A DNA stretch of 64,000 nt from Planctomycetota bacterium (lineage in GTDB: Bacteria; Planctomycetota; UBA11346), in NCBI GenBank assembly GCA_038213805.1, contig JBBQSO010000004.1:52337-116336 (forward strand). The letters run 5' to 3'. Within the stretch, counting starts at the first letter, position 1. Each line of letters begins with the position of its first letter. Positions 1 through 64,000 of this stretch are shown here, piece by piece. Below the pieces are notes generated by a model. That model was given only the letters and a program-made list of their open reading frames with translations, did not search any database and was not told where the DNA came from. The translations under genes and the position numbers were made by a program.

Positions 1-67
1 GCAGGTCGTGAATAATGGCGGTGGCCTGTGCGGAAGCAGGGGCGACGCAAACGGCGGTGTGGCTCAT
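1..67 (-). CDS. 5' fragment of a gene running off the left edge (MSHTAVCVAPASAQATAIIHDL...), resembling the N-terminus of general-stress-protein-like membrane proteins
   Basis: ATG at 67-65 preceded by CAGGGA; open to the window edge. Only 22 codons are visible, so the product is tentative. Confidence 0.4.
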   Translation of the reverse strand, partial: MSHTAVCVAPASAQATAIIHDL

Positions 68-253
68 GATTCCCTGTAGCCGGTGGGTCGACGAGGCAGC
101 AGCCGTCGCCGGTATCGTGGCCGGGTGCTTAAGGTCTGGACGCGACGCGCTGTTCAGGCGCGCGCAGCGAGAGGTTCGACGCAGCAGAGGCGGCAGTGTC
201 CTACGCGCGTGCCACGGAAGAGGGCGCCTGGCGCTGTAATAGTATGCAAATGG

Positions 254-291
254 TTAAAAATAAACGACCTGCGACGGTATCGCAGGTCGTT
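254..291 (-). terminator. Intrinsic (Rho-independent) terminator downstream of the MerR-family gene
   Basis: Perfect 12-bp inverted repeat AACGACCTGCGA (263-274) / TCGCAGGTCGTT (280-291) with a 5-nt loop, followed on the minus strand by TATTTTT. Confidence 0.85.
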
Positions 292-367
292 CAGCGGTTC
301 GGGTCTAGGCCGACCCGCGGTATACTCCGAGCCAGCCCGCACCCAGAGGCGATGCGGGCAGGCGGAC

Positions 368-1216
368 TCAGGCCACCGCGGAATGGACCACGTGGTCCTG
401 CGCGGTGCGCAGGTCGAATGCCGCTGCGAGCAGCTCGGCGAGCGGCAGGGTGCCAGGGCTGCCCAGAGCCGTGATGCGCAGGGATCCTTCGCGCGCTGGT
501 TCGTCATCGGCCTCGATGCCAACCTCGATCGCCGGGGCGAGGGCGCCGTCGGCCACCGCATCAGCGCGCCGCACCACCGCCACGCCGCGCGCGGCGAGGA
601 GCAGGGCGGTGAGGTCGGCGAGCGGCTCGGCAGCCTCGCCGAGCGCGACCACCTGGGTCACCGCGCCGCGCACCGGATGGCGGCGCAACAGCTGCCGGCA
701 GCGTTCGCTGGCGAGCTGGATGAGGCTCTCCTGCTGCGGCAGGGTACGGCCGTGATGGTGCAGTTCGGCCAAGCCGATCAGCAGCGGCGCGAGCACCGCG
801 CCGATCTCGTCGCTTGGGCGCAGGTCGATGGGCGCGAGCTGGACGATCTCCAGGGCGCGTCCGGAGTGCTGGTGTTCCATGGCTTCCATCAGCTGGTCGC
901 GCAGGCTTCTGGCGCGGCGGTCGGCGCTGGCCGGCAGGGCGCGCGCGTGATCGAGGCGCAGATGCACCTCGCGGCCAGGGATGGCGGGCCAGCGCGGCAG
1001 GCCGTCGATGATCAGCTTGCTGATCGCCATGCCGCCGCGCACCAGCTCGGCGGCGTGCTTGAGTTCTTCGAGGTCGTGGGCCGAGAATACGCGGTAGCCG
1101 TTGCGCAGGCGCTTTGGGCAGGGCCAGCCGTAGCGGGTCTCCCACACGCGCAGGACGCTGGGGGCGAGGCCGCTGATGCGCGCGGCGTGGCTGATGCTGT
1201 AGGTCGTGTCGGGCAT
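368..1216 (-). CDS. MerR-family transcriptional regulator, CarH/LitR-like, with a degenerate cobalamin-binding region
   Basis: N-terminal YSISHAARISGLAPSVLRVWETRYG...R..NGYRVFS is the CarA/CarH-type MerR HTH (RxWERRY-like), followed by helix-bundle and Rossmann-like regions; AGGAGG RBS upstream. Confidence 0.85.
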   Translation of the reverse strand: MPDTTYSISHAARISGLAPSVLRVWETRYGWPCPKRLRNGYRVFSAHDLEELKHAAELVRGGMAISKLIIDGLPRWPAIPGREVHLRLDHARALPASADRRARSLRDQLMEAMEHQHSGRALEIVQLAPIDLRPSDEIGAVLAPLLIGLAELHHHGRTLPQQESLIQLASERCRQLLRRHPVRGAVTQVVALGEAAEPLADLTALLLAARGVAVVRRADAVADGALAPAIEVGIEADDEPAREGSLRITALGSPGTLPLAELLAAAFDLRTAQDHVVHSAVA

Positions 1217-1520
1217 GGCGGATTCCTCCTGGTGACCGTTATGGACGTTTTATCGAGGTACGTAAAAGAATCAAACACGGATTTGACCAATTTTTTGCCC
1301 TGCGGCTGGCCATGCGTCTGGCAAGCCCACGAACCTGATCGCCGATTCTGGACGATTTGACCGTATTACGATTCAACCCCCATGGCTGTTTGAGGGCGGT
1401 ATCCGGACTGACGGCATGTAACTGGTCGGCTTACCGGCCAGACTCCTAGCCTAGCGCCGCGCGTGCCGAAACCGCTTGGCGACACCCCTGCTCGCGGAGG
1501 GGCGGCGCGACCGCCGTCGT

Positions 1521-2531
1521 TCATGAGCCGCGCGCGATCACCAGGTCGGCCGCCGCCAGTCCCGACAGCGCGGCGCCCTCGATGCGCGGGCGCGCGCCGA
1601 AGGCGTCGCCAGCCAGGATCACGCGCGCCGCGGCATCCACCGCCAGGCATGGCTCGACCAGGGTGGTGGTAGCCAGGCTGTACCGCCAACGCTTGAGGTC
1701 CGTGGTCGCTGGCGCGTCCCAGGTGCCGGCAGCACCGGCGCGCCGCAGCGCGGCGGTGAGCGCGGGCACCAGCGCAGTGATCACCGCGGCCGGTTCGTCG
1801 TCATAATGCGCGCGGCTCCAGTCGCCGTTGGCGTGCACCACCAGCCCTTCACCGCTGGTGCGCAGGCCCTTGCCGCGCTGGCTGGCGATCCAGCCGATGG
1901 GTCCGTCGGTCAGACGCATGCCGCCTGGCGCCGGCAGCGCCGCGCCCATGGCCTGCGGATAGTCGAGCAGCAGGCATAGGCACGGCGCATAGGCGACGCC
2001 ATCCAGGCGGCGGCGCAGCGCGGGCGCGAGCGGTGTGCCGCCTGCATCGAGCAGCGCCAGCGTCTGCGCCACCGGCGCGGTGGCGATCAACGTGTCGGCG
2101 CGCCAGGTGCAGCCCGCGGCGTGGGCGGTCGCGGCGTCGCCGTCGCTGGCGATGGCGGTGATGGTGGTGTCGAGCTCGACAGTCAGCCCGACGGCGAGGT
2201 GCTTGGCGAGGTGCGTCATGCCGCCGGGTGCGCGGTAACGCGGAAAGCCGTCCGCGGCCACGCGGCCATCGTCAGAAAGGAAGCCGCGGCCCCATTCTGC
2301 CACCGCTCCAGCGCGTTCCCATTCCGCCACCAGGGCGGCAAAGCGCGGCTCGCGCACGCTCAGGAACTGGCCGCCGTGGTCGAACACCTGGCCAGCGATG
2401 CGCCGCGTCGCGAGCCGTCCACCGACCCCGCGGCCCTTGTCGAGCACGGTCACCGTCCAGCCGGCATTGCGCAGGCTGCGCGCGGCGAGCAGGCCGCTGA
2501 TGCCGGCGCCGAGGACGATGGCAGTGGGCAT
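1521..2531 (-). CDS. NAD(P)/FAD-dependent oxidoreductase, renalase-like
   Basis: GAGISG dinucleotide motif, DKGRGVGGRLATRR, FDHGGQF, RWRYS and GDAF...IEGAALSG; start taken at MPTAIV. Confidence 0.85.
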   Translation of the reverse strand: MPTAIVLGAGISGLLAARSLRNAGWTVTVLDKGRGVGGRLATRRIAGQVFDHGGQFLSVREPRFAALVAEWERAGAVAEWGRGFLSDDGRVAADGFPRYRAPGGMTHLAKHLAVGLTVELDTTITAIASDGDAATAHAAGCTWRADTLIATAPVAQTLALLDAGGTPLAPALRRRLDGVAYAPCLCLLLDYPQAMGAALPAPGGMRLTDGPIGWIASQRGKGLRTSGEGLVVHANGDWSRAHYDDEPAAVITALVPALTAALRRAGAAGTWDAPATTDLKRWRYSLATTTLVEPCLAVDAAARVILAGDAFGARPRIEGAALSGLAAADLVIARGS

Positions 2532-2706
2532 GGCGCTGCGCTCCGCGGCGCAGCATCGCACGGTGTTGGCGCGCACGCCAGTGCGCAGCGCCGCATCATC
2601 ACGACCCGCGCGCAGCGCGGCGCCCTGCGGTTTGCATGGCTGCACCGCGCGCGCGGCCTGCGCATCGCACCCCACCTGCGCGCTGCGCCCCGCACCATCA
2701 GTGAGG

Positions 2707-3543
2707 TCAGATTTGCAGGTGGATGTCGAGTCCGGCCTCGGCGATCTGCAGAGTCTCCTCCGCATGCCCGGTCCAGCCCAGCGCCTGAGACAGCTGCGCC
2801 GCGGCTGCGACGACCATGGCGGTGACCGGAGCGAGGCGCTCGTAAGGCAGGCGGGCGGAGGTGGTGATGATGCCGAGCGCGGCGATCACGCGATCGGCGC
2901 GGTCGCGGACCGGCGCGGCGATGCAGCGCACGTCGCTCTGCAGCTCGCCGTCGTCGACGGCGAAACCCTGGCGGCGCACGAGCTCGAGTTCGGCCTCAAG
3001 GCGGGGGCGCGAAGTCAGGGTGCGCTCGGTGCGGCGCTCGAAGGTCACCGCGGCGAGCAGCAGGTCCGCAGCCGACCTGACGGAGAAGGCGAGCAGCACC
3101 TTGCCAGGCGCCGAGCAGTGCAGCGGCACGGCACTGCCGGCGTCGGCCGAGAGCGTGGCCGGATGCGGGCAGTCGCAGGTGTCCAGCAGGAAGATGCTCT
3201 GGTCCTGGGCGACGGCGACGTGGGCGGCCTCGCCACTGGCCGCGACCAGCTGCTTCAGCACGCCTTGGGCATTGGCGTGCAGCTCAAGTTTGGTCAAGGC
3301 GGCCAGTCCAACCTGCACCACGCCCATGCCGCAGCGATAGAGGCCCTTGTCCTCAGACGCGAAGCCGGTGTGGCAAAAACTCCGCAACATCCTGTAAGCG
3401 CTCGTTTTAGGGACGCCGGTCAGACGGCTGACCTCACCCAGGCTGGTGCCCTGCGGACGCTTGCCGAGCAGGGCCAGCACGGCGCAGCTCTTGATCACGT
3501 TGGGGATGGTGTGGGCGGGCACGGGCGGGCGGGCGTTTTCCAT
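2707..3543 (-). CDS. IclR-family transcriptional regulator
   Basis: HTH (LGEVSRLTGVPKTSAYRML) and C-terminal LHCSAPGKVLLAF...GFAVDDGE...CIAAPV signature. Confidence 0.92.
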   Translation of the reverse strand: MENARPPVPAHTIPNVIKSCAVLALLGKRPQGTSLGEVSRLTGVPKTSAYRMLRSFCHTGFASEDKGLYRCGMGVVQVGLAALTKLELHANAQGVLKQLVAASGEAAHVAVAQDQSIFLLDTCDCPHPATLSADAGSAVPLHCSAPGKVLLAFSVRSAADLLLAAVTFERRTERTLTSRPRLEAELELVRRQGFAVDDGELQSDVRCIAAPVRDRADRVIAALGIITTSARLPYERLAPVTAMVVAAAAQLSQALGWTGHAEETLQIAEAGLDIHLQI

Positions 3544-3552
3544 ACCTGGAAA
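3537..3552. promoter_or_regulatory. Palindrome TTTCCA-N4-TGGAAA over the IclR start codon; candidate autoregulatory operator
   Basis: Perfect 6-4-6 inverted repeat; its half-sites resemble described IclR-family boxes. Confidence 0.4.
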
Positions 3553-3705
3553 CAGCGATCGGGGGGTGAGGTTAACAGGGACTTGTCGCAGTCCTCGGGT
3601 CGCGTGCGGATGGGAACGTCCCACCCGTGGCCAGAGCAGCCAGCCCCCGAAGGTCAGCCACGTCGCGTCTGGTCGACGTGGCGGAGAAAATACCCAGAAG
3701 TGCGA

Positions 3706-4593
3706 TCAGGCGCGGCGGCGGGTGGCCTTGAGGCCGAGGAAGCCGCGCGCGAATGCGGAGAGTTCGCCCATCGAGCCGGCGAGGTGGAGGTTGCCGGCGC
3801 TGCACAGTCCCGCCTGCGCGAGCTGGCCGAGGGCCGGACCAGCGACCACCAGCGGCACGTTCTCGAGTTCGGCGGCGAAGCGGCGGATGTGCTTGACGGT
3901 GGCGACGTGGTCCTTGATCACGGTTACCGTGCGCCAAATCAGCTTCGGGCGATGGCGGATCATGGCGGCGCGCAACACGCTGCAGGTGGTCAGCGGGCCC
4001 AGGTTGATGGTGCGCCAGCCGCACTCGGCGAGGGTGACCGCGGCCATCAGCGAGGGCAACGCGCACGGATCGTCGCTCCAGGTCGCGCCGATCGCTGCGG
4101 GCGCCTGCGGGCCGGGTTCGGGCAGCAGCTGGCGCAGCGACTCGAGCGCCTGCTTGCAGATCGCCACCGCCACGTGGTGGGCGGCGACGCCCTCCTCGCC
4201 CTCCTTGAGCAGGGCGCAGAAGCGGCCCATGGCGCAGCGCAGGGCGCCGTCGCACAGCGTGGCGATGTTCTGACCGTCGACGAAGGCGGCCTGGAGCAGG
4301 GCGCGCGCCTGGCCCGCATCGCCGTCGAAGAGCGCCCGGTAGAGGCGGTCGTCGGGCTGGTGGCAGGCGGCCACTGCGCCCACCGCCACGTCCAGGCCGA
4401 GGCAGGCGGCATTGCGCACCGCGACCTTGCCCGAGCGGGCGAAGCGGACCGCCTCTTGCAGGGGGATGCGGCGGTGACCACCGGCGGTGCGGCTGACGGC
4501 GATCTCACCGTCATCGATCCAGCGCTTGAGCGAGGACTCGCTCAGGCCGATCGCCTGGGCCAGTTCGCGGGGTGATAGGAAGGCTTTGGTCAT
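3706..4593 (-). CDS. Excisionase/MerR-like HTH protein with a B12-binding-like C-terminal region (CarH-like architecture)
   Basis: LSPRELAQAIGLSESSLKRWIDDG...RTAGGHRRI HTH; C-terminal DDPCALPSLMA...GWRTINLG...VVAGP resembles the B12-binding Rossmann domain. Confidence 0.8.
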   Translation of the reverse strand: MTKAFLSPRELAQAIGLSESSLKRWIDDGEIAVSRTAGGHRRIPLQEAVRFARSGKVAVRNAACLGLDVAVGAVAACHQPDDRLYRALFDGDAGQARALLQAAFVDGQNIATLCDGALRCAMGRFCALLKEGEEGVAAHHVAVAICKQALESLRQLLPEPGPQAPAAIGATWSDDPCALPSLMAAVTLAECGWRTINLGPLTTCSVLRAAMIRHRPKLIWRTVTVIKDHVATVKHIRRFAAELENVPLVVAGPALGQLAQAGLCSAGNLHLAGSMGELSAFARGFLGLKATRRRA

Positions 4594-4668
4594 GGCGCGA
4601 TCTGCTCTTTTAGAGCCCGTGCCACGGCGGGCAACGGCGGAACCGGCAGGCTGCCACGGGTCGCCTCT

Positions 4669-5280
4669 TCACCCGTTCCACAGCGTGCGCTTCATGCCGA
4701 TCAGGGTGAACAGTTCGAGGCGGCTGGGGGGGTTGTCGAGGAACACCCCGTGCAGCTTGCTGGTGGTGGTCCACGAGCCGGGCTTCTTCACGCCGCGGTA
4801 GCACATGCAGAAGTGCTGGCACTGCATGATCACCGCCACGCCCTGGGGGTGCAGCACGTCCTGGATGGTGTCGGCGATCTGGGTGGTGAGCTTTTCCTGG
4901 ATCTGCAGGCGGCGCGAGAAGGCGTCGACCACGCGCGCGAGCTTGGACAGGCCCACCACCCGGCCCTTGGGGATGTAGGCGACGTGGGCCTTGCCGACGA
5001 ACGGCACCATGTGGTGCTCGCAGTGGCTGTGCACGTCGATGTCGCTGACCAGGACGAGTTCCTCGTAGCCGCCGACGTCCTCGAAGGTGCGCTCAAGGAA
5101 GGAGCGCGGATCGACGGCGTAGCCGCCAAAGTGTTCGGCCATGGCCTTGACCACGCGGCGGGGCGTGTCGACCAGACCTTCGCGGTTGGGGTCCTCGCCC
5201 ATGTGGCGCAGCAGGCCGCGCACATGGCCCATGGCCTCCTGCACGGCGGGGTCTTCCGGATCGATTTCATGGTCGGACAT
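4669..5280 (-). CDS. folE: GTP cyclohydrolase I
   Basis: [50 protein letters not shown]. Confidence 0.97.
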
Positions 5281-5344
5281 GGAAGAGCAGTCTGGGCGCG
5301 CCAAGCTGGGTTTCCACCGGCGAAGGTGCCAGGGTGCGGCGTGC

Positions 5345-5779
5345 TCAGCCCGGCTGGTCGATCATCTCGATGCGGCGCTGGTGACGGCCGCCTTCGAAGG
5401 GCGTCTCGAGCCAGACGTCGACGATGGCCAGGGCGAGCTCGGTACTGACCAGGCGCGCGCCCAGGGCGATGGCGTTGGCGTCATTGTGGGCGCGGCCCAG
5501 CCTGGCGGTCTCGACATTGAAACAGTACGCGCAGCGCACCCCCGCGACGCGGTTGGCGACGATCGCCTCGCCGTTGCCGGAGCCACCCAGGACGATGGCG
5601 CGCGCGCAGCTGCCGGCGGCCACCGCCTCCGCGGCCGGGCGCATGAAGCGCGGGTAATCGCAGGGGTCGGGGGTGTCGGTGCCGAAATCGACGACCTCGT
5701 GGCCGCGCAGGCGCAGGTGGGCGGCGATCGGCCCCTTGAGCGGGAAACCGGCGTGGTCGGTGGCGAGGGCGATGCGCAT
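5345..5779 (-). CDS. rpiB: Ribose-5-phosphate isomerase B (RpiB/LacA/LacB family)
   Basis: [21 protein letters not shown] (Mycobacterium-type, Glu base), [14 protein letters not shown]. Confidence 0.95.
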
Positions 5780-5841
5780 GGTTGCAGCGTGGCGCCAGGG
5801 GCGGCTGGGCAACGGCCGTGCGCCGCGCGCCCGGTCGTGCG

Positions 5842-6324
5842 CTAGGCAGAGGCCATGGCCGCGCCGCGCGGGCGCAGCATCAGTCTGCGCAGGAAGCGGG
5901 CCAGGCGCGCGGCCGCGGCCGCGTCACGCGGGCGCTCCAGGCAAGCGGTGGCGCCCTCCTGGGCGCAGCGGAAGCGCAGTTCGGGATCGTCTGCGGCGGC
6001 CACCATCACCGTCTGCAGATGGCGCATTTCAGGCGTGTGCCTGATCAGGCGCAGCAGGTCGAGCCCGCGGATGCCCGGCAGGTCGAGATCGATCAGCACC
6101 AGGTCGGGCAGCGGGCCGGCGTCGCCACCCGTGGCCAAGCGCAGCTGGACGACGGCGAGGTGGCCGGTGGTCGCGGTCTCGACGCGCAGGTCGGTGCCGA
6201 GCTCGGCGACCAGTGCGGCGTACTCGCCAGGGCGGCGATCGACGATGAGCAGACCCGGCGCCGGGCTGGGCGCCTCTGCGTGCGGGGCGGGAGGAGCTGT
6301 GAAGATGGGGGGGAAGGTAGACAT
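5842..6324 (-). CDS. Single-domain response regulator (Rcp1-like), atypical receiver
   Basis: PDLVLIDLDLPGIRGLDLLRLIR...GATACLERP receiver fold; start chosen at MSTFPP. Confidence 0.75.
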   Translation of the reverse strand: MSTFPPIFTAPPAPHAEAPSPAPGLLIVDRRPGEYAALVAELGTDLRVETATTGHLAVVQLRLATGGDAGPLPDLVLIDLDLPGIRGLDLLRLIRHTPEMRHLQTVMVAAADDPELRFRCAQEGATACLERPRDAAAAARLARFLRRLMLRPRGAAMASA

Positions 6325-6513
6325 GACTACGGTACCATCGATGGCGGGATGAAGGTGGAATGAAGGGGGGGTCAGGGAATGGGATGGCGAATTGCGATCC
6401 GGTGGACGTCGGATGTGAGCATGCCGGCTCTGGCTTGCGCTGGGTCGGGGTGAACGGGAAGCTGGGGGCTGAAACGGGTGCAGGCCGCGCGAGCGGAGAC
6501 GAGGACGGACGAC

Positions 6514-7788
6514 ATGTCGGCAACCTGGATGCGCGGTGCGGGAATGGTCCTGGCATTGCTGGGATCCGGGGCGGCCGGTGCCGCGGTGGTGGGCGCGGAC
6601 GCGGCGGCGCCGGAGGCGGTGGTGTCCGCCGCGGCCAACGCAGCGTCGTTCGCTGCCTTCGACCGCCGTGCGCGCGCCGGCGAAGCGCTCACCGTGGTGT
6701 TCTTCGGTGGCTCGCTGACCTGGGGCGCGAACGCCACCGACCAGCCGCACACCTCCTACCGTGCGCGCGTCATCGAGCGGCTTGAGGCGGCCTATCCCAG
6801 CGCCCGCTTCACCGGCCACGACGCGGCGATCGGCGGCACCAGCTCCATGCTCGGGGTGTTCCGCCTCGCGCGCGATGTCATGGCGCGCAAGCCCGACCTG
6901 GTGTTCCTCGACTTCTCGGCCAATGACGACATCGGCACCGTCGACGAGGAGACCCTGGCCTCGTACGAGTCACTGGTGCGGCGCATGGTGGTCGCCGGCG
7001 TGCCGGTGGTGCAGGTCATCTTCCCCTTTCAGTGGAACGTCACCGCCGACGCCAAGCCGATGCCGAGGCGCACCGCGCACCAGGCCATCGCCCAGGCCTA
7101 TGGCGTGCCCTCGGGCGATGCCATCGGCCTGATCGCGCAGCGTCTGGTCAGCGGCGCCAGCACGGTCGCCGAGGTGTGGCCCTACGACCCCGTCCATCCC
7201 GGCGACCGCGGCTACGAGCTGTTCGCCGAGGCGGCGTGGGGCGCGCTGCGCGCTGGCATCGACGGCGGCGCGGTGTGCCGCGCCCCGGCGCGCATGCTGC
7301 ACGCCGACACCTGCATGGCGTGGGCGCGGGTGCGCCTCGCCACGCTCGCGCCGCTGCCGGCCGGTTGGAAGGCCGCCCATCCCGACCTGGTGTCGGCCTT
7401 CTACGACATGCTCATGTCGCGCTGGCAGGACGATCAGGCCGTGGCGGAGTCCACCGCGACGAGCGCGCCGGCGCCGTTCGTCTGCACCGTCCAGGCCGGC
7501 ACCGTGCTGATCTTCGGCGAGAGCACGGAGAAGTCCGGCAGCTACCAGGTGCTGATCGACGGCACGGCCCAGGTCCCGCCCGGCAGCAAGACCGGTGCGG
7601 ACATCGATGCCGGCGCCTTTGCGCGCAATGCCCATGGCAACGTCCACCACGTGGTGGTGGTGACGACGACGCTCGATCCGGCACAGCCGCATCATGTGAC
7701 CATCGTCCCGCACCTCGTCGCCGGGCAGGAGCTGCGGCTGGAGAGCATCTGCGTGGCGGGTGGGGCGGCGCGCGTGGTCGCGCCGTAG
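6514..7788 (+). CDS. Secreted SGNH/GDSL hydrolase family protein
   Basis: Signal-peptide-like N-terminus; blocks FFGGSLTWG, AAIGGTSS, DFSAND and DPVHP; GAGGA RBS upstream. Confidence 0.85.
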   Translation: MSATWMRGAGMVLALLGSGAAGAAVVGADAAAPEAVVSAAANAASFAAFDRRARAGEALTVVFFGGSLTWGANATDQPHTSYRARVIERLEAAYPSARFTGHDAAIGGTSSMLGVFRLARDVMARKPDLVFLDFSANDDIGTVDEETLASYESLVRRMVVAGVPVVQVIFPFQWNVTADAKPMPRRTAHQAIAQAYGVPSGDAIGLIAQRLVSGASTVAEVWPYDPVHPGDRGYELFAEAAWGALRAGIDGGAVCRAPARMLHADTCMAWARVRLATLAPLPAGWKAAHPDLVSAFYDMLMSRWQDDQAVAESTATSAPAPFVCTVQAGTVLIFGESTEKSGSYQVLIDGTAQVPPGSKTGADIDAGAFARNAHGNVHHVVVVTTTLDPAQPHHVTIVPHLVAGQELRLESICVAGGAARVVAP

Positions 7789-7797
7789 GAAGTGTGA

Positions 7798-9195
7798 TCA
7801 GCCAGCGGTAGTGGACACGCTTCCGGGATGCGGCGTGCGCGGCTCGGTGCGGCCGGCCGCCAGGCACAGCCCGAGCGTGGTGCAGAACACGTAACTGGTG
7901 GCGGTGTGCCCCGCGAGGTTCTCGAATTGGCCAGCGACCAGGTAGGTGGTGATCAGCGCGGCGGCCATCGCCCAACGCTGTGGCTGGCTGCGGCGGGTGC
8001 GGAATGCGGCGAGAAGCAGCGTTGCGATCCACGCCGCATGCAGCAGCGCCGCCGGGATGCCGTGCTCTGCGGCGATCGCCAGATGACTGTTGTGGGCGTC
8101 CGGAGCCTCTTTCGCGGTGCCGCTGGCATCGTGGAGCGCGAGTTCTGGATAACGCGCGCGATAGGCGTCTTTGTAGGCCTCGGGACCGCCGGTGCCGAGC
8201 AGCGGTGCGTCCGCGATCAGGCTGGCGGTGGTCCGCCAGATCGCCAGGCGGCCGTCATCGCCGCGCGCCACCTCCAGGATGTGGACCGGGGCCAACAGCC
8301 AGGTGTAGGCGGAAAATGCCGCGACCAGGACCAGCGCGGCCGCTGACCCGATCACCAGACCGCGCCAGCCGCGGCCGGCAACCAGCCCGGCACCGACGCC
8401 CGCGGCAGCGGCCAGGAACGCGCTGCGCGCATTGGCGGCCAGCAAGCCGACACAGGCCAGCGTCAGACCGCACCAGCGGCGTACGCGGCCCGCAGCCGTA
8501 TCGACCGTCGGCAGGTGCAGGAAGACCAGGGCCACCATCGCCATGGTGAAGGCCAGGGTGAGGTGCACCGGCGCGAAACCGGTGCTGTGCTGGAAGCGCT
8601 CGCCCAGTGGTGGCGCAGCGATGTGAAACGGCGGTCTGCCGCCCAACCCGATGGTGAACTGCAGCAGCGCCACCACCACCGCCGCCGCGGCGGTCGCCAG
8701 CAGCGCGCGGCAGGCCCACATGCGCACCCGCGCGTCGGCGAATCCCACCTGGGCCAGGTAGAGGGCGATCCAGCTGTCCATCATGCCGAGGCCGCCAAGC
8801 GGATGCGGATGGCGGTGCAGGGCCAGGACGGTCAGCACGCTGAACACTTGCCACGCCGCGAAGGCCGCGGCGCACCAGAAGCCCGGCAGGCGGTGCAGCG
8901 GGGGCCTGGCGAGCAGCGCACCCACCGCCGCGAGGCCATAGGCCAGGTGCATCACCGCCAAGCCCAGGCACAGCGCGGCCAGCGCCGTGGCCACGCCGAT
9001 CTGCATCAGCAGCAGGCCGATGCGCCGGGGGTGGGAGGCGGGGAGGGAGGCGAGGTGGGTGAAGAAGGAGGCGAGGGGCTCACTGGCCTGGACGGACAGC
9101 GGCAATGGCGGCGCGGATGCGCTCACAGGGCGTTCGGCATGCAACACGGTGAGGGGGAAGGTGGGGCTGGCAGTGGACATCGCAATGGTGCGCAT
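7798..9195 (-). CDS. O-antigen ligase/polymerase (WaaL/Wzy_C) family membrane protein
   Basis: About 12 hydrophobic segments; ARSAFLA, GRLAIW...PLLGTGG and DAHNSHLAIAAEHG motifs. Confidence 0.85.
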   Translation of the reverse strand: MRTIAMSTASPTFPLTVLHAERPVSASAPPLPLSVQASEPLASFFTHLASLPASHPRRIGLLLMQIGVATALAALCLGLAVMHLAYGLAAVGALLARPPLHRLPGFWCAAAFAAWQVFSVLTVLALHRHPHPLGGLGMMDSWIALYLAQVGFADARVRMWACRALLATAAAAVVVALLQFTIGLGGRPPFHIAAPPLGERFQHSTGFAPVHLTLAFTMAMVALVFLHLPTVDTAAGRVRRWCGLTLACVGLLAANARSAFLAAAAGVGAGLVAGRGWRGLVIGSAAALVLVAAFSAYTWLLAPVHILEVARGDDGRLAIWRTTASLIADAPLLGTGGPEAYKDAYRARYPELALHDASGTAKEAPDAHNSHLAIAAEHGIPAALLHAAWIATLLLAAFRTRRSQPQRWAMAAALITTYLVAGQFENLAGHTATSYVFCTTLGLCLAAGRTEPRTPHPGSVSTTAG

Positions 9196-9312
9196 GGCAG
9201 GACGGCATCCCGACGTCTATCCAGATGCCGGGATCTTGGGACGCGGTGCGTCAGATATAGCAGCCATCACCTCAGCGCTCCAGCGGCGGGCCGCAGGGCC
9301 GGGCGCAGACAC

Positions 9313-9344
9313 GCCCCTCCTGCGACGCACGGCGGAGGAGGGGC
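9313..9344 (-). terminator. GC-rich hairpin just downstream of the transaldolase stop (terminator-like or mRNA 3'-protecting)
   Basis: GCCCCTCCT (9313-9321) / AGGAGGGGC (9336-9344); no U-tract. Confidence 0.4.
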
Positions 9345-9358
9345 CTGAATGACTTGCT

Positions 9359-10696
9359 CTAAAGCTTGAAGCCGGCGCCGGTGGAATCCTTCAGGAACCC
9401 CTTCACCGTATCCAGCGACATCTCTCCCAGCCCGCGACCCACGCCGGAGAGCTTCTTGAGCACGTCATGCGGCACGGTGATGACCCCACACCTGGTCTCT
9501 TCCGCCTGGTAGATGTTGAGCAGTTCGCGCGTACTCGCCCACAGCAGCATGGCGCTCGGCACGTCCTCAAGGATGGCGGCGCAGGCGTGCATGTAGGGGA
9601 CCGGGTCGCGGCCGGTGTCGGCGATGCGGCCGGCGAAGACCGAGACCACCGAGGGCGCACCACCGCGCACGGCGTCGGCGGTCTCGACGACCTGCTTGAG
9701 GGTGAGCAGGGCGGTGACGTTGAGCTTCACGCCTTCCTTCGCCAGCTTGCGGATCAGCGGGATGCAGCTCTCGCCCTTGGTATTGGTGATCGGGATCTTG
9801 GTGTAGACGTTCTTGCCCCAGGTGGTGATCAGGCGCGCCTGGCGCTCCATGTCGACGAGGTCGTCCGAGAACACTTCGAAGGAGACCGGCTTGACCGTGA
9901 TCGAGGTCAGCAGGTCTTTGGCGAAGGCCGGGTAGTCCTTGATGCCGACCTTGGCCATCAGCGAGGGGTTGGTGGTGAAGCCCTTGATCACGGGATTCTT
10001 GTCGAGCTCGAGGATGCCCGCCTTGTCGGCGCCATCGGCCCAGATCTGGACCTTGAGCTGGGTGGGGTTGATGACGAGATCGCTCATGGGATGTCCTAGG
10101 GGATGGGGCTGGTCGATGGCGTGGTGGGAGAGGATATGCCGCACAGCTTCACCAAGGTCGGCCAGCTGCAAGGTCGGGGCCGCGGTGGCCGCCTCACCAT
10201 AGCCGGACCCCAGGAGGATGGTCCGGCAGCCGGCCCGGGCCCCGGCGAGGATGTCGGAGTGGCGGTCGCCAACCATCCAGCTGCGCGCCAGGTCGAGGCC
10301 GCGGCGGCGGGCCGCGTCCAGCAACATCCCGGGGTTGGGCTTGCGATCCGGGTGGTCGCCGTCCGCGTAGCATACCACCACCTCGTCCACCGGCAGACTG
10401 GCGGCGAGATGCGCATTGATCGCCTCGACGCGTTCGCGGGTCTGGGTGCCGCGCACCACGTCGGGCTGGTTGGTCACCACCACCAGTTCGAAGCCCGCGG
10501 CCTTGAGCCGACCCAGCTGCAGGGCGGTGCCGGCGGGGATCTCGACCGCGGCGACGTCGCAGGGCGGGTAGGGTCGGCCGCCGCGCAGGACTGCGCGGTT
10601 GAGCACGCCGTCGCGATCGAGGAAGACCGCGTGCCCACGGTGGCCCTGGCCAGCTCCCGCCTGCGGGCCGCCGGCCACTAGGGAACCGATTCCCAC
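9359..10696 (-). CDS. In-frame fusion of a HAD-IIIA sugar-bisphosphate phosphatase (GmhB/LmbK-like) and a transaldolase (LmbR-like; internal start at 10087)
   Basis: N-terminal part: FLDRDGVLN, VTNQPD, RKPNPGM, MVGDRHSD. C-terminal part: ADGAD, GFTTNPSL, SFEV, VYTKIP, SVFAGRIAD. No stop between them. Confidence 0.88.
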   Translation of the reverse strand: MGIGSLVAGGPQAGAGQGHRGHAVFLDRDGVLNRAVLRGGRPYPPCDVAAVEIPAGTALQLGRLKAAGFELVVVTNQPDVVRGTQTRERVEAINAHLAASLPVDEVVVCYADGDHPDRKPNPGMLLDAARRRGLDLARSWMVGDRHSDILAGARAGCRTILLGSGYGEAATAAPTLQLADLGEAVRHILSHHAIDQPHPLGHPMSDLVINPTQLKVQIWADGADKAGILELDKNPVIKGFTTNPSLMAKVGIKDYPAFAKDLLTSITVKPVSFEVFSDDLVDMERQARLITTWGKNVYTKIPITNTKGESCIPLIRKLAKEGVKLNVTALLTLKQVVETADAVRGGAPSVVSVFAGRIADTGRDPVPYMHACAAILEDVPSAMLLWASTRELLNIYQAEETRCGVITVPHDVLKKLSGVGRGLGEMSLDTVKGFLKDSTGAGFKL

Positions 10697-11274
10697 ATGG
10701 TGCGGCTGGCCTTGAGCGCCGGGTGCGACACCAACAGGTGCCAGATCACCCCTTGGAAGGCTTCGGCATGCGGGGTGATGTGCTCGGAGTTGAGGGTGGG
10801 GATGATGATCGCGGCGTCGGCGACGGTGGCGGTGAAGCCGCCGTCCCGGCCGACGATGCCAAGGATGGTGGCCTTGACCTCCCGGGCATGCTGCACTGCA
10901 GCGACCAGATTCGGACTGATGTTTCTCGCCACGTCTCCGCCGCCGACCGAGAGCACCAGGATGCCGTCCTGGGCGTTCAGCCGGCTGACCTTGAGCCAGC
11001 CGACGAACACCGAGGCCCAGCCGTCGTCGTTGGTGCGCGCAGTCAGCTCCGACACGTTGTCGGTGGGCGCATAGGCCTCGAGCCCGGCGATCTTGCGGAA
11101 GTCGTTGACCGCGTGCGAGGCGTTGCCGGCGCTGCCGCCCACGCCCAGGATGAACAGACGACCGCCGCGGGCACGGATCGCGGCGAGGAGCAACGCGGCG
11201 CGCTCGATCACCGCCACGTCGAGCGCGGCGATGATCTGGGTCGCCTCGGCGAGGAAACGCGCGGCGAAGGTCAT
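10678..11274 (-). CDS. SIS-domain phosphosugar isomerase (GmhA/LmbN-like)
   Basis: LGVGGSAGNASHAVND, ELTARTNDDGW, LSVGGG...SPNLV, GRDGG. Confidence 0.9.
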   Translation of the reverse strand: MTFAARFLAEATQIIAALDVAVIERAALLLAAIRARGGRLFILGVGGSAGNASHAVNDFRKIAGLEAYAPTDNVSELTARTNDDGWASVFVGWLKVSRLNAQDGILVLSVGGGDVARNISPNLVAAVQHAREVKATILGIVGRDGGFTATVADAAIIIPTLNSEHITPHAEAFQGVIWHLLVSHPALKASRTMWESVP

Positions 11275-12002
11275 GGGTGGCGTCCTGGTGTGCCGGGGGC
11301 AGTGGCGAGCATCCGGGTGAGGTCGGCGATGCCAGCGAAGGAGCCGATCTCGTGGAAGCGCTCGGCGACCTCGAAGCCGGCGAGGTCGTCCGCCGCCAGG
11401 CGCTCGCGGTAGAGTGTGGCGAGGTCGGCGGGCTGGCCTTCCGGCAGCGCCGCGAAGGCGCTGCGCCGGAAGAGCCCGAGTCCGTAATCGATGTGCTGCA
11501 TCACCGGTGTCTGGACCTGCTTGTCGTAGACGCGGATGCGGCCGGCGGCGAACTCGACATTGCTGCGGTCGTATTGGCCGTGGTTCCGGTAGACGGTCAT
11601 CAGTGCGGACTTTTCGCAGGTGCTGAAGGCATCCTGGACCGCGGCGTGGTCGCAGGTCAGGTAGGAATCGCCGTAGAGCGTGAAGAAGTTTTCGCCGAGC
11701 TGCGGCAGCGCGCTCCGGATGGCGCCGGCGGTGCCGAGCAGGGTCGGGCCATCGAAGACGAAGTCGACGTGGATGCCGAAGGCCGCGCCGTCGCCGACGA
11801 CGTCGCGGATCTGTTCACCGAGGAAGCCGGCGCAGATCACCACCCGGCGGACGCCCTGGCGGCGCAGCAACCGCAGCTGATGGGCGATGAAGGGCTCGCC
11901 GCCGATGTCGATCAGCGCCTTGGGGATCTTCTCGGTCACCGGCCGCAGCCGGGTGGCGAGGCCCCCGGCCAGGATGACCACCGGGAATAGCTCGCGGCTC
12001 AT
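11271..12002 (-). CDS. Sugar-1-phosphate nucleotidyltransferase (HddC/LmbO-like)
   Basis: ILAGGLATRLRPVTEKIPKAL, LGTAGA, LYGDSY, EIGS; ATGA overlaps with neighbours. Confidence 0.9.
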   Translation of the reverse strand: MSRELFPVVILAGGLATRLRPVTEKIPKALIDIGGEPFIAHQLRLLRRQGVRRVVICAGFLGEQIRDVVGDGAAFGIHVDFVFDGPTLLGTAGAIRSALPQLGENFFTLYGDSYLTCDHAAVQDAFSTCEKSALMTVYRNHGQYDRSNVEFAAGRIRVYDKQVQTPVMQHIDYGLGLFRRSAFAALPEGQPADLATLYRERLAADDLAGFEVAERFHEIGSFAGIADLTRMLATAPGTPGRHP

Positions 12003-12982
12003 GCGTGCACCAGCACCTTGGTGCCCTCGAAATCGAAGCGGAAGCGGACCTCGACCAAGCCGGCCTCGCGCATCGCCTTGCGCAGCGACGCCTTGTCTTC
12101 CGCGTAGAACATCAGGAAGCCGCCGCCGCCCGCGCCGATCAGCTTGCCGCCCAGGGCGCCGTGGGTGCGGGCGAGCGCGTACCAGTCGTCGATGCGGTCA
12201 TTCGACATCCTGCCGCTGCGCTGCTTCTTGGTCTCCCAGTGCACGTTCATCAGCTCGGCGAAGCGGTGCAGGTTGCCCTGCTCCAGCGCGGCTTTGCTGT
12301 CCAGGCCGAGTTGCTTCACGTTGTGCAGGTTTGCGGTCATCTCCGTATCGCCGTGCGCGCTCTTGTCGTCCTGCTCCTTGAGCACCGCCGAAGCGGAGCG
12401 CGAATAGCCGGTGAAGAACAGTAGCAGATTGTCCTCGAGCTGGTGCAGAGTGTCGGCGCCGACCGCCAGCGGTGCCGCCTCGACCGTGCCGTCCGGATGG
12501 AAGTGGAAGCAGGTCAGCCCACCGTAGGCAGCGATGTACTGGTCCTGTTTGCCGATCGGTTCCTTCAGCAGGTCCATCTCGATGTGGCAGGCCTGCTCGG
12601 CGAGGTCGCGCGGGTGGATGAAGTCCTTCTTCAGGCTGTGCAGGCCCTTGAGCAGCGCGGTGGTGAAGCTGCCCGACGATCCCAGCCCAGTGCCGGCGGG
12701 GATGTCCGCCATGCTCGAGATCTCAAGGTAGTGGCCGTTGATGCCGGTCAGACGCATCGCCTCGCGGATGATCGGGTGCTGCAGCTCGGCGGCAGACGCC
12801 ACGCGCTCCATCTTCGAGTACTTGACGATCAGGTCCGGGACGAAGGTCTGGTGGAAGGTGATGTAGACGTACTTGTCGATCGCGCCGGCGATCAGGAAGC
12901 CGCCGTGATCGCGGTAATACGACGGCAGGTCGGTGCCGCCGCCGCCAAGGGAGATGCGCAGTGGGCTGCGGGTGATGATCAT
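11999..12982 (-). CDS. GHMP-family sugar-phosphate 1-kinase (HddA/LmbP-like)
   Basis: PLRISLGGGGTDLP, PAGTGLGSSG, GKQDQY, GGKLIGAGGGGF. Confidence 0.92.
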   Translation of the reverse strand: MIITRSPLRISLGGGGTDLPSYYRDHGGFLIAGAIDKYVYITFHQTFVPDLIVKYSKMERVASAAELQHPIIREAMRLTGINGHYLEISSMADIPAGTGLGSSGSFTTALLKGLHSLKKDFIHPRDLAEQACHIEMDLLKEPIGKQDQYIAAYGGLTCFHFHPDGTVEAAPLAVGADTLHQLEDNLLLFFTGYSRSASAVLKEQDDKSAHGDTEMTANLHNVKQLGLDSKAALEQGNLHRFAELMNVHWETKKQRSGRMSNDRIDDWYALARTHGALGGKLIGAGGGGFLMFYAEDKASLRKAMREAGLVEVRFRFDFEGTKVLVHA

Positions 12983-13974
12983 CGCGAGAGCTCGTAGATG
13001 CGTGCGACGATGGTGAGGGCCGCCTGGGCGTCGCGCAGGCCAGGGCGGGGCTCGCGGCCGAGGCGGATGTCGTCGAGGAAGTCCGCGAACTCGAGCGCCC
13101 ACGAACGGTCGCCGCGCGGATATTCCCAGGCCTGGGTGTCGGGTGGCCCCATCTCGGGCAGCATGCGGTACCAGGTCAGGCGCTCGACGCCGTAGCTGCC
13201 GCCCAGGCCTGTGATGTCGAGCTTGCCGGTGCGGCCGTAGAGTTCGAACGAGAACAGGTTCTTCCACTCGCTGCAGCTGGCGTGCAGGGATGCGGTCTGG
13301 CCGCGCGCGGTGCGCAGCAGCAGGAAGGCATTGTCGTCGACGGGCATGTCCCAGTAGCAGGTCTGGGCGTGGCCCTGCACCGAGGTGAACTCCTCGCCGA
13401 GCAGCAGGCGCGCGAGGTCGATGAGATGCACGCCCTGGTCGATGAGTTCGCCGCCGCCGGACAGCGCGGGATCGGCGCGCCATTCCTTCTCGTAGCCGAG
13501 GCGGCCGCCGTGGCCATAGCGGGCGCGGCAGAACATCAGTTCGCCGAGCGCGCCGGCAGCGACGAGTTCCTGGGCCTTGAGCAGCGCCGGGTGGTAGCGG
13601 TGGTTGAAGCCCACGCGTACGCGCGCACCGGTGCGCGCGGCGGCCGCGATCACCGGGTCGAGTTCGGCGGCGCGGCGCGCGCCCGGTTTCTCGATCAGGA
13701 CGTGCAGCCCGCGCTCGGCGGCGGCGAGCGCGACCACCGGCAGCTGGTCATGGGTGGTCGAGACCAGGGCGATGCCGACCCCGGGCCGCGCGATGGCGGC
13801 GCGCCAGTCGGTGTGTGTGGTCGCGCCCGGTGCGGTAGCGGCCAGCGCGATGGCGCGCTCGACAACCGTGTCGGCGCAGGCGATCAGCTGGCCCGGCGCC
13901 AGCAGCTTCGCGCGCTTGGCGCCGATCATTCCACAGCCGACTATGGCGACGCCCAGGTGGTTCGGATCAGGCAT
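12979..13974 (-). CDS. Gfo/Idh/MocA-family oxidoreductase (LmbZ/CcbZ-like)
   Basis: IVGCGMIG, HVLIEKP, VGFNHRYHP, GGGELIDQGVHLID. Confidence 0.9.
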   Translation of the reverse strand: MPDPNHLGVAIVGCGMIGAKRAKLLAPGQLIACADTVVERAIALAATAPGATTHTDWRAAIARPGVGIALVSTTHDQLPVVALAAAERGLHVLIEKPGARRAAELDPVIAAAARTGARVRVGFNHRYHPALLKAQELVAAGALGELMFCRARYGHGGRLGYEKEWRADPALSGGGELIDQGVHLIDLARLLLGEEFTSVQGHAQTCYWDMPVDDNAFLLLRTARGQTASLHASCSEWKNLFSFELYGRTGKLDITGLGGSYGVERLTWYRMLPEMGPPDTQAWEYPRGDRSWALEFADFLDDIRLGREPRPGLRDAQAALTIVARIYELSR

Positions 13975-14842
13975 CCCAGTCCTTCCCACGGTCCTTGGCG
14001 ACGATGCGCCGCAAGGTGTAGATGTCGCTACCGGCCAATTCGCCGGCGCGCTCCGGCAGGCGCTGCCAGTGGTCCCACACCGCGCTCAGCAGGCGGCCGG
14101 TGATGCCGTCGCTGGCCGCGCTGGCGAGGAACTCGGCGAGCTCCGCGCCCTTCTCGGGCGGCGTGCCGCCGGCGGCCTGCTGCTTGCGGGCACGCTCGTG
14201 GAAGCCAGCGCTGACCTTGGCCGGGCCGGCGGCGAGCACCTCGTCGAGCATGCGGGTGTTGAGTGCGCCCGGGGCGATGGCGTTGACGTCGACGCGCGCC
14301 GCCTTGAGTTCCTCGGCGAGGGTCTCGGTGAGTCGCACCACCGCCGCCTTGGAGGCGGCATAGGCGCTGATGAAGGGCAGCGGCGCGGTCGCCCCGCCGC
14401 CCGAGAGGTTGATGATCTTGCCGTAGCCGGCGGTGCGCAGCAGCGGGATCGCCGCCTGGCACATCGACATCACGCCGAAGAGGTTGATGGCGACCGCTTC
14501 GCGCCAGGCCGCGCCGTCGACCTCCTCCAGCGCGCCCATCGGGCCGTAGACGCCGGCGTTGTTGACCAGCGCGGTGAGCCTGCCGAATTCGCGCTGCGCG
14601 CGCGCCACCGCGGCGCGGCACTGCGCATCGACGGCGACGTCGCAGGGCATCGCCACGACGCGCTGGCCGGGGGCGGTGGCACTCGCCGTGAGCCGCTGCG
14701 CGACCTCGTGCAGCAAGGCCTCGCCGCGCGCGACGATGAGCACGCTGGCGCCGGCCGCGACGAAGCGTTCGGCGATGGCGCGACCGAGGCCCTGGTTGGC
14801 GCCGGTGATGAGGGCGGTGCGTCCGCTGAGCGGCAGGTTCAT
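13967..14842 (-). CDS. Classical SDR oxidoreductase
   Basis: TGANQGLG, NNAG, YAASK, VNAIAPG. Confidence 0.92.
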   Translation of the reverse strand: MNLPLSGRTALITGANQGLGRAIAERFVAAGASVLIVARGEALLHEVAQRLTASATAPGQRVVAMPCDVAVDAQCRAAVARAQREFGRLTALVNNAGVYGPMGALEEVDGAAWREAVAINLFGVMSMCQAAIPLLRTAGYGKIINLSGGGATAPLPFISAYAASKAAVVRLTETLAEELKAARVDVNAIAPGALNTRMLDEVLAAGPAKVSAGFHERARKQQAAGGTPPEKGAELAEFLASAASDGITGRLLSAVWDHWQRLPERAGELAGSDIYTLRRIVAKDRGKDWDA

Positions 14843-16197
14843 GGTGCGGTGGCCGAGGCGGGATGGGCGGGCGGCTGGCCGGTGGCGGCAGGCCGTCCGG
14901 TGGCGACGTAGAGGATGCCCGGCGCGCTGGCCAGGCCGGCGGCGAGGAACCAGTTGGGATCGATGACGCGCGCGTGGCGCATGCCCGCGCTGAAGTCGCC
15001 GGCGGCGAGGCGCCGGAAGTCCGGCCACTCGGTCGCGACCACCGCGGCGTGCGCCCCGGCGAGCGCGCCGGCGGCGCTGGCGTGCAGGCGGATGACGCCG
15101 ACCAGTTCCGCGGGCAGAGCCGGCACCGCGGGATCGTGGGCCTGGACCGTGATACCGCGCGCGTGCATCCAGCGGCACAGCTCCACCGCCGCCGAGCGGC
15201 GCAGGGTGTCGGTGCCGGGCTTGTAGGTCAGGCCGAGGACCGCGACCACCGGGCGCTCCACCCCGGTGGTGAGCAGTGCGACCTTGTCGCGCAGCCAGGC
15301 CTTGTGCAGGTCGTTGCTGGCGAGCACGCCGTCGACCAGCGGGGTGCCCAGTCCATGGTCCCGACCAAAGGCCTGCAGGAAGCGCAGGTCGCGCGCCAGG
15401 GTGCCGCCGGCGAAGGCGCTGCCGGGCGACAGGTAGGCCTTCTCGCCGATGCGGCCTTCGCTCTTCAGGCCGCGTTCGACCTCGCGCGCATCCGCGCCAA
15501 CCGCCTCGCAGATGCGCGCGAGTTCATTGGCGAAGGTCACCGACAGGCCGAGGAAGGCGTTGATCGCGTGCTTGGTCATCTCCGCGGATTCGAGCGACAT
15601 CCACTCGATGCGCGTGCTGAACGGCGTCATCAGGTCCGCCAGGATCGGGCGCGCTGTTTCGTTGTCGGTGCCCAGCACGATGCGCTCCGGGGCATTGAAG
15701 CAGGCGATGGCCTTGCCCAGGCGCAGGTTCTCGGGCGAATAGGCGACCTGGAGGCCCAGTCCCGCCCAGTCCCGGGCCAGCGCGCGCGTGAAGCCGACGG
15801 GTACCTGCGAGGTGATCAGCACCACCGTGCCTGGGCGCAGGTGCGGGCGCAGTGTTTCGAGTCGGGCGCGCACGAAGGGCACGTCGGCCTCATCGCGCTC
15901 GTCGACCGGGGTGTCGCAGGCCACCACCAGCACGGCCGCCTTGGCGAGCGCGGCGGCGGGGTCCGTGGTGAAGGCGATGCGGCCCGCCGCGAGGCTGTCC
16001 GCCAGGCTCTGGTCCAGCCCGGGCTCGGCGATCGGCGCCCGGCCGGCGGCGAGATCCGCCACGGTCGCGCCCTCGGGATCGAGGCCGACCACCTGGTGGC
16101 CGGCGGCGGCGAGGCAGGCGGCGGTGACGCAGCCGAGGTGCCAGAGGCCGAAGACCGTGACCTGCCGGGGCATGGCGGCGACGGGTGCCGTGCTCAT
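14839..16197 (-). CDS. UDP-glucose/GDP-mannose dehydrogenase family protein lacking the catalytic Cys (LmbL-like)
   Basis: GLWHLG, EPGL, SPENLRLG, SAEMTKHAINAF, LGLTYKPGTDTLRRS; GGSC-x-PKD motif replaced by AGGTLARD. Confidence 0.88.
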   Translation of the reverse strand: MSTAPVAAMPRQVTVFGLWHLGCVTAACLAAAGHQVVGLDPEGATVADLAAGRAPIAEPGLDQSLADSLAAGRIAFTTDPAAALAKAAVLVVACDTPVDERDEADVPFVRARLETLRPHLRPGTVVLITSQVPVGFTRALARDWAGLGLQVAYSPENLRLGKAIACFNAPERIVLGTDNETARPILADLMTPFSTRIEWMSLESAEMTKHAINAFLGLSVTFANELARICEAVGADAREVERGLKSEGRIGEKAYLSPGSAFAGGTLARDLRFLQAFGRDHGLGTPLVDGVLASNDLHKAWLRDKVALLTTGVERPVVAVLGLTYKPGTDTLRRSAAVELCRWMHARGITVQAHDPAVPALPAELVGVIRLHASAAGALAGAHAAVVATEWPDFRRLAAGDFSAGMRHARVIDPNWFLAAGLASAPGILYVATGRPAATGQPPAHPASATAP

Positions 16198-16565
16198 GGC
16201 GCGGTTTCCGGACGGCCGAGCGCCATCAGCACCACGCCCACCGCGATCACCGCCATTCCTGCGATCAGCATGGGATTGAGGCGTTCGCCGAGCAGCAGTG
16301 TGCCGATCACGGCCGAGATGACGAAGTGCAGCGACATCGCGAAGGGCACCAGGAAGATCAGGCGTTCGCGCCCGACCAGCACGATGAGCACCAGGAAGGA
16401 CAGCCCGTACAGACCGACGCCGAGCCAGAAGAACGGCTCTGTAAGCAGTTCCCGGGCGCGGTCGAGTGACGCCGCCGGCGCGGCGCGCTTGAGGAAGTAC
16501 ATCCCGGTGTTGGCGAGCAGCGCCTGGACCACGACCAGGATGCCGGACAGCGCGAGCCCGCTCAT
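16194..16565 (-). CDS. Small 4-TM EamA/SMR-like membrane protein (ArnE/F-like candidate polyprenyl-P-sugar flippase)
   Basis: 123 aa with four hydrophobic helices and LLLGERL...AG...I..GV; coupled to both neighbours by 4-nt overlaps. Confidence 0.72.
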   Translation of the reverse strand: MSGLALSGILVVVQALLANTGMYFLKRAAPAASLDRARELLTEPFFWLGVGLYGLSFLVLIVLVGRERLIFLVPFAMSLHFVISAVIGTLLLGERLNPMLIAGMAVIAVGVVLMALGRPETAP

Positions 16566-17518
16566 GCGCGTGCCGCGAGAACCCAGTCCTCGCGCTGGAG
16601 GTAGGCGACGGTGCGCTCGACGGCCGCGCGGATGGTCAGCTTTGGCTGCCAGCCGAGCGCGCGGATGCGCGTGGTGTCGAGGAAGATGAAGGGGTTGTCG
16701 CCGATCCAGCCGCGGTCACCGCCGCAGTAGTCGAGACGGGGTTTCACGCCCAAGGCGTCGCAGATCCAACCAATCGAGTCGTTCACCTGGCAGTAGTGGT
16801 CGGTGCCGAGGTTGAAGAGGTTGACCTTGCCGTCGGCCTTGGCCATGGCGAAGAGCATCGCGTCGAGGCAGTCGCCGATGTAGAGGTAGCTTTTGCGCTG
16901 GCGGCCGTCACCCAGCACCGGCAGGCGCGTGGGGTCCTGCCCGAGCTTCTTCATGAAGTCGAAGATGTGGCCGTGGGTGTAGCGTTCGCCGAGGATCGAG
17001 ACGAAGCGGAAGATCCAGCTCTGGAAGCCGAAGCCCTCGCAGTAGGCGGCGATCAGGCCCTCGCCGGCGAGCTTCGAGGCGCCATAGAGCGACGTCTGCA
17101 CCGGGAACGGTCCGTCCTCGGGCGTGGGGATGACCGTGGCTTCGCCATAGACCGACCCGGTCGACGAGAAGGCGATCTTGCGCACCCCGCCCGCCCGCAT
17201 CGCCTCAAGCACGTTCCAGGTGGCGATGGTGTTCTGCTCGAGGTCGCGGCGCGGGTGGTCGGTGCCGAAGCGCACGTCGGCGTTGGCCGCGAGGTGCATG
17301 ACCGCGTCGCAGCCGGCGACCGCGGCGTCAAGGGCCGGGCGGTCAAGCAGATCCCCGCGCACCAGCCGGAATCGGGGATCGGCGAGCGCACCGGCGAGGA
17401 AGCGCTCCTGCCCGGTCGAGAAGTTGTCGTAGCCCACGACCTCGTGCCCGTCCGCCAGCAGGCGGTCGGTGAGCGAAGAGCCGATGAAGCCGGCCGCGCC
17501 GGTGATCAGGTAGCGCAT
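16562..17518 (-). CDS. NAD-dependent nucleotide-sugar epimerase/dehydratase (LmbM-like)
   Basis: ITGAAGFIG, HLAA, SSTGSVYG, YGASK. Confidence 0.92.
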   Translation of the reverse strand: MRYLITGAAGFIGSSLTDRLLADGHEVVGYDNFSTGQERFLAGALADPRFRLVRGDLLDRPALDAAVAGCDAVMHLAANADVRFGTDHPRRDLEQNTIATWNVLEAMRAGGVRKIAFSSTGSVYGEATVIPTPEDGPFPVQTSLYGASKLAGEGLIAAYCEGFGFQSWIFRFVSILGERYTHGHIFDFMKKLGQDPTRLPVLGDGRQRKSYLYIGDCLDAMLFAMAKADGKVNLFNLGTDHYCQVNDSIGWICDALGVKPRLDYCGGDRGWIGDNPFIFLDTTRIRALGWQPKLTIRAAVERTVAYLQREDWVLAARA

Positions 17519-18504
17519 GCGGCTTCCGGGGTGCGGGCGGCAGGCGCCAGGGGCGGGTGCTGGGGGAAGCCGAGGGCCTCTTCGACGATGAACAGCGGGC
17601 GCTGCTTGGTCTCGTCGTAGATGCGGCCGATGTACGCGCCAAGCACGCCCATGCCGATGAGCTGCATGCCGCCCATGAACAGCACCAGGATCATCAGGCT
17701 GGGCACGCCCGAGGCGAACTGCCAGTTCGTGCCGAGCTTCATGTAGGCGATCACCAGCGCGCTGACCATCGCCAGGGCGGCGCAGGCCAAGCCGACCTTG
17801 ATCATGAAGTTGAGCAGGTAATCGGAAAAACAGATAATGCCGTTGAAACCGATGCGCAGCGAACCGGTGATGCGGTTGTACTTGCCCTCGCCGCCGGCGC
17901 GCGCCTCGCGGTCGAAGGGCAGCAGCACGGTTTTGAAGCCGACCACCGCGACCAGCCCGCGCAAGAAGCCGTGGCCTTCCTTGAGCTTCTTCAGCTCGTC
18001 GACCACCGCGCGGTCCATCAGGCGGAAATCGCCGGTGTTGCGCGGGATGCGCACGTTGCTGATCTTGTTGATGAACCAGTAGCCGAGGTACGAGATCAAC
18101 CGCTTGAGCGGATGCTCGCCATCGCGCGAACGACGCTGCGGCACCACCACCTTCCAGCCGCTGCGCCACTGGCGCACCATCTCGCCGATCAGCGCCGGTG
18201 GATCCTGCAGGTCGCAGTCGATGATCACCACCGCAGCGCCCGCGGCGTGGTGGATGCCGCCCATGGTCGCCGCGGGCTGGCCGAAGCGCCTGGAGAACGC
18301 CAGCAGCTTGATGCGCGGGTCGGCGGCGTGCGCCTCGCCGATCAGCGCCAGGGTGCGGTCACGGCAGGGGTCGGCGCAGAAGATGATCTCGTAGTCCTCC
18401 GTCACCTCCGCCAGCGCGGCGCGCATCGCGGTCATGAACGTGGGCAGGGTCTGCTCCTCGTTGTATACCGGGACCACGATTGAGAGCAGGGGGATGGCGG
18501 TCAC
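17506..18504 (-). CDS. GT2 polyprenyl-phosphate glycosyltransferase (GtrB/ArnC/YkoT-like)
   Basis: VVPVYNEE, SRRFGQ, DCDLQDPP, TGDFRLMDR, FLRGL, two C-terminal TM helices and YIGRIYDETKQRP. Confidence 0.92.
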   Translation of the reverse strand: MTAIPLLSIVVPVYNEEQTLPTFMTAMRAALAEVTEDYEIIFCADPCRDRTLALIGEAHAADPRIKLLAFSRRFGQPAATMGGIHHAAGAAVVIIDCDLQDPPALIGEMVRQWRSGWKVVVPQRRSRDGEHPLKRLISYLGYWFINKISNVRIPRNTGDFRLMDRAVVDELKKLKEGHGFLRGLVAVVGFKTVLLPFDREARAGGEGKYNRITGSLRIGFNGIICFSDYLLNFMIKVGLACAALAMVSALVIAYMKLGTNWQFASGVPSLMILVLFMGGMQLIGMGVLGAYIGRIYDETKQRPLFIVEEALGFPQHPPLAPAARTPEAACAT

Positions 18505-19229
18505 GGAATCCCCGGCTTCGGCTGCAGGGTGAGCCCGATGACCAGGTTGGCCGTGACCACGGGCACCTTCAGGGGGAAGAAGCTGCGGTGGCGGATGATG
18601 AAGCGCTGTTCGAGCTCGCCGATGATCTCATGCGGCCGGTTGATGTGCTCCACCGCGACGAACCAGTCGTAGCTCTGCCCATAGCGTTTCTCGAACATCG
18701 GCCGCGCGGAGAAGTTTCGCGCCAGGGTGTAGGCCAGGCCGCCTTCGCACGGGATGACCACCGAGAAGCGGCCATCGGGCTTGAGCAGGCGGTGGACCTC
18801 GGCGATGGCGCGCGGCAGGTCGGGCAGGTGCTCAAGCACGTGGATGGCGAGCACGCGGTCGAAGAACCCGTCCGCGAAGTCGAGGCGCTGCTGGCAGTCG
18901 CCGACCGCGGCCCGCACGCCTGGGTGCTGGTGGACAAGGATTTCGGCCAGCTCGGCGCGCAATTCGTTGACGTAGTATTCCTGGTCGGCGAGGTTCTCGT
19001 GGGCGAGGTGTGCGCCGATGCCGGCACCGATCTCCAGGGTCCGGCCACCGCTGACCCGTGAACGCAGCGGATAGCCATGATTGAAGCGCTCGATCATCCC
19101 GTACTTGGTGGGCAGGGTCCTCAACCATTCGCGCATGAAGTCGTCGCGGATGCGCTGCTGCTCAGCGGTCAGGCTGGGCAGGCGCTTCGGCCATTTGCCG
19201 GCGCCATGGCGTGGGGGCGCATCGATCAT
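18501..19229 (-). CDS. Class I SAM-dependent methyltransferase
   Basis: LEIGAGIG, FDRVLAIHVLEHL, LLKPDG. Confidence 0.88.
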   Translation of the reverse strand: MIDAPPRHGAGKWPKRLPSLTAEQQRIRDDFMREWLRTLPTKYGMIERFNHGYPLRSRVSGGRTLEIGAGIGAHLAHENLADQEYYVNELRAELAEILVHQHPGVRAAVGDCQQRLDFADGFFDRVLAIHVLEHLPDLPRAIAEVHRLLKPDGRFSVVIPCEGGLAYTLARNFSARPMFEKRYGQSYDWFVAVEHINRPHEIIGELEQRFIIRHRSFFPLKVPVVTANLVIGLTLQPKPGIP

Positions 19230-19556
19230 TCCAGCACCGTCCTCACAACTCGCTCCGTTGGTGCCCCGCGGACGGGGGAACCGAAGGCAGTATGGCCAGG
19301 ACACGGGTTGCGACCATCATGGCACTGATCTGGTCCGGTTGGCGATAGGGGCGGGCAAATGGTCACTCGGCGGGTGTCAGTTAAGCCCGAGTCCGATGAA
19401 TTCAAAGGCAATATGCCAGTCTGCGTGGCTTGATGGCACAAGGCGAGCGGCCCCTGCATGGTTGGACTTGGACCGACGGCTCAGAGTGGGAGGAAGGCTT
19501 GGCCGGTGTTGGCGCTGGGCAATGCGCCTCCCGCGAGCGCCATTCCGCGCAGCCGT

Positions 19557-20498
19557 TCAGCAGTTCAACAGCAGGCTGAGCTGGCGCAGCGGACCGTGCT
19601 TGGCGATGCGGTGGTGGATGAGGTCCCAGCGGCGTCGCAGCCACCCGTGTCCAGGCAATGCGCAGAAGGCCTCGAGGCGGCGGCGCTGGGCTTCGCCCAG
19701 GCGGTTCCCGAACCGCGCATGCAGGGCCTGCGCCTGCGCCACCGCCGCGGCGAGCGTGGCCCGCACCTGTCCACGGTCGATGACCTTGCGCGCGAGCGCC
19801 GCAAATCCTGTTTGCGGCACGCCGATGACGTTTGCCGGATGGATCCGGTAGTCCATCAGCGGCTCCGGGCAGATGAGCACGCGACCGAGCGCGGCCGCGG
19901 TGAGCGCGGTCCACCAGTCGTGCATCACCGCCGCCGCGGGGATCGGTGAGACCGCATCGACCAGGGCGCGGTTCATGAGCATGGCGCAGCCGGGGAAACA
20001 GTTCATCACCAGCAGACTGCCGAAGCCGCTGCCGCGCGCGGGGGCATAGCGCTGGTGCTTCCAGAACGATCCCGCCAGCAGTCGCCCGGCTGCATCGACC
20101 AGGCGCAGGTCGCAGCACACCAGCAGAGGTGTGCTGGCGCCCAGTTCGGCCTCCGCCCGGGCGAGGTGCGTGTGCATGCGCGCGAGCTTTGCGGGGTCCC
20201 AGCAATCGTCCTGGTCGCTGAAGGCGACGTACGGCGCGGTGGTGCGTGCGAGCAGCCGCGAAAAATTGCCGCGTGGTCCGAGCGGCGCTGCAGATGGCGC
20301 GACCAGTTCAGCCGCCAGCCCGAGGGTTTCCAGCTGCACGCGCACCAGCTCGGCTGAGCCATCGCGGGACCCGTCATCGCCAGCCACCACGCGCAACGGG
20401 CGCAGGGTCTGGGCGCCGAGCGAGGCCAGCTGCTCGCCAAGGAATGGACCGCCATTGAAGGTGGCGAGGACTACCTCGACCCCTTCCGCGACGGTCAT
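19557..20498 (-). CDS. GT2 glycosyltransferase, probable rhamnosyltransferase
   Basis: LATFNG, DDGSRD, FSDQDDCW, PGCAML, MHDWW, YRIH; translationally coupled to rmlB. Confidence 0.85.
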   Translation of the reverse strand: MTVAEGVEVVLATFNGGPFLGEQLASLGAQTLRPLRVVAGDDGSRDGSAELVRVQLETLGLAAELVAPSAAPLGPRGNFSRLLARTTAPYVAFSDQDDCWDPAKLARMHTHLARAEAELGASTPLLVCCDLRLVDAAGRLLAGSFWKHQRYAPARGSGFGSLLVMNCFPGCAMLMNRALVDAVSPIPAAAVMHDWWTALTAAALGRVLICPEPLMDYRIHPANVIGVPQTGFAALARKVIDRGQVRATLAAAVAQAQALHARFGNRLGEAQRRRLEAFCALPGHGWLRRRWDLIHHRIAKHGPLRQLSLLLNC

Positions 20499-21586
20499 CA
20501 GCCTGTGACTCCCAGACCCAGGCGCTCGCCGCGGTAGCCCCCGCTGCGGATGTCCTCGACCCAGGCGAGGTTTGCCAGATACCAGGCGATGGTCTTGGCG
20601 AGTCCGGTCTCGAAGGTCTCGCGCGGCCGCCAACCCAGCTCGCGTTCGATCTTGCCGGCATCGATCGCATAGCGCAGGTCATGGCCCGGGCGGTCAGCGA
20701 CGAAGGTGATCAACCGGCGGTAGCTGCCGGCCAGATCCGGCTTGGCCTGGTCGAGCAGGTCGCAAATGCGCTCGACGATCGCCAGGTTGGTCCATTCGTT
20801 ATGGCCACCAACGTTGTAGGTCTCGCCAGGCCGGCCGCTGCGCACCACCGCGTCGATTGCCCGGCAGTGGTCCTCGACATAGAGCCAATCGCGGACGTTG
20901 GCGCCCTTGCCGTAGACCGGCAGCGGCCGGCCGGCGAGGGCGTTGGTGATGATCAGCGGAATGAGCTTCTCTGGAAAATGGTAGGGTCCGTAGGTGTTGC
21001 TGCAGTTGGTGATGGTCGCCGGCAGCCCGTAGCTGCGCTGCCACGCGCGCACCAGGTGGTCACTGCCGGCCTTCGACGCGCTATACGGACTCGACGGATC
21101 GTAGGAGGTGTCCTCGCGGAACAGCCCCTCGGCGCCGAGCGAGCCGTAGACTTCATCGGTGGACACGTGATGGAAGCGCACGCCCGTGCGACCCTTCCAG
21201 GCAAGGCGCGCCGCGTGCAGCAGGGTCGCGGTGCCGACCACGTTGGTGCAGATGAATTCCATCGGGCCGTCGAGGGAGCGGTCGACGTGGCTTTCGGCCG
21301 CGAGGTGGATGACGGTGTCGACGGCGTGGTCGCGCAGCAGCCGCTCGATCAGGGGGGCGTCGCAGATGTCGCCTTTGACGAAGCGGTGCCGCGCAGCCTG
21401 GGCGGTGGGCAGCCCGGTGAGGTTGTTCGGGTTGCCGGCGTAGGTCAGGGCGTCGAGGGTGACCACCTGCAGCGCCGCATCGCTGGCGAGCAGGTGGCGG
21501 ACGAGGTTGCTGCCGATGAAGCCCATGCCACCGGTGATGATCGCGGTGCGGGGGTGGTGCAGACTCGACAACGTGGATCTTGGCAT
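20498..21586 (-). CDS. rmlB: dTDP-glucose 4,6-dehydratase
   Basis: [55 protein letters not shown]. Confidence 0.97.
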
Positions 21587-21828
21587 TGCAAATCATCCGA
21601 GAGCAGAGGGAAAATTGAGGATGAGCTGGGCTGTTCCGCTTGTCCAGCCTCGATTTCGCTCTCGCGCGCCTCGATCTCGCCTGTACATGCCGGTGGGCGG
21701 CCGATGCTTCGGCGCTCGTCTGTTGGCGGGCGGCCGCGCAACTTGCACTGCCCTTCTCCGGGCGTAAAAAGGGGAGTCGGAGGCGTCGTGGAAGGCTCCG
21801 CATCAGTCCATGGCGCAGGTGAAATCTG

Positions 21829-22446
21829 ATGCGGAATGGCATCGCTAACAGTGCATTTCCTGATGGGCGAGGGGCGGTCGTCTGGCTGACCGGATTGAGC
21901 GGTTCAGGCAAGACCACCTTGGCGGATTTGCTGTCGCAACGGTTTCAAAGCCAAGGCTACGCCTCGCAGGTGCTTGATGGGGATGTCCTGAGGAAGGGAC
22001 TGTGTCGTGATCTGGGTTTCAGCCCGGCTGAGCGCAAGGAGAACATCCGGCGCGCCGGCGAGGTCGCCGCGATGTTCGCGGGAGCCGGGTTCATCGTCAT
22101 CGCCGCCTTCATCTCGCCTTATGAGGTCGACCGTCGGGCGAATCGCGCACTGGTGCCGGAGGGTGCCTTCATCGAAGTCCATCTCAGCACGTCATTGGCG
22201 GAATGCGAACGGCGGGACGCGAAGGGGATCTACAAGTTGATGCGCTCGGGGATGCTCCCCAGTTTCACCGGCGTCGATTCCCCATACGAAGTACCGACCG
22301 CCCCCGAGCTGCGCCTCGACACGGCGGCCAACCCTCCGAGCACTTGCGTTGATCTCATCCTTGATGTCCTGCGTGAGCATGGCATCGGCAACCTGCGCGT
22401 GGACCCGCACCCACACCGTGCGGCGGATGCCCGGCCCAGGCGCTAG
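21829..22446 (+). CDS. cysC: Adenylyl-sulfate (APS) kinase
   Basis: WLTGLSGSGKTT, LDGD.LR.GL..DLGFS, ENIRR, ISPY, FTGVDSPYE. Confidence 0.95.
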   Translation: MRNGIANSAFPDGRGAVVWLTGLSGSGKTTLADLLSQRFQSQGYASQVLDGDVLRKGLCRDLGFSPAERKENIRRAGEVAAMFAGAGFIVIAAFISPYEVDRRANRALVPEGAFIEVHLSTSLAECERRDAKGIYKLMRSGMLPSFTGVDSPYEVPTAPELRLDTAANPPSTCVDLILDVLREHGIGNLRVDPHPHRAADARPRR

Positions 22447-23345
22447 GCGGGATCAGCCGGCGAAATCGCGGAGCGCTCTGGGAACGCGGTGGACTCCGCT
22501 TCAGTCAGCAGCCGACGGCCGAATTCGTAGAGCCGCATGTCCAGTGCGTTCGCGGCCTGCAGTCGTGCCAGGAGCTCGTCTCCGAGGGCATCGTGGACTT
22601 CCTCAAGCAGTTCCGTCACCGGGGCAGTCCGGACCGTGGCGAGTCGATTGTGCCACACCGGCTGGAAATCGAGTCCCGGTGCCAGAGGCCCGTAGCGATG
22701 CTGGAAGAGCGCGGCTGAACGGGCGAATTCCTCGACGATGCCGACCATGCCCCACCCGGCGAGGAGGGTGCAGGCCTCGTCGAGGTCATGCTCCGTCGCT
22801 TCGGTCTCGAGGATGGATGGGCAACGGAATGAGGCGGTGGAGAGATGGACCACCTGGTAGTTGCGGATGACGATGCCGCCGTCGTTGCTGGCGAGCGCCC
22901 AGCGCACGTATCCGGAGAAGGAGTCCCTGGCCGCTGCGCCATGGTCGGGCTGGGCCGGATCATGGCGGACAAATTCGTACACCGAGCGTGCGCGTAGCAG
23001 GGGATGGCGCAGGAAGGCGATCGGCAGGCATGCGGCGTGTGGCAGTGGGGGCCTGCCCAGGTGGGTCGAGAGCGCCCGAACCTCAGGATGGGCGGCTAGA
23101 AAGCGGGCGATATCACCTGCTGACTGCACATCGTGAGCGTTCGTTCCCTCGAAGCCCGTCCAGGCCCCGCCGAACGAGCTGCGCAGCACCGCGTCGACAC
23201 TGGAGCCGGCATTCTTGAAGATGTGGTAGTGCAGGATCAGGGGCGGACCGCCAGCTGGCCCTTGTGGGTCCATCCCGTTGGTTGCGGACGCTGCTTGCGC
23301 GGGGCGCCCTGCGGCAGGAGGTGGCAGCGGGGCCGGCTCAGCCAT
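22443..23345 (-). CDS. Sulfotransferase family protein
   Basis: 5'-PSB-like HYHIFKNAGSSV, 3'-PB-like FLRHPLLRARSVY and C-terminal ANALDMRLY; adjacent to cysC. Confidence 0.78.
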   Translation of the reverse strand: MAEPAPLPPPAAGRPAQAASATNGMDPQGPAGGPPLILHYHIFKNAGSSVDAVLRSSFGGAWTGFEGTNAHDVQSAGDIARFLAAHPEVRALSTHLGRPPLPHAACLPIAFLRHPLLRARSVYEFVRHDPAQPDHGAAARDSFSGYVRWALASNDGGIVIRNYQVVHLSTASFRCPSILETEATEHDLDEACTLLAGWGMVGIVEEFARSAALFQHRYGPLAPGLDFQPVWHNRLATVRTAPVTELLEEVHDALGDELLARLQAANALDMRLYEFGRRLLTEAESTAFPERSAISPADPA

Positions 23346-24183
23346 CGGGGTATTCCCGGAGAAAGCGTTGGAGCGCCTCCTGCCAATCCATCATCGCCGG
23401 CCGCTTCAGTAGGCGCAAGCCGAGCTTGTCCAGCCGGGAGTTCGCCGGGCGCGACGCAGGTCGAGGGAATTCCGCGGTGGAGCAGGACGCGACAGCCCGG
23501 CTGAAGCCGCGAGCGGTGAACAGGGCGGAGGCCAGCCCATGCCATGATGTTTCTCCGCTGCAGGTCAGGTGCAGGGTTCCGACCACCGGCTCGTCGAGCA
23601 ACGGCAGCAGGGCTTCCGCTACCGCATCCGTGCTGGTTGGGTTTCCCAGCTGGTCGGCGACGACCTTGAGCGGCTCACCGACCTGGGCGCCGAGCCTGAG
23701 CATGGTATGGACGAAGCTCGGACCACCCGGCCCGTACAGCCAGGCGACGCGCGCGATGAGGTGGTCCGGGCAATGGCGGCGTATCGCCTCCTCGCCGGCG
23801 AGCTTGCTGGCGCCGTACACCGTCCGCGGTCCGGTCTCGTCGAACTCGTCGTAGGGGCGCCCGAGATCCCCGGAGAAGACGTAGTCCGTGGAGATCGCGA
23901 CCAGCCGTGCGCCGCAGTGCTGGCTGGCGGTTGCGATGTTGGCGCTGCCGAGCGCATTGACCCGAAAGGCGGATTCGCGCTCGCCTTCGCAGCGATCGAC
24001 CGCGGTCATGGCGGCGCAGTGGATGACCACGCGTGGCCGGTGCACCGCCAACACCTGCTGGCACAATCGGGGGTCGGTGACATCGAGATCGCGAGAGCCT
24101 AGGGCCACGACCTGTCTCGACGCTAAGTGCCGGACCAGGCATCGCCCAAGCATGCCCGTGGCACCAGTGATGAGGATGGTCAT
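23338..24183 (-). CDS. rmlD: dTDP-4-dehydrorhamnose reductase
   Basis: TGATGMLG, CAAMTAVDRCE, ISTDYVF, YGASK, DQLGNPT. Confidence 0.95.
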   Translation of the reverse strand: MTILITGATGMLGRCLVRHLASRQVVALGSRDLDVTDPRLCQQVLAVHRPRVVIHCAAMTAVDRCEGERESAFRVNALGSANIATASQHCGARLVAISTDYVFSGDLGRPYDEFDETGPRTVYGASKLAGEEAIRRHCPDHLIARVAWLYGPGGPSFVHTMLRLGAQVGEPLKVVADQLGNPTSTDAVAEALLPLLDEPVVGTLHLTCSGETSWHGLASALFTARGFSRAVASCSTAEFPRPASRPANSRLDKLGLRLLKRPAMMDWQEALQRFLREYPDG

Positions 24184-24773
24184 GGCGGGAATCCGCGGGG
24201 CTCCCGGGCATCTGGCAGGAAGCACGGCAGATCGCCGTTGGGACGGGTGGCCAGGGTGCCGTAAGCGCCATCCTTAGGAGAAAGCGTGGGAGCGGCCCCG
24301 TCGAGAGGCCAGGGGATGGCCAGGTCGGGATCGTTCCAAATGATCCCGCGCTCTTCGGCCGGCGCGTAGAAGTCGGAGCATTTGTAGATGAATTCCGCGG
24401 TTTCGCTGACAACCGCGAAGCCGTGGGCGAAACCTTTGGGGATGAACAGCATGCGCTTGTTCGCTGCGGAGAGCGTGGCGGCGATCCAGCGCCCGAAGGT
24501 CGGGCTGCCGACGCGGACGTCCACGGCGATGTCGTAGACCTCGCCGGAGATCACCCGCACCAACTTGTCCTGGGGCTTGGCGAGCTGGTAATGCAGGCCC
24601 CTGACCACGCCACGGAAGGAGCGAGAATGGTTGTCCTGGACGAAGGCGCAGGTAATGCCGAGTCCGGCGAAGGCGCGTTCGTTGAAGCTTTCAAAGAAGA
24701 AGCCGCGGTTATCGCCAAACACCTGCGGTTCGATCACACAGACGCCGGGCAGGGCGGTTTCCAGGCGCCTCAC
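24180..24773 (-). CDS. rmlC: dTDP-4-dehydrorhamnose 3,5-epimerase
   Basis: DNRGFFFE, VQDNHSRS, RGLHYQ, GFAHGF, WNDP; GTG start overlapping the rmlA stop. Confidence 0.95.
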   Translation of the reverse strand: MRRLETALPGVCVIEPQVFGDNRGFFFESFNERAFAGLGITCAFVQDNHSRSFRGVVRGLHYQLAKPQDKLVRVISGEVYDIAVDVRVGSPTFGRWIAATLSAANKRMLFIPKGFAHGFAVVSETAEFIYKCSDFYAPAEERGIIWNDPDLAIPWPLDGAAPTLSPKDGAYGTLATRPNGDLPCFLPDAREPRGFPP

Positions 24774-25648
24774 GCGTGGCCTTCCTGGCGCAGCAGATCC
24801 CAAAGGTAGCCGGCATAGGCGCTCTTGCCCATGGTCTGCGCCTCGGCCTTGACCTGCTCGGGGCCGATCCAGCCGTTCTGCCATGCGATCTCCTCCAGGC
24901 AGGCGACTTTCAGGCCCTGCCGGTCCTCGATCGCCTGGATAAAGGCTCCGGCTTCCATAAGACTCTGGTGGGTGCCAGTGTCGAGCCATGCGGTGCCGCG
25001 CCCGAGCTTCTCGACTTGGAGCTGGCCGCGCTCGAGGAAGACGCGGTTGAGGTCGGTGATCTCGTACTCGCCGCGCCGGCTCGGTTTCAGCCGCGCAGCC
25101 TCGGTGCACACCTCAGGACCGTAGAAGTAGAGGCCCGGAACAGCGAAATGACTTTTGGGGTTGGTTGGCTTCTCCTCCAGGCTGATGGCTTTTCCCGCAG
25201 GATTGAATTCCACGACCCCGTAGCGGCCGGGATCCCGGACATAGTAGGCGAAGATGAGGCCACCACAGGTGATGGCGGAGGCCTTCCTGGTGATCTCGGT
25301 CATCCCGTGGCCGTAGAAGATGTTGTCGCCGAGGATCAGGCACGCGGGTCCGCCGTCGAGGAAGCGCTCGCCGATGGTGAAGGCCTGCGCGAGGCCCTCT
25401 GGCTGCGCCTGCTCGGCATAAGTGAGCCGCATGCCCAGGCGGGCGCCATCGCCGAGCAGTTCGCGGAAACGTGGCAGGTCCTGGGGGGTGGAGATGACCA
25501 GCACCTCGCGGATGCCAGCCAGCATCAGGACGGATAGCGGATAGTAAATCATCGGTTTGTCGTAGACCGGCATGAGCTGCTTGCTGACGACCTTGGTCAG
25601 GGGGTGCAGGCGGGTGCCGGCGCCGCCGGCGAGGATGATTGCCTTCAT
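24770..25648 (-). CDS. rmlA: Glucose-1-phosphate thymidylyltransferase
   Basis: LAGGAGTRLHP, SKQLMPVYDKPMIYYP, LGDNIFYG, EEKP, RGEYEITD, WLDTGT. Confidence 0.97.
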   Translation of the reverse strand: MKAIILAGGAGTRLHPLTKVVSKQLMPVYDKPMIYYPLSVLMLAGIREVLVISTPQDLPRFRELLGDGARLGMRLTYAEQAQPEGLAQAFTIGERFLDGGPACLILGDNIFYGHGMTEITRKASAITCGGLIFAYYVRDPGRYGVVEFNPAGKAISLEEKPTNPKSHFAVPGLYFYGPEVCTEAARLKPSRRGEYEITDLNRVFLERGQLQVEKLGRGTAWLDTGTHQSLMEAGAFIQAIEDRQGLKVACLEEIAWQNGWIGPEQVKAEAQTMGKSAYAGYLWDLLRQEGHA

Positions 25649-25736
25649 GCTTCGGAGCCCCGTGGTGTTTGCGGGAGGACGGTCTGCGGGTGGCGGTCGC
25701 GCCGCGTTCCATCGCTGGTTGTGCGGATCTCGATCA

Positions 25737-26723
25737 TCAGGTCTTTGCGCGCTCGGGGCGCAGGCGGAGGAAACTGTTCAGCGGCAGGGAGGGCATGCCC
25801 GCCACATCCTGCTGGAAGAAGGCCAGCAGGCTCTGGAAGCCGATGATCAACGGCAACGCCGCGAGCATGACCGTTCCAGCGGAGGCAGTTGTGAGCATGG
25901 ACAGGCCTCTGACCCAGTGCCAACTGCCGAAGGTGATCCCGAAGGTGAGGGCGGCCAAGGCAGTCAGAAGGTGCATACTGCCGATGTTGAAATCCCTCAG
26001 AAAATAGCGGTACCCAATGCGTTTCCCAAAATTCCTGAAATGCTTGACCGAGAATTCGAACAACACCTTGCCCACGCGCAGACTGCTCTTCTCGCCAGCA
26101 TATACCGCCTGCATGGGCAGGTCGACGACGACCGCGCGGGCGATGCCGAGGCGGAAGAGCATGTCTGATTCGAAGAAGTAGCGGTCGGCGATCTTGGCGA
26201 GTGGGAGCTCTTCGAGCGCAGCGCGGTGGATGGCGGTGTAGCCGTTGGTCGGGTCAACGATGCTGTAGTATCCTGACGACAGCTTAGTGATGAAGGAGAG
26301 GGCGGCATTGCCGATCAGCCGAACGAGAGGCATCGAAGATGCATCCTCAAGATTGTGGAAGCGGTTGCCTTTGACGTAATCAGCCACGCCATTGACGATC
26401 GGGGTGCAGAACCTGAGAGCTAGGCGAGGATCCATCTGCCCATCGCCATCGACCTTGACCATGATGTGGGCACCAGCGGCGAGCGCCGCCTCGTATCCTG
26501 ACTTCACCGCCCCTCCCACCCCACGGTTCCGCACATGGCGGACGAGACGGAGTCGCGGGTCTGTGCAAGAAGCGGCGATGAAATCGCCGCTCTGCTCGGG
26601 ACAGAGGTCGTCAACGCAGATCACCAGGTCGACTTCGGGCGGTATCGCGGCGAGGACGCCGAGGACCTTGTCGCGGACCCTGTAGCAGGGGATGACTGTG
26701 GCGATGACGTGGTCGTTGATCAT
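25737..26723 (-). CDS. GT2 polyprenyl-phosphate glycosyltransferase (DPM/DPG synthase-like)
   Basis: VIPCY, NRGVGGA, DGDGQMDP, KGNRF, DPTNGY, YFFESDML, C-terminal TM helices. Confidence 0.88.
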   Translation of the reverse strand: MINDHVIATVIPCYRVRDKVLGVLAAIPPEVDLVICVDDLCPEQSGDFIAASCTDPRLRLVRHVRNRGVGGAVKSGYEAALAAGAHIMVKVDGDGQMDPRLALRFCTPIVNGVADYVKGNRFHNLEDASSMPLVRLIGNAALSFITKLSSGYYSIVDPTNGYTAIHRAALEELPLAKIADRYFFESDMLFRLGIARAVVVDLPMQAVYAGEKSSLRVGKVLFEFSVKHFRNFGKRIGYRYFLRDFNIGSMHLLTALAALTFGITFGSWHWVRGLSMLTTASAGTVMLAALPLIIGFQSLLAFFQQDVAGMPSLPLNSFLRLRPERAKT

Positions 26724-26864
26724 GTTTTCTGCTATCTTCGCACGGTGGCTCGATGACGAGGAGATCGGAACGTCGGAACCGGAGGCAAATGGTGCGCGGA
26801 GGCTCCGCTACGGGGGTCGGGAGGCTACGCCTCGCCATCCCCTCTGCGGGATCGTGCCGCCCGC

Positions 26865-27734
26865 TCACTGGCAGCCAGCCGGCGATTGGGCCTGTTCGGC
26901 CAATTCGCGCAATGATGGTGCCGGGATTCCCAGGCGATGCAGGTCCGATGCTCTCGATCGTCCGGCGTTGAATCGGTACGCCCTCATGCTGTCGCTGTCG
27001 ATCGGCAGGCGGATTCCCAGGTGAGCGGCGAGCTGCGTCGCGCAGGTGGCCAACCCGATCGGCACTGGGACCAGATGCCGCCGCAGGCCTCGGGCGCGGG
27101 CGATCTCCTGCAGGATCTCGGCTAGGGTGGGCTGCTCGTCATGGAACAGATTCCAGTCCCCGCGCGTGCCATCGCCGATGAGGCGCGCGATGGCCTCGCT
27201 CAGCCCGCCGATCCCGATCACCGGTACTCGATGCCGACCCCCATCCGGTACTGGCAGGCAGCGGTGAGCCGCCACCATCGCGGTCATGCGCGCGAAAATG
27301 CCGCCTGGTCCCGCGACCAGGCCAGGGCGGACAATGCAGATGTCCGGTCCTGCGAGGCGTGTTTCCAGCTGTGCCTTCAGCCGGCCGTAGCCGGATGGGG
27401 AATCCTCCCAGGCGGAATAGGAGCTGAGAAGAATCTGTCCTGGGATGCCGGCGACGCGGGCGGCCCTGGCAATCGCGACGGTTCCATCAAGGTTTCGCTC
27501 CTCGGCATGCGGGCCCGCGTCAAAGGCGCAGTGCACCACCATGTCGATCCCGGCGAGCATCCCCGGCAGCAGACCGCGCTGGTCGAGGTCCAAGGCCATC
27601 GACGGCGCCCCAGCCCCAGTCGCGCTCCCGGCTTTGCGCGAGGAGCCGGTAATGGTGTGGCCGTGGGTCGCAAGACAGCGCGCGAGCGACCCGCCGATCA
27701 ATCCAGTGATTCCGGTGATGAAGATGTTCATCAC
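26865..27734 (-). CDS. NAD(P)-dependent epimerase/reductase (extended/atypical SDR)
   Basis: ITGITGLIGG, LLSSYSA, YGRLK, RPGLV. Confidence 0.82.
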   Translation of the reverse strand: MMNIFITGITGLIGGSLARCLATHGHTITGSSRKAGSATGAGAPSMALDLDQRGLLPGMLAGIDMVVHCAFDAGPHAEERNLDGTVAIARAARVAGIPGQILLSSYSAWEDSPSGYGRLKAQLETRLAGPDICIVRPGLVAGPGGIFARMTAMVAAHRCLPVPDGGRHRVPVIGIGGLSEAIARLIGDGTRGDWNLFHDEQPTLAEILQEIARARGLRRHLVPVPIGLATCATQLAAHLGIRLPIDSDSMRAYRFNAGRSRASDLHRLGIPAPSLRELAEQAQSPAGCQ

Positions 27735-29317
27735 ATCGTCAGGGTGGACAGGGCGTGGTCGGCGACGCGCATGGCATTAGCCATGATGGTGAGCGTGAGG
27801 TTCTTCGATGGCAGTTCGGTGAAGCTCGCGGCATCAGCGGCGATGATGCGTGCATCACCACCCAGCTCTCCCGCTGGACTGCACTGGAAGCGGCTAGGTT
27901 GCTGCGTCATCGGCAGCATGCCCGCATAATGGAAGCTGTTGCCGGCGGCCGGATATTGGCAGAGTGCGGGGTGGCCGACGAAGCCCGACGGTAAGAACGC
28001 CTTGATCAGTTCGCGCTCGATCTGCCCGCGGGTGGTGTGGCCCATAGCTGCACGCAGGCTGCGGTCAGGGGAGAGCGACATCCATCCAGAAGGCGGCCCG
28101 CAATCCGCGTAGAAGAGCTGAACTATGGCCATGGCGGGCATGATGTGCCGGACGGCGGCCATGGTCCCGCGCGCCGCCAGCGGGAATGAGAATGCGTAAT
28201 CGTTCCATAACGGGGCGGTCATGCCATAGAAGGAGGCCTGGACGGGCTCTGGGCTGAGCGGTCCTTCGTACAGGACGACGAGTTGGGCCGGGGTCGAATG
28301 GGGTTCGACCGCTTCGCCGATGGCGCGCAGCCGCACCATCGGCACGTAGCTGATCTGGTTGTCCCGCAGGGGGAGCCTGACGGCATCGTCGCGGTGCGAG
28401 GTAAGGACGATGCGGGAGGAGTTGATGGCACCCGCAGCCAGGATGAGGCGACGGCAGCGTTCTGTGATCGCTCCTGCACCGGTGAGGTCGCGGCCTCGCA
28501 CGATGACGTCGCCGGTCGGCCCTTCCGTGGTGTAGCTTTCGATCAGGACCTGGTCGCGGTAGGTGATGGTCCCGACGGCGATCAGTGCACGCATGGTGAA
28601 CCAGGGATTGTAGATACCTTCATTCTCTGGACGGAAGAACTCGGTCCCATCGCCGCGATATGCCGCGCGATCGCCATGCTGCCGGGTCAGCAGCGCGAGG
28701 CGTTGCCGGCCTATGCGGAAGCCGCGTCGGTTGAACGCGGCTCTCCTGTCCTCGTAAGCGCGCAACGCGGCCGTTCCCAGCCGGGAAAGTGCAGGTGGCG
28801 GCAGCAGCCCGTCGCTCGCGCCCAGCCAGCCGTCAAAGCCGTCGGCGGCGCCGCTGACGCCGATGTGGTCCTCAACCTTGCGGTACCACGGTTCGAGCTC
28901 GGCGAGCGTCAGCGGGAAGCGGCGCAGTTCTCCCGCGGTGAAGCGATAGGCGCCCGCGCCCCAGGCATTGGCGAGGCCGCCGCGGGCATGGCTCACCACC
29001 GGTGAGAACCCCTCGCCGACGATTGGCGAGAGTTCCTGCCATCCGGCGCTGACGAAGCGCATCAGCGGTGCCTTCAGCTTGGGGCTGAGATAATCCTGGT
29101 GGATGTTGTGCAGCGCCTCGCCGCGCTTGCCGATCAACAGTGCCGGGTCTGCGCGGCCGGAACGCTTCAGTTCGTATTGCGACGCATCCAGGGCGTCGCC
29201 GCGCTCAAGGGGTCGGTGGCCGACATCGAGGACCAGGACCTTGCAGTGGCCGGCGAGGCGCAGGGCGGCTGCTGCCCCAGCGGGTCCTGAGCCGATGATG
29301 ATCGCATCCCAGATCAT
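27731..29317 (-). CDS. GMC-family FAD oxidoreductase
   Basis: IIGSGPAG, GGLANAWGAG, LAAGAINS, FHYAG, DAASF...KNLTLTIMANA (His/Asn pair present). Confidence 0.85.
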   Translation of the reverse strand: MIWDAIIIGSGPAGAAAALRLAGHCKVLVLDVGHRPLERGDALDASQYELKRSGRADPALLIGKRGEALHNIHQDYLSPKLKAPLMRFVSAGWQELSPIVGEGFSPVVSHARGGLANAWGAGAYRFTAGELRRFPLTLAELEPWYRKVEDHIGVSGAADGFDGWLGASDGLLPPPALSRLGTAALRAYEDRRAAFNRRGFRIGRQRLALLTRQHGDRAAYRGDGTEFFRPENEGIYNPWFTMRALIAVGTITYRDQVLIESYTTEGPTGDVIVRGRDLTGAGAITERCRRLILAAGAINSSRIVLTSHRDDAVRLPLRDNQISYVPMVRLRAIGEAVEPHSTPAQLVVLYEGPLSPEPVQASFYGMTAPLWNDYAFSFPLAARGTMAAVRHIMPAMAIVQLFYADCGPPSGWMSLSPDRSLRAAMGHTTRGQIERELIKAFLPSGFVGHPALCQYPAAGNSFHYAGMLPMTQQPSRFQCSPAGELGGDARIIAADAASFTELPSKNLTLTIMANAMRVADHALSTLTM

Positions 29318-29730
29318 TGATGGAGGAGGCAGTGATGGCGCACGAGGAATGCGCCTTTGACGAATTTCCATGCCGAACGCGCGCCGTGCCAGGCCATGCA
29401 TGACCACGCACGCAGGGGCGCTGGTCGTGCTGCGACCCAGGCATGGTAGTTGGCCTGGTCTAATTCTGCGAGGTAGCACATGATCTGGATCTTCTGGCCC
29501 AGGCGATTGCGGCCTCTGCAGACCCGAAGCCAGAACTCGATGGCTTCTACATCAAGGCGCTTGGCGATGATCGCGTGCATGTTGACGGCGAGCGCGCCAC
29601 CCGGGTCCGCGGCGACGAGTTCATCGAGCGCCAGCCAGCGGTCGCGCAACTCGGGCGGTATCGGGTAGCCGAGCAGCGCGTGGAAGATGTGCGCGGCCTC
29701 GCCCGTCCGGTCGGTTTCTGGGGTTTCCAT
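29314..29730 (-). CDS. Hypothetical protein (138 aa)
   Basis: Fills the gap in the operon, with an ATGA overlap onto the GMC gene; no recognisable motif. Confidence 0.6.
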   Translation of the reverse strand: METPETDRTGEAAHIFHALLGYPIPPELRDRWLALDELVAADPGGALAVNMHAIIAKRLDVEAIEFWLRVCRGRNRLGQKIQIMCYLAELDQANYHAWVAARPAPLRAWSCMAWHGARSAWKFVKGAFLVRHHCLLHQ

Positions 29731-29742
29731 GGTCGCTGCCGT

Positions 29743-30099
29743 TCAGTTGGGATTCCGGCTCGCGAATCCGATCAGGATCACACCGGTGATGATGAGGATC
29801 ACCCCGATGCCATAGCGCAGGGTCAAAGTCTCGCCGAACAGCCAAGCGCCCATCAGCGGCACCAGGACGAAGCCGAGGGCGAAGAAGGGATATGCCTTCG
29901 AAATCTCAGTGGAGCGCAAGGCCCACACCCAGAGGCCCGTCGAGGTGACGTAGAGTATCCCGGCGATCCCCAGTACCGAGAGGACTCTCCAGTCGAGCGC
30001 GGTTCCCGCCTTGTTGAAGTTGATGGCGGCCTGTTTGAACAGCACTTGGCCAATGGTCATGATCAGCACGCAGGCGATGATAATCCAATTATGGGGCAT
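29743..30099 (-). CDS. Small EamA/SMR-like membrane protein (ArnE/F-like candidate flippase)
   Basis: GQVLFK, LWVWALR, ISKAYPF, LFGETL...G...I..GV; 118 aa, 4 TM. Confidence 0.82.
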   Translation of the reverse strand: MPHNWIIIACVLIMTIGQVLFKQAAINFNKAGTALDWRVLSVLGIAGILYVTSTGLWVWALRSTEISKAYPFFALGFVLVPLMGAWLFGETLTLRYGIGVILIITGVILIGFASRNPN

Positions 30100-30115
30100 T
30101 TGAGAGGCCGGCCGT

Positions 30116-30805
30116 TCAGCCAGGAGAGACGCGGACATGGCAGACATAGAAAAGGTTGATGTCGGCGACGGGTACGCGCAGGGGATACCACAGCTGGGAT
30201 GCAACCTCGAAGTGATATCGTATGAAGGTCGTCAGATTGTAGATCGAATTGACGTGATCGGCGGCCTGGATGTAGTCGTAGGGTAGGTTGAGCTTGTGGG
30301 CGTTCCGGCGTGGACCCAGGTACCTGCCGAACCGCCACAGCATGCCGGGATCGCAAGGCAGGACGATGGAGAGCAGTCCGCCCGGCTTGACGACCCTGTT
30401 CCATTCCTGCAGCACCGCGACCGGATTCGGGATGTGCTCAAGGACATGGGTGGCGATCAGACGGTCGAATGAGTGGTCGGGATAGCCCAGTCTGGTCGCA
30501 TCCTGCTTCTCGATGCGCAGGCGGCCGGTGGCGACCCGGTCCAGGTGGCGTTCGTTGGCTACTCTCAGCATGGCATCGCTGCCGTCGGTCATAACGTACA
30601 GCTTCTCCTTGCCATCGACGTAGCTGTAATGATGCCCTGAGCCGGCGCCGACTTCGAGGATGGTGTCCGGGGTGAATCCCGCCGGCAGGCTGTTTTCGAG
30701 CAGGCGGTGGCTCTTCTGCAGGAAGCCTCCGGCCAGGGTCCTCGTCGTGTTGTTCTTCTCGTATCCTTCGACGTAGAGGTTCTGATATTCAGGAACAGCT
30801 TTCAT
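30116..30805 (-). CDS. Class I SAM-dependent methyltransferase
   Basis: LEVGAGSG, FDRLIATHVLEHI, VKPGG; GAGGAGG RBS. Confidence 0.9.
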   Translation of the reverse strand: MKAVPEYQNLYVEGYEKNNTTRTLAGGFLQKSHRLLENSLPAGFTPDTILEVGAGSGHHYSYVDGKEKLYVMTDGSDAMLRVANERHLDRVATGRLRIEKQDATRLGYPDHSFDRLIATHVLEHIPNPVAVLQEWNRVVKPGGLLSIVLPCDPGMLWRFGRYLGPRRNAHKLNLPYDYIQAADHVNSIYNLTTFIRYHFEVASQLWYPLRVPVADINLFYVCHVRVSPG

Positions 30806-31012
30806 AGGCCTCCTCGGTCGGGCAAGGTCGGGAGGATAGGCCGAGCCTCTGTGGAATCCAGTGCGTTTGCCCGAAAAAGTCGGCTTCGATTGAACGATGC
30901 CATCAACAGAACCCGGGTGCGGCCGCCACGGCGATGTGAGATGTGATTCCGCGAGACGACACGAGACGCATTGGGGATTGGGTCGCGGATGTCGTGGTCG
31001 ACCGGCCGTTCT

Positions 31013-33490
31013 TCAGGGTAGCCGTCGCTGTTTCGTCCCGCGCAAAGAGCAGCGCCTGAATTCGACTGCGGATTCCGTATGACCTGACGCATAGACGATG
31101 GCGGTAGCCGCATTCGCGGGTGCGATGACCTCCTGGGATTCCTCGCCCCACTCGGGGCCTGACTCAAAGACCTGGATGGTCGTCGTGATGAATGCGCCTG
31201 AGGAATCCAGCCAGTTGATCTGGCTGCGATATTGGGCCCGTCCGGATACACTGCGTACCGAGACCTGGTTGAGATAGCGCCCCCCTGGTCGGATCGCGAC
31301 CGCCTGCGAGGCGGGCCGGCTAACCGAGACCCTTATGGCATGCGCAGCAGGGTCGAAGCATTCGCCCTCAGGCAGGTTCCATCGGTGCGCCGTGACGAAG
31401 TCCGGCTCCTCGAGGAGCTCTGTCGGGTATTGCGCCCCCGGTTTTAGCCTGCGTACCGAATAGGTGCCGAAGCTTTGGACGTCTTCGGTCAGGTCAGCGA
31501 CGAGGGCAGTAGGGGCGGGACCGAGGGAGGATTTGCTATGCTCCTCATCGAAGATGAGGAGCCCGATCTCATTCTCCTGGAAGACATTCAGCATTTCCTC
31601 GGCGCTCTTCGCCTGCGCGAGGGCATCGAGGAACCGGTCGTTGTACCAGTTGGCATAGAGGGCTCGCGCGGCGAGGCCTGCGCCCATGGTTGGGGCGATG
31701 AAGGCCACGGGCTGGTGCTGTGTATTGAGCGCGTTGACGAAGGCCACCGCCCTGCGGATCGGGATCCTTTTCGCAATGTAGTCATCGCGGTCGGCCTGGC
31801 TCAGAAGTGACCGCCACGGCATGATCGGATAAGTCCATGACGCGCCTGCGCTCCAGAACAAGAGGTTCAGCCCGAGCGTAAGCAGGCTTGTCGCAGTCCA
31901 TGCCCAGCCCGCCCGGTAAGACGCTGCTTCCGCGATGGCGACGCCAATTCCCGCTATCAGCAGCGGCCATGCCGGGAAGACATAGCGGAGGTAGGCGGTC
32001 TGTGCGAAGACCAGGGCCACGAAGGCGGCGCCCACTGCGATGAGGAGCAGAGCCTTGCGTCCCTGGGGGAAAGCCAGGACGGCGATCGAAGGCAGGAGCA
32101 GGAGGAGCCATTCAAAACCGCCTGCGCCGGGATAGGACTCGAGGTGGAGATGCGATTCGAATGTCACCTCATAGGGGGTGCGTATGCCCAGGCCGTGGCC
32201 GAAAAGGGACGACGATTCAAAATTGGTCGGCTTGAAGAACGGCGATTTGAAGAATCCGTTGCAGAACGGAAAAACCGGATTTCCGGTGACCAGCCATGCG
32301 TACGCGTAAGGGGCGCCGCCGGCGCAAGCACCCGCGATTGCGGCCAAGCCGAGGAAGCTCGCGTCCCTGGGATCCGGGCGCTTGCGCGCGTTCACGATGA
32401 AGGCGATGAGGACGAGCGGTACGAGCAGCGCGCTGATGGTCTTCGTCGCCACTGAGAAGCCGAGCAGGATGGCTGTCAGGACCAGGCGCCAGCCCGGATG
32501 GGCTTCGCCGGGGTGGGCACGCAGCGCCACGAGGACTGCGGCGGTGGTGAATGCGGTCCAGACCGATTCAATGAACAGCGAGGCCCCTTCGGTGAAGGTG
32601 AGCGGGCTGGCGACGAAGAGCAGCATCGCCCAGCGCGCGCCGCCTAGGGTTCCTCCCGCCCAAAGCACCAGTTCCCGGATCAGCAGCGCCGTGACCAGTA
32701 GGGCCCCCATGTTGATGAGCCTCGTCGCGGCTTCGCCGCCCAGCATGTAGCCGATAGCGTACAGCCAGTCGCCGTCCATGGGCATGACCGCCCAGACATA
32801 GGTGGTGAATTCGAAGGACCACTGGTGGCCGCTGGCGAGTTGTGCCGGCACGAACAAGTGCATGGCCAGGGCATCGGAACCGACCTCGGGCAGCAATGCG
32901 ATGAGGAATGACAGCGCGGCGATGACGACGAGTGGCGCTTCCAGCCAGCCGCATCCCATGCCATCTAGCGGATTATCCCTGGTGGCAAAGATGCCGCGGA
33001 CGCCAGCAGCCAAGGGCCTCAGCGCGCGGCCCGCGTAGAGGATGGGCAGAGTAAGGAGGACTGCATAGACGCCGGGGTAGTTGATGGGCAGGTGGGCGAT
33101 CAGCCCGATGACGGTCGCGTGGAGGCCGGCGCCCAGGGCCAGTGATACTGCCGGACCCTGGTTGGTTCCACCGAGGGCCCTCGTCACCGCTCCGCCGAGA
33201 GCGAAGCAGGAGAGGGCGAGCCAGGAAACCACCAGCAGGGGCCAGACACTGCCCGTGCCCACCGCGAGGGCTCCGATGGCGAGGGCCCCGATGGCGAGCG
33301 GCGAGCGGCGGGTGATCGCAGCGCCGATGATGAGGGCCGCCGATGCCACCGCGATCAGGATCAGGTGGTGTGGATCCGCACCCGTCCAAGGTATGCGACA
33401 GAGCCCGTAGATAGTTATGGCCATTCCGGTCAGAAGGGCTGACCAGAACGCGACCGGCTTGAGCATGCCCATGGCGCGGAGCGGGATCAT
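31013..33490 (-). CDS. Large polytopic membrane protein, probable GT-C (ArnT/PMT-like) glycosyltransferase, with a C-terminal beta-sandwich (CBM-like) domain
   Basis: More than 15 TM segments; PEVGSDALAMHL, TGNPVFPF and YLRYVFP; soluble C-terminal about 130 aa (SQAVAIRPGGRY...INWLDSSG...APANA). Confidence 0.7.
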   Translation of the reverse strand: MIPLRAMGMLKPVAFWSALLTGMAITIYGLCRIPWTGADPHHLILIAVASAALIIGAAITRRSPLAIGALAIGALAVGTGSVWPLLVVSWLALSCFALGGAVTRALGGTNQGPAVSLALGAGLHATVIGLIAHLPINYPGVYAVLLTLPILYAGRALRPLAAGVRGIFATRDNPLDGMGCGWLEAPLVVIAALSFLIALLPEVGSDALAMHLFVPAQLASGHQWSFEFTTYVWAVMPMDGDWLYAIGYMLGGEAATRLINMGALLVTALLIRELVLWAGGTLGGARWAMLLFVASPLTFTEGASLFIESVWTAFTTAAVLVALRAHPGEAHPGWRLVLTAILLGFSVATKTISALLVPLVLIAFIVNARKRPDPRDASFLGLAAIAGACAGGAPYAYAWLVTGNPVFPFCNGFFKSPFFKPTNFESSSLFGHGLGIRTPYEVTFESHLHLESYPGAGGFEWLLLLLPSIAVLAFPQGRKALLLIAVGAAFVALVFAQTAYLRYVFPAWPLLIAGIGVAIAEAASYRAGWAWTATSLLTLGLNLLFWSAGASWTYPIMPWRSLLSQADRDDYIAKRIPIRRAVAFVNALNTQHQPVAFIAPTMGAGLAARALYANWYNDRFLDALAQAKSAEEMLNVFQENEIGLLIFDEEHSKSSLGPAPTALVADLTEDVQSFGTYSVRRLKPGAQYPTELLEEPDFVTAHRWNLPEGECFDPAAHAIRVSVSRPASQAVAIRPGGRYLNQVSVRSVSGRAQYRSQINWLDSSGAFITTTIQVFESGPEWGEESQEVIAPANAATAIVYASGHTESAVEFRRCSLRGTKQRRLP

Positions 33491-33536
33491 CGGCAGGCGT
33501 GAAGCGCGCTGGCCGAGCTTCGTGCGGTGCCACTCA

Positions 33537-34694
33537 TCATCGGGCGCTCGCCTGCTGGAGAAATGAGGGGACGTGGTGGATGCCGGGGATCGAGAAGAAC
33601 TTTCCGACGGCCTCGATCGTGCGCATCGCAGCGAGGCCGTCGCCATAGGGTGACGCCCCGGTGGACATTGCTTTATAGGCGGCACCGTCACGCAGCAGGA
33701 CATCTGCCTCCTGACGGATGAGGGCCGTCGAATCGCCGACCAGCTTGACCACGCCGGCCGCCACGGCCTCGGGGCGTTCCGTCTCCCGTCGTAGCACCAG
33801 CACCGGCTTGCCGAGGGCGGGCGCCTCCTCCTGGACCCCGCCGGAGTCGCTGAGGATCAGGTGCGCCTTCTTCATGGCTGCCACGAATCGGCCGTAGGGC
33901 AGTGGTTCCACCAGGCGCACCCGGGGGTGGCCGCCCAGGCGCTCGTGCACCGGCTTCTTCACGTTCGGATTGGGGTGGACTGGCCATAGGATCTCGACGT
34001 CGGGGTGGCTTGCGAGGATGCCTTCGATGGCGGTGATGATGTCGCTGAGTGGCTTGCCGAAGTTCTCGCGCCGATGGCAGGTGACCAGTACGGTGCGCAG
34101 AGCCGGGTCGAGGTCGATGCCGAGGTCGACGCCGCGTTCGATCGCCATGTGCAGGGCGTCGATGACGGAATTCCCGGTGACTTCGATCTTCGTTCCGGCG
34201 ACGCCTTCGCGCAGCAGGTTCTCGCGCGCGGATTCAGTGGGGGCGAGATAGAGGCTGGTGACGCGGTCGGCGACGACGCGATTGAACTCCTCGGGGAAGG
34301 GATTGAGCATGTCGCAGCTGCGCAGCCCGGCCTCGACGTGGGCGAACGGGATGCGCCGGTAGAAGGCGACCATCGCGCTGGTCATCACCGTGGTGGTGTC
34401 GCCCTGGGCGATCACCATGTCCGGGGCCATCTTCACGAACGCCTCGTCGAGACCGGTTACGGCCCTGGCGGTCAGCCCGGACAGCGACTGGTCCGGGAGC
34501 ATCAGATCGAGGTCGACGTCGGGGACGATCCCGAAGATCGAGAAGACCTCGTCCGCCATCTCGCGATGTTGCGCGGTCGCGACGACGCGCACGTCGGCCC
34601 AGGTCTGGCGGCGCAGGGCAAGGATGATGGGAGCCATCTTTATGGCCTCGGGCCGGGTGCCGACGACGCAGGAAAAGATCCGTTTTCTGTTCAT
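33537..34694 (-). CDS. wecB: UDP-N-acetylglucosamine 2-epimerase (non-hydrolysing)
   Basis: GTRPEAIKMAP, QGDTTT, HVEAGLRS, PFPEEFNR, HRRENFG, DSGGVQEEAP. Confidence 0.97.
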   Translation of the reverse strand: MNRKRIFSCVVGTRPEAIKMAPIILALRRQTWADVRVVATAQHREMADEVFSIFGIVPDVDLDLMLPDQSLSGLTARAVTGLDEAFVKMAPDMVIAQGDTTTVMTSAMVAFYRRIPFAHVEAGLRSCDMLNPFPEEFNRVVADRVTSLYLAPTESARENLLREGVAGTKIEVTGNSVIDALHMAIERGVDLGIDLDPALRTVLVTCHRRENFGKPLSDIITAIEGILASHPDVEILWPVHPNPNVKKPVHERLGGHPRVRLVEPLPYGRFVAAMKKAHLILSDSGGVQEEAPALGKPVLVLRRETERPEAVAAGVVKLVGDSTALIRQEADVLLRDGAAYKAMSTGASPYGDGLAAMRTIEAVGKFFSIPGIHHVPSFLQQASAR

Positions 34695-34749
34695 TTGAAT
34701 CCTGGTGGTAAGCGGTTGAGATGCTTCCGGGGTAGCCTGTTACAGGCCA

Positions 34750-36234
34750 TCATCTCCTTGAGAAGATTGCGTGCAATTCGGTGGCCTGACCGCCGTTGGC
34801 AAAATGCCGATATTCCAAATCGACGGCTTGGTGGATGAGCAAAAGGTCCTCATCCCTGGAAGTATCGTAATTTTCGCAATAGGCTTGATCGAGGATCCGC
34901 CACAAAAAGCTGTTGCGACGATAGAGTTCCACCGGATCGAAGAAGCGCATCATCAGGTTCTCGAGTTCGACGGCCCGTATCCCTTCGAAGCATGTGGATG
35001 AGCAGTCGTAGTTGGGCAGGTGAGCATCTGTCGGATTGCCAGGCATGAGTCGATTCTTGCGGAAATGTTCGGGAAGGCTCGCGAAAAAGCCATCTGCGAC
35101 GTCATATGCCCTCGGATCGAGCCGGGCGCCGTTTGCGCCAATGTACTCTCCTATTGACCAGATTTCTCCGTTTTTGTCGAGATTAAGGGAAAGTTGAGCG
35201 AACAAGCGTTCTAGCTCGACGACGTGATGCAACCCCGATACACAAACAATGACATCGAATTTCTCCTGAGGTAAAATAATCGAATTGATGTTTCCGCAAA
35301 TCACATCCGCGGTGGCGTTGGGCGGGAGCCTTGAGGCGGCTCTTGAAAGCAGCCCGGGATTGAGGTCCACTAGAGTGATGTGTACCGGTGCCTCACAAGC
35401 CGAGATCAGCGAGGTTTCTATGCGTGCCTCTCCAGAGCAGAGTGAAAGCATCCGGACGCGTCCTTTCTGCTTTCCCAAGGAGTTCAGCCGACCGTGAAAA
35501 TCAGGTGGTCGCTTCTCCAGTTTCGTTTCCAATAACCGGTGCGCGAAGGAATAGGCGTTCTCGCTCACCCGCATACTCGAAGTCAGATGCTGCGTAGCTT
35601 CCTGAACTGCTGCTGGCTTAGGCGGAGCTGCGGCAACCGGCCCTCGTGTTGGGTGAAGATGCTCGGCGGAGGTCTCTGACGTGTACATGGAATGGGAGTA
35701 CGTTTCGGCGAAAACAGAGAGCTCGTTCTTGTTGCGAAGGGCAGCGTAGCTGCGAGCCATTTCCAGACCGCTGTCGATCCTTGGGCAGGCCGAGAGCTCG
35801 TAGAGTGCGAGCCAATCACCGCACGGATCGTGGTCGGTTCCTGCTCCGATACAAATCTCGATGAAGCCGGTTTCTCCACCAAGGCACGCTAAATCGATGC
35901 AAGCGCGGAGAGGCGCTTGAGTCGCCTTCGTGCCCAGGGGAATCGAAATGAGTGGGTGCGCGACTTGTTTGCACGCGAACGCGATGTTGACCACCAAGCC
36001 GTCGCGGCTGATCGCAGGCAGTCCATGGGCAAATGTAATGTTTAGCACCCAGTCTCTGCCAGGCGGGACGGTGAACGCTTTGCCGATGCGGGCCGTCTCC
36101 CCGGCTAGGATGATCATGCATGCCCGTGCTGGGGGCAAGTGGGCTGGGACGAGCCACCGTGATGGCAAGAGGTGCGCCAGATCTGGTGAGAAGTGGACGG
36201 GTGTCTCGTTGTCGAAGATCAGGGGAACATTCAT
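34750..36234 (-). CDS. Protein with a C-terminal class I SAM methyltransferase domain; lower GC
   Basis: LSLCSGEA, VDLNP, FDVIVCVSGLHHV, EYIG, FEGIRA. Confidence 0.75.
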   Translation of the reverse strand: MNVPLIFDNETPVHFSPDLAHLLPSRWLVPAHLPPARACMIILAGETARIGKAFTVPPGRDWVLNITFAHGLPAISRDGLVVNIAFACKQVAHPLISIPLGTKATQAPLRACIDLACLGGETGFIEICIGAGTDHDPCGDWLALYELSACPRIDSGLEMARSYAALRNKNELSVFAETYSHSMYTSETSAEHLHPTRGPVAAAPPKPAAVQEATQHLTSSMRVSENAYSFAHRLLETKLEKRPPDFHGRLNSLGKQKGRVRMLSLCSGEARIETSLISACEAPVHITLVDLNPGLLSRAASRLPPNATADVICGNINSIILPQEKFDVIVCVSGLHHVVELERLFAQLSLNLDKNGEIWSIGEYIGANGARLDPRAYDVADGFFASLPEHFRKNRLMPGNPTDAHLPNYDCSSTCFEGIRAVELENLMMRFFDPVELYRRNSFLWRILDQAYCENYDTSRDEDLLLIHQAVDLEYRHFANGGQATELHAIFSRR

Positions 36235-36241
36235 GGTTGTG

Positions 36242-38119
36242 TCAAGCTCTCGGTTGCGGATCGCGATAGGCATGGGGCTGCCATGGCCCCCATTTTTTCT
36301 CGTAAATAGCTCGATTGTTCTCGAAGAGCGCCTTCTTCCTCGCGGCGGCGAGCTGGTTGAAACTCGCGGACAGTTCGTGGTGGATGAAGACATCATCGGC
36401 CACGGCGACCTTAAATCCGGCTGCGCGCACGCGGTTGCAGTAGTCGTCGTCCTCGAACATGCCGATTCCGAACGCCTCGTCGAGCGATCCGACCTGTTCG
36501 AAGACCCGGCGCGAGAACATCACGCAGAAGAATGCCGCGGAGCGCACGGGAATTGCCTGGCCACGGCGCGCTTCGACGTAACGCCGGGAGCGGGTCAGCA
36601 TCTCGTCCATGCCGTGGTAGACGATGTCGAGTTTGGCCTCGTTGCCGATGTTGTTCGTCACCGGACCGAGCAGCCCGAGGCCGGGATCGCGGTCGAAATG
36701 CCTGAGCAGGTCGATGATCCACGAGGTCGTCACGTGCGTGTCGTTGTTGAGTAGGACCAGGTAGTCGCCCGTCGCCTTCGCCAAGCCGACGTTGTTGCCC
36801 GCGGCGAATCCGACATTGGTGTCGTTCAGGATGATATAGGTGGCGGGGTTGCTCCTCCCCCATTCGGTGAGCCAAGCCGGTGACCCATCGCTCGAGGCAT
36901 TGTCGACCACGATCAGCTCGAGGTCGGGATAGTGCGACAGCGCCGTGATGCTGGCCAGGCAGCGCTTGGTGAGTTCGAGATTGTTGTAGGTCAGGACGAT
37001 GACGCTGACCCTGGGCATCCTGCTTCGGATCGCCTTGAGGAGATCCAAGGAGCGATTAGCCCAGGTCTGCTTGCGGGCCCATGCGCACCGGCGCGCCGCG
37101 AGAGCGGCATCGCCGATCTCGTCGAGGGCGGCCCCCAGGGCGCGCTCGAAGGAGACTGGGTCGGCGCCAATGTGGACGAGGCCCGGCTCGGATTGGGCGA
37201 CTAGGGCGACCTCCGGCATAGCGGTCCCCACGAATGGCTTTCCGGCCGCGAGGTACTCGTACATCTTCACCGGATTGGTGTAGAGGATCAGTTCGGTGAG
37301 TTGGAACGGTATCATGCACACGTCGAAGCCGTGCACGTACCGGGGCAGCTCCTGGTACGGGACCTCGCCGGTCATCAGGACATTCGGCAGCCCTTCCACC
37401 GCGGCGGTCTCGCAGCCGTGCGTCGAACCGATCAGGACGAAGGTCCAGCCGGGATTTCTCCTCGCGCAGTGCGCGACCAGGGGCATGTCATACCAGTGCG
37501 AGATCGCTCCGAAGTAGCCGATCACCGGGCCCGGGGCGAAACGGACGATCTCTGCGGGCCTGACGGCGAAGTGCTCGACGTCGCAGGCGTTGCGTACCAG
37601 CTCGCTCGCGCGCAGCTTGGCGACCACCTCGCGCAGCCCCGCCGAGGTCGTGATGACCAGGTCCGCCTCCCGGATCAGGTGATCCTCCTGGTCGAGCATC
37701 GCCTTCTCGTTGTTGAGGAAGCCCGGATGGTAGTCCATGCAGTCGTAAACGGTGAAGTTGCCCTGCCAGCCGCAGACCGCCTCGCGCCAGAACGGGAGGT
37801 CGATGATGGAGACGACCGTCCTGAGTCCGCATTCGCGGCGCAGGCGGTCGAGCGATTCGCGTAGAGCGAGGATCTGCTCTGGACTGGGAATCTGCTTGTA
37901 CACGGAGGGATGCGGCAGGGGGCAGCTGAGGGAGATCAGGAACACGTTGGAGCTCGGCGATTCCCAGAAGAGGTAGGGCCGGCCCTCGGCCGGGTCGACG
38001 AACTCGATGGTCAGGTAAAAGACCCGCGAGCCGAGCCGGCCGAGCTCTGCGGCCAGCTGCTGGGGCCGCTGGAAGCGGAAATGCCAGTTGATGACCGGGA
38101 AGACCACTACGTCAAACAT
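36242..38119 (-). CDS. Bifunctional glycosyltransferase (GT4 TuaH-like + GT2)
   Basis: QRPQQLA, YDCMDYH, NPVKMYEYLAAGKP; then IVLTYNN, VDNASSD, NVGFAAGNN, LNNDT, FEDDDYC. Confidence 0.9.
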   Translation of the reverse strand: MFDVVVFPVINWHFRFQRPQQLAAELGRLGSRVFYLTIEFVDPAEGRPYLFWESPSSNVFLISLSCPLPHPSVYKQIPSPEQILALRESLDRLRRECGLRTVVSIIDLPFWREAVCGWQGNFTVYDCMDYHPGFLNNEKAMLDQEDHLIREADLVITTSAGLREVVAKLRASELVRNACDVEHFAVRPAEIVRFAPGPVIGYFGAISHWYDMPLVAHCARRNPGWTFVLIGSTHGCETAAVEGLPNVLMTGEVPYQELPRYVHGFDVCMIPFQLTELILYTNPVKMYEYLAAGKPFVGTAMPEVALVAQSEPGLVHIGADPVSFERALGAALDEIGDAALAARRCAWARKQTWANRSLDLLKAIRSRMPRVSVIVLTYNNLELTKRCLASITALSHYPDLELIVVDNASSDGSPAWLTEWGRSNPATYIILNDTNVGFAAGNNVGLAKATGDYLVLLNNDTHVTTSWIIDLLRHFDRDPGLGLLGPVTNNIGNEAKLDIVYHGMDEMLTRSRRYVEARRGQAIPVRSAAFFCVMFSRRVFEQVGSLDEAFGIGMFEDDDYCNRVRAAGFKVAVADDVFIHHELSASFNQLAAARKKALFENNRAIYEKKWGPWQPHAYRDPQPRA

Positions 38120-41100
38120 GCGCGGGTTCTCCGCTGGCGATGGCCTGGGCGCGGACGCCATCGCTGATCTCCTCGGAAGGCCAGACCGCGAGGCGGCTGA
38201 GCAGGCCGGTAAGCTGCGCTCTGGCCGCGTCCGGGCTCCAGTGGGTACGTGCGAAGGTCAGGCAGGCGGCCGACATGCGCGTCCAGCGGGCATCATCGCC
38301 GAGCAAGGACGCGATCGCCTGCGCGAACTCCTCTGGGCTCGTGGCGGTCACGACTTCCTGGGCACTGAGGTCCATGCCTTCAGCCGCCACCGGCGACACC
38401 ACCACGGGTACGCCATGCGCGATCGAGGTCGCCACCTTCCCCTTGAACCCTGCACCCCAACGCAGCGGTGCGACCGTGGCGCGGACGCCAGCCAGCAAGG
38501 CGGCGAGATCCGGGACATGGCCCAGCACACGGATGCCGCCGCCGGCCAGCGACTCGATGTGGGGTGGTGGGTCGGCGCCGACGATGGACAACTCGGCGTC
38601 CGGCAGACGTGCGCGCACCAGCGGCCAGATGCTACTGGCCAGGTGGATCACCGCATCGATGTTGGGGCGGTGGGCGAAGCTGCCGATGAAAGCCAGCCCG
38701 CGGCGCCGGGTGATGGCCGGCACCGTGGTGGGAACGCGGACGATCCAGGGCAGCAGCGCCACCGTCGACTTAGGCGAGTGCGTGAGCAACAGGGTGCGTT
38801 CGTAGGAGCTGTGGATAACGGTCGCCGCCGCGGTCGAAATGACGCTCAACTCCTCGCCCTGCTCGCGCTTGGCCCTGGCCGCCGCCGCCGCATCGCCGGT
38901 GATCTCGGCTTCGCGGCTGCTGCGCAACCAGTGGAGATCGGCCGGGATGAAGAGACGTTTCGCGTGCGGGGCGTGGCAGGTCACATCACCGAGCACGCTT
39001 AGCGCGACGTGGTGGCGGACCATGGCGATCACCTCGAACCGGTTCCCCTGCGATGTGAGCAGCGCCCGCACATCGGGAACGTGCGGCGGTTCCATGACCT
39101 CGATGCCGGCACGTCGGAGGGCGAGGGCGGCGGGGGAGCCGGGAGTGCCGGCAGCGAGGGCGACGAAGCAGACGTGGTAGCCCAGCATGCGGAAGGCGAG
39201 CATGAACTCGCTCAGGAACGCGGACCCCGCGTCCCGGTCGGGTGTCGGCAGCTGGTGATCGATGACCAGCAGCCGGCGCGCGATTCTGGCGCGGCCCGTG
39301 CCGCTTGTGGTAGCCGTTCCGGGGAGCCGGTGCGCCTGCAGCACCGCCGACCAGTGCGCCGCGAAGATCGTGCGGTTGCGCTCTTGGAGGTCCTTGATGC
39401 CGCGCCCGGGCGCATCCCCACACGAGGCTCCGCCGTGGTGGTAGACGGTGGACAGCGGCTGGTAGACGACAGTGCGACCCGCGGCGCGGATCCTGAAGGC
39501 GAGGTCGGTGTCCTCGTAGAAGGCGGGCGCGAAGCGTTCGTCGAACCCACCGAGCGCCCGGAAGAGCGCTGCGTCGACGAGCAGGCACGCGGCGGAGCAG
39601 TAGTCGACCTCGCGGAGGTGAGCGAACTGAGGAGACTCTGGATCGCAGTGCATGCCCCAGTTGGTGGCGGAACCGTCCCTCCATACCAGGCTGCCAGCTT
39701 CCTGCAGCCTGCCGTCGGGGAAGACCAGCCTGGCTCCAACCGCGCCGATGCGCTGGTCGCCCAGCGCGGTGGCGACCAACTCAGTGAGCCATCCCGGGGT
39801 GACCTGGGTGTCATTATTCAGCAGGCAGATCCACCGGCCCCTGGCCCGATGCGCCGCCAGGTTGCAGTTGCGCAGGAAGCCGAGGTTGGTCTCGGACCTC
39901 ACCACCGTGAGGTCCGCGATCGCGCCGGCCTCGAAGTGCGTAGCGTCGTTGCTGGCATCGTCGGCCAGGATGATCTCGAAGGTGATCCCTGTGGTCCATT
40001 CGGAGATGCTGCGCAGGCAGGCGGCGGTCAGCGCCCAGTTGTTGTAGACCGGGATGATAATGCTTACCTCGACTGACGGGGAATGCGACAGCGTCATGTC
40101 GGACGCGCTGGGGCCGGGGGACGCGGGTGCGGGTACGGGCGGCGGGCGTACCGGTTGGAATCCCCCTGGCGCGGGCATTGCGGCGGGCGAACGCGCGATC
40201 GCCGGAGCGTGGCGGCGGAGAATTTCGCCGTGCAGCTGCTGGAAGCGCATCCACGCTTCGGCCACATCGCCGTGCGCGAGCAAGCGGATGGCGGTGCGCC
40301 ATTTCGTCAGTGGCTGGGCTGCGAGGATGCGCATGGGACTGCGCAGAGCAGTGCCGGTCATCTCGAGCATCATCCGCGCGCGGGAACCGCGCGGCGCCAC
40401 GCGCGCCGCCCAGGTGCGCGGAGCACGCGGGCGTTCGGCAAGCCGTTGCGCGTGCCAGCGCTGATCGAGCCCATTCGCGAGCCAGCCCAAGTCACCGCGC
40501 AACAGGCACCACCCGCCCCGTAACGGGTGCCGGAGCAGCGTAAAAAGCGCCTTGGCCAGCAAGCGGCGTCGCGAACCGGTCGGGACCACCCGGTCGCGCA
40601 GCCGCCAGTAGCAGGCGATCATGCGGTAGCCGTGCCCGCCCTGAATGCGCTGCAGCTCTCTGGTCAGCAGGGCGTACTCGCCCTTGGTCTGCCCGGCCTC
40701 GCTGGTGAGCCGGTATAGCTCCAGCTCACACTTCCTGACCAGGGCCTTCATGTCGATAAGGCCACTGGCCTGCGCATCGTCCTGCGCCATGGCGGTCGCG
40801 CCGAGGGGGATCCTGGCTTTTGAGAACGCGGACACGAGCTGCGTGGCGAGGTCGGCGGCGTGGCGTTCGTGGCGGGCTACTGCTTCCAGGGCATCGAGCA
40901 GGCGCTTGTCGGCGGCGAGTATGAGCTCCATTAACCCTTCCGCCTGGGTGGTCATCTGCACCTGCTTCGTGTCCAGTTCGGTGAGGACCCGGGTGATCTC
41001 GAGGTTGCGCTCCCCGAGCCGCTCTTCCAGCTGCTTCCGCTCTGCATCCTGCTCCTGACCCTTGCGTAGAAGCGCCTCGCGCTCGTGGACGAGCCGGCCG

Positions 41101-43436
41101 ATCTCCTGCCTGCGCACCTCCGCCTCCTGGCTCTGAAGGTGGCCGAGGTCGATCCTGGCCTGCAGCTCGGCCTTGAGGCGCGCGATTTCCACGCCCTGCT
41201 CGTGCAGGGACTCGGTCAAGATGGCCGAGCGATTGGCGGCTTCCGTGTTGAGGTGGAGCAGCTGCTTCTGCCGCTCGCCCAAGTTCCGGACCTCTGCATC
41301 GCGCTCATTCACCTCGTTCTGGAGGCGCTGGGTGGCAGTGAGATGCTCCTTTAGCAAGGTCTCGCGCTCGTGGATGCTGGCGGCCAAGCCTGCTTCAAGG
41401 CGTCCACTCGCGAGGAGGTGCTCCCTCAGGAGGTTTTCGCGTTCCTGCAGACTGGTGGCGAGGCTGGCCTGCAAGCCGAGTCGGCAGGCGTGCTCCCCCT
41501 CGCCCCAGGCCAGCAGCTCCACGATCCTCGCGGAGTCGCTGCGTATCGTGGCTTCGTTGGCAGTCAGCCGGGACCTATGGTCGAGGTGCTGGGTATGCTC
41601 CTGCTGCGCCCAGACGGAAACCTCCTCAAGCTTTGCCGACAGTTCGTGGATGGTGGAATCCCTTTCATCGACCGTTTTCTGTAGCTGTTGCCCCCACTCG
41701 CCCATCTCGATCATCTTGGCCGCCAACTGGCCCCGGTCGAGGTGCAGCTGGGCATTGGTCCGTTGCAGGTCCTGTGCCCACGCTGACGCCGACTGGATGG
41801 TCTTCTCCTTCGCGATCAGGGTGTCCTGAAGGGCCGCGTAGCTCATCTCCGGATCGTAGAGCAGGCCATTGATCCTCCCGGGCGGGAGCACGGTGCGACC
41901 TTTGCCGCATATGGCGATGAAAAACAGGTCGTCGATGGCGTTCGGCAGGAGCTCGCCCTGGAGTTGGAACTCTCGCTGACCCGAGTTCCAGATCGTCGAG
42001 AAGGCCATGATTCCCTGGCGGCAGAAGTCAAGAATCCTGAAGGGCTCTAGCAGTTCGCGCAATTCGCCTTCGTCGAGCTCCCTGATGTGGAAGGGATTCA
42101 CCAAGCCTTTCCGCTCGGAATAGTTCTTCCGGTTTGGCGAGCTTATGACGAAAACCCCGTCCTCCTTGAGCACGCGGTGGATCTCGCCTATGAAGCGCCG
42201 CTGTGCGCCTTCATCGATGTGCTCGATGGTCTCGAATGAGACGGCCACATCGAAGTGGGCGTCCGGGAAGGGCAGATGCACGGCTTCGCCGTGGTGGAAA
42301 CGGCAATTCTCGAGCGTGCCATACGTCGTGCTGGCATGCCGGATCGCGGCCGACGAGATGTCCACGCCATCAGCGGACAACGCCCGGGCAGCCATGATCG
42401 CCGTGCCGAACCCCTCACCACAGGCCACATCGAGCACCTTCTTTCCGGCGACGAGCTCCAGCATGGAGCGGTAGCGCAGGACGTGCTCGGCCGCGGTCTC
42501 GGGTCCGAAGTTGGCATTCTCGGGGAGGAAGCGCTCGCCGCTGTAAACCAGATCGACGTCCTCCGTCGACTTGGGATCGCGGGCCGCCAGGAGGGTGGAG
42601 GCGTACTCATAGAGCGCCAGATCGAGAGCGTTCGCCTCGCTGAGCGAGTGGTAGGTCACCTTGCCTACCTCGGCGGCGAAACGTTCGAGACGCTCCTTGA
42701 GCGCCCCCGGCGTGCTCGTCTCGTCTTGGGCTGGGGTTCTCCAGTCGATACCGGTCTCCGCGGCCGCGCACGCAGAGAACGCTTCGAGAGACGCCTCGAT
42801 CCGATCGGCGATGCCGACTGCGGGCAGCTTGTCCAGGAACGCCTTCGCTGAGGTCAGATCCCCTATGTCGGCCATGGCCGGCCGGCCGTTCCCGGGATTA
42901 TGATGGCGGGCCGCCTCCGACAGGCGCAGACACTGCGCGTTGCGCATTCCGAGTGCCGCGACCGCATCGCTCAGGACCCAGGCGCAGAAGCCCTGCAGGC
43001 CGGCATCGAGGACGCACCCTGCAGAAGGTGCGGCATCTGCCGCCTTGAACGCCGCGAAGATCGTCAGGAGCCGGTCCAATGGGTTTTGCAGGAGGACGAT
43101 CGGAAAGCAGCTCCGCCCCGGGGGCAGAACCGGTTCGATGAGCGGCGAGCTGAGCGCGCGGATCCCGGGATCAGCAGCGAGGATGTCCGCGAGCGCCACC
43201 GGCCCGCGGGCTTGCTGCTCGTCAGTGCCGGGGAGAATCCGGTAGGCGCCCTGGTAAGAGGCCCGGAGGAGATCGGAGATCGGTGCGTCCAGGGTGCCGG
43301 GCATCGTAAAATGGATCACGAGCGGTCCCGGGGCACCCATCCCACCCTGCCGCCGGGCGGTGTCGGGATCTGCTTGGAGCTTCGGCCGGGGCGAGCCAGC
43401 AGAGGCCCGTACGGTCCGATTGCGGGGATTCGTCAT
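38112..43436 (-). CDS. 1774-aa multidomain glycan synthesis protein: sulfotransferase-like + methyltransferase + long coiled coil + GT2 + GT4
   Basis: YSGERF..EHVLRY..LDVACGEGFG..SFETIEH; E/Q/L/R-rich heptad region about 41840-40640; IIIPVYN..LNNDT..FYEDTD; PDRDAGS..F.HRPNIDA..GAGFKGK. Confidence 0.9.
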   Translation of the reverse strand: MTNPRNRTVRASAGSPRPKLQADPDTARRQGGMGAPGPLVIHFTMPGTLDAPISDLLRASYQGAYRILPGTDEQQARGPVALADILAADPGIRALSSPLIEPVLPPGRSCFPIVLLQNPLDRLLTIFAAFKAADAAPSAGCVLDAGLQGFCAWVLSDAVAALGMRNAQCLRLSEAARHHNPGNGRPAMADIGDLTSAKAFLDKLPAVGIADRIEASLEAFSACAAAETGIDWRTPAQDETSTPGALKERLERFAAEVGKVTYHSLSEANALDLALYEYASTLLAARDPKSTEDVDLVYSGERFLPENANFGPETAAEHVLRYRSMLELVAGKKVLDVACGEGFGTAIMAARALSADGVDISSAAIRHASTTYGTLENCRFHHGEAVHLPFPDAHFDVAVSFETIEHIDEGAQRRFIGEIHRVLKEDGVFVISSPNRKNYSERKGLVNPFHIRELDEGELRELLEPFRILDFCRQGIMAFSTIWNSGQREFQLQGELLPNAIDDLFFIAICGKGRTVLPPGRINGLLYDPEMSYAALQDTLIAKEKTIQSASAWAQDLQRTNAQLHLDRGQLAAKMIEMGEWGQQLQKTVDERDSTIHELSAKLEEVSVWAQQEHTQHLDHRSRLTANEATIRSDSARIVELLAWGEGEHACRLGLQASLATSLQERENLLREHLLASGRLEAGLAASIHERETLLKEHLTATQRLQNEVNERDAEVRNLGERQKQLLHLNTEAANRSAILTESLHEQGVEIARLKAELQARIDLGHLQSQEAEVRRQEIGRLVHEREALLRKGQEQDAERKQLEERLGERNLEITRVLTELDTKQVQMTTQAEGLMELILAADKRLLDALEAVARHERHAADLATQLVSAFSKARIPLGATAMAQDDAQASGLIDMKALVRKCELELYRLTSEAGQTKGEYALLTRELQRIQGGHGYRMIACYWRLRDRVVPTGSRRRLLAKALFTLLRHPLRGGWCLLRGDLGWLANGLDQRWHAQRLAERPRAPRTWAARVAPRGSRARMMLEMTGTALRSPMRILAAQPLTKWRTAIRLLAHGDVAEAWMRFQQLHGEILRRHAPAIARSPAAMPAPGGFQPVRPPPVPAPASPGPSASDMTLSHSPSVEVSIIIPVYNNWALTAACLRSISEWTTGITFEIILADDASNDATHFEAGAIADLTVVRSETNLGFLRNCNLAAHRARGRWICLLNNDTQVTPGWLTELVATALGDQRIGAVGARLVFPDGRLQEAGSLVWRDGSATNWGMHCDPESPQFAHLREVDYCSAACLLVDAALFRALGGFDERFAPAFYEDTDLAFRIRAAGRTVVYQPLSTVYHHGGASCGDAPGRGIKDLQERNRTIFAAHWSAVLQAHRLPGTATTSGTGRARIARRLLVIDHQLPTPDRDAGSAFLSEFMLAFRMLGYHVCFVALAAGTPGSPAALALRRAGIEVMEPPHVPDVRALLTSQGNRFEVIAMVRHHVALSVLGDVTCHAPHAKRLFIPADLHWLRSSREAEITGDAAAAARAKREQGEELSVISTAAATVIHSSYERTLLLTHSPKSTVALLPWIVRVPTTVPAITRRRGLAFIGSFAHRPNIDAVIHLASSIWPLVRARLPDAELSIVGADPPPHIESLAGGGIRVLGHVPDLAALLAGVRATVAPLRWGAGFKGKVATSIAHGVPVVVSPVAAEGMDLSAQEVVTATSPEEFAQAIASLLGDDARWTRMSAACLTFARTHWSPDAARAQLTGLLSRLAVWPSEEISDGVRAQAIASGEPAHV

Positions 43437-44158
43437 CGCGCCATTCCTGACCGCGTGCCGGGTTTAGTCGCGATGAGCGCGAGTCCGGCGGGATATTCAA
43501 TCGAGACCAAGCGGCAGTCGGCGAACCCCGCCGCGAGCACCATCGTCCACACATCAGCGCCGAATTCGTTGTGCACGCGGAAATCCTCGGCCGCCGAGCC
43601 CGGCGCTCCGTGGTATGAGGGCTGCATCCCGGTCCGAGACCGGGTCATGCGACCGACCACGGTGGGCACGGTGAAAATGCAGGTCCCGCCGCCGGTGAGC
43701 ACCCGCAGGCACTCCGCGAGGCCGCGCCCGGGATCAGGCACGTGCTCGAGCACGTCAGAGTGCAAGATGCAGTCGAAGCTGCCGTCACCGAGATCGAGCC
43801 TGCACATGTCGTACTCGGGGTAGCGCGCCAGGAAGTGTCCTGGAAATTTGGCCAGGGCCGGAGTGAGATCACCTGCCGCGTTAAGCTCCAGAAGCCTGAT
43901 CCGCGCCACTGTGGGTGTGGCGGCGGCTTCGCGCAAGGTTCCCGTGAGGCCATGGGCCAGGAGGATCGCGGTCGCCAGGGCCATGGAGCGCAGGTTGTTG
44001 TTGCAGGCCGTGCAATGGAGGCCCTGTTGGCGGTTAATGTAGTCCGCCTCAGCCGGTGCCAGCTGCCATTCCTCGATCAGCCCGGGCCAGAGCACCGGTG
44101 CGTAGGCGAACTCGCTGCCGCCGCAAACCGGGCATGGACCGCTGAAGATGCGGGTCAT
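43433..44158 (-). CDS. Class I SAM methyltransferase with an N-terminal Zn ribbon
   Basis: CPVC...CTAC, SFDCILHSDVLEHVPDP, RVLTGGG. Confidence 0.82.
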   Translation of the reverse strand: MTRIFSGPCPVCGGSEFAYAPVLWPGLIEEWQLAPAEADYINRQQGLHCTACNNNLRSMALATAILLAHGLTGTLREAAATPTVARIRLLELNAAGDLTPALAKFPGHFLARYPEYDMCRLDLGDGSFDCILHSDVLEHVPDPGRGLAECLRVLTGGGTCIFTVPTVVGRMTRSRTGMQPSYHGAPGSAAEDFRVHNEFGADVWTMVLAAGFADCRLVSIEYPAGLALIATKPGTRSGMAR

Positions 44159-45591
44159 AGCACCTCCAATGTGATGCTCTTCATCGGGATTCCGACCAGT
44201 CCGAAGACGTTCGAGCTGACATGGGATTTGATGGTGAGGGCGTCGTGCAGCCAATGGTGTTGAGTGTGGTGCTCCTGGGTTCCGTCGGCGGCGGCGATGG
44301 CAAAGCAGAAGTCCCCGGCCGGGAGGATAGGCATGCGGAATTCGAAGCAGGCCTCGAACGCGGCAGCTGCGGACATTGGCCGCGGCGCATCGCGGTGGCT
44401 CAGGTAGGTGTTGTCACCGAACAAGTACTGGCCCAGCCTGTCCTTGAGTTGGAAGCCGACGATCGGTCTGGTGATCGCTTCCAGAGTCCTGCAGCGGACG
44501 CGCAGGCGCACCAGCTCACCACCGACCGTCCACGAGAGCGGAGTGCCGTCCTCGTCGACGAGGTGGACGGCATCAATGGTCATGAGTCCCTTGCCGAAGT
44601 GGTTTGAATCAGGCCGGAAGCGGAAGACTTCGAGATCGTTGCGCAGGGCAGAGCCGTTGATCATGTCCGCGCGCGCATCGCGATAATCCCCGCTGATAGC
44701 CTTTGCCTTTGGCTTCGGGGCAGAGGACGTGGCGGCCGTGGTGCCGGTGCGCTCTGCGTGGAGGTCCTGCAGGTACTGCTGCGCGACCGCCTTGGGCGAG
44801 TCCAGCATCTTCAAGCGGCCGCCCTCCAGCAGGATGGCCCGGTTGCAGAAGTTGACGACCGCGGCTGTGTCGTGGCTTACGAATAGGACTGTCTTGGTCT
44901 CCATGAGCTTGCGCAGGGCGCGCATGCACTTCTGCACGAAGAACACGTCTCCGACCGAGAGCGCCTCGTCAATGATGAGGATGTCGGGATCCACGTGCAT
45001 GGCGACGGCGAAGGCAAGCCTGACTACCATGCCGCTGGAGTAAGTCTTGACCGGCTGGTCGAGGAACTGGCCGATGTCGGCGAAGTCGACGATGGAGGTG
45101 AACTTCTCGGCGATCTCGTCGGTCCGCAACCCGAGAATGGAGCCGTTGAGGTAGACGTTCTGCCGGCCGGTGAATTCCGGATTGAAGCCGGAACCCAGCT
45201 CAAGCAGCGCGGCGATGCGCCCACTGGTGTGGACGGCGCCCGTACTCGGGCTCAGCGTGCCGCAAATCAGCTGCAGCAGGGAACTCTTTCCGCTTCCGTT
45301 CCGTCCGATGATCCCGAGGCATTCTCCTTTCCGTATCGAGAAGGAGATGTCCTTGAGTGCCCAGAACTCCTTGCCGTAGCCATTCTTCAGGTGGCGTCCC
45401 CAGAGCATCTGTCGGAGACGGTCGGCCGGACAGTCATACATGCGGTACATCTTGCCGAGTGATGCGACCTCGACGGCGACATCCTGTTGGGTGCGGAGCG
45501 TCACGGTCGACGAGGTATCCTCCGGGTCCTGGTCGGCGGGAGCGCCACTGGCTGGCGCGGACGAGGGCTCGACCTTCCTGCTAGATGACAT
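44155..45591 (-). CDS. wzt: Polysaccharide ABC exporter ATP-binding subunit with a C-terminal carbohydrate-binding (Wzt_C) domain
   Basis: GRNGSGKSS, YSSGMVVRLAF, IIDEALSVGD, VSH, plus a C-terminal beta-rich extension. Confidence 0.95.
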   Translation of the reverse strand: MSSSRKVEPSSAPASGAPADQDPEDTSSTVTLRTQQDVAVEVASLGKMYRMYDCPADRLRQMLWGRHLKNGYGKEFWALKDISFSIRKGECLGIIGRNGSGKSSLLQLICGTLSPSTGAVHTSGRIAALLELGSGFNPEFTGRQNVYLNGSILGLRTDEIAEKFTSIVDFADIGQFLDQPVKTYSSGMVVRLAFAVAMHVDPDILIIDEALSVGDVFFVQKCMRALRKLMETKTVLFVSHDTAAVVNFCNRAILLEGGRLKMLDSPKAVAQQYLQDLHAERTGTTAATSSAPKPKAKAISGDYRDARADMINGSALRNDLEVFRFRPDSNHFGKGLMTIDAVHLVDEDGTPLSWTVGGELVRLRVRCRTLEAITRPIVGFQLKDRLGQYLFGDNTYLSHRDAPRPMSAAAAFEACFEFRMPILPAGDFCFAIAAADGTQEHHTQHHWLHDALTIKSHVSSNVFGLVGIPMKSITLEVL

Positions 45592-46423
45592 CCGCGAAAC
45601 CTTTGCGGGTGATCATGAACCAGGCGTTGCCCAGGACGAGGATTCCGGCGCCGACCAGGAAGGTGGCGGCCCACACCGGCCACCCCGGAAGGTCGCCGGT
45701 GATCAGGCAGGCGCGTACGATCTCGATGCTCGGGGTGAGCGGATTGAGCGACATCCACTGGCGGTATTCTGCCGGTACAGCCGAGAGCGGATAGAAGATC
45801 GGCGTGAGGAAGAACAGGATCTGTAGTGCGACGCCGACGACGAAACCCATGTCGCGAAGGTATACACCAAGCGCGGCGAGGAACATGGTGAAGCCCAAGC
45901 CGATCAGCACTAGAGGGAGTATGGCGAACGGAACCAGGACGAACGTCCAGGGAACCCCGCCGACGATGACGACGGAAGCTAGCAAGAGGATGACGCTGGC
46001 AATGGCGGCGTGGAAGGCCGCGGCGCCCACAGCGGTGAGCGGGAGTATCTGCAGCGGGAACACCACCTTCCTGACGAAGTTCGGCGTCGAGGAGATGAGT
46101 GAGGGGGCCCTGCCGACGGGCTCAGCGAAGATTTGAAAGGCGATCTGGCCTGCGAACATGACCAAGGCGAATTCGCCCAGCGAACCGCTGCCGCCAGCGC
46201 TGGGCCAGCGTGACTTGAAGACGATTCCGAAGACGAAGACGTAGACGGTGAGCATGACCACCGGGGTGACCAAGCTCCACAAGAGGCCCAAGAAGCTGCC
46301 TTGATAGCGGCTCTCCACTTCACGACGGGTAAACTGTAAGATAAGATCCCTATGTCGCCAGAAATCGGCGACCATATGTACTGGATTGATGGCATATAGG
46401 ATGCGATGGGCGCGCTCGGTCAT
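45581..46423 (-). CDS. wzm: Polysaccharide ABC exporter permease
   Basis: RYQGSFLGLLW, KVVFP, LRDM, TPIFYP, LNPL, GFADVI. Confidence 0.95.
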   Translation of the reverse strand: MTERAHRILYAINPVHMVADFWRHRDLILQFTRREVESRYQGSFLGLLWSLVTPVVMLTVYVFVFGIVFKSRWPSAGGSGSLGEFALVMFAGQIAFQIFAEPVGRAPSLISSTPNFVRKVVFPLQILPLTAVGAAAFHAAIASVILLLASVVIVGGVPWTFVLVPFAILPLVLIGLGFTMFLAALGVYLRDMGFVVGVALQILFFLTPIFYPLSAVPAEYRQWMSLNPLTPSIEIVRACLITGDLPGWPVWAATFLVGAGILVLGNAWFMITRKGFADVI

Positions 46424-46845
46424 GGCTACCCTCAATCCGACCCGGCACAGCCGGAATCAAGACATCTTACGATGAGCATGCAGGAGGGGTTGCCACAAAC
46501 CGGAGCAAGCCAAGCCGAACCTGATCTCGAACACTCTGGCGGATGGGTGCGGCCACAAGTCAACTTGGCAATCATCATGCTGGAACTGGCCACCGCTGAA
46601 TTCTAGGCATGTGTGCTGCGACAGGATGAACCGTCTGTTGGAGTCCGGGAGTTTGTTCGGGTCCGCGTACCGTTCAATAGGGATTCCTCGTTTGCGTTGG
46701 CCACGTCAGCCCTCCCTGGAATCGGAATTATTGCCACAAGAACAAATACAACAACATCTTGAACGATTTCATCTGCGCCGCGGAGACGCATTGCGCATTT
46801 CCGAAGCCGCTGCCCGCCGAACTCCAGTTCGTCATTCGCGCGGTA

Positions 46846-46869
46846 AATTTACTAGATTAATAGTAAATT
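46846..46869. promoter_or_regulatory. AT-rich palindrome AATTTACTA-N6-TAGTAAATT upstream of wzm; candidate operator
   Basis: Perfect 9-bp arms in a roughly 725-bp low-GC intergenic region. Confidence 0.5.
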
Positions 46870-47149
46870 GCGAACAAGGGGCGTAACATGCCGATCCGCG
46901 ACGTTCAAAACGGGGGCGGAAGCGTCAGTCGCCCATCCCAACCCATGGATGCAATACCAACGACATTTTTAGCAGTCCTTTCCATGAATCGGCATGCCAA
47001 AGCCAATGGTCGTTGAGCTAGGTTTGAATTCCGCGGCGAGCGAAATTCTCCAGTACTTCCCCGCACAGAGGCGGACTGGTTCTCAGATGGCGCCTCGTCG
47101 AGGCATCGGTGCAAGATTTCCGCGCTGGGGGGACGGATAATCAGCGGAG

Positions 47150-48373
47150 TTACCCCTTGACCGAATGCAAACGGCGCGATTCCGAGCGCATTTCAACAAC
47201 GCCCGAGGGTTCGTTGGGCCAGGTCGGGCTGGAGGCGGGATCCGCTCGGAGCACGCCCTCGACCATCCTCCGGTAGACCCACTCTAGGCGCATCGCCATA
47301 AGATTCCGGCAGTGGCCCACCTTGGCGAGTCGCTCCGCACGGTTGCGCAGACGCTCGGTGGCCTGCGGGTCACGGTGGAGGTCACGGATGATGCGCGCTG
47401 CAGCGCGCCCGTTTCCGGCCGGGAAAAGCCGCCCGCTAATGCCATCGCGTACAAGGTCGCGGTTTCCGACAACATCACTGGCAATGACCACCAACCCCGA
47501 ACGCCACGCCTCCAGCACGGCAAGCGGCATGCCCTCCCAGCGCGAGGTCGACAGGTAGACGTGAGCCCCAGCTAGGACGCGCGCCGGGGTGTCGGTGCTG
47601 GCGTGGAAGTGCAGGCGGTCGCCGACCCCGCGGCGCTTCGCCTCGGCCGTCAGGGTGGGGCATTCCAGGTTCTCGCCGAAGGCGTCGATGCGGTAGTTCA
47701 CGCCGAGAAGGTGCAGGACGCGCGCGATCTCTGCTAACAGCTCGGGGTGCTTCTGGTGGTTCCGGCGTGTAAAGCTGACGATGCGCAGGGGACCGTCGAC
47801 CGGCCAAGGGGCCCAGGCCGGCGCCTCGCCGCCGAGGTCGATGCCGTTCGGTACTACCGCCAGCTTGCCGCGGTAGTGCCGCCAGCGCGCATGCACTAGG
47901 TCGGCCTCGCCAGCCGAGACCGCGACGCCGCAATGGGTGAGGCGGCCGAGCAGGCGTTCGGCGAGGTTGTAGACCCCGTGCTTGAGGCTGTTCGTCACCG
48001 GCACGCCGTGGAAGGTGTGCACCACCGGGATGCCCAGGCTTAGGCCAAGGATGCGGCTGTAGGCGCCGGCGCAGGTGCCATGACTGTGGATCACCTGGAT
48101 GCCATGGGCGCGCGCGAAGGTGCGCAGACGCCAGAAGGCGCGCCCGGACAGGCTGCGTTGCGGGATCGCGCACAACCGCTCCGCGCCGAGGATGCGGGAA
48201 AAACGGCCCCAGTAGATGCCGTTATCGGGGCAGGCGATGTGGTGATCGATGCCGGGCAGGGCGGCACCGATGACCTGGAGGATGTGCTCGGGTCCGCCGC
48301 CGTGGTCGCTGCGTCCGCTGACATGGAGCACGCGCACGCTGGTTGTCGTAGGTGACGATGGGGTCTGCGTCAT
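47150..48373 (-). CDS. GT4 glycosyltransferase
   Basis: GGGPEH, IHSHG, HTFHG, VPNGID, SRWEGMPLAVLEA, SDVVGN. Confidence 0.9.
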   Translation of the reverse strand: MTQTPSSPTTTSVRVLHVSGRSDHGGGPEHILQVIGAALPGIDHHIACPDNGIYWGRFSRILGAERLCAIPQRSLSGRAFWRLRTFARAHGIQVIHSHGTCAGAYSRILGLSLGIPVVHTFHGVPVTNSLKHGVYNLAERLLGRLTHCGVAVSAGEADLVHARWRHYRGKLAVVPNGIDLGGEAPAWAPWPVDGPLRIVSFTRRNHQKHPELLAEIARVLHLLGVNYRIDAFGENLECPTLTAEAKRRGVGDRLHFHASTDTPARVLAGAHVYLSTSRWEGMPLAVLEAWRSGLVVIASDVVGNRDLVRDGISGRLFPAGNGRAAARIIRDLHRDPQATERLRNRAERLAKVGHCRNLMAMRLEWVYRRMVEGVLRADPASSPTWPNEPSGVVEMRSESRRLHSVKG

Positions 48374-48626
48374 GGCGTAGAGGCGATGGTACGGGCCTGG
48401 ATGAGCTCTGTCCATTGGCTGCCGACCCTCTTCATGCGACTACGGAGAGGCGACTTAGGGGGTGTCGCATCACGCCGCATCACTGCAGGACGCACGGTCG
48501 TTCATCATGTCCCTTGGCCAGCGGTGCGCACGCGAGCGAGCCGCACGATGCCCTAGAAGATGTCGGCATGGCTGTTTCAGGTCCTCGTGTGGGTGCCGGC
48601 GGCCGCCCCGGGAGCGATCGCTAACC

Positions 48627-50053
<1,427 letters not shown>

Positions 50054-50057
<4 letters not shown>

Positions 50058-51241
50058 GGCGCGTCCGCGAGCAGGCGCGCGCCGGCGCGCTCGGGTCCGA
50101 GGGGGCCGTCGGTCTGGAAGGCCGCCCAGGCGTTGGCGAGCAGGGTGCGGAAGCGCGCCTGGAAGCGCGGCCGCGCGAAGCCCTCGGCGTGGACGCGGAT
50201 GCGCTGGGGTGAAAAGGAGGACTCCTCCACGGTGAAGCGCGTCAGCGCCGCGGCAACGCTGGCCGGGGTCTGGGCGTCGAACCACAGGCCGCTCAGGCCG
50301 GGGATCACGGTCTCGCAGGCGCCGCCGCGGCCGTAAGCGATGACCGGGGTGCCGCAGGCCATGGCCTCGACGGGCAGGATGCCGAAGTCCTCCTCGGCGG
50401 CGAAGACCAGGGCGCGGGCGCGCTGCAGGTGATCCTTGAGCACGGCGTGCGGAGCGTGACCGAGGAAGGTGGTGTTGGCCCCGGCCAGGGCCTGCAGCCG
50501 TGCGCGCTCGGGGCCGTCGCCGATCACCACCAGGCGCAGGTCGGGGCGCGTGCCAAAAGCAGCGACGATCACGTCCAGGCGCTTGTAGGAAACCAGGCGC
50601 GAGGCGGCGACGAAGAAGTCCCCGCGCGCGGTGGCACCGGGCGCGAAGGCGGCAACGTCGACCGGCGGCGGCAGCACCAGCGCGGGGCGCCGCCAGGTCT
50701 TCTCGATGCGCCGCGCCACGCACGCCGAGTTCGCCACGAACAGGTCGACGCGCGCGGCAGTGGCCACGTCCCACTGGCGCAGGCGGTGCAGAATGGGGCG
50801 CGCGATGAGGTTGCGCAGGCCGCGCAGCGGGCCACCGGCAGCCAGGTACTGGTGGTGCAGGTCCCAGGCGTAGCGCATCGGCGAGTGCACGTAGCAGACG
50901 TGCAGCTGGTCGGCGCGCGTCAGCACGCCCTTGGCCACCGCGTGGTGCGAGGACACCACGATGTCGTAGGCGGAAAGGTCGAAGCGCTCGACGGCGGCCG
51001 GCATGAAGGGCAGCAGCTGCTGGTAGAAGCGTCGCGCGCCCGGCCAGCGGTTGAGGTGCGAGGCGATCACGGTGCGGTCCGCCAGGCCGGTGCCGACCAG
51101 CGCGCGCGGGTCGTGGACGGTGGTGTGGATGGGCGCGGTCGGCCACAGCTCGGCGAGCGCCTCGACGACACGCTCTGAACCTGCGTAGCTGACCAGCCAC
51201 TCGTGCACCAGGGCGAGGCGGGGATCGGGCTGCTCCTTCAT
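50054..51241 (-). CDS. GT4 glycosyltransferase (WbaZ-like mannosyltransferase family)
   Basis: VHEWL...GSERV, YVHSPMRYAWD, EEDFGILPVEAMACGTPV. Confidence 0.92.
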
Positions 51242-52392
51242 GCCGTCACCATCCCACCGTCAGGGGTCGCGGCGGCGCCGGCGGGTGTGCCGGGCCAGCC
51301 GGCAACCGCGGACAGCGCTGTCCAGGTCTGGTCCGCGGCACGGGCCCAGGAAAATTTCTGCGCGCGCGCGCGGCCGAGGGCGACCAGACGGGCGCGCTCG
51401 GCGGGGTCGCTGGCGACCGCCGCGATGCCCGCGGCGATGTCGCGCACGTCCAGGGGATCGACGTAGCGCACCGCGTCGGCGCACACCTCCTGCACGGCCG
51501 GGATGCGCGCGGCGACGACCGCGGTGCCGGCCGCCATGGCTTCGAGCGGGGGCAGGCCGAAGCCCTCGTAGAGCGAGGGGAAGGCCAGCAGGCGGGCGTG
51601 GGCGACGTGGCGCCGCACCTCGGTATCGCTTATGCGGCCGGTGAAGTGCACGCGCGCGCCGAGGCGCGTGGCAAGCTCCGCAACGCGCGGGTCGCCGTTG
51701 AGGAAGCCGTCGCGCTGGCCGACCAGCACCAGGTCGAGGTCGCGGCAGGCTGTGGGCAGCAGCTCGTACGCCGCGAGCAGGCGCAGCAGGTTCTTGTGCG
51801 GTTTGACGTTGCCGACCGCGACCAGGTAGGGCCGCGGGTGCGGCGACGGCCCGGAGTCGCCCTGCGACCAGGCGGCGCCGACGCCGTTGGCGATGACCGT
51901 GGCGGGACAGCGCGGCGCGCCGACCAGGCGGGTGAACTCGGCGGCGGTGAAGCGCGAGACGAACACCAGGCCGTCGGCGCAGCGGCGTGTGCGCGCGAAC
52001 AGCCAGCGCGCCGCCAGGCGGCGGTGCAGACCGCCCATCAGCTCGGGGTGGGCGAGGTGGAAGACATCGTGCACGGTCGTCAGCACTGGGACTGCGGGGC
52101 GCAGCGGCAGGATGTAGTGGGGAAACCACATGGCGTCGGGGGCGGCGCCCACCAGAGGCACCCCGCGGAGTCCGCGCAGCGACAGCACCGGGGCGATCCA
52201 GGGATGCACGTGGACGTTGGCCGCCGCCGTCCACGCGCAGGTCGCGAGGGTCGCGGGGTCGCCATAGCAGCTGAAGGTGGTGTCCGGGTGCGCCGGCACC
52301 AGCTCGGCGAGCACGCTGGCGAGGTAGGTGCCGATGCCGCTGGCGGCGATCATGCGCGCGTCGACGGCGAGGTGGGGCGCAGTGCGCTTCAC
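51238..52392 (-). CDS. GT4 glycosyltransferase (MtfB-like)
   Basis: SGIGTY, TVHD, PHKN, FPSLYEGFGLPPLEAMAAG. Confidence 0.92.
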   Translation of the reverse strand: MKRTAPHLAVDARMIAASGIGTYLASVLAELVPAHPDTTFSCYGDPATLATCAWTAAANVHVHPWIAPVLSLRGLRGVPLVGAAPDAMWFPHYILPLRPAVPVLTTVHDVFHLAHPELMGGLHRRLAARWLFARTRRCADGLVFVSRFTAAEFTRLVGAPRCPATVIANGVGAAWSQGDSGPSPHPRPYLVAVGNVKPHKNLLRLLAAYELLPTACRDLDLVLVGQRDGFLNGDPRVAELATRLGARVHFTGRISDTEVRRHVAHARLLAFPSLYEGFGLPPLEAMAAGTAVVAARIPAVQEVCADAVRYVDPLDVRDIAAGIAAVASDPAERARLVALGRARAQKFSWARAADQTWTALSAVAGWPGTPAGAAATPDGGMVTA

Positions 52393-53405
52393 GACGGTGC
52401 TCCGCCCGACGGCTGTGGCGCGAGGTGCCACTCCCACGGCTGGGCGATCAGGCGGCGCTCGGCGAGCAGGTAGCGCAGGCGCAACAGCAGGAAGGCGAGC
52501 AGGGCGGCGAGTTTGCGCGTCGCAGGCGCGCGCACCGCGCAGGCAAAGCGCAGGTGGGCGCGCGCGCCGCGCCACGGGCCCTTCACCAGATGGCGGCCGG
52601 CGTACCACAGCGACAGCGCGGCGTAGACACCGGTGCTCCACGCCGAGCCGGGTCGCGGGGCGCCGGCGCCGGCGCGGTTGCGGCGCTGCAGGGCGAGGTA
52701 TTCGCGGATGAACACGAAGCTGCTGCCGCTGCGCTCGCGCGCGCTGATCTGGCCGGGGTGCAGGGTGATGCGCGTGGCGACGTCGGCGCTGACCGCGAGA
52801 TCGCCGTGCGCCAGCACGCGCAGGAACAGGTCGACGTCGCTGACAATGCGCATGCCCGGGTCAAAGGCGCCGGCGGCGGCCAGGGCGCTGCGCCGCACCA
52901 GCACCCCGGACGGATAGTTGAACGGGTTGAGCGCCAAGCGCAGGAGCATGGCCAGGGACTCGCCGATCGCGGCGCGGCCGGCGTAGGTGCCGGGCGGCAC
53001 CAGCCAGCCGACCCGACCGCGCGGGTTACCGGCGAGGTCGATGTACTCGCCGCGTGAGGTCAGCAACGCGACTTCCGCGCGTCCTGAGACGATGGCCAGT
53101 TCGCGCGCCAGCGCGCCAGCGACAAGCAGGTCGTCGGAGCACAGGAATTTCACCCACTCGCCCTCGGCGAGTTCGATGCAACGGTTGAAATTGCCGAACA
53201 GGCCGAGATTGCGCGGGTTGCGCACCAGGCGCAGGCGGGGATCGCGCAGCGCTTGCAGGGCTTCCCAGGTGCCGTCGGTCGAGTGGTTGTCGACCACCAG
53301 CACGCACAGTCCCGGGACTTCCTGGGCGAGCGCGGAGGCCACGCAGCGGCCGATCAGGTCGACGCGGTTGAAGACCGGGATCGCGACGGTGCAGTGGGCG
53401 CTCAT
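52389..53405 (-). CDS. GT2 glycosyltransferase
   Basis: IPVFNR, VDNHSTDGT, NLGLFGNFN, LCSDD. Confidence 0.9.
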   Translation of the reverse strand: MSAHCTVAIPVFNRVDLIGRCVASALAQEVPGLCVLVVDNHSTDGTWEALQALRDPRLRLVRNPRNLGLFGNFNRCIELAEGEWVKFLCSDDLLVAGALARELAIVSGRAEVALLTSRGEYIDLAGNPRGRVGWLVPPGTYAGRAAIGESLAMLLRLALNPFNYPSGVLVRRSALAAAGAFDPGMRIVSDVDLFLRVLAHGDLAVSADVATRITLHPGQISARERSGSSFVFIREYLALQRRNRAGAGAPRPGSAWSTGVYAALSLWYAGRHLVKGPWRGARAHLRFACAVRAPATRKLAALLAFLLLRLRYLLAERRLIAQPWEWHLAPQPSGGAPS

Positions 53406-53406
53406 C

Positions 53407-54645
53407 TCACGGCCGTTCCCGGTGCGGGCCAGCCTCAGCGGGGAGCGTGGCGTGGCGGAGCGCCGCGAGGTGCTCGTAGACCGCGACCAGGTCGGTGCAG
53501 CCGGTGGCCTCTGCGCCGGTGTCGGCGGTGCCCAGGCTGCCGGCGTGGGCGTGGCCGAGCAGGCGGCGCAGACCGAGCAGCAGGCGCTGCTGGCGGCCGC
53601 GGCCGCCCAGGCGCATCAGGCGCAGCGCCAGCGCCAGCGGCAGGCCGCGCAGCCAGCGCTCGGTCCAGGTCAGGCGCGCGCGATGCGCGGCGTGCTGCGC
53701 GCGGGTCGCGGTGCCGGCGAGGTGGTAGCGCTTGTAGGCGGTGCCCATCTGCATGTGGCGGTAGCGGCGGTGGTCGGCGCGCAGCCCCAGCTCGGAGAAG
53801 TTCGCGCACAGCTTCTCCATCGCCAACAGCCACGACGACGCGCCGCGCGTGCCCGGCAGCAGCACCGCGGCGAGGCGCTCGGCGTCGCGCTGTGCGGGGG
53901 CGTTGTCGAGGAAGGCGAGGCCTTCGTCCTCCTTGTCGTTGAAGTGGTAGAAGCCGTACGACTTGGGGCTGACGCCGATGATCACGCGCGGCGTCGGTTC
54001 GACCAGGATGCGGCGGGCGAGCAGGAACAGCGCGTTGGTCGCGTAGTAGTCCGGGTAGGGCGACTGGTAGGGCTCGCCCTTGCGGCGCAGCGCCTCAAGC
54101 AGCCGCCGCGAGACCACCGAGTACTGCATGTTGAAGGGGTAGGCCATGCGGAAGCGCAGTGCCTCGTCGACCAGGCGGCGGGCCTCGGCCGGCGGCAGGA
54201 TGTAGGGCTGCGCCGCGGCAAAGATCGGGCTGGCGTCGCGCTTCAGGAAGCCAGACGGCGAACCGGGGATGACGCCCGGGTAGGCGTAGATCCAGGCGTT
54301 GGTGAAGATCAGGTCGGGATCGCCGTGGGCGGCGATCAGCTCGGCCATGCGCGCGAGGTGGCCGGGGGTCAGGCCGTCATCGTCGCCGAGCATCAGCACC
54401 CAGTCGCCGCTGGCGCGCGCGATGGCGTTGTTCCAGTTGTCGGTGACGCACAGCGGGTGCTGCGTACGCACGTAGACGATGCGCGGGTCGGCGAGGCCGG
54501 CGACCCAGCCGGCGATGTCCTCCTCCGAACAGTTGTCGGAGATCACGATCTCCCAGTCCTGGTGGTCCTGGCGGCGCACCGACTCGACCGCGTAGCGCAG
54601 GTAGGTCAGGCGGTTCTTGGTCGGCAGCAGCAGGCTGAACTTCAT
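53407..54645 (-). CDS. GT2 glycosyltransferase
   Basis: LLPTKNR, ISDNCS, DNWN, LGDDDG, PYPDY. Confidence 0.87.
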   Translation of the reverse strand: MKFSLLLPTKNRLTYLRYAVESVRRQDHQDWEIVISDNCSEEDIAGWVAGLADPRIVYVRTQHPLCVTDNWNNAIARASGDWVLMLGDDDGLTPGHLARMAELIAAHGDPDLIFTNAWIYAYPGVIPGSPSGFLKRDASPIFAAAQPYILPPAEARRLVDEALRFRMAYPFNMQYSVVSRRLLEALRRKGEPYQSPYPDYYATNALFLLARRILVEPTPRVIIGVSPKSYGFYHFNDKEDEGLAFLDNAPAQRDAERLAAVLLPGTRGASSWLLAMEKLCANFSELGLRADHRRYRHMQMGTAYKRYHLAGTATRAQHAAHRARLTWTERWLRGLPLALALRLMRLGGRGRQQRLLLGLRRLLGHAHAGSLGTADTGAEATGCTDLVAVYEHLAALRHATLPAEAGPHRERP

Positions 54646-55583
54646 GGCGCCGGCGCCTTGCGGAACACCGCGGTGTAGGCGGTGCCGCGCAGGCCGCGGC
54701 GCTCGAGCGGCATGGCGAGCAGTTCGACGCCGCGCGCGAACACGTGCAGCAGGAAGCGCAGCGGCCGCGCGCGTGCGAGGTTGCGCAGGCTGTGCACCCA
54801 GCCGAAGCGGTTCCAGCCGAGGCTGCCGGGATCGGTGGCGGTGAGCTCCACCTGGACGAAGCCGAGCTCGGCGAGGCGCCGCGCGAGCAGCGCCGCCGGC
54901 ACCAGCTGCAGGTGGCGCGGCGCGTCGAGGTGCGTCCAGCGCCGACCGAACAGGCGGAACTGCAGCGCCAGCGGGTTGGGCTGCGCCAGCACCAGCACGC
55001 CGCCGGGGGCGACGTGCGCGGCGAGCGCGGCGAGGGTGGTCCACGGGCTGGGCAGGTGCTCGAAGACGTGCCACAGCGCGACGACGTCGAAGCGCGGCAG
55101 CGGGGCAAGCGCGCCGGGGACGTCGGTGGCGTGGTGCACGGTGAAGCCCAGGCCACTGAGGAAGCTGCAGCAGCCCGCGTCCATCTCGATGCCTTCGGCG
55201 GTGAAGCCGGCGCTGCGCGCCAGGTGCAGGAACATGCCGTAGGACGGCCCGATCTCGAGCAGCCGCCCGCGCTGCACATGGCGCAGCACCAGGTCGATCT
55301 TGTAGCGGTCGATGGCCGCCGCGGCGGCCAGGCCGGCGGCGTCGGCGGGGATGTCGTGATAGGTGCGGGGGTAGTAACGGCCAAGGTCGGCGGGCACCGG
55401 GTCGACGAACCACAGCCCGCAGTCCGGGCAGCGGTGGTAGGCGAAGCGTTCCGGTGTGGTCGCGTGGTTGGTGTCGCTGGCAGTCAGCGCCACGGGCGCT
55501 GCGGCGGCGCAGGCGGGGCAGGCGCGTGTCGCACTGGGCGCGGCCAGGGCGGCGGTGGCAGGACCGGCTGGAGGCGTGCTCAT
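54642..55583 (-). CDS. Class I SAM methyltransferase with an N-terminal Zn ribbon
   Basis: CPAC...CPDC, LLEIGPSYG, FDVVALWHVFEHL, DAPRHL. Confidence 0.87.
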   Translation of the reverse strand: MSTPPAGPATAALAAPSATRACPACAAAAPVALTASDTNHATTPERFAYHRCPDCGLWFVDPVPADLGRYYPRTYHDIPADAAGLAAAAAIDRYKIDLVLRHVQRGRLLEIGPSYGMFLHLARSAGFTAEGIEMDAGCCSFLSGLGFTVHHATDVPGALAPLPRFDVVALWHVFEHLPSPWTTLAALAAHVAPGGVLVLAQPNPLALQFRLFGRRWTHLDAPRHLQLVPAALLARRLAELGFVQVELTATDPGSLGWNRFGWVHSLRNLARARPLRFLLHVFARGVELLAMPLERRGLRGTAYTAVFRKAPAP

Positions 55584-56578
55584 GCCTTGAAGTGCCCATC
55601 CGAACCGGGGAACGTGACCGCCTGATGGTACTTGATGTAGCGGCCGCGCGGCGCTCCGCGATAGGCGAAGCGCGTGCAGCGCGCCTGCGTCAGGTCGTCG
55701 CCGTGCAGGAAGAAGGCGTGCTGGTCCCAGAACTGCGCGTCGTGGCGGATGAAGTGCGCGACCATGCTGCGCCGCGAGCGCGTGCGGTCGGCGCGGGGCA
55801 GGCCGCCGTGCACCAGCCAGCCGTGCCAGATGAAGATGTCGCCCTTGCGGATCAGGGCCGGGGTCTTGACCGCGCCGCGCTCGGCGATGCGGCGGTGGAG
55901 CAGAGCGATGTAGGCGAGGTAGACCGCGTTCGACAGCGCCAGGTCGTGGCCGGCGCCGGAGGCGGCATGGGCGCGCACGCGCGCCGCCAGCGCGGGGTCT
56001 TCGGCCAGGGCGTCGGCGGCCAGTTGCCGCGGCCACAGGTGGCTACCCTCGATGTAGAACAGCGGCCCGGATTCCGGGTGGATGTCCTCGAGCGCGGTCC
56101 AGCACCCGGCCATGACGTCGTCGGGCCGGGTGTAGAAAAACGCCGCGTCGATGTGCGCCTCCTGCTCGGAGCCGATGTCGAAGGTCAGCGAGCCGAACAG
56201 CACCGGCTCGCCTCCGAAGGCCCAGGCCAGGAAGGCGCGCGCGCGCGGGTTCAGCGCGACCTCCAGTGACTGCCGTTCTTCGGCGTGGAGCAGGCCGATG
56301 CGCATGCCGTTGCCGTGCTCGTCGACGCCGCCGCCGGCGCGCGCACGGAAGCGCGCGATGCGCTCCTTGAGCAGGTCGATCTCCGCTTCGGGGACGGCGC
56401 CGCGCAGCAGTGCCCAGCCCTTCTGCCGGTAGTCGTCCTGCTCGTCGGTGGTTGGCGGCGGCCCGGCAGGGATCGCCGCCGTGCCCAAGTCCCGGGCCTT
56501 CCACAGCAGATCGCGGCCGACGCTGCGGGCCAGGACGGGTAGCTTGCCGGCGAGGGAGGCGATGGTTCGTTGGCGCAT
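55580..56578 (-). CDS. Phytanoyl-CoA dioxygenase (PhyH)-family Fe(II)/2-oxoglutarate oxygenase
   Basis: HxD (AHIDA), WTALED...GPL.Y..GSH, distal His (WHGWLVHGG), RRS. Confidence 0.87.
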   Translation of the reverse strand: MRQRTIASLAGKLPVLARSVGRDLLWKARDLGTAAIPAGPPPTTDEQDDYRQKGWALLRGAVPEAEIDLLKERIARFRARAGGGVDEHGNGMRIGLLHAEERQSLEVALNPRARAFLAWAFGGEPVLFGSLTFDIGSEQEAHIDAAFFYTRPDDVMAGCWTALEDIHPESGPLFYIEGSHLWPRQLAADALAEDPALAARVRAHAASGAGHDLALSNAVYLAYIALLHRRIAERGAVKTPALIRKGDIFIWHGWLVHGGLPRADRTRSRRSMVAHFIRHDAQFWDQHAFFLHGDDLTQARCTRFAYRGAPRGRYIKYHQAVTFPGSDGHFKA

Positions 56579-56600
56579 GTGGGTGGATCGGTTCGGGTGG

Positions 56601-58157
56601 TCAGCGGACCAGGCGCCGCCGGAGGCGGTCCATGGCCGCCTGGCGCATGCCCGCGTCCAGGCAGTGGAAGCCGCAGATGAGGAAGGCCAGCGCGCCGGCG
56701 GCCAGGATCGCCGCGACCGCCACGGGGTTGGTGACAGAGGACCAGACGACGAACATACGGGCCGTTGCGAAAATCGACACCGAGAGCATGGCGAAAGGCA
56801 GGACGCACCGCGCGAGCCAGGGCAGGGTTCGGCAGCCGAGCACCGGGCCCAGGACCAGGGGTGGGAAGGCGATGGTGTAGACCAGGCCCAACCCGGCCCA
56901 GCCCCAGGCGCAGCCGAGCCCGCCGTGGTGCTCGATCAGCAGCCACAGCGCCGGCAAATAGAGCAGGGGCACGACGGAATTGGTGATCAGCGCCGGCCGG
57001 GTGCGCCCGACCGCGAGGGCGAGCACGAAGGGCATCGCCGATACCACCGAGAGCAGGAAGCCGACGGCCAGCCAGGTCATGATCGGGGCCGCGCCGGCGA
57101 CCACCTCCGCAGGCAGGAAGAACGCGAGCAGCTGCGCACTGAAGAACATCAGCATGCCGGCGGGCAGGGCGGTGGCGAAGAGCAGCACCTGGGTGCCCTT
57201 CTCGAAGCGCAGGCGAAGCTCATCCCACCTCCCGGCGCTGGCGTCGGCGCTGAGCGCCGGCATCAGCGCCGCGGTGACGAAGCCCTGGATGAGCGAAATG
57301 CCCATCGCCAGATTGTAGGCAATCGCGTAGTTGCCGAGTTCTTCGCGGCTGGTGAGCCGGCCGAGCAGCAGGCGGTCGGCCTGGGTGATGATGATGCTCT
57401 GCACCGCGATCAGGTTCACCGCCGCGGCGTAGCGCCAGATGCGCGCCAGGGCGGCGGCCTCCAGACGCGGCACCCGGCCGATCGCCGGCAGCAAGCGCCG
57501 GCACGCCACCGCCATCAAGACGACTTCGAGCGTGGCCACGATGAGCAGCCAGATCAGCAGCGCGGCGAGCTGCGGCCAAGCGAGCAGCACGGCGATGCCC
57601 CCGCCGAGGCGGAGCACGGTGACAGCGATCTTGATCAGGTTGAGGACGTCGAGGCGCTGCAGCCCGGTGAGCACGCCCGCGTAGAAGGCCACCGGCCAGC
57701 GCACGGCAAGGGTCGCGCCAGTCATGCGTAGGGCCCACGTCACCAGCCCGGGATCCACGCCGCCGGGCTGGATCCAGTGGGTGGCGATGGCTGGCGCCGC
57801 GGCCACCAACAGCACTCCGACCGCCAGCCCGAGCGCCCAATAGGCGCCGTGCAGCATGGCGATCAGCGGCGCGCTGCCCTGGCGCTGCGGTGAGTGGTCG
57901 GACGAGAGCTCGCGGACCGCGGTCGTGCCCAGGCCGAGGTCGAGGAGCGAGGCGAGCGCCTGCAACGAAGCCATGAAGGCGAGCAGTCCGTAGGTCTCGA
58001 CCCCTAGGAGGCGCGTCTGGATCGGCACTGCGAGCAGGGTCAGCGCCATGGTCAGGGCGCCGCCAATAGCGTTGGCGGCGATATTGCGCGCGATCGCCGG
58101 CGAAGGTGGCGCGCCGGCGATCGCCGGCACGGCCTGGTGCGGATGCGGTGCCGCCAT
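56601..58157 (-). CDS. wzx: Oligosaccharide flippase (Wzx/MATE-like)
   Basis: ARNIAAN, LGVETYG, LDLGLG, QADRLLL...LGNYAIA; about 14 TM. Confidence 0.87.
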   Translation of the reverse strand: MAAPHPHQAVPAIAGAPPSPAIARNIAANAIGGALTMALTLLAVPIQTRLLGVETYGLLAFMASLQALASLLDLGLGTTAVRELSSDHSPQRQGSAPLIAMLHGAYWALGLAVGVLLVAAAPAIATHWIQPGGVDPGLVTWALRMTGATLAVRWPVAFYAGVLTGLQRLDVLNLIKIAVTVLRLGGGIAVLLAWPQLAALLIWLLIVATLEVVLMAVACRRLLPAIGRVPRLEAAALARIWRYAAAVNLIAVQSIIITQADRLLLGRLTSREELGNYAIAYNLAMGISLIQGFVTAALMPALSADASAGRWDELRLRFEKGTQVLLFATALPAGMLMFFSAQLLAFFLPAEVVAGAAPIMTWLAVGFLLSVVSAMPFVLALAVGRTRPALITNSVVPLLYLPALWLLIEHHGGLGCAWGWAGLGLVYTIAFPPLVLGPVLGCRTLPWLARCVLPFAMLSVSIFATARMFVVWSSVTNPVAVAAILAAGALAFLICGFHCLDAGMRQAAMDRLRRRLVR

Positions 58158-58162
58158 GCCGC

Positions 58163-59263
58163 TCAGCCCCGGCGCTGCCACAGGCACTGGAAGAACTCCG
58201 GCTGGACCGGGTCGGTGCTGCTGGCGACTGGAGTCCAAGCCTGACCGAGGGCGTAGTCGGCGGTCGTGACGCGGACCTTGTCGAGCGGGTTGAACCAGTC
58301 CGCCCACTGCTTGAGGTAGACCCAGCGCGAGGCCAGACGCTGGAAGTGGGCGAGGTAGTGGCGGATGTGCGCCATGCTCATCTCGGGTAGCGTACTGATC
58401 GACAGCACCCCGTCGAACCAGCCGTCGGGGAACAGCGCCATCTGGTTCGAGGTGAAGAACGCCAGCTGGCAGTTGGCCAGTTCGTCCGCGATCTCGGCGA
58501 AGGTGGTGAAGCGCCGGAAGGGGAAGATGCGCGCGCCGGGGAACACCTTGGTGAGGTACGACTGCGATACGAACAGGGTGGGCGGGATATCGAAGATACA
58601 GTAGCAGCCCGGCCGCGCTGTGGCGAAGACGTGGGCGACGCGGCCGTAGCCGGCGCCCAGCTCTGCGATGCGCTCGCCCGCCGCCGGTGGTGGGCCGGCG
58701 TGGGTGGCGATGAAGGCGTACTCGAGGATCGAGTTGGCGAGGTCCTGGGAGATCAGCCGGCCCTTGCGCCGCACCGCGATGGGGTTGCCGTACTCCGGCT
58801 CGGTGAGCACTTCCCCCAGCCCGGCAGGGGCCTGGCTGCGCATGTACTCCCAGAGCAGACCGACGTAAAGCTTGTAGACGAACAGCTGCCGCCCCGAGAC
58901 CAGGTTGGTGCGTGACAGGGTGGTGTGGACGAACTCCGGCCGGGTGATGCGGTTGAACAGCGGTTGGAGGCTGCAGTGCCGCGGCCACAGCGCCAGCAGG
59001 CGCTGCAGCGCCTTGCGCCCAATCATCCAGTTGAAGTAGTTCTGCGCGACCGTGCGTTTGAAGTTCTCAAGGCCGTGCTCGGCCAGCATGGCGATGTTCT
59101 GCTGGCCGACCTCGCGCCAGTATATGGAGGGGCGGTAGAGCGCGTCGGCGCCGTCGAGCTCGTCAAACATCGCGCTGGTCGCAGTCGAGATGAGCTGCGC
59201 CGAGGGATGCTCGCCGGCGGCCGTCGCGGGCGGCGGGTCCGGCATGGGGGTGTGCGTGGTCAT
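58163..59263 (-). CDS. Putative sugar O-methyltransferase (NanM-like family)
   Basis: PSIYW, ELGAGYGRVAH, FDIPPTL..SQSYL, STLPEMS. Confidence 0.8.
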   Translation of the reverse strand: MTTHTPMPDPPPATAAGEHPSAQLISTATSAMFDELDGADALYRPSIYWREVGQQNIAMLAEHGLENFKRTVAQNYFNWMIGRKALQRLLALWPRHCSLQPLFNRITRPEFVHTTLSRTNLVSGRQLFVYKLYVGLLWEYMRSQAPAGLGEVLTEPEYGNPIAVRRKGRLISQDLANSILEYAFIATHAGPPPAAGERIAELGAGYGRVAHVFATARPGCYCIFDIPPTLFVSQSYLTKVFPGARIFPFRRFTTFAEIADELANCQLAFFTSNQMALFPDGWFDGVLSISTLPEMSMAHIRHYLAHFQRLASRWVYLKQWADWFNPLDKVRVTTADYALGQAWTPVASSTDPVQPEFFQCLWQRRG

Positions 59264-60177
59264 GGGTGGTTGCGCTCCTGCCACCACGCCACGGTCTGGC
59301 GGAGGCCGTCTTCGAGGTCGAGGCGCGGCGCCCAGCCGAGCGCGCGCAGGCGCGCGCCGTCGCCGACGATCATGGGCGGGTCCCAGTCGTTCTGCGGCCG
59401 CGCGCCGAAGCGGATCAGTTCGGGGCGTCCGGCGAGGCGGCCGGCGGTCTCCATGAGCGCGCGCATCGCCACGCCTGCGCCGCTGGCGATGTGGAAGGTG
59501 CCGCCGGCGCTGCCGTCGGCGAGCGCGACGAAGGCCGCCGCGACGTCATCGACGTGCAGGTAGTCGCGCACCTGGGTGCCCGCGGTGGCGGGGAACTCAC
59601 GGCCGGCCTGCAGCGCGGTGATCAGCGCGGGGATGGCGCGGCGCGCGTCCTCTTCTGGGCCGTAGAGGTAGAAGATGCGGCCCCAGGCGAGCGGCACGCC
59701 GGCGCGGCGCGCCAGTTCGCGCGCCATCAGCATCAGCGAGAGTTTAGCTGCAGCGTAGAGCGTGCCCGGGTCGGTGGGACCGTCCTCGCGCAGCGGTTGC
59801 TGGCGCACGTCGCACTCGGCGCAGGTACCGGCCATCACCACCTGCGCGCAGCCGGCGTGGATCAGGGTCTGGAGCAGCGCCAGGCCGCTCGCAACGGCGG
59901 CGAGGTTTTCCTGCGCGTGCAGGTACTTGCCCGGTTCGGCGTACCAGGCGAGATGGATGCAGCGCTCCGGCCGGAAGGCCAGCACCGCAGCGCGCACGCT
60001 GGCAGAGTCGGCGAGCTCGGCCTGCAGCACGCGCACCTGCGCGATCACCGATTCGAGGCGGCGCAGGTCGCTGCCCGCGCGCACCACCACGCCGACCTCG
60101 GTACCGCTGGCAACCAGGCGCCGCACCACGTGCGCGCCGATGAAGCCGCCGCCGCCGGTGACCAGCACGCGGGTCAT
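59260..60177 (-). CDS. NAD(P)-dependent epimerase/dehydratase family, probable NDP-4-keto-6-deoxyhexose reductase
   Basis: TGGGGFIG, HLAW, AGTCAE, YAAAK, RIFYLYGP. Confidence 0.85.
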   Translation of the reverse strand: MTRVLVTGGGGFIGAHVVRRLVASGTEVGVVVRAGSDLRRLESVIAQVRVLQAELADSASVRAAVLAFRPERCIHLAWYAEPGKYLHAQENLAAVASGLALLQTLIHAGCAQVVMAGTCAECDVRQQPLREDGPTDPGTLYAAAKLSLMLMARELARRAGVPLAWGRIFYLYGPEEDARRAIPALITALQAGREFPATAGTQVRDYLHVDDVAAAFVALADGSAGGTFHIASGAGVAMRALMETAGRLAGRPELIRFGARPQNDWDPPMIVGDGARLRALGWAPRLDLEDGLRQTVAWWQERNHP

Positions 60178-60716
60178 GGGGTGGTTGCCGCGAACGGCGG
60201 GTAGGCGAGGTCCTTGGCCGAGACGGTGCGCCGCTCCGCATGCGGCCACTCGACCGCGAAGGCCGGATCGTCGAAGCGCGCGCCGCGTGCGCACTCGGGA
60301 TGGAACGAGTCCGACATGTGGTAGAGCACCTCGCTGGCGTCCTCCAGGCTCTGGAACCCGTGCGCGAACCCATGCGGGATGTACAGGGCGGTGTGCGCGT
60401 CGGCGGCGAGTTCGACCGCCAGCCACTGCCGGAAGGTCGGCGACTCCGGGCGCACGTCGACGATGACGTCGTGGATGCGGCCGCGCGTGCAGCGCACCAG
60501 CTTGGCCTCGGCATGCGGCGCGTCCTGCCAGTGCAGGCCGCGCAGCGTGCCCGCGGCGCGGTTGAAGGAGACGTTGCACTGCACCAGCGCCGGATCGAGC
60601 CCGTGCGCGGCGAATTCGCGCGCGCACCACGAGCGCGCGAAGAAGCCGCGCTCGTCGGCGAGCGGTTCGAGATCGACCAGCACGGCGCCGGCCAGGCGGG
60701 TCGCGGTGAAACGCAT
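60174..60716 (-). CDS. NDP-4-keto-6-deoxyhexose 3,5-epimerase (RmlC-family paralogue)
   Basis: DERGFFAR, GTLRGLHWQ, KLVRC, GFAHGFQ. Confidence 0.92.
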   Translation of the reverse strand: MRFTATRLAGAVLVDLEPLADERGFFARSWCAREFAAHGLDPALVQCNVSFNRAAGTLRGLHWQDAPHAEAKLVRCTRGRIHDVIVDVRPESPTFRQWLAVELAADAHTALYIPHGFAHGFQSLEDASEVLYHMSDSFHPECARGARFDDPAFAVEWPHAERRTVSAKDLAYPPFAATTP

Positions 60717-60718
60717 GC

Positions 60719-61954
60719 CTAGACGATCTTCACGACGGGTATGGGGATGATGAAACGGCCGCCGCGGCGCTGGTACTCGGCCTGCTGCTTCATGATCTCG
60801 TCGGCGAAGTTCCAGGCCAGGATGAGCAGGTAGTCGGGCTGGTCGGCGAGGATGCGCTCCGGGCCGTGGATCGGCACGTGGACGCCGGGCATGAAGCGGC
60901 CCTGCTTGTAGGTGCTGCGGTCGGCCACGAAGTCGAGGGTCTCGGTACCGATGCCGAAGGAGTTCAGCAGCGTGCTGCCCTTGGCTGCGGCGCCGTAGGC
61001 GGCGATGCGCTTGCCCTGCGCCTTGAGCTCGCCCAGGGTGCGGCGCAGATCGGATTTGAGCGTCGCGACCGTGCGCGCGAAGGCCTGGTACGCGGCGGGA
61101 TCGGTGACGCCCCAGGCGGCCTCGGCGGCGAGCAGCGTGGTGACCGAGGCGTCGGCGGTGCGGCCAGGCTTCAGTGGCTCGGCGAACAGGCGTACCGAGC
61201 CGCCGTGGAAGGGCAGATGCTCGACCGCGCGGATCAGCAGCCCCTGGCTGCGGAACAGTCGGTCGAGCGCGGTCAGCGAGTAGTAGCAGAGGTGCTCATG
61301 ATAGATGGTGTCGAATTCGCAGTGGTCGAGGAACGGCTTGATGTAGGGCGACTCGAGCACCGCCACGCCGTCGTCCTTGAGCAGCAGGGCGAAGCCGCGC
61401 ACGAAGCCGGTCAAGTCGGCGACGTGGGCGAGCACGTTGTTGGCGTGGATGACGTCGGCGCGCCGCCCCTGGTCGCGCAGCGTCTGCGCGGTGGCGGTGC
61501 CGAAGAAGGCGTTGAGGGTGTCGATGCCGCGCTCCTCGCGCGCCACCTTGGCGATGTTGGCTGCCGGCTCGATGCCCAGCACCGGCACGCCGGCGCGCTT
61601 GTAGAACTGCAGCAGGTAGCCGTCGTTGCTCGCGACCTCGGCGACCAGGCTGCCGGGGCCAAGGTGGCGCTCGGCGACCAGGCGCGTGGCGATGGTCTCG
61701 GCGTGCTTGACGAAGCTCTCGGAAAACGATGAGAAGTAGAGGTAGTCGCTGAACAGCTGCTCCGGCGGCACGGTCTCGGTGATCTGCAGCAGCGAGCAGT
61801 CGCGGCACAGCACCAGGTCGAGCGGGAAGACCGGCTCGGGGGCGCCCAGGCGGTCAGCGGTGGGCAGCGCGTTAGCGAGCGGCGTGGAGCCGAGGTCGAG
61901 GATCGGGGCGAGCCGGGTGCCGCTGCAGGCGCGGCAGGCGGAGATGCGGGTCAT
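60719..61954 (-). CDS. NDP-hexose C-methyltransferase (TylC3/EryBIII/NovU-like)
   Basis: Zn-binding CRAC...CRDC, EVASNDG, NVLAHV, FDTIYHEH, HGGS, YGAAAKG, LAWNF. Confidence 0.92.
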   Translation of the reverse strand: MTRISACRACSGTRLAPILDLGSTPLANALPTADRLGAPEPVFPLDLVLCRDCSLLQITETVPPEQLFSDYLYFSSFSESFVKHAETIATRLVAERHLGPGSLVAEVASNDGYLLQFYKRAGVPVLGIEPAANIAKVAREERGIDTLNAFFGTATAQTLRDQGRRADVIHANNVLAHVADLTGFVRGFALLLKDDGVAVLESPYIKPFLDHCEFDTIYHEHLCYYSLTALDRLFRSQGLLIRAVEHLPFHGGSVRLFAEPLKPGRTADASVTTLLAAEAAWGVTDPAAYQAFARTVATLKSDLRRTLGELKAQGKRIAAYGAAAKGSTLLNSFGIGTETLDFVADRSTYKQGRFMPGVHVPIHGPERILADQPDYLLILAWNFADEIMKQQAEYQRRGGRFIIPIPVVKIV

Positions 61955-62096
61955 GCAGTGTCCCAGGGGGTGCGGCTGAGGACCGGTCGGAGGCGGGCCA
62001 GCAGGCGGAGGCGGATGGAAGGGGAGCATACCTCCGCCCCCCGCGGAACGGAAGGGGTCGGCCGGTCGCGGGTGGAGGTGGTGGCGCCTAACCGAG

Positions 62097-63185
62097 TCAC
62101 CCCGCCCATGTCGCGCGCTGCCCGGCCTGGCTGGCGACATAGGCGGCGATCTGGCGATCGGTGCAGGCGCGCAGATCCTCGCCGCGCTGGTGCGCCTGGT
62201 ACCACGCCGCGGTGGCGCGCGCGGTGGTCGGCATGTCCCACGCGCCGCGCCAGCCGAGACGGGCCGCGGCCTTGCTGCAGTCGAGCCTGAGCAGGCCGGC
62301 CTCGTGTGGCTGCCCGGGGCGGGCGCCGCCGGCCTCGACGCTGCCTGTGCCCCAGGCGTCGATCAGGCTGCGGGCGAGTTCGAGCACGGTGGCGACGCTC
62401 TGCTCGCCTGGTCCGAAATTCCAGGCTTCGGCGTGGGCCGGTCCATCCTCGCCGAGCAGCCGCGCGGCGAGCAGCAGGTAGCCGGACAGCGGCTCGAGCA
62501 CGTGCTGCCAGGGCCGCGTCGCCTGTGGGTTGCGCAGGGCCAGGGTGCGGCCGGCGGCGAGCGCGGCGACGAAGTCGGTGACGATGCGGTCGGCCGACCA
62601 GTCGCCGCCGCCGATGACGTTGCCAGCACGGCCGCTCGCCAGGCGCACCGCGCCGTCGGCGAAGAACGAGCGCCGGTAGCTGGACACCACCAACTCGGCA
62701 GCGCCCTTGCTCGCGCTATAGGGGTCGTGGCCGCCCATGGCGTCGCTCTCGCGGTAGCCCCACACCCATTCATGGTTCTCGTAGCACTTGTCGGACGTCA
62801 CCACCACCACCGCGCGCACGCCGGGCGTGGCGCGCACCGCCTCGAGCAGGTTGACGGTGCCGCCGACGTTGGTGTCCCAGGTGGTCTTGGGATCCTGGTA
62901 GGAGGCGCGCACCAGCGGCTGCGCCGCGAGGTGCAGCACCACCTCGGGGCGTATCTCCGCCACCGCGCGCGCCAGCGCGGCGGCATCCCGGATGTCGATC
63001 AGCCGCGAGTCCATGCGCCCGGCCAGGGCGAGCGCGCCGAACAGGTCGGGGGTGGTGGCGGGCGCCAGGGCGACGCCGGAGACGCGTGCGCCGAGCGCGA
63101 GCAGCCAGTGCGCCAGCCACCCACCCTTGAAGCCGGTATGGCCGGTGACCAGCACACGGCGGCCGCGGAAGGCGTCGCCGAACAT
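62097..63185 (-). CDS. rfbG: CDP-glucose 4,6-dehydratase
   Basis: TGHTGFKG, HLAAQPLVR, TSDKCY, DPYSASK, RAGNVIGGGDW, RPWQHVLEPL. Confidence 0.96.
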   Translation of the reverse strand: MFGDAFRGRRVLVTGHTGFKGGWLAHWLLALGARVSGVALAPATTPDLFGALALAGRMDSRLIDIRDAAALARAVAEIRPEVVLHLAAQPLVRASYQDPKTTWDTNVGGTVNLLEAVRATPGVRAVVVVTSDKCYENHEWVWGYRESDAMGGHDPYSASKGAAELVVSSYRRSFFADGAVRLASGRAGNVIGGGDWSADRIVTDFVAALAAGRTLALRNPQATRPWQHVLEPLSGYLLLAARLLGEDGPAHAEAWNFGPGEQSVATVLELARSLIDAWGTGSVEAGGARPGQPHEAGLLRLDCSKAAARLGWRGAWDMPTTARATAAWYQAHQRGEDLRACTDRQIAAYVASQAGQRATWAG

Positions 63186-63997
63186 CACCAGCGCTCCGTC
63201 CACGGCGCCTGGCCGCCGTCCCACAGCTGGTTGAGCATCTGGTGCTCGCGGGCGGTGTCCATGCACTGCCAGAAGCCCTGGTGGACGTAGGCGGCGAGTT
63301 CGCCGTCGGCGACCGCACCGCGCATCGGCTCCTGCTCCAGGACCAGGCCGGCGGAGGTGGTCAGGTAGCGTTCGATGAAACTGCGCGCGATGACCATGTA
63401 CCCGCCGTTGATGAGGCCGGACTCGGTCTGCGGCTTCTCATGGAAGCCGGCGACCCGCCCACCGTCGAGCTGGATCTCGCCGAAGCGCCCAGCCGGGTGC
63501 ACCGCGGTGACGGTCATGGCCTTGCCCTGGGCGCGGTGGTGGGCGAGCAGTGCCGCCAGATCGACGTTGGCGACGCCGTCGCCATAGGTCAGGAAGCAGT
63601 CGCGGTCCTCGTCCTTCAGGTAGCGCGCCGCGCGCGCCACGCGCCCGCCGGTCATGGTCTTGTCGCCGGTGTCGGCAAGGGTTACCTGCCAGTCGTCTTC
63701 GGCACTGGCGCCGTGATAGACGATGCCGCCGCCGTGCCCGAGGGTGATGGTGGTGTCGGTGGCGCGGCTGTGGTAGTTGAGGAAGTAGTCGATGATCGCC
63801 TCGCGCTTGTAGCCGAGGCAGAGGATGAAGCGGCGCACGCCGAAGGCGGCGTAGGTCTTCATGATGTGCCACAGGATGGGCTGTGGACCGACCGGCACCA
63901 TCGGTTTGGGCAGCAGTTCGGTGACGTCGCGCAGGCGCGTGCCCATGCCACCGCACAGGATCATCGCAGGCGGCATCGGCGGAGGCGGGGTGGGCAT
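63185..63997 (-). CDS. rfbF: Glucose-1-phosphate cytidylyltransferase
   Basis: ILCGGMGTR, PKPMV, ILWHIMK, TMTGGR, LTYGDG, INGG, FWQCMDT. Confidence 0.95.
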   Translation of the reverse strand: MPTPPPPMPPAMILCGGMGTRLRDVTELLPKPMVPVGPQPILWHIMKTYAAFGVRRFILCLGYKREAIIDYFLNYHSRATDTTITLGHGGGIVYHGASAEDDWQVTLADTGDKTMTGGRVARAARYLKDEDRDCFLTYGDGVANVDLAALLAHHRAQGKAMTVTAVHPAGRFGEIQLDGGRVAGFHEKPQTESGLINGGYMVIARSFIERYLTTSAGLVLEQEPMRGAVADGELAAYVHQGFWQCMDTAREHQMLNQLWDGGQAPWTERW

Positions 63998-64000
63998 CGT

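Follow-up and report, generated by a model that had tools for sequence, protein, structure and literature searches.

In Streptomyces lincolnensis and S. caelestis, the lincosamide pathway forms a GDP-octose through a transaldolase (LmbR), an isomerase (LmbN), a kinase (LmbP), a phosphatase (LmbK) and a guanylyltransferase (LmbO), and the GDP-octose is tailored by LmbM, LmbL, LmbZ/CcbZ and LmbS/CcbS (PMC4351081, PMC12945683). The sugar genes are listed with their functions in the order K, L, M, N, Z, P, O, S, R (PMC4351081 Table 2; PMC12945683 Table 1). Other systems to be considered here are the canonical heptose route and the three-component Gtr/Arn systems, which consist of GtrB or ArnC, GtrA or ArnE/F, and a GT-C transferase.

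The window analysed is the whole 64,000-nt stretch of a Planctomycetota contig, from an uncultured Gram-negative bacterium. Pfam and NCBIfam profile searches and ORF calls identify 11 overlapping genes in a minus-strand operon (9359-19304) in an LPS/O-antigen region, and the operon resembles the lincosamide GDP-octose pathway at the family level. The cassette is very widespread yet unstudied, and we give a probability of about 0.5 to the reading that the operon, one copy of it, encodes a transaldolase-primed pathway to an NDP-octose together with a delivery system, which would link the sugar to a lipid and bring it to the cell envelope. The operon genes, and two membrane proteins outside the operon, are:

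18501..19304, minus strand: class I SAM methyltransferase, first operon gene (Pfam Methyltransf_11, 55.7 bits; Methyltransf_23)
17506..18504, minus strand: GT2 of polyprenyl-phosphate glycosyltransferase type, GtrB/ArnC/PgfS-like (Pfam Glycos_transf_2, 82.9 bits)
16562..17518, minus strand: extended-SDR epimerase, EPI (Pfam Epimerase, 168 bits)
16194..16565, minus strand: small membrane protein with about four helices (Pfam TMEM234, 21.9 bits; NCBIfam ArnE, 25.7 bits; both below cut-off)
14839..16197, minus strand: UGDH-family dehydrogenase without the catalytic Cys (three UDPG_MGDP_dh Pfam domains)
13967..14842, minus strand: classical short-chain dehydrogenase/reductase, SDR (Pfam adh_short, 182.8 bits)
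12979..13989, minus strand: Gfo/Idh/MocA oxidoreductase, Gfo (Pfam GFO_IDH_MocA_C3, 105 bits, plus N-terminal domain)
11999..12982, minus strand: GHMP sugar-1-kinase, HddA/LmbP-like by family (Pfam GHMP_kinases_N and _C; NCBIfam HddA, 149 bits, cut-off 600)
11271..12002, minus strand: sugar-1-phosphate nucleotidyltransferase, NT (Pfam NTP_transferase; NCBIfam MurU, 121 bits, cut-off 250; HddC, 65.7 bits, cut-off 300)
10678..11274, minus strand: SIS-domain ketose-phosphate/aldose-phosphate isomerase (Pfam SIS_2, 29.9 bits; TIGR00441 gmhA, 51 bits, cut-off 209)
9359..10696, minus strand: HAD phosphatase-transaldolase fusion (HAD-IIIA, GmhB-like, at about residues 22-190; transaldolase, TAL, at residues 213-444)
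7798..9216, minus strand, outside the operon: Wzy_C-family membrane protein, O-antigen ligase or polymerase type (Pfam Wzy_C, 59.4 bits; seven hydrophobic segments)
31013..33856, minus strand, outside the operon: PMT/ArnT-like GT-C membrane protein (Pfam PMT, 29.8 bits; at least 11 hydrophobic segments)

Every family named in the first-pass annotation was found on this strand, as 11 ORFs rather than 12, since HAD and transaldolase form a single 445-aa frame with no internal stop. The operon had been called tightly coupled, and ORF coordinates bear this out, all 10 gene junctions overlapping by 4 to 23 nt each. The operon end first given, 19229, corresponds to the first ATG in the methyltransferase gene, whose longest ORF reaches a GTG start at 19304; the true starts of the epimerase (17518), SDR (14842) and kinase (12982) lie within their longest ORFs. 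The parallel drawn with the lmb/ccb sugar genes stands family for family, with eight of the nine families found (PMC4351081, PMC12945683); the Z-P-O adjacency is kept, as is that of L and M (PMC4351081 Table 2). As claimed, profile searches place no aminotransferase among the operon's gene families. Nearby are rml genes, Wzm/Wzt, glycosyltransferases and the Wzy_C protein. The gene for the latter lies 143 nt downstream of the operon and is context only; no homologue of its product was found in the 80 loci described below or in the same-genus genome G003.

Related loci number at least 593, and the cassette order recurs in many phyla; 80 of these loci were examined, and counts given here refer to these 80 or to evaluable subsets. 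A synteny survey had been proposed, and it finds the complete order EPI-UGDH-SDR-Gfo-kinase-NT-SIS-HAD-TAL in 13/80 loci from several phyla. The arrangement is not chance, because the full nine-gene order recurs in this way. The kinase is found in 56 of the 67 loci having enough upstream sequence. A second architecture (Bradyrhizobium, G029) joins SIS-HAD-TAL to an HldE-like enzyme, again with Gfo and a Cys-less UGDH. Rhizobium and Lawsonia are cultured carriers of the cassette. The first-pass annotation had suggested that the cassette may exist elsewhere, annotated as heptose biosynthesis; it is indeed widespread, but the public labels of its orthologues are generic ('galactokinase', 'SIS domain-containing protein', 'transaldolase'). 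No description of it turned up in our literature searches.

The transaldolase half matches TIGR02134, a general TAL family named simply 'transaldolase' by NCBI, at 306.4 bits (NCBIfam cut-off 281.95), and it conserves Glu, Lys and Phe residues found in the transaldolase 3s0c of Thermoplasma. Fusion to HAD in a single frame is also seen in the same-genus genomes G010 and G003 and in 6 of the 64 loci carrying both. TAL is adjacent to the cassette in 63/70 evaluable loci. Among five genomes tested for the 7/70 loci without it, four have an above-cut-off TIGR02134-type TAL elsewhere, in one case adjoining a second kinase copy, and the fifth (G348) has none anywhere; such a TAL scores above cut-off in 0/14 control genomes. 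A separate long housekeeping TAL is present in 3/5 cassette genomes, while in the source genome (90% complete) the cassette TAL is the only TAL_FSA gene found. The cassette transaldolase is a dedicated one, which in the source genome may have a housekeeping role as well.

The best solved relatives of EPI are 3ehe (292.7 bits) and 8rdg (252.3 bits), both assigned to an archaeal subgroup of promiscuous GDP-sugar 4-epimerases that prefer GDP-sugars (PMC12171764), and EPI is probably a GDP-sugar 4-epimerase. The supposed UDP-Glc-dehydrogenase homologue belongs to that family but has lost the catalytic cysteine: a Thr stands where 4a7p has its catalytic Cys, and the motif is GGTL(A/M/L)RD in 17/17 cassette orthologues vs GGSCFPKD in the genome's canonical UGD (contig C110). 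By the established UGDH mechanism, an enzyme without this Cys can form no uronic acid. Since Thr replaces Cys in all 17 orthologues, the cassette enzyme is not uronic-acid-forming and cannot be a separate UDP-glucuronate module; this, with its conserved order across loci, upholds its place in a higher-sugar pathway. It is predicted to make a keto sugar via two-electron oxidation. The L/Z pair (UGDH and Gfo) that had been pointed out is present in the operon but is not obligatory, UGDH being missing in variants G003, L065, L069 and L080. The SDR, presumably a ketoreductase, has orthologues in 30/80 loci, invariably between the Cys-less UGDH and Gfo where all are present. Gfo has orthologues in 37/80 loci, and its best solved relative scores just 90.7 bits.

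By analogy with the Lmb enzymes, the TAL half would transfer three carbons, with fructose-6-P or sedoheptulose-7-P (S7P) as donor, to a pentose-5-phosphate, giving octulose-8-phosphate (as LmbR); the divergent SIS isomerase would convert this to the aldose (LmbN), the GHMP kinase would phosphorylate C1 (LmbP), the HAD half would remove the terminal phosphate (LmbK), and the nucleotidyltransferase would yield an NDP-octose, probably GDP-linked (LmbO). RpiB, encoded 3.4 kb from the operon, is absent from all 80 loci and therefore gives no support for ribose-5-P supply from that enzyme. The 4-epimerase, the Cys-less UGDH, which would form a ketone by oxidising the secondary alcohol at C6, Gfo and the SDR would then tailor the NDP-octose to a neutral, probably deoxygenated sugar. 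An 8-deoxy product may result from this SDR-containing tailoring, and the methyltransferase would O-methylate the sugar.

For delivery, the GT2 would load the sugar onto undecaprenyl phosphate, the small membrane protein would flip the lipid-linked sugar, and a putative periplasmic transferase would attach it to an envelope glycan, either LPS or another. The expected coupling of lipid-linkage and methylation genes is evident in the operon, which includes the methyltransferase and a GtrB/ArnC-type GT2 with two C-terminal hydrophobic membrane helices. The GT2 scores 241 bits with the NCBIfam PgfS model (cut-off 500) and 147 bits with ArnC (cut-off 529), and is found upstream of the cassette in 8/80 loci; methyltransferase orthologues of 47-53% identity adjoin the cassette in L067 and L069. 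The small membrane protein, conserved in G003 (75%), is a candidate flippase for the lipid-linked sugar, weakly ArnE-like in sequence, and a GtrA-family protein takes its place in cassettes of other lineages (L067, L019). The cassette has no conserved periplasmic transferase or GT-C partner. The PMT/ArnT-like protein of the window could, speculatively, serve as the transferase, and it is not kept beside the cassette elsewhere.

A modified heptose is a possible, if doubtful, alternative product. Here the transaldolase would boost S7P from fructose-6-P and erythrose-4-P, the core would be a divergent NDP-D-glycero-D-manno-heptose route, and tailoring of the ring and of the secondary alcohol at C6 would lead to a heptose that is epimerised, keto-reduced or methylated and is then lipid-linked. 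Any transaldolase also interconverts S7P, and that of the cassette is the only one found in the genome and of a general family. Heptose-pathway models are the best or near-best named families of the kinase (HddA is best), SIS, HAD and NT, and the solved relatives nearest to the SIS are all phosphoheptose isomerases. The C6 secondary alcohol of a heptose would suit the Cys-less UGDH equally well, and heptoses are common in surface glycans, where the literature searched records no linear octose, although cultured carriers of the cassette exist. However, all four proteins fall far below the NCBIfam heptose equivalog cut-offs (bits/cut-off: SIS 51/209, kinase 149/600, NT 66/300, HAD 79/178, GmhB models being those below cut-off for the HAD half). 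Heptose is already supplied from S7P in this genome by a separate, TAL-less hldD-gmhB-gmhA-hldE-heptosyltransferase operon, a complete ADP-heptose route, and the cassette SIS has 27% identity to the same genome's GmhA vs 55-73% to cassette orthologues in other phyla. These points set the cassette apart from the canonical heptose route, as had been claimed. By alignment the SIS phosphate-loop region is longer than that of GmhA, and sequence comparison places the SIS in a family distinct from GmhA. Also against a heptose, TAL stays with the cassette even in genomes that have a housekeeping TAL, it is fused to the pathway phosphatase, and the HldE-type variant duplicates all heptose-pathway steps beside a TAL. 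The activated product is probably an eight-carbon sugar and possibly a seven-carbon one; overall, the original octose interpretation is partly supported.

Another chain length or skeleton is unlikely; it would arise if TAL used arabinose-5-P, hexose-6-P or heptose-7-P as acceptor, giving a different C8 sugar or a C9-C10 one. Transaldolases accept several aldose phosphates, and heptose-7-P is made in this genome by its own GmhA, but no positive evidence for such a product was found. Photosynthetic Bradyrhizobium, known for bradyrhizose, a C10 sugar (PMC4743980), carries the HldE-type cassette. The cassette is present in non-photosynthetic genomes too, and whereas the published candidate cluster for bradyrhizose lies 40-44 kb from an rfaL-like gene, the cassette in Bradyrhizobium does not. 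The Arn-type make-up of Ugd, SDR epimerase, ArnC-like GT2 and ArnE-like protein might suggest that two modules with no relation to each other adjoin here, one a heptose module and the other an Arn/Rgt-like set in which Ugd, a UDP-uronate epimerase or decarboxylase, GT2 and a flippase yield undecaprenyl-phosphate uronate or pentose. We give this very little credence, and it is largely refuted by the missing Cys and by the co-occurrence of EPI and the Cys-less UGDH with the kinase-to-TAL core in different phyla (the 13 complete cassettes), mostly without GT2; a Cys-bearing UGD is, moreover, encoded elsewhere in the genome. A lincosamide-like antibiotic cluster, for which the sole argument is that the lmb sugar genes match at the family level, has a negligible chance, as the operon lacks resistance genes, mycothiol-type genes, an aminotransferase and any NRPS adenylation or carrier domain, and its neighbours are the O-antigen genes named above.

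Among known systems, the nearest solved relatives of EPI are archaeal 4-epimerases, PhGal4E_1 (PDB 8RDG/8RDH), A. fulgidus 3EHE and P. calidifontis 3AW9, for which the available text of PMC12171764 names no natural substrate. The Cys-less UGDH shares the three-domain architecture of Ugd (Sphingomonas UGD 4a7p, 216 bits) but has Thr for the catalytic Cys and an NAD loop of GLWHLG rather than GxGYVG, both conserved across the cassette clade. Like the Gtr/Arn systems, the operon has a GT2, most similar to PgfS and ArnC, and a multi-helix small membrane protein, with GtrA-family proteins in orthologous cassettes; unlike them, its flippase match is below family cut-offs, it has no conserved GT-C partner, and its donor would be a higher-carbon sugar. 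With the heptose route it shares four families and their logic (isomerase, 1-kinase, terminal phosphatase, nucleotidyltransferase), and it differs in its dedicated transaldolase, its distinct SIS family and the low equivalog scores. The likeness to the lincosamide pathway is at the family level, by gene function and order rather than by sequence: both begin with a transaldolase and have a UGDH-family and Gfo/Idh/MocA pair beside an epimerase. The operon differs in having an SDR and no aminotransferase, in the fusion of HAD and TAL, in its coupling to a GtrB/ArnC-type GT2, small membrane protein and methyltransferase, and in its location, which is the LPS/O-antigen region of a Gram-negative bacterium rather than an antibiotic cluster.

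The operon lies on the minus strand between 9359 and 19304 and consists of 11 ORFs, the neighbouring ends of which overlap by 4 to 23 nt. Families were assigned with Pfam and NCBIfam.

Genes of the operon (window coordinates, strand, family)
18501-19304, minus: class I methyltransferase (first ATG at 19229; transcribed first)
17506-18504, minus: GT2 glycosyltransferase
16562-17518, minus: extended-SDR epimerase (EPI)
16194-16565, minus: 123-aa membrane protein
14839-16197, minus: UDP-glucose/GDP-mannose-dehydrogenase homologue (UGDH*)
13967-14842, minus: classical SDR
12979-13989, minus: Gfo/Idh/MocA oxidoreductase (Gfo)
11999-12982, minus: GHMP kinase (KIN)
11271-12002, minus: nucleotidyltransferase (NT)
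10678-11274, minus: SIS-domain protein (SIS)
9359-10696, minus: HAD-IIIA phosphatase domain (HAD) then transaldolase domain (TAL), one 445-aa protein with no stop between

These assignments agree with the families named in the first-pass annotation, except that its separate HAD and transaldolase genes are a single fusion gene. The fusion is not an assembly artefact, because G010 (95% identical) and G003, two genomes of the same genus, have the same single open frame. A promoter and terminator scan gave no signal exceeding that of shuffled controls.

One genome per species was scanned with the SIS protein, yielding at least 593 confirmed matching stretches, of which the best 80 were kept with their flanks. 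Cassette genes were counted in these by tblastn (identity, at least 40%; coverage, at least 50%). The best 80 loci come from Acidobacteriota, Verrucomicrobiota, Planctomycetota, Eremiobacterota, Elusimicrobia and Nitrospirales, and also from Legionella and other Legionellales, Burkholderiaceae, Halieaceae, one Bradyrhizobium MAG and the cultured Rhizobium panacihumi KCTC 62017. Among these best 80 of at least 593, TAL is present in 63 of the 70 loci with at least 1.5 kb beyond HAD and the kinase in 56 of the 67 with sufficient upstream sequence; HAD and TAL share a single open frame in 6 of the 64 loci having both, and a GT2 homologue lies upstream of the cassette in 8 of 80. A survey of synteny had been proposed for the cassette, and it found the full nine-gene order EPI-UGDH-SDR-Gfo-KIN-NT-SIS-HAD-TAL in 13 of the same 80 loci. 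Annotated flanks (L016, L019, L067 and L069) place GtrA-family proteins, more methyltransferases and acyltransferases beside the cassette. The orthologous operon of G003 (locus L012) lacks UGDH* and has many tblastn frame breaks; either the copy is degraded or the assembly may be of poor quality.

Rhizobium jaguaris, Rhizobium sp. CB3060 and Lawsonia intracellularis also have orthologues (61-63% identity) on their replicons. The earlier suggestion that the cassette may exist elsewhere, annotated as heptose biosynthesis, was right as to its existence, given the at least 593 stretches, and wrong as to the label: the RefSeq names of these orthologues are generic ('galactokinase', 'SIS domain-containing protein', 'transaldolase'). 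Our literature searches found no paper on the cassette.

None of the cassette SIS, kinase, nucleotidyltransferase and HAD proteins reaches an NCBIfam heptose equivalog cut-off, and all fall far under. The SIS protein scores 51 bits against the gmhA model (cut-off, 209.45), the kinase 149.1 against HddA (600), the nucleotidyltransferase 65.7 against HddC (300), and the HAD domain 79.2 against beta-GmhB (178) and 39.6 against alpha-GmhB (250). The top NCBIfam match of the nucleotidyltransferase is MurU, at 121 bits (cut-off, 250). Identity of the SIS protein to the host's own GmhA is 27%, versus 55-73% to orthologues from other phyla. When it is aligned with Burkholderia GmhA, the presumed catalytic His is retained, the adjacent Glu is replaced by Asp, and the loop opposite the STSGKS stretch of GmhA is several residues longer. 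The host genome (90% complete, 180 contigs) also carries a canonical ADP-L-glycero-beta-D-manno-heptose operon on its contig C3 (locus L097, about 7910-12896), encoding HldD (ADP-heptose 6-epimerase), GmhB, GmhA and HldE, with a heptosyltransferase adjoining. The genome thus has two separate higher-sugar activation routes. Judged by these sequence comparisons, the cassette is distinct from the textbook heptose route.

The TAL domain scores 306.4 bits against TIGR02134, over the curated cut-off of 281.95. The Glu, Lys and Phe of the Thermoplasma transaldolase 3s0c, which we take to be the catalytic Glu, the Schiff-base Lys and the Phe that separates transaldolase from aldolase, are aligned and conserved in the cassette TAL, which is predicted to be catalytically intact. 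A long housekeeping TAL is additionally present in three of the five cassette genomes examined. Where no TAL adjoins the cassette, a TIGR02134-type TAL over the cut-off is found elsewhere in four of five genomes, and one of these four distant genes adjoins a second kinase copy; the same cut-off was reached in none of 14 control genomes. The TAL is dedicated to the cassette, with the counter-point for this organism that it is the sole TAL_FSA gene found in the host genome.

UGDH* can be aligned from end to end with Sphingomonas UGD 4a7p (216 bits), with Thr at the catalytic Cys position. The Thr motif GGTL(A/M/L)RD is present in all 17 cassette orthologues aligned (GGTLARD in the window), whereas the host's canonical UGD, encoded elsewhere in the genome, keeps the Cys in its motif GGSCFPKD; the NAD loop of the orthologues reads GLWHLG (GLGHLG in locus L026), versus GxGYVG in the host's two canonical family members. 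By the established UGDH mechanism, an enzyme that has lost the catalytic Cys cannot carry out the full four-electron oxidation that yields a uronic acid, and a secondary C6 alcohol occurs only in heptoses and longer sugars. A two-electron oxidation of such a secondary C6 alcohol is what we would naturally infer for UGDH*. A separate Arn-like UDP-uronate module was considered and rejected, because of the Cys-to-Thr change together with synteny. An ESM Atlas look-up of UGDH* returned generic names only.

The nearest solved relatives of EPI are 3ehe (292.7 bits), 8rdg (252.3 bits), 3icp and 3aw9, which points to a GDP-linked substrate and epimerisation at C4; for the Gfo protein, solved relatives are distant only. 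The UGDH family, Gfo/Idh/MocA and SDR epimerase genes are kept together in the 13 complete cassettes among the best 80 loci, and UGDH* is missing from the variants in G003 and at loci L065, L069 and L080. Four Thermoanaerobaculia loci (L044, L062, L064 and L081) without the EPI/UGDH*/SDR/Gfo set have DegT-type aminotransferase genes at a distance of 3-5 kb from SIS, and may represent versions of the pathway that make amino sugars.

A second architecture occurs in G029, a genome of the same phylum, where SIS-HAD-TAL is followed by two SDR epimerase/dehydratase genes, an HldE-like protein with swapped domains, and then Gfo, a UGDH in which Asn replaces the Cys, and a further epimerase; this cassette adjoins WaaA and an MsbA-like transporter. 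The same order is also found in Bradyrhizobium, so SIS-HAD-TAL is coupled to two activation chemistries, both times with the Gfo/Cys-less-UGDH pair. Of 301 Bradyrhizobium genomes sampled, 12 have the HldE-type cassette, and 4 of the 10 tested carry pufLM; loci L110-L113 (genomes G329, G208, G311 and G122) are of this type. A connection with bradyrhizose, a C10 sugar, was unsupported, as the rfaL-like genes are either on a different contig from the cassette or no closer than 100 kb, versus 40-44 kb in the published 11-gene cluster. A Streptomyces sp. NBC_00868 plasmid carries SIS, HAD, a GalT-type uridylyltransferase and a kinase amid glycogen-synthase-like genes (locus L114, 53412-56918 of the record). 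Its kinase is 38% identical to that of the window; as a candidate relative of the lmb genes this TAL-less set was rejected as unrelated.

The remainder of the window is an LPS/O-antigen region. A Wzy_C-family protein is encoded 143 nt downstream of the operon, and the window also has RmlA, RmlB and RmlD homologues, numerous GT1, GT2 and GT4 genes, Wzm/Wzt ABC-transporter genes and a PMT-like GT-C. The last lies 12 kb from the operon, with no homologue beside other cassettes. The best NCBIfam matches of the operon GT2, which has two C-terminal membrane helices, are PgfS and ArnC, both under equivalog cut-offs. The 123-aa membrane protein has about four helices and scores 25.7 bits against ArnE (cut-off, 92) and 21.9 against TMEM234 (30.1); true GtrA-family proteins are encoded in cassette loci L067 and L019. 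These matches hint faintly at a flippase. No conserved GT-C, WaaL or flippase partner was found in the best 80 of at least 593 loci. RpiB, encoded 3.4 kb from the operon, likewise had no match in any of the best 80 of at least 593 loci; it was dropped as the ribose-5-P supplier, its adjacency here being lineage synteny only and therefore without bearing on that supply.

Several other genes of the window deserve record. A 1783-aa frame with methyltransferase, GT2 and GT1 domains (38112-43463, minus) adjoins the Wzt/Wzm genes (44155-46456, minus), where Wzt carries the Wzt_C carbohydrate-binding domain; together they resemble an O-antigen polymerase of the ABC-transporter-dependent kind, with a methyltransferase that terminates the chain. 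The genes at 55580-64000 (minus) encode a PhyH-family dioxygenase, an NDP-hexose C-methyltransferase (Methyltransf_13/14), an SDR dehydratase and a nucleotidyltransferase, and may form a pathway of their own for a branched-chain (C-methyl) deoxysugar. An APS kinase (21823-22446, plus), the sole plus-strand gene within the glycan region, may be a sign of glycan sulfation. Two MerR-type regulators (368-1249 and 3706-4668, minus), one with a B12-binding domain (CarH-like light or B12 sensor), adjoin an amine-oxidase/phytoene-desaturase-like flavoprotein and an IclR regulator.

We put at about 45% the probability that the cassette makes a linear sugar of eight carbons in nucleotide-activated form, probably an octose that is deoxygenated and O-methylated. 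Its five core steps would proceed by analogy with the Lmb enzymes of the lincosamide pathway, the tailoring enzymes would act on the activated sugar, and the sugar would be loaded onto Und-P, flipped and transferred in the periplasm. For chain length taken alone, C8 has roughly even odds, because the TAL is conserved, sometimes fused and dedicated, because heptose-type enzymes have been wholly duplicated and diverged in genomes already having a heptose route, and because the tailoring set is Lmb-like. A C7 product, to which we give about one chance in three, would fit with heptose enzymes being the closest named families and with S7P also being made by transaldolases, and it gains from our literature search, which found no report of a linear octose in any bacterial surface glycan. 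The remainder goes to products of neither length.

Should the octose reading be true, a route known from lincosamide antibiotics alone would turn out to be in common use for envelope glycans, in hundreds of bacterial species and many phyla. This GDP-octose would then be the natural substrate of the 'promiscuous' archaeal GDP-sugar 4-epimerases with solved structures (3EHE, 8RDG), which would count as orphan members. At least 593 species-level genomes carry the cassette, and they range from Acidobacteriota and Verrucomicrobiota to Legionella, Rhizobium, Bradyrhizobium and Lawsonia, a pathogen of pigs. A C8 product would mean that an entire class of envelope sugars has been overlooked; it would make the evolutionary origin of the lincosamide sugar genes visible, and give a function to a large Cys-less branch of UDP-glucose dehydrogenases and to structurally solved orphan GDP-sugar epimerases. 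The cultured carriers Rhizobium panacihumi KCTC 62017 and Rhizobium jaguaris open the question to direct test.

In Table 2 of PMC4351081 and Table 1 of PMC12945683, the lmb order is LmbK phosphatase, LmbL dehydrogenase, LmbM epimerase, LmbN isomerase and LmbZ oxidoreductase, followed by LmbP kinase, LmbO guanylyltransferase, LmbS aminotransferase and LmbR transaldolase; in the account of these two papers, GDP-octose is converted to GDP-lincosamide by LmbM, LmbL, CcbZ and CcbS. Compared with these tables, the Pfam and NCBIfam assignments bear out the first-pass claim that eight of the nine Lmb enzyme families are present, a family-level resemblance only, with Z-P-O adjacency kept; L-M adjacency is retained as well. 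As in the lincosamide pathway, a TAL is encoded with the sugar genes, and the operon also encodes members of the SIS, GHMP kinase, HAD phosphatase and nucleotidyltransferase families. The difference is that the cassette has an SDR in place of the aminotransferase LmbS/CcbS: the 11 operon ORFs have no aminotransferase domain, and the 64-kb window no DegT-like match. With Gtr/Arn-type glycosylation the operon shares a GT2 of the polyprenyl-phosphate glycosyltransferase type with C-terminal helices.
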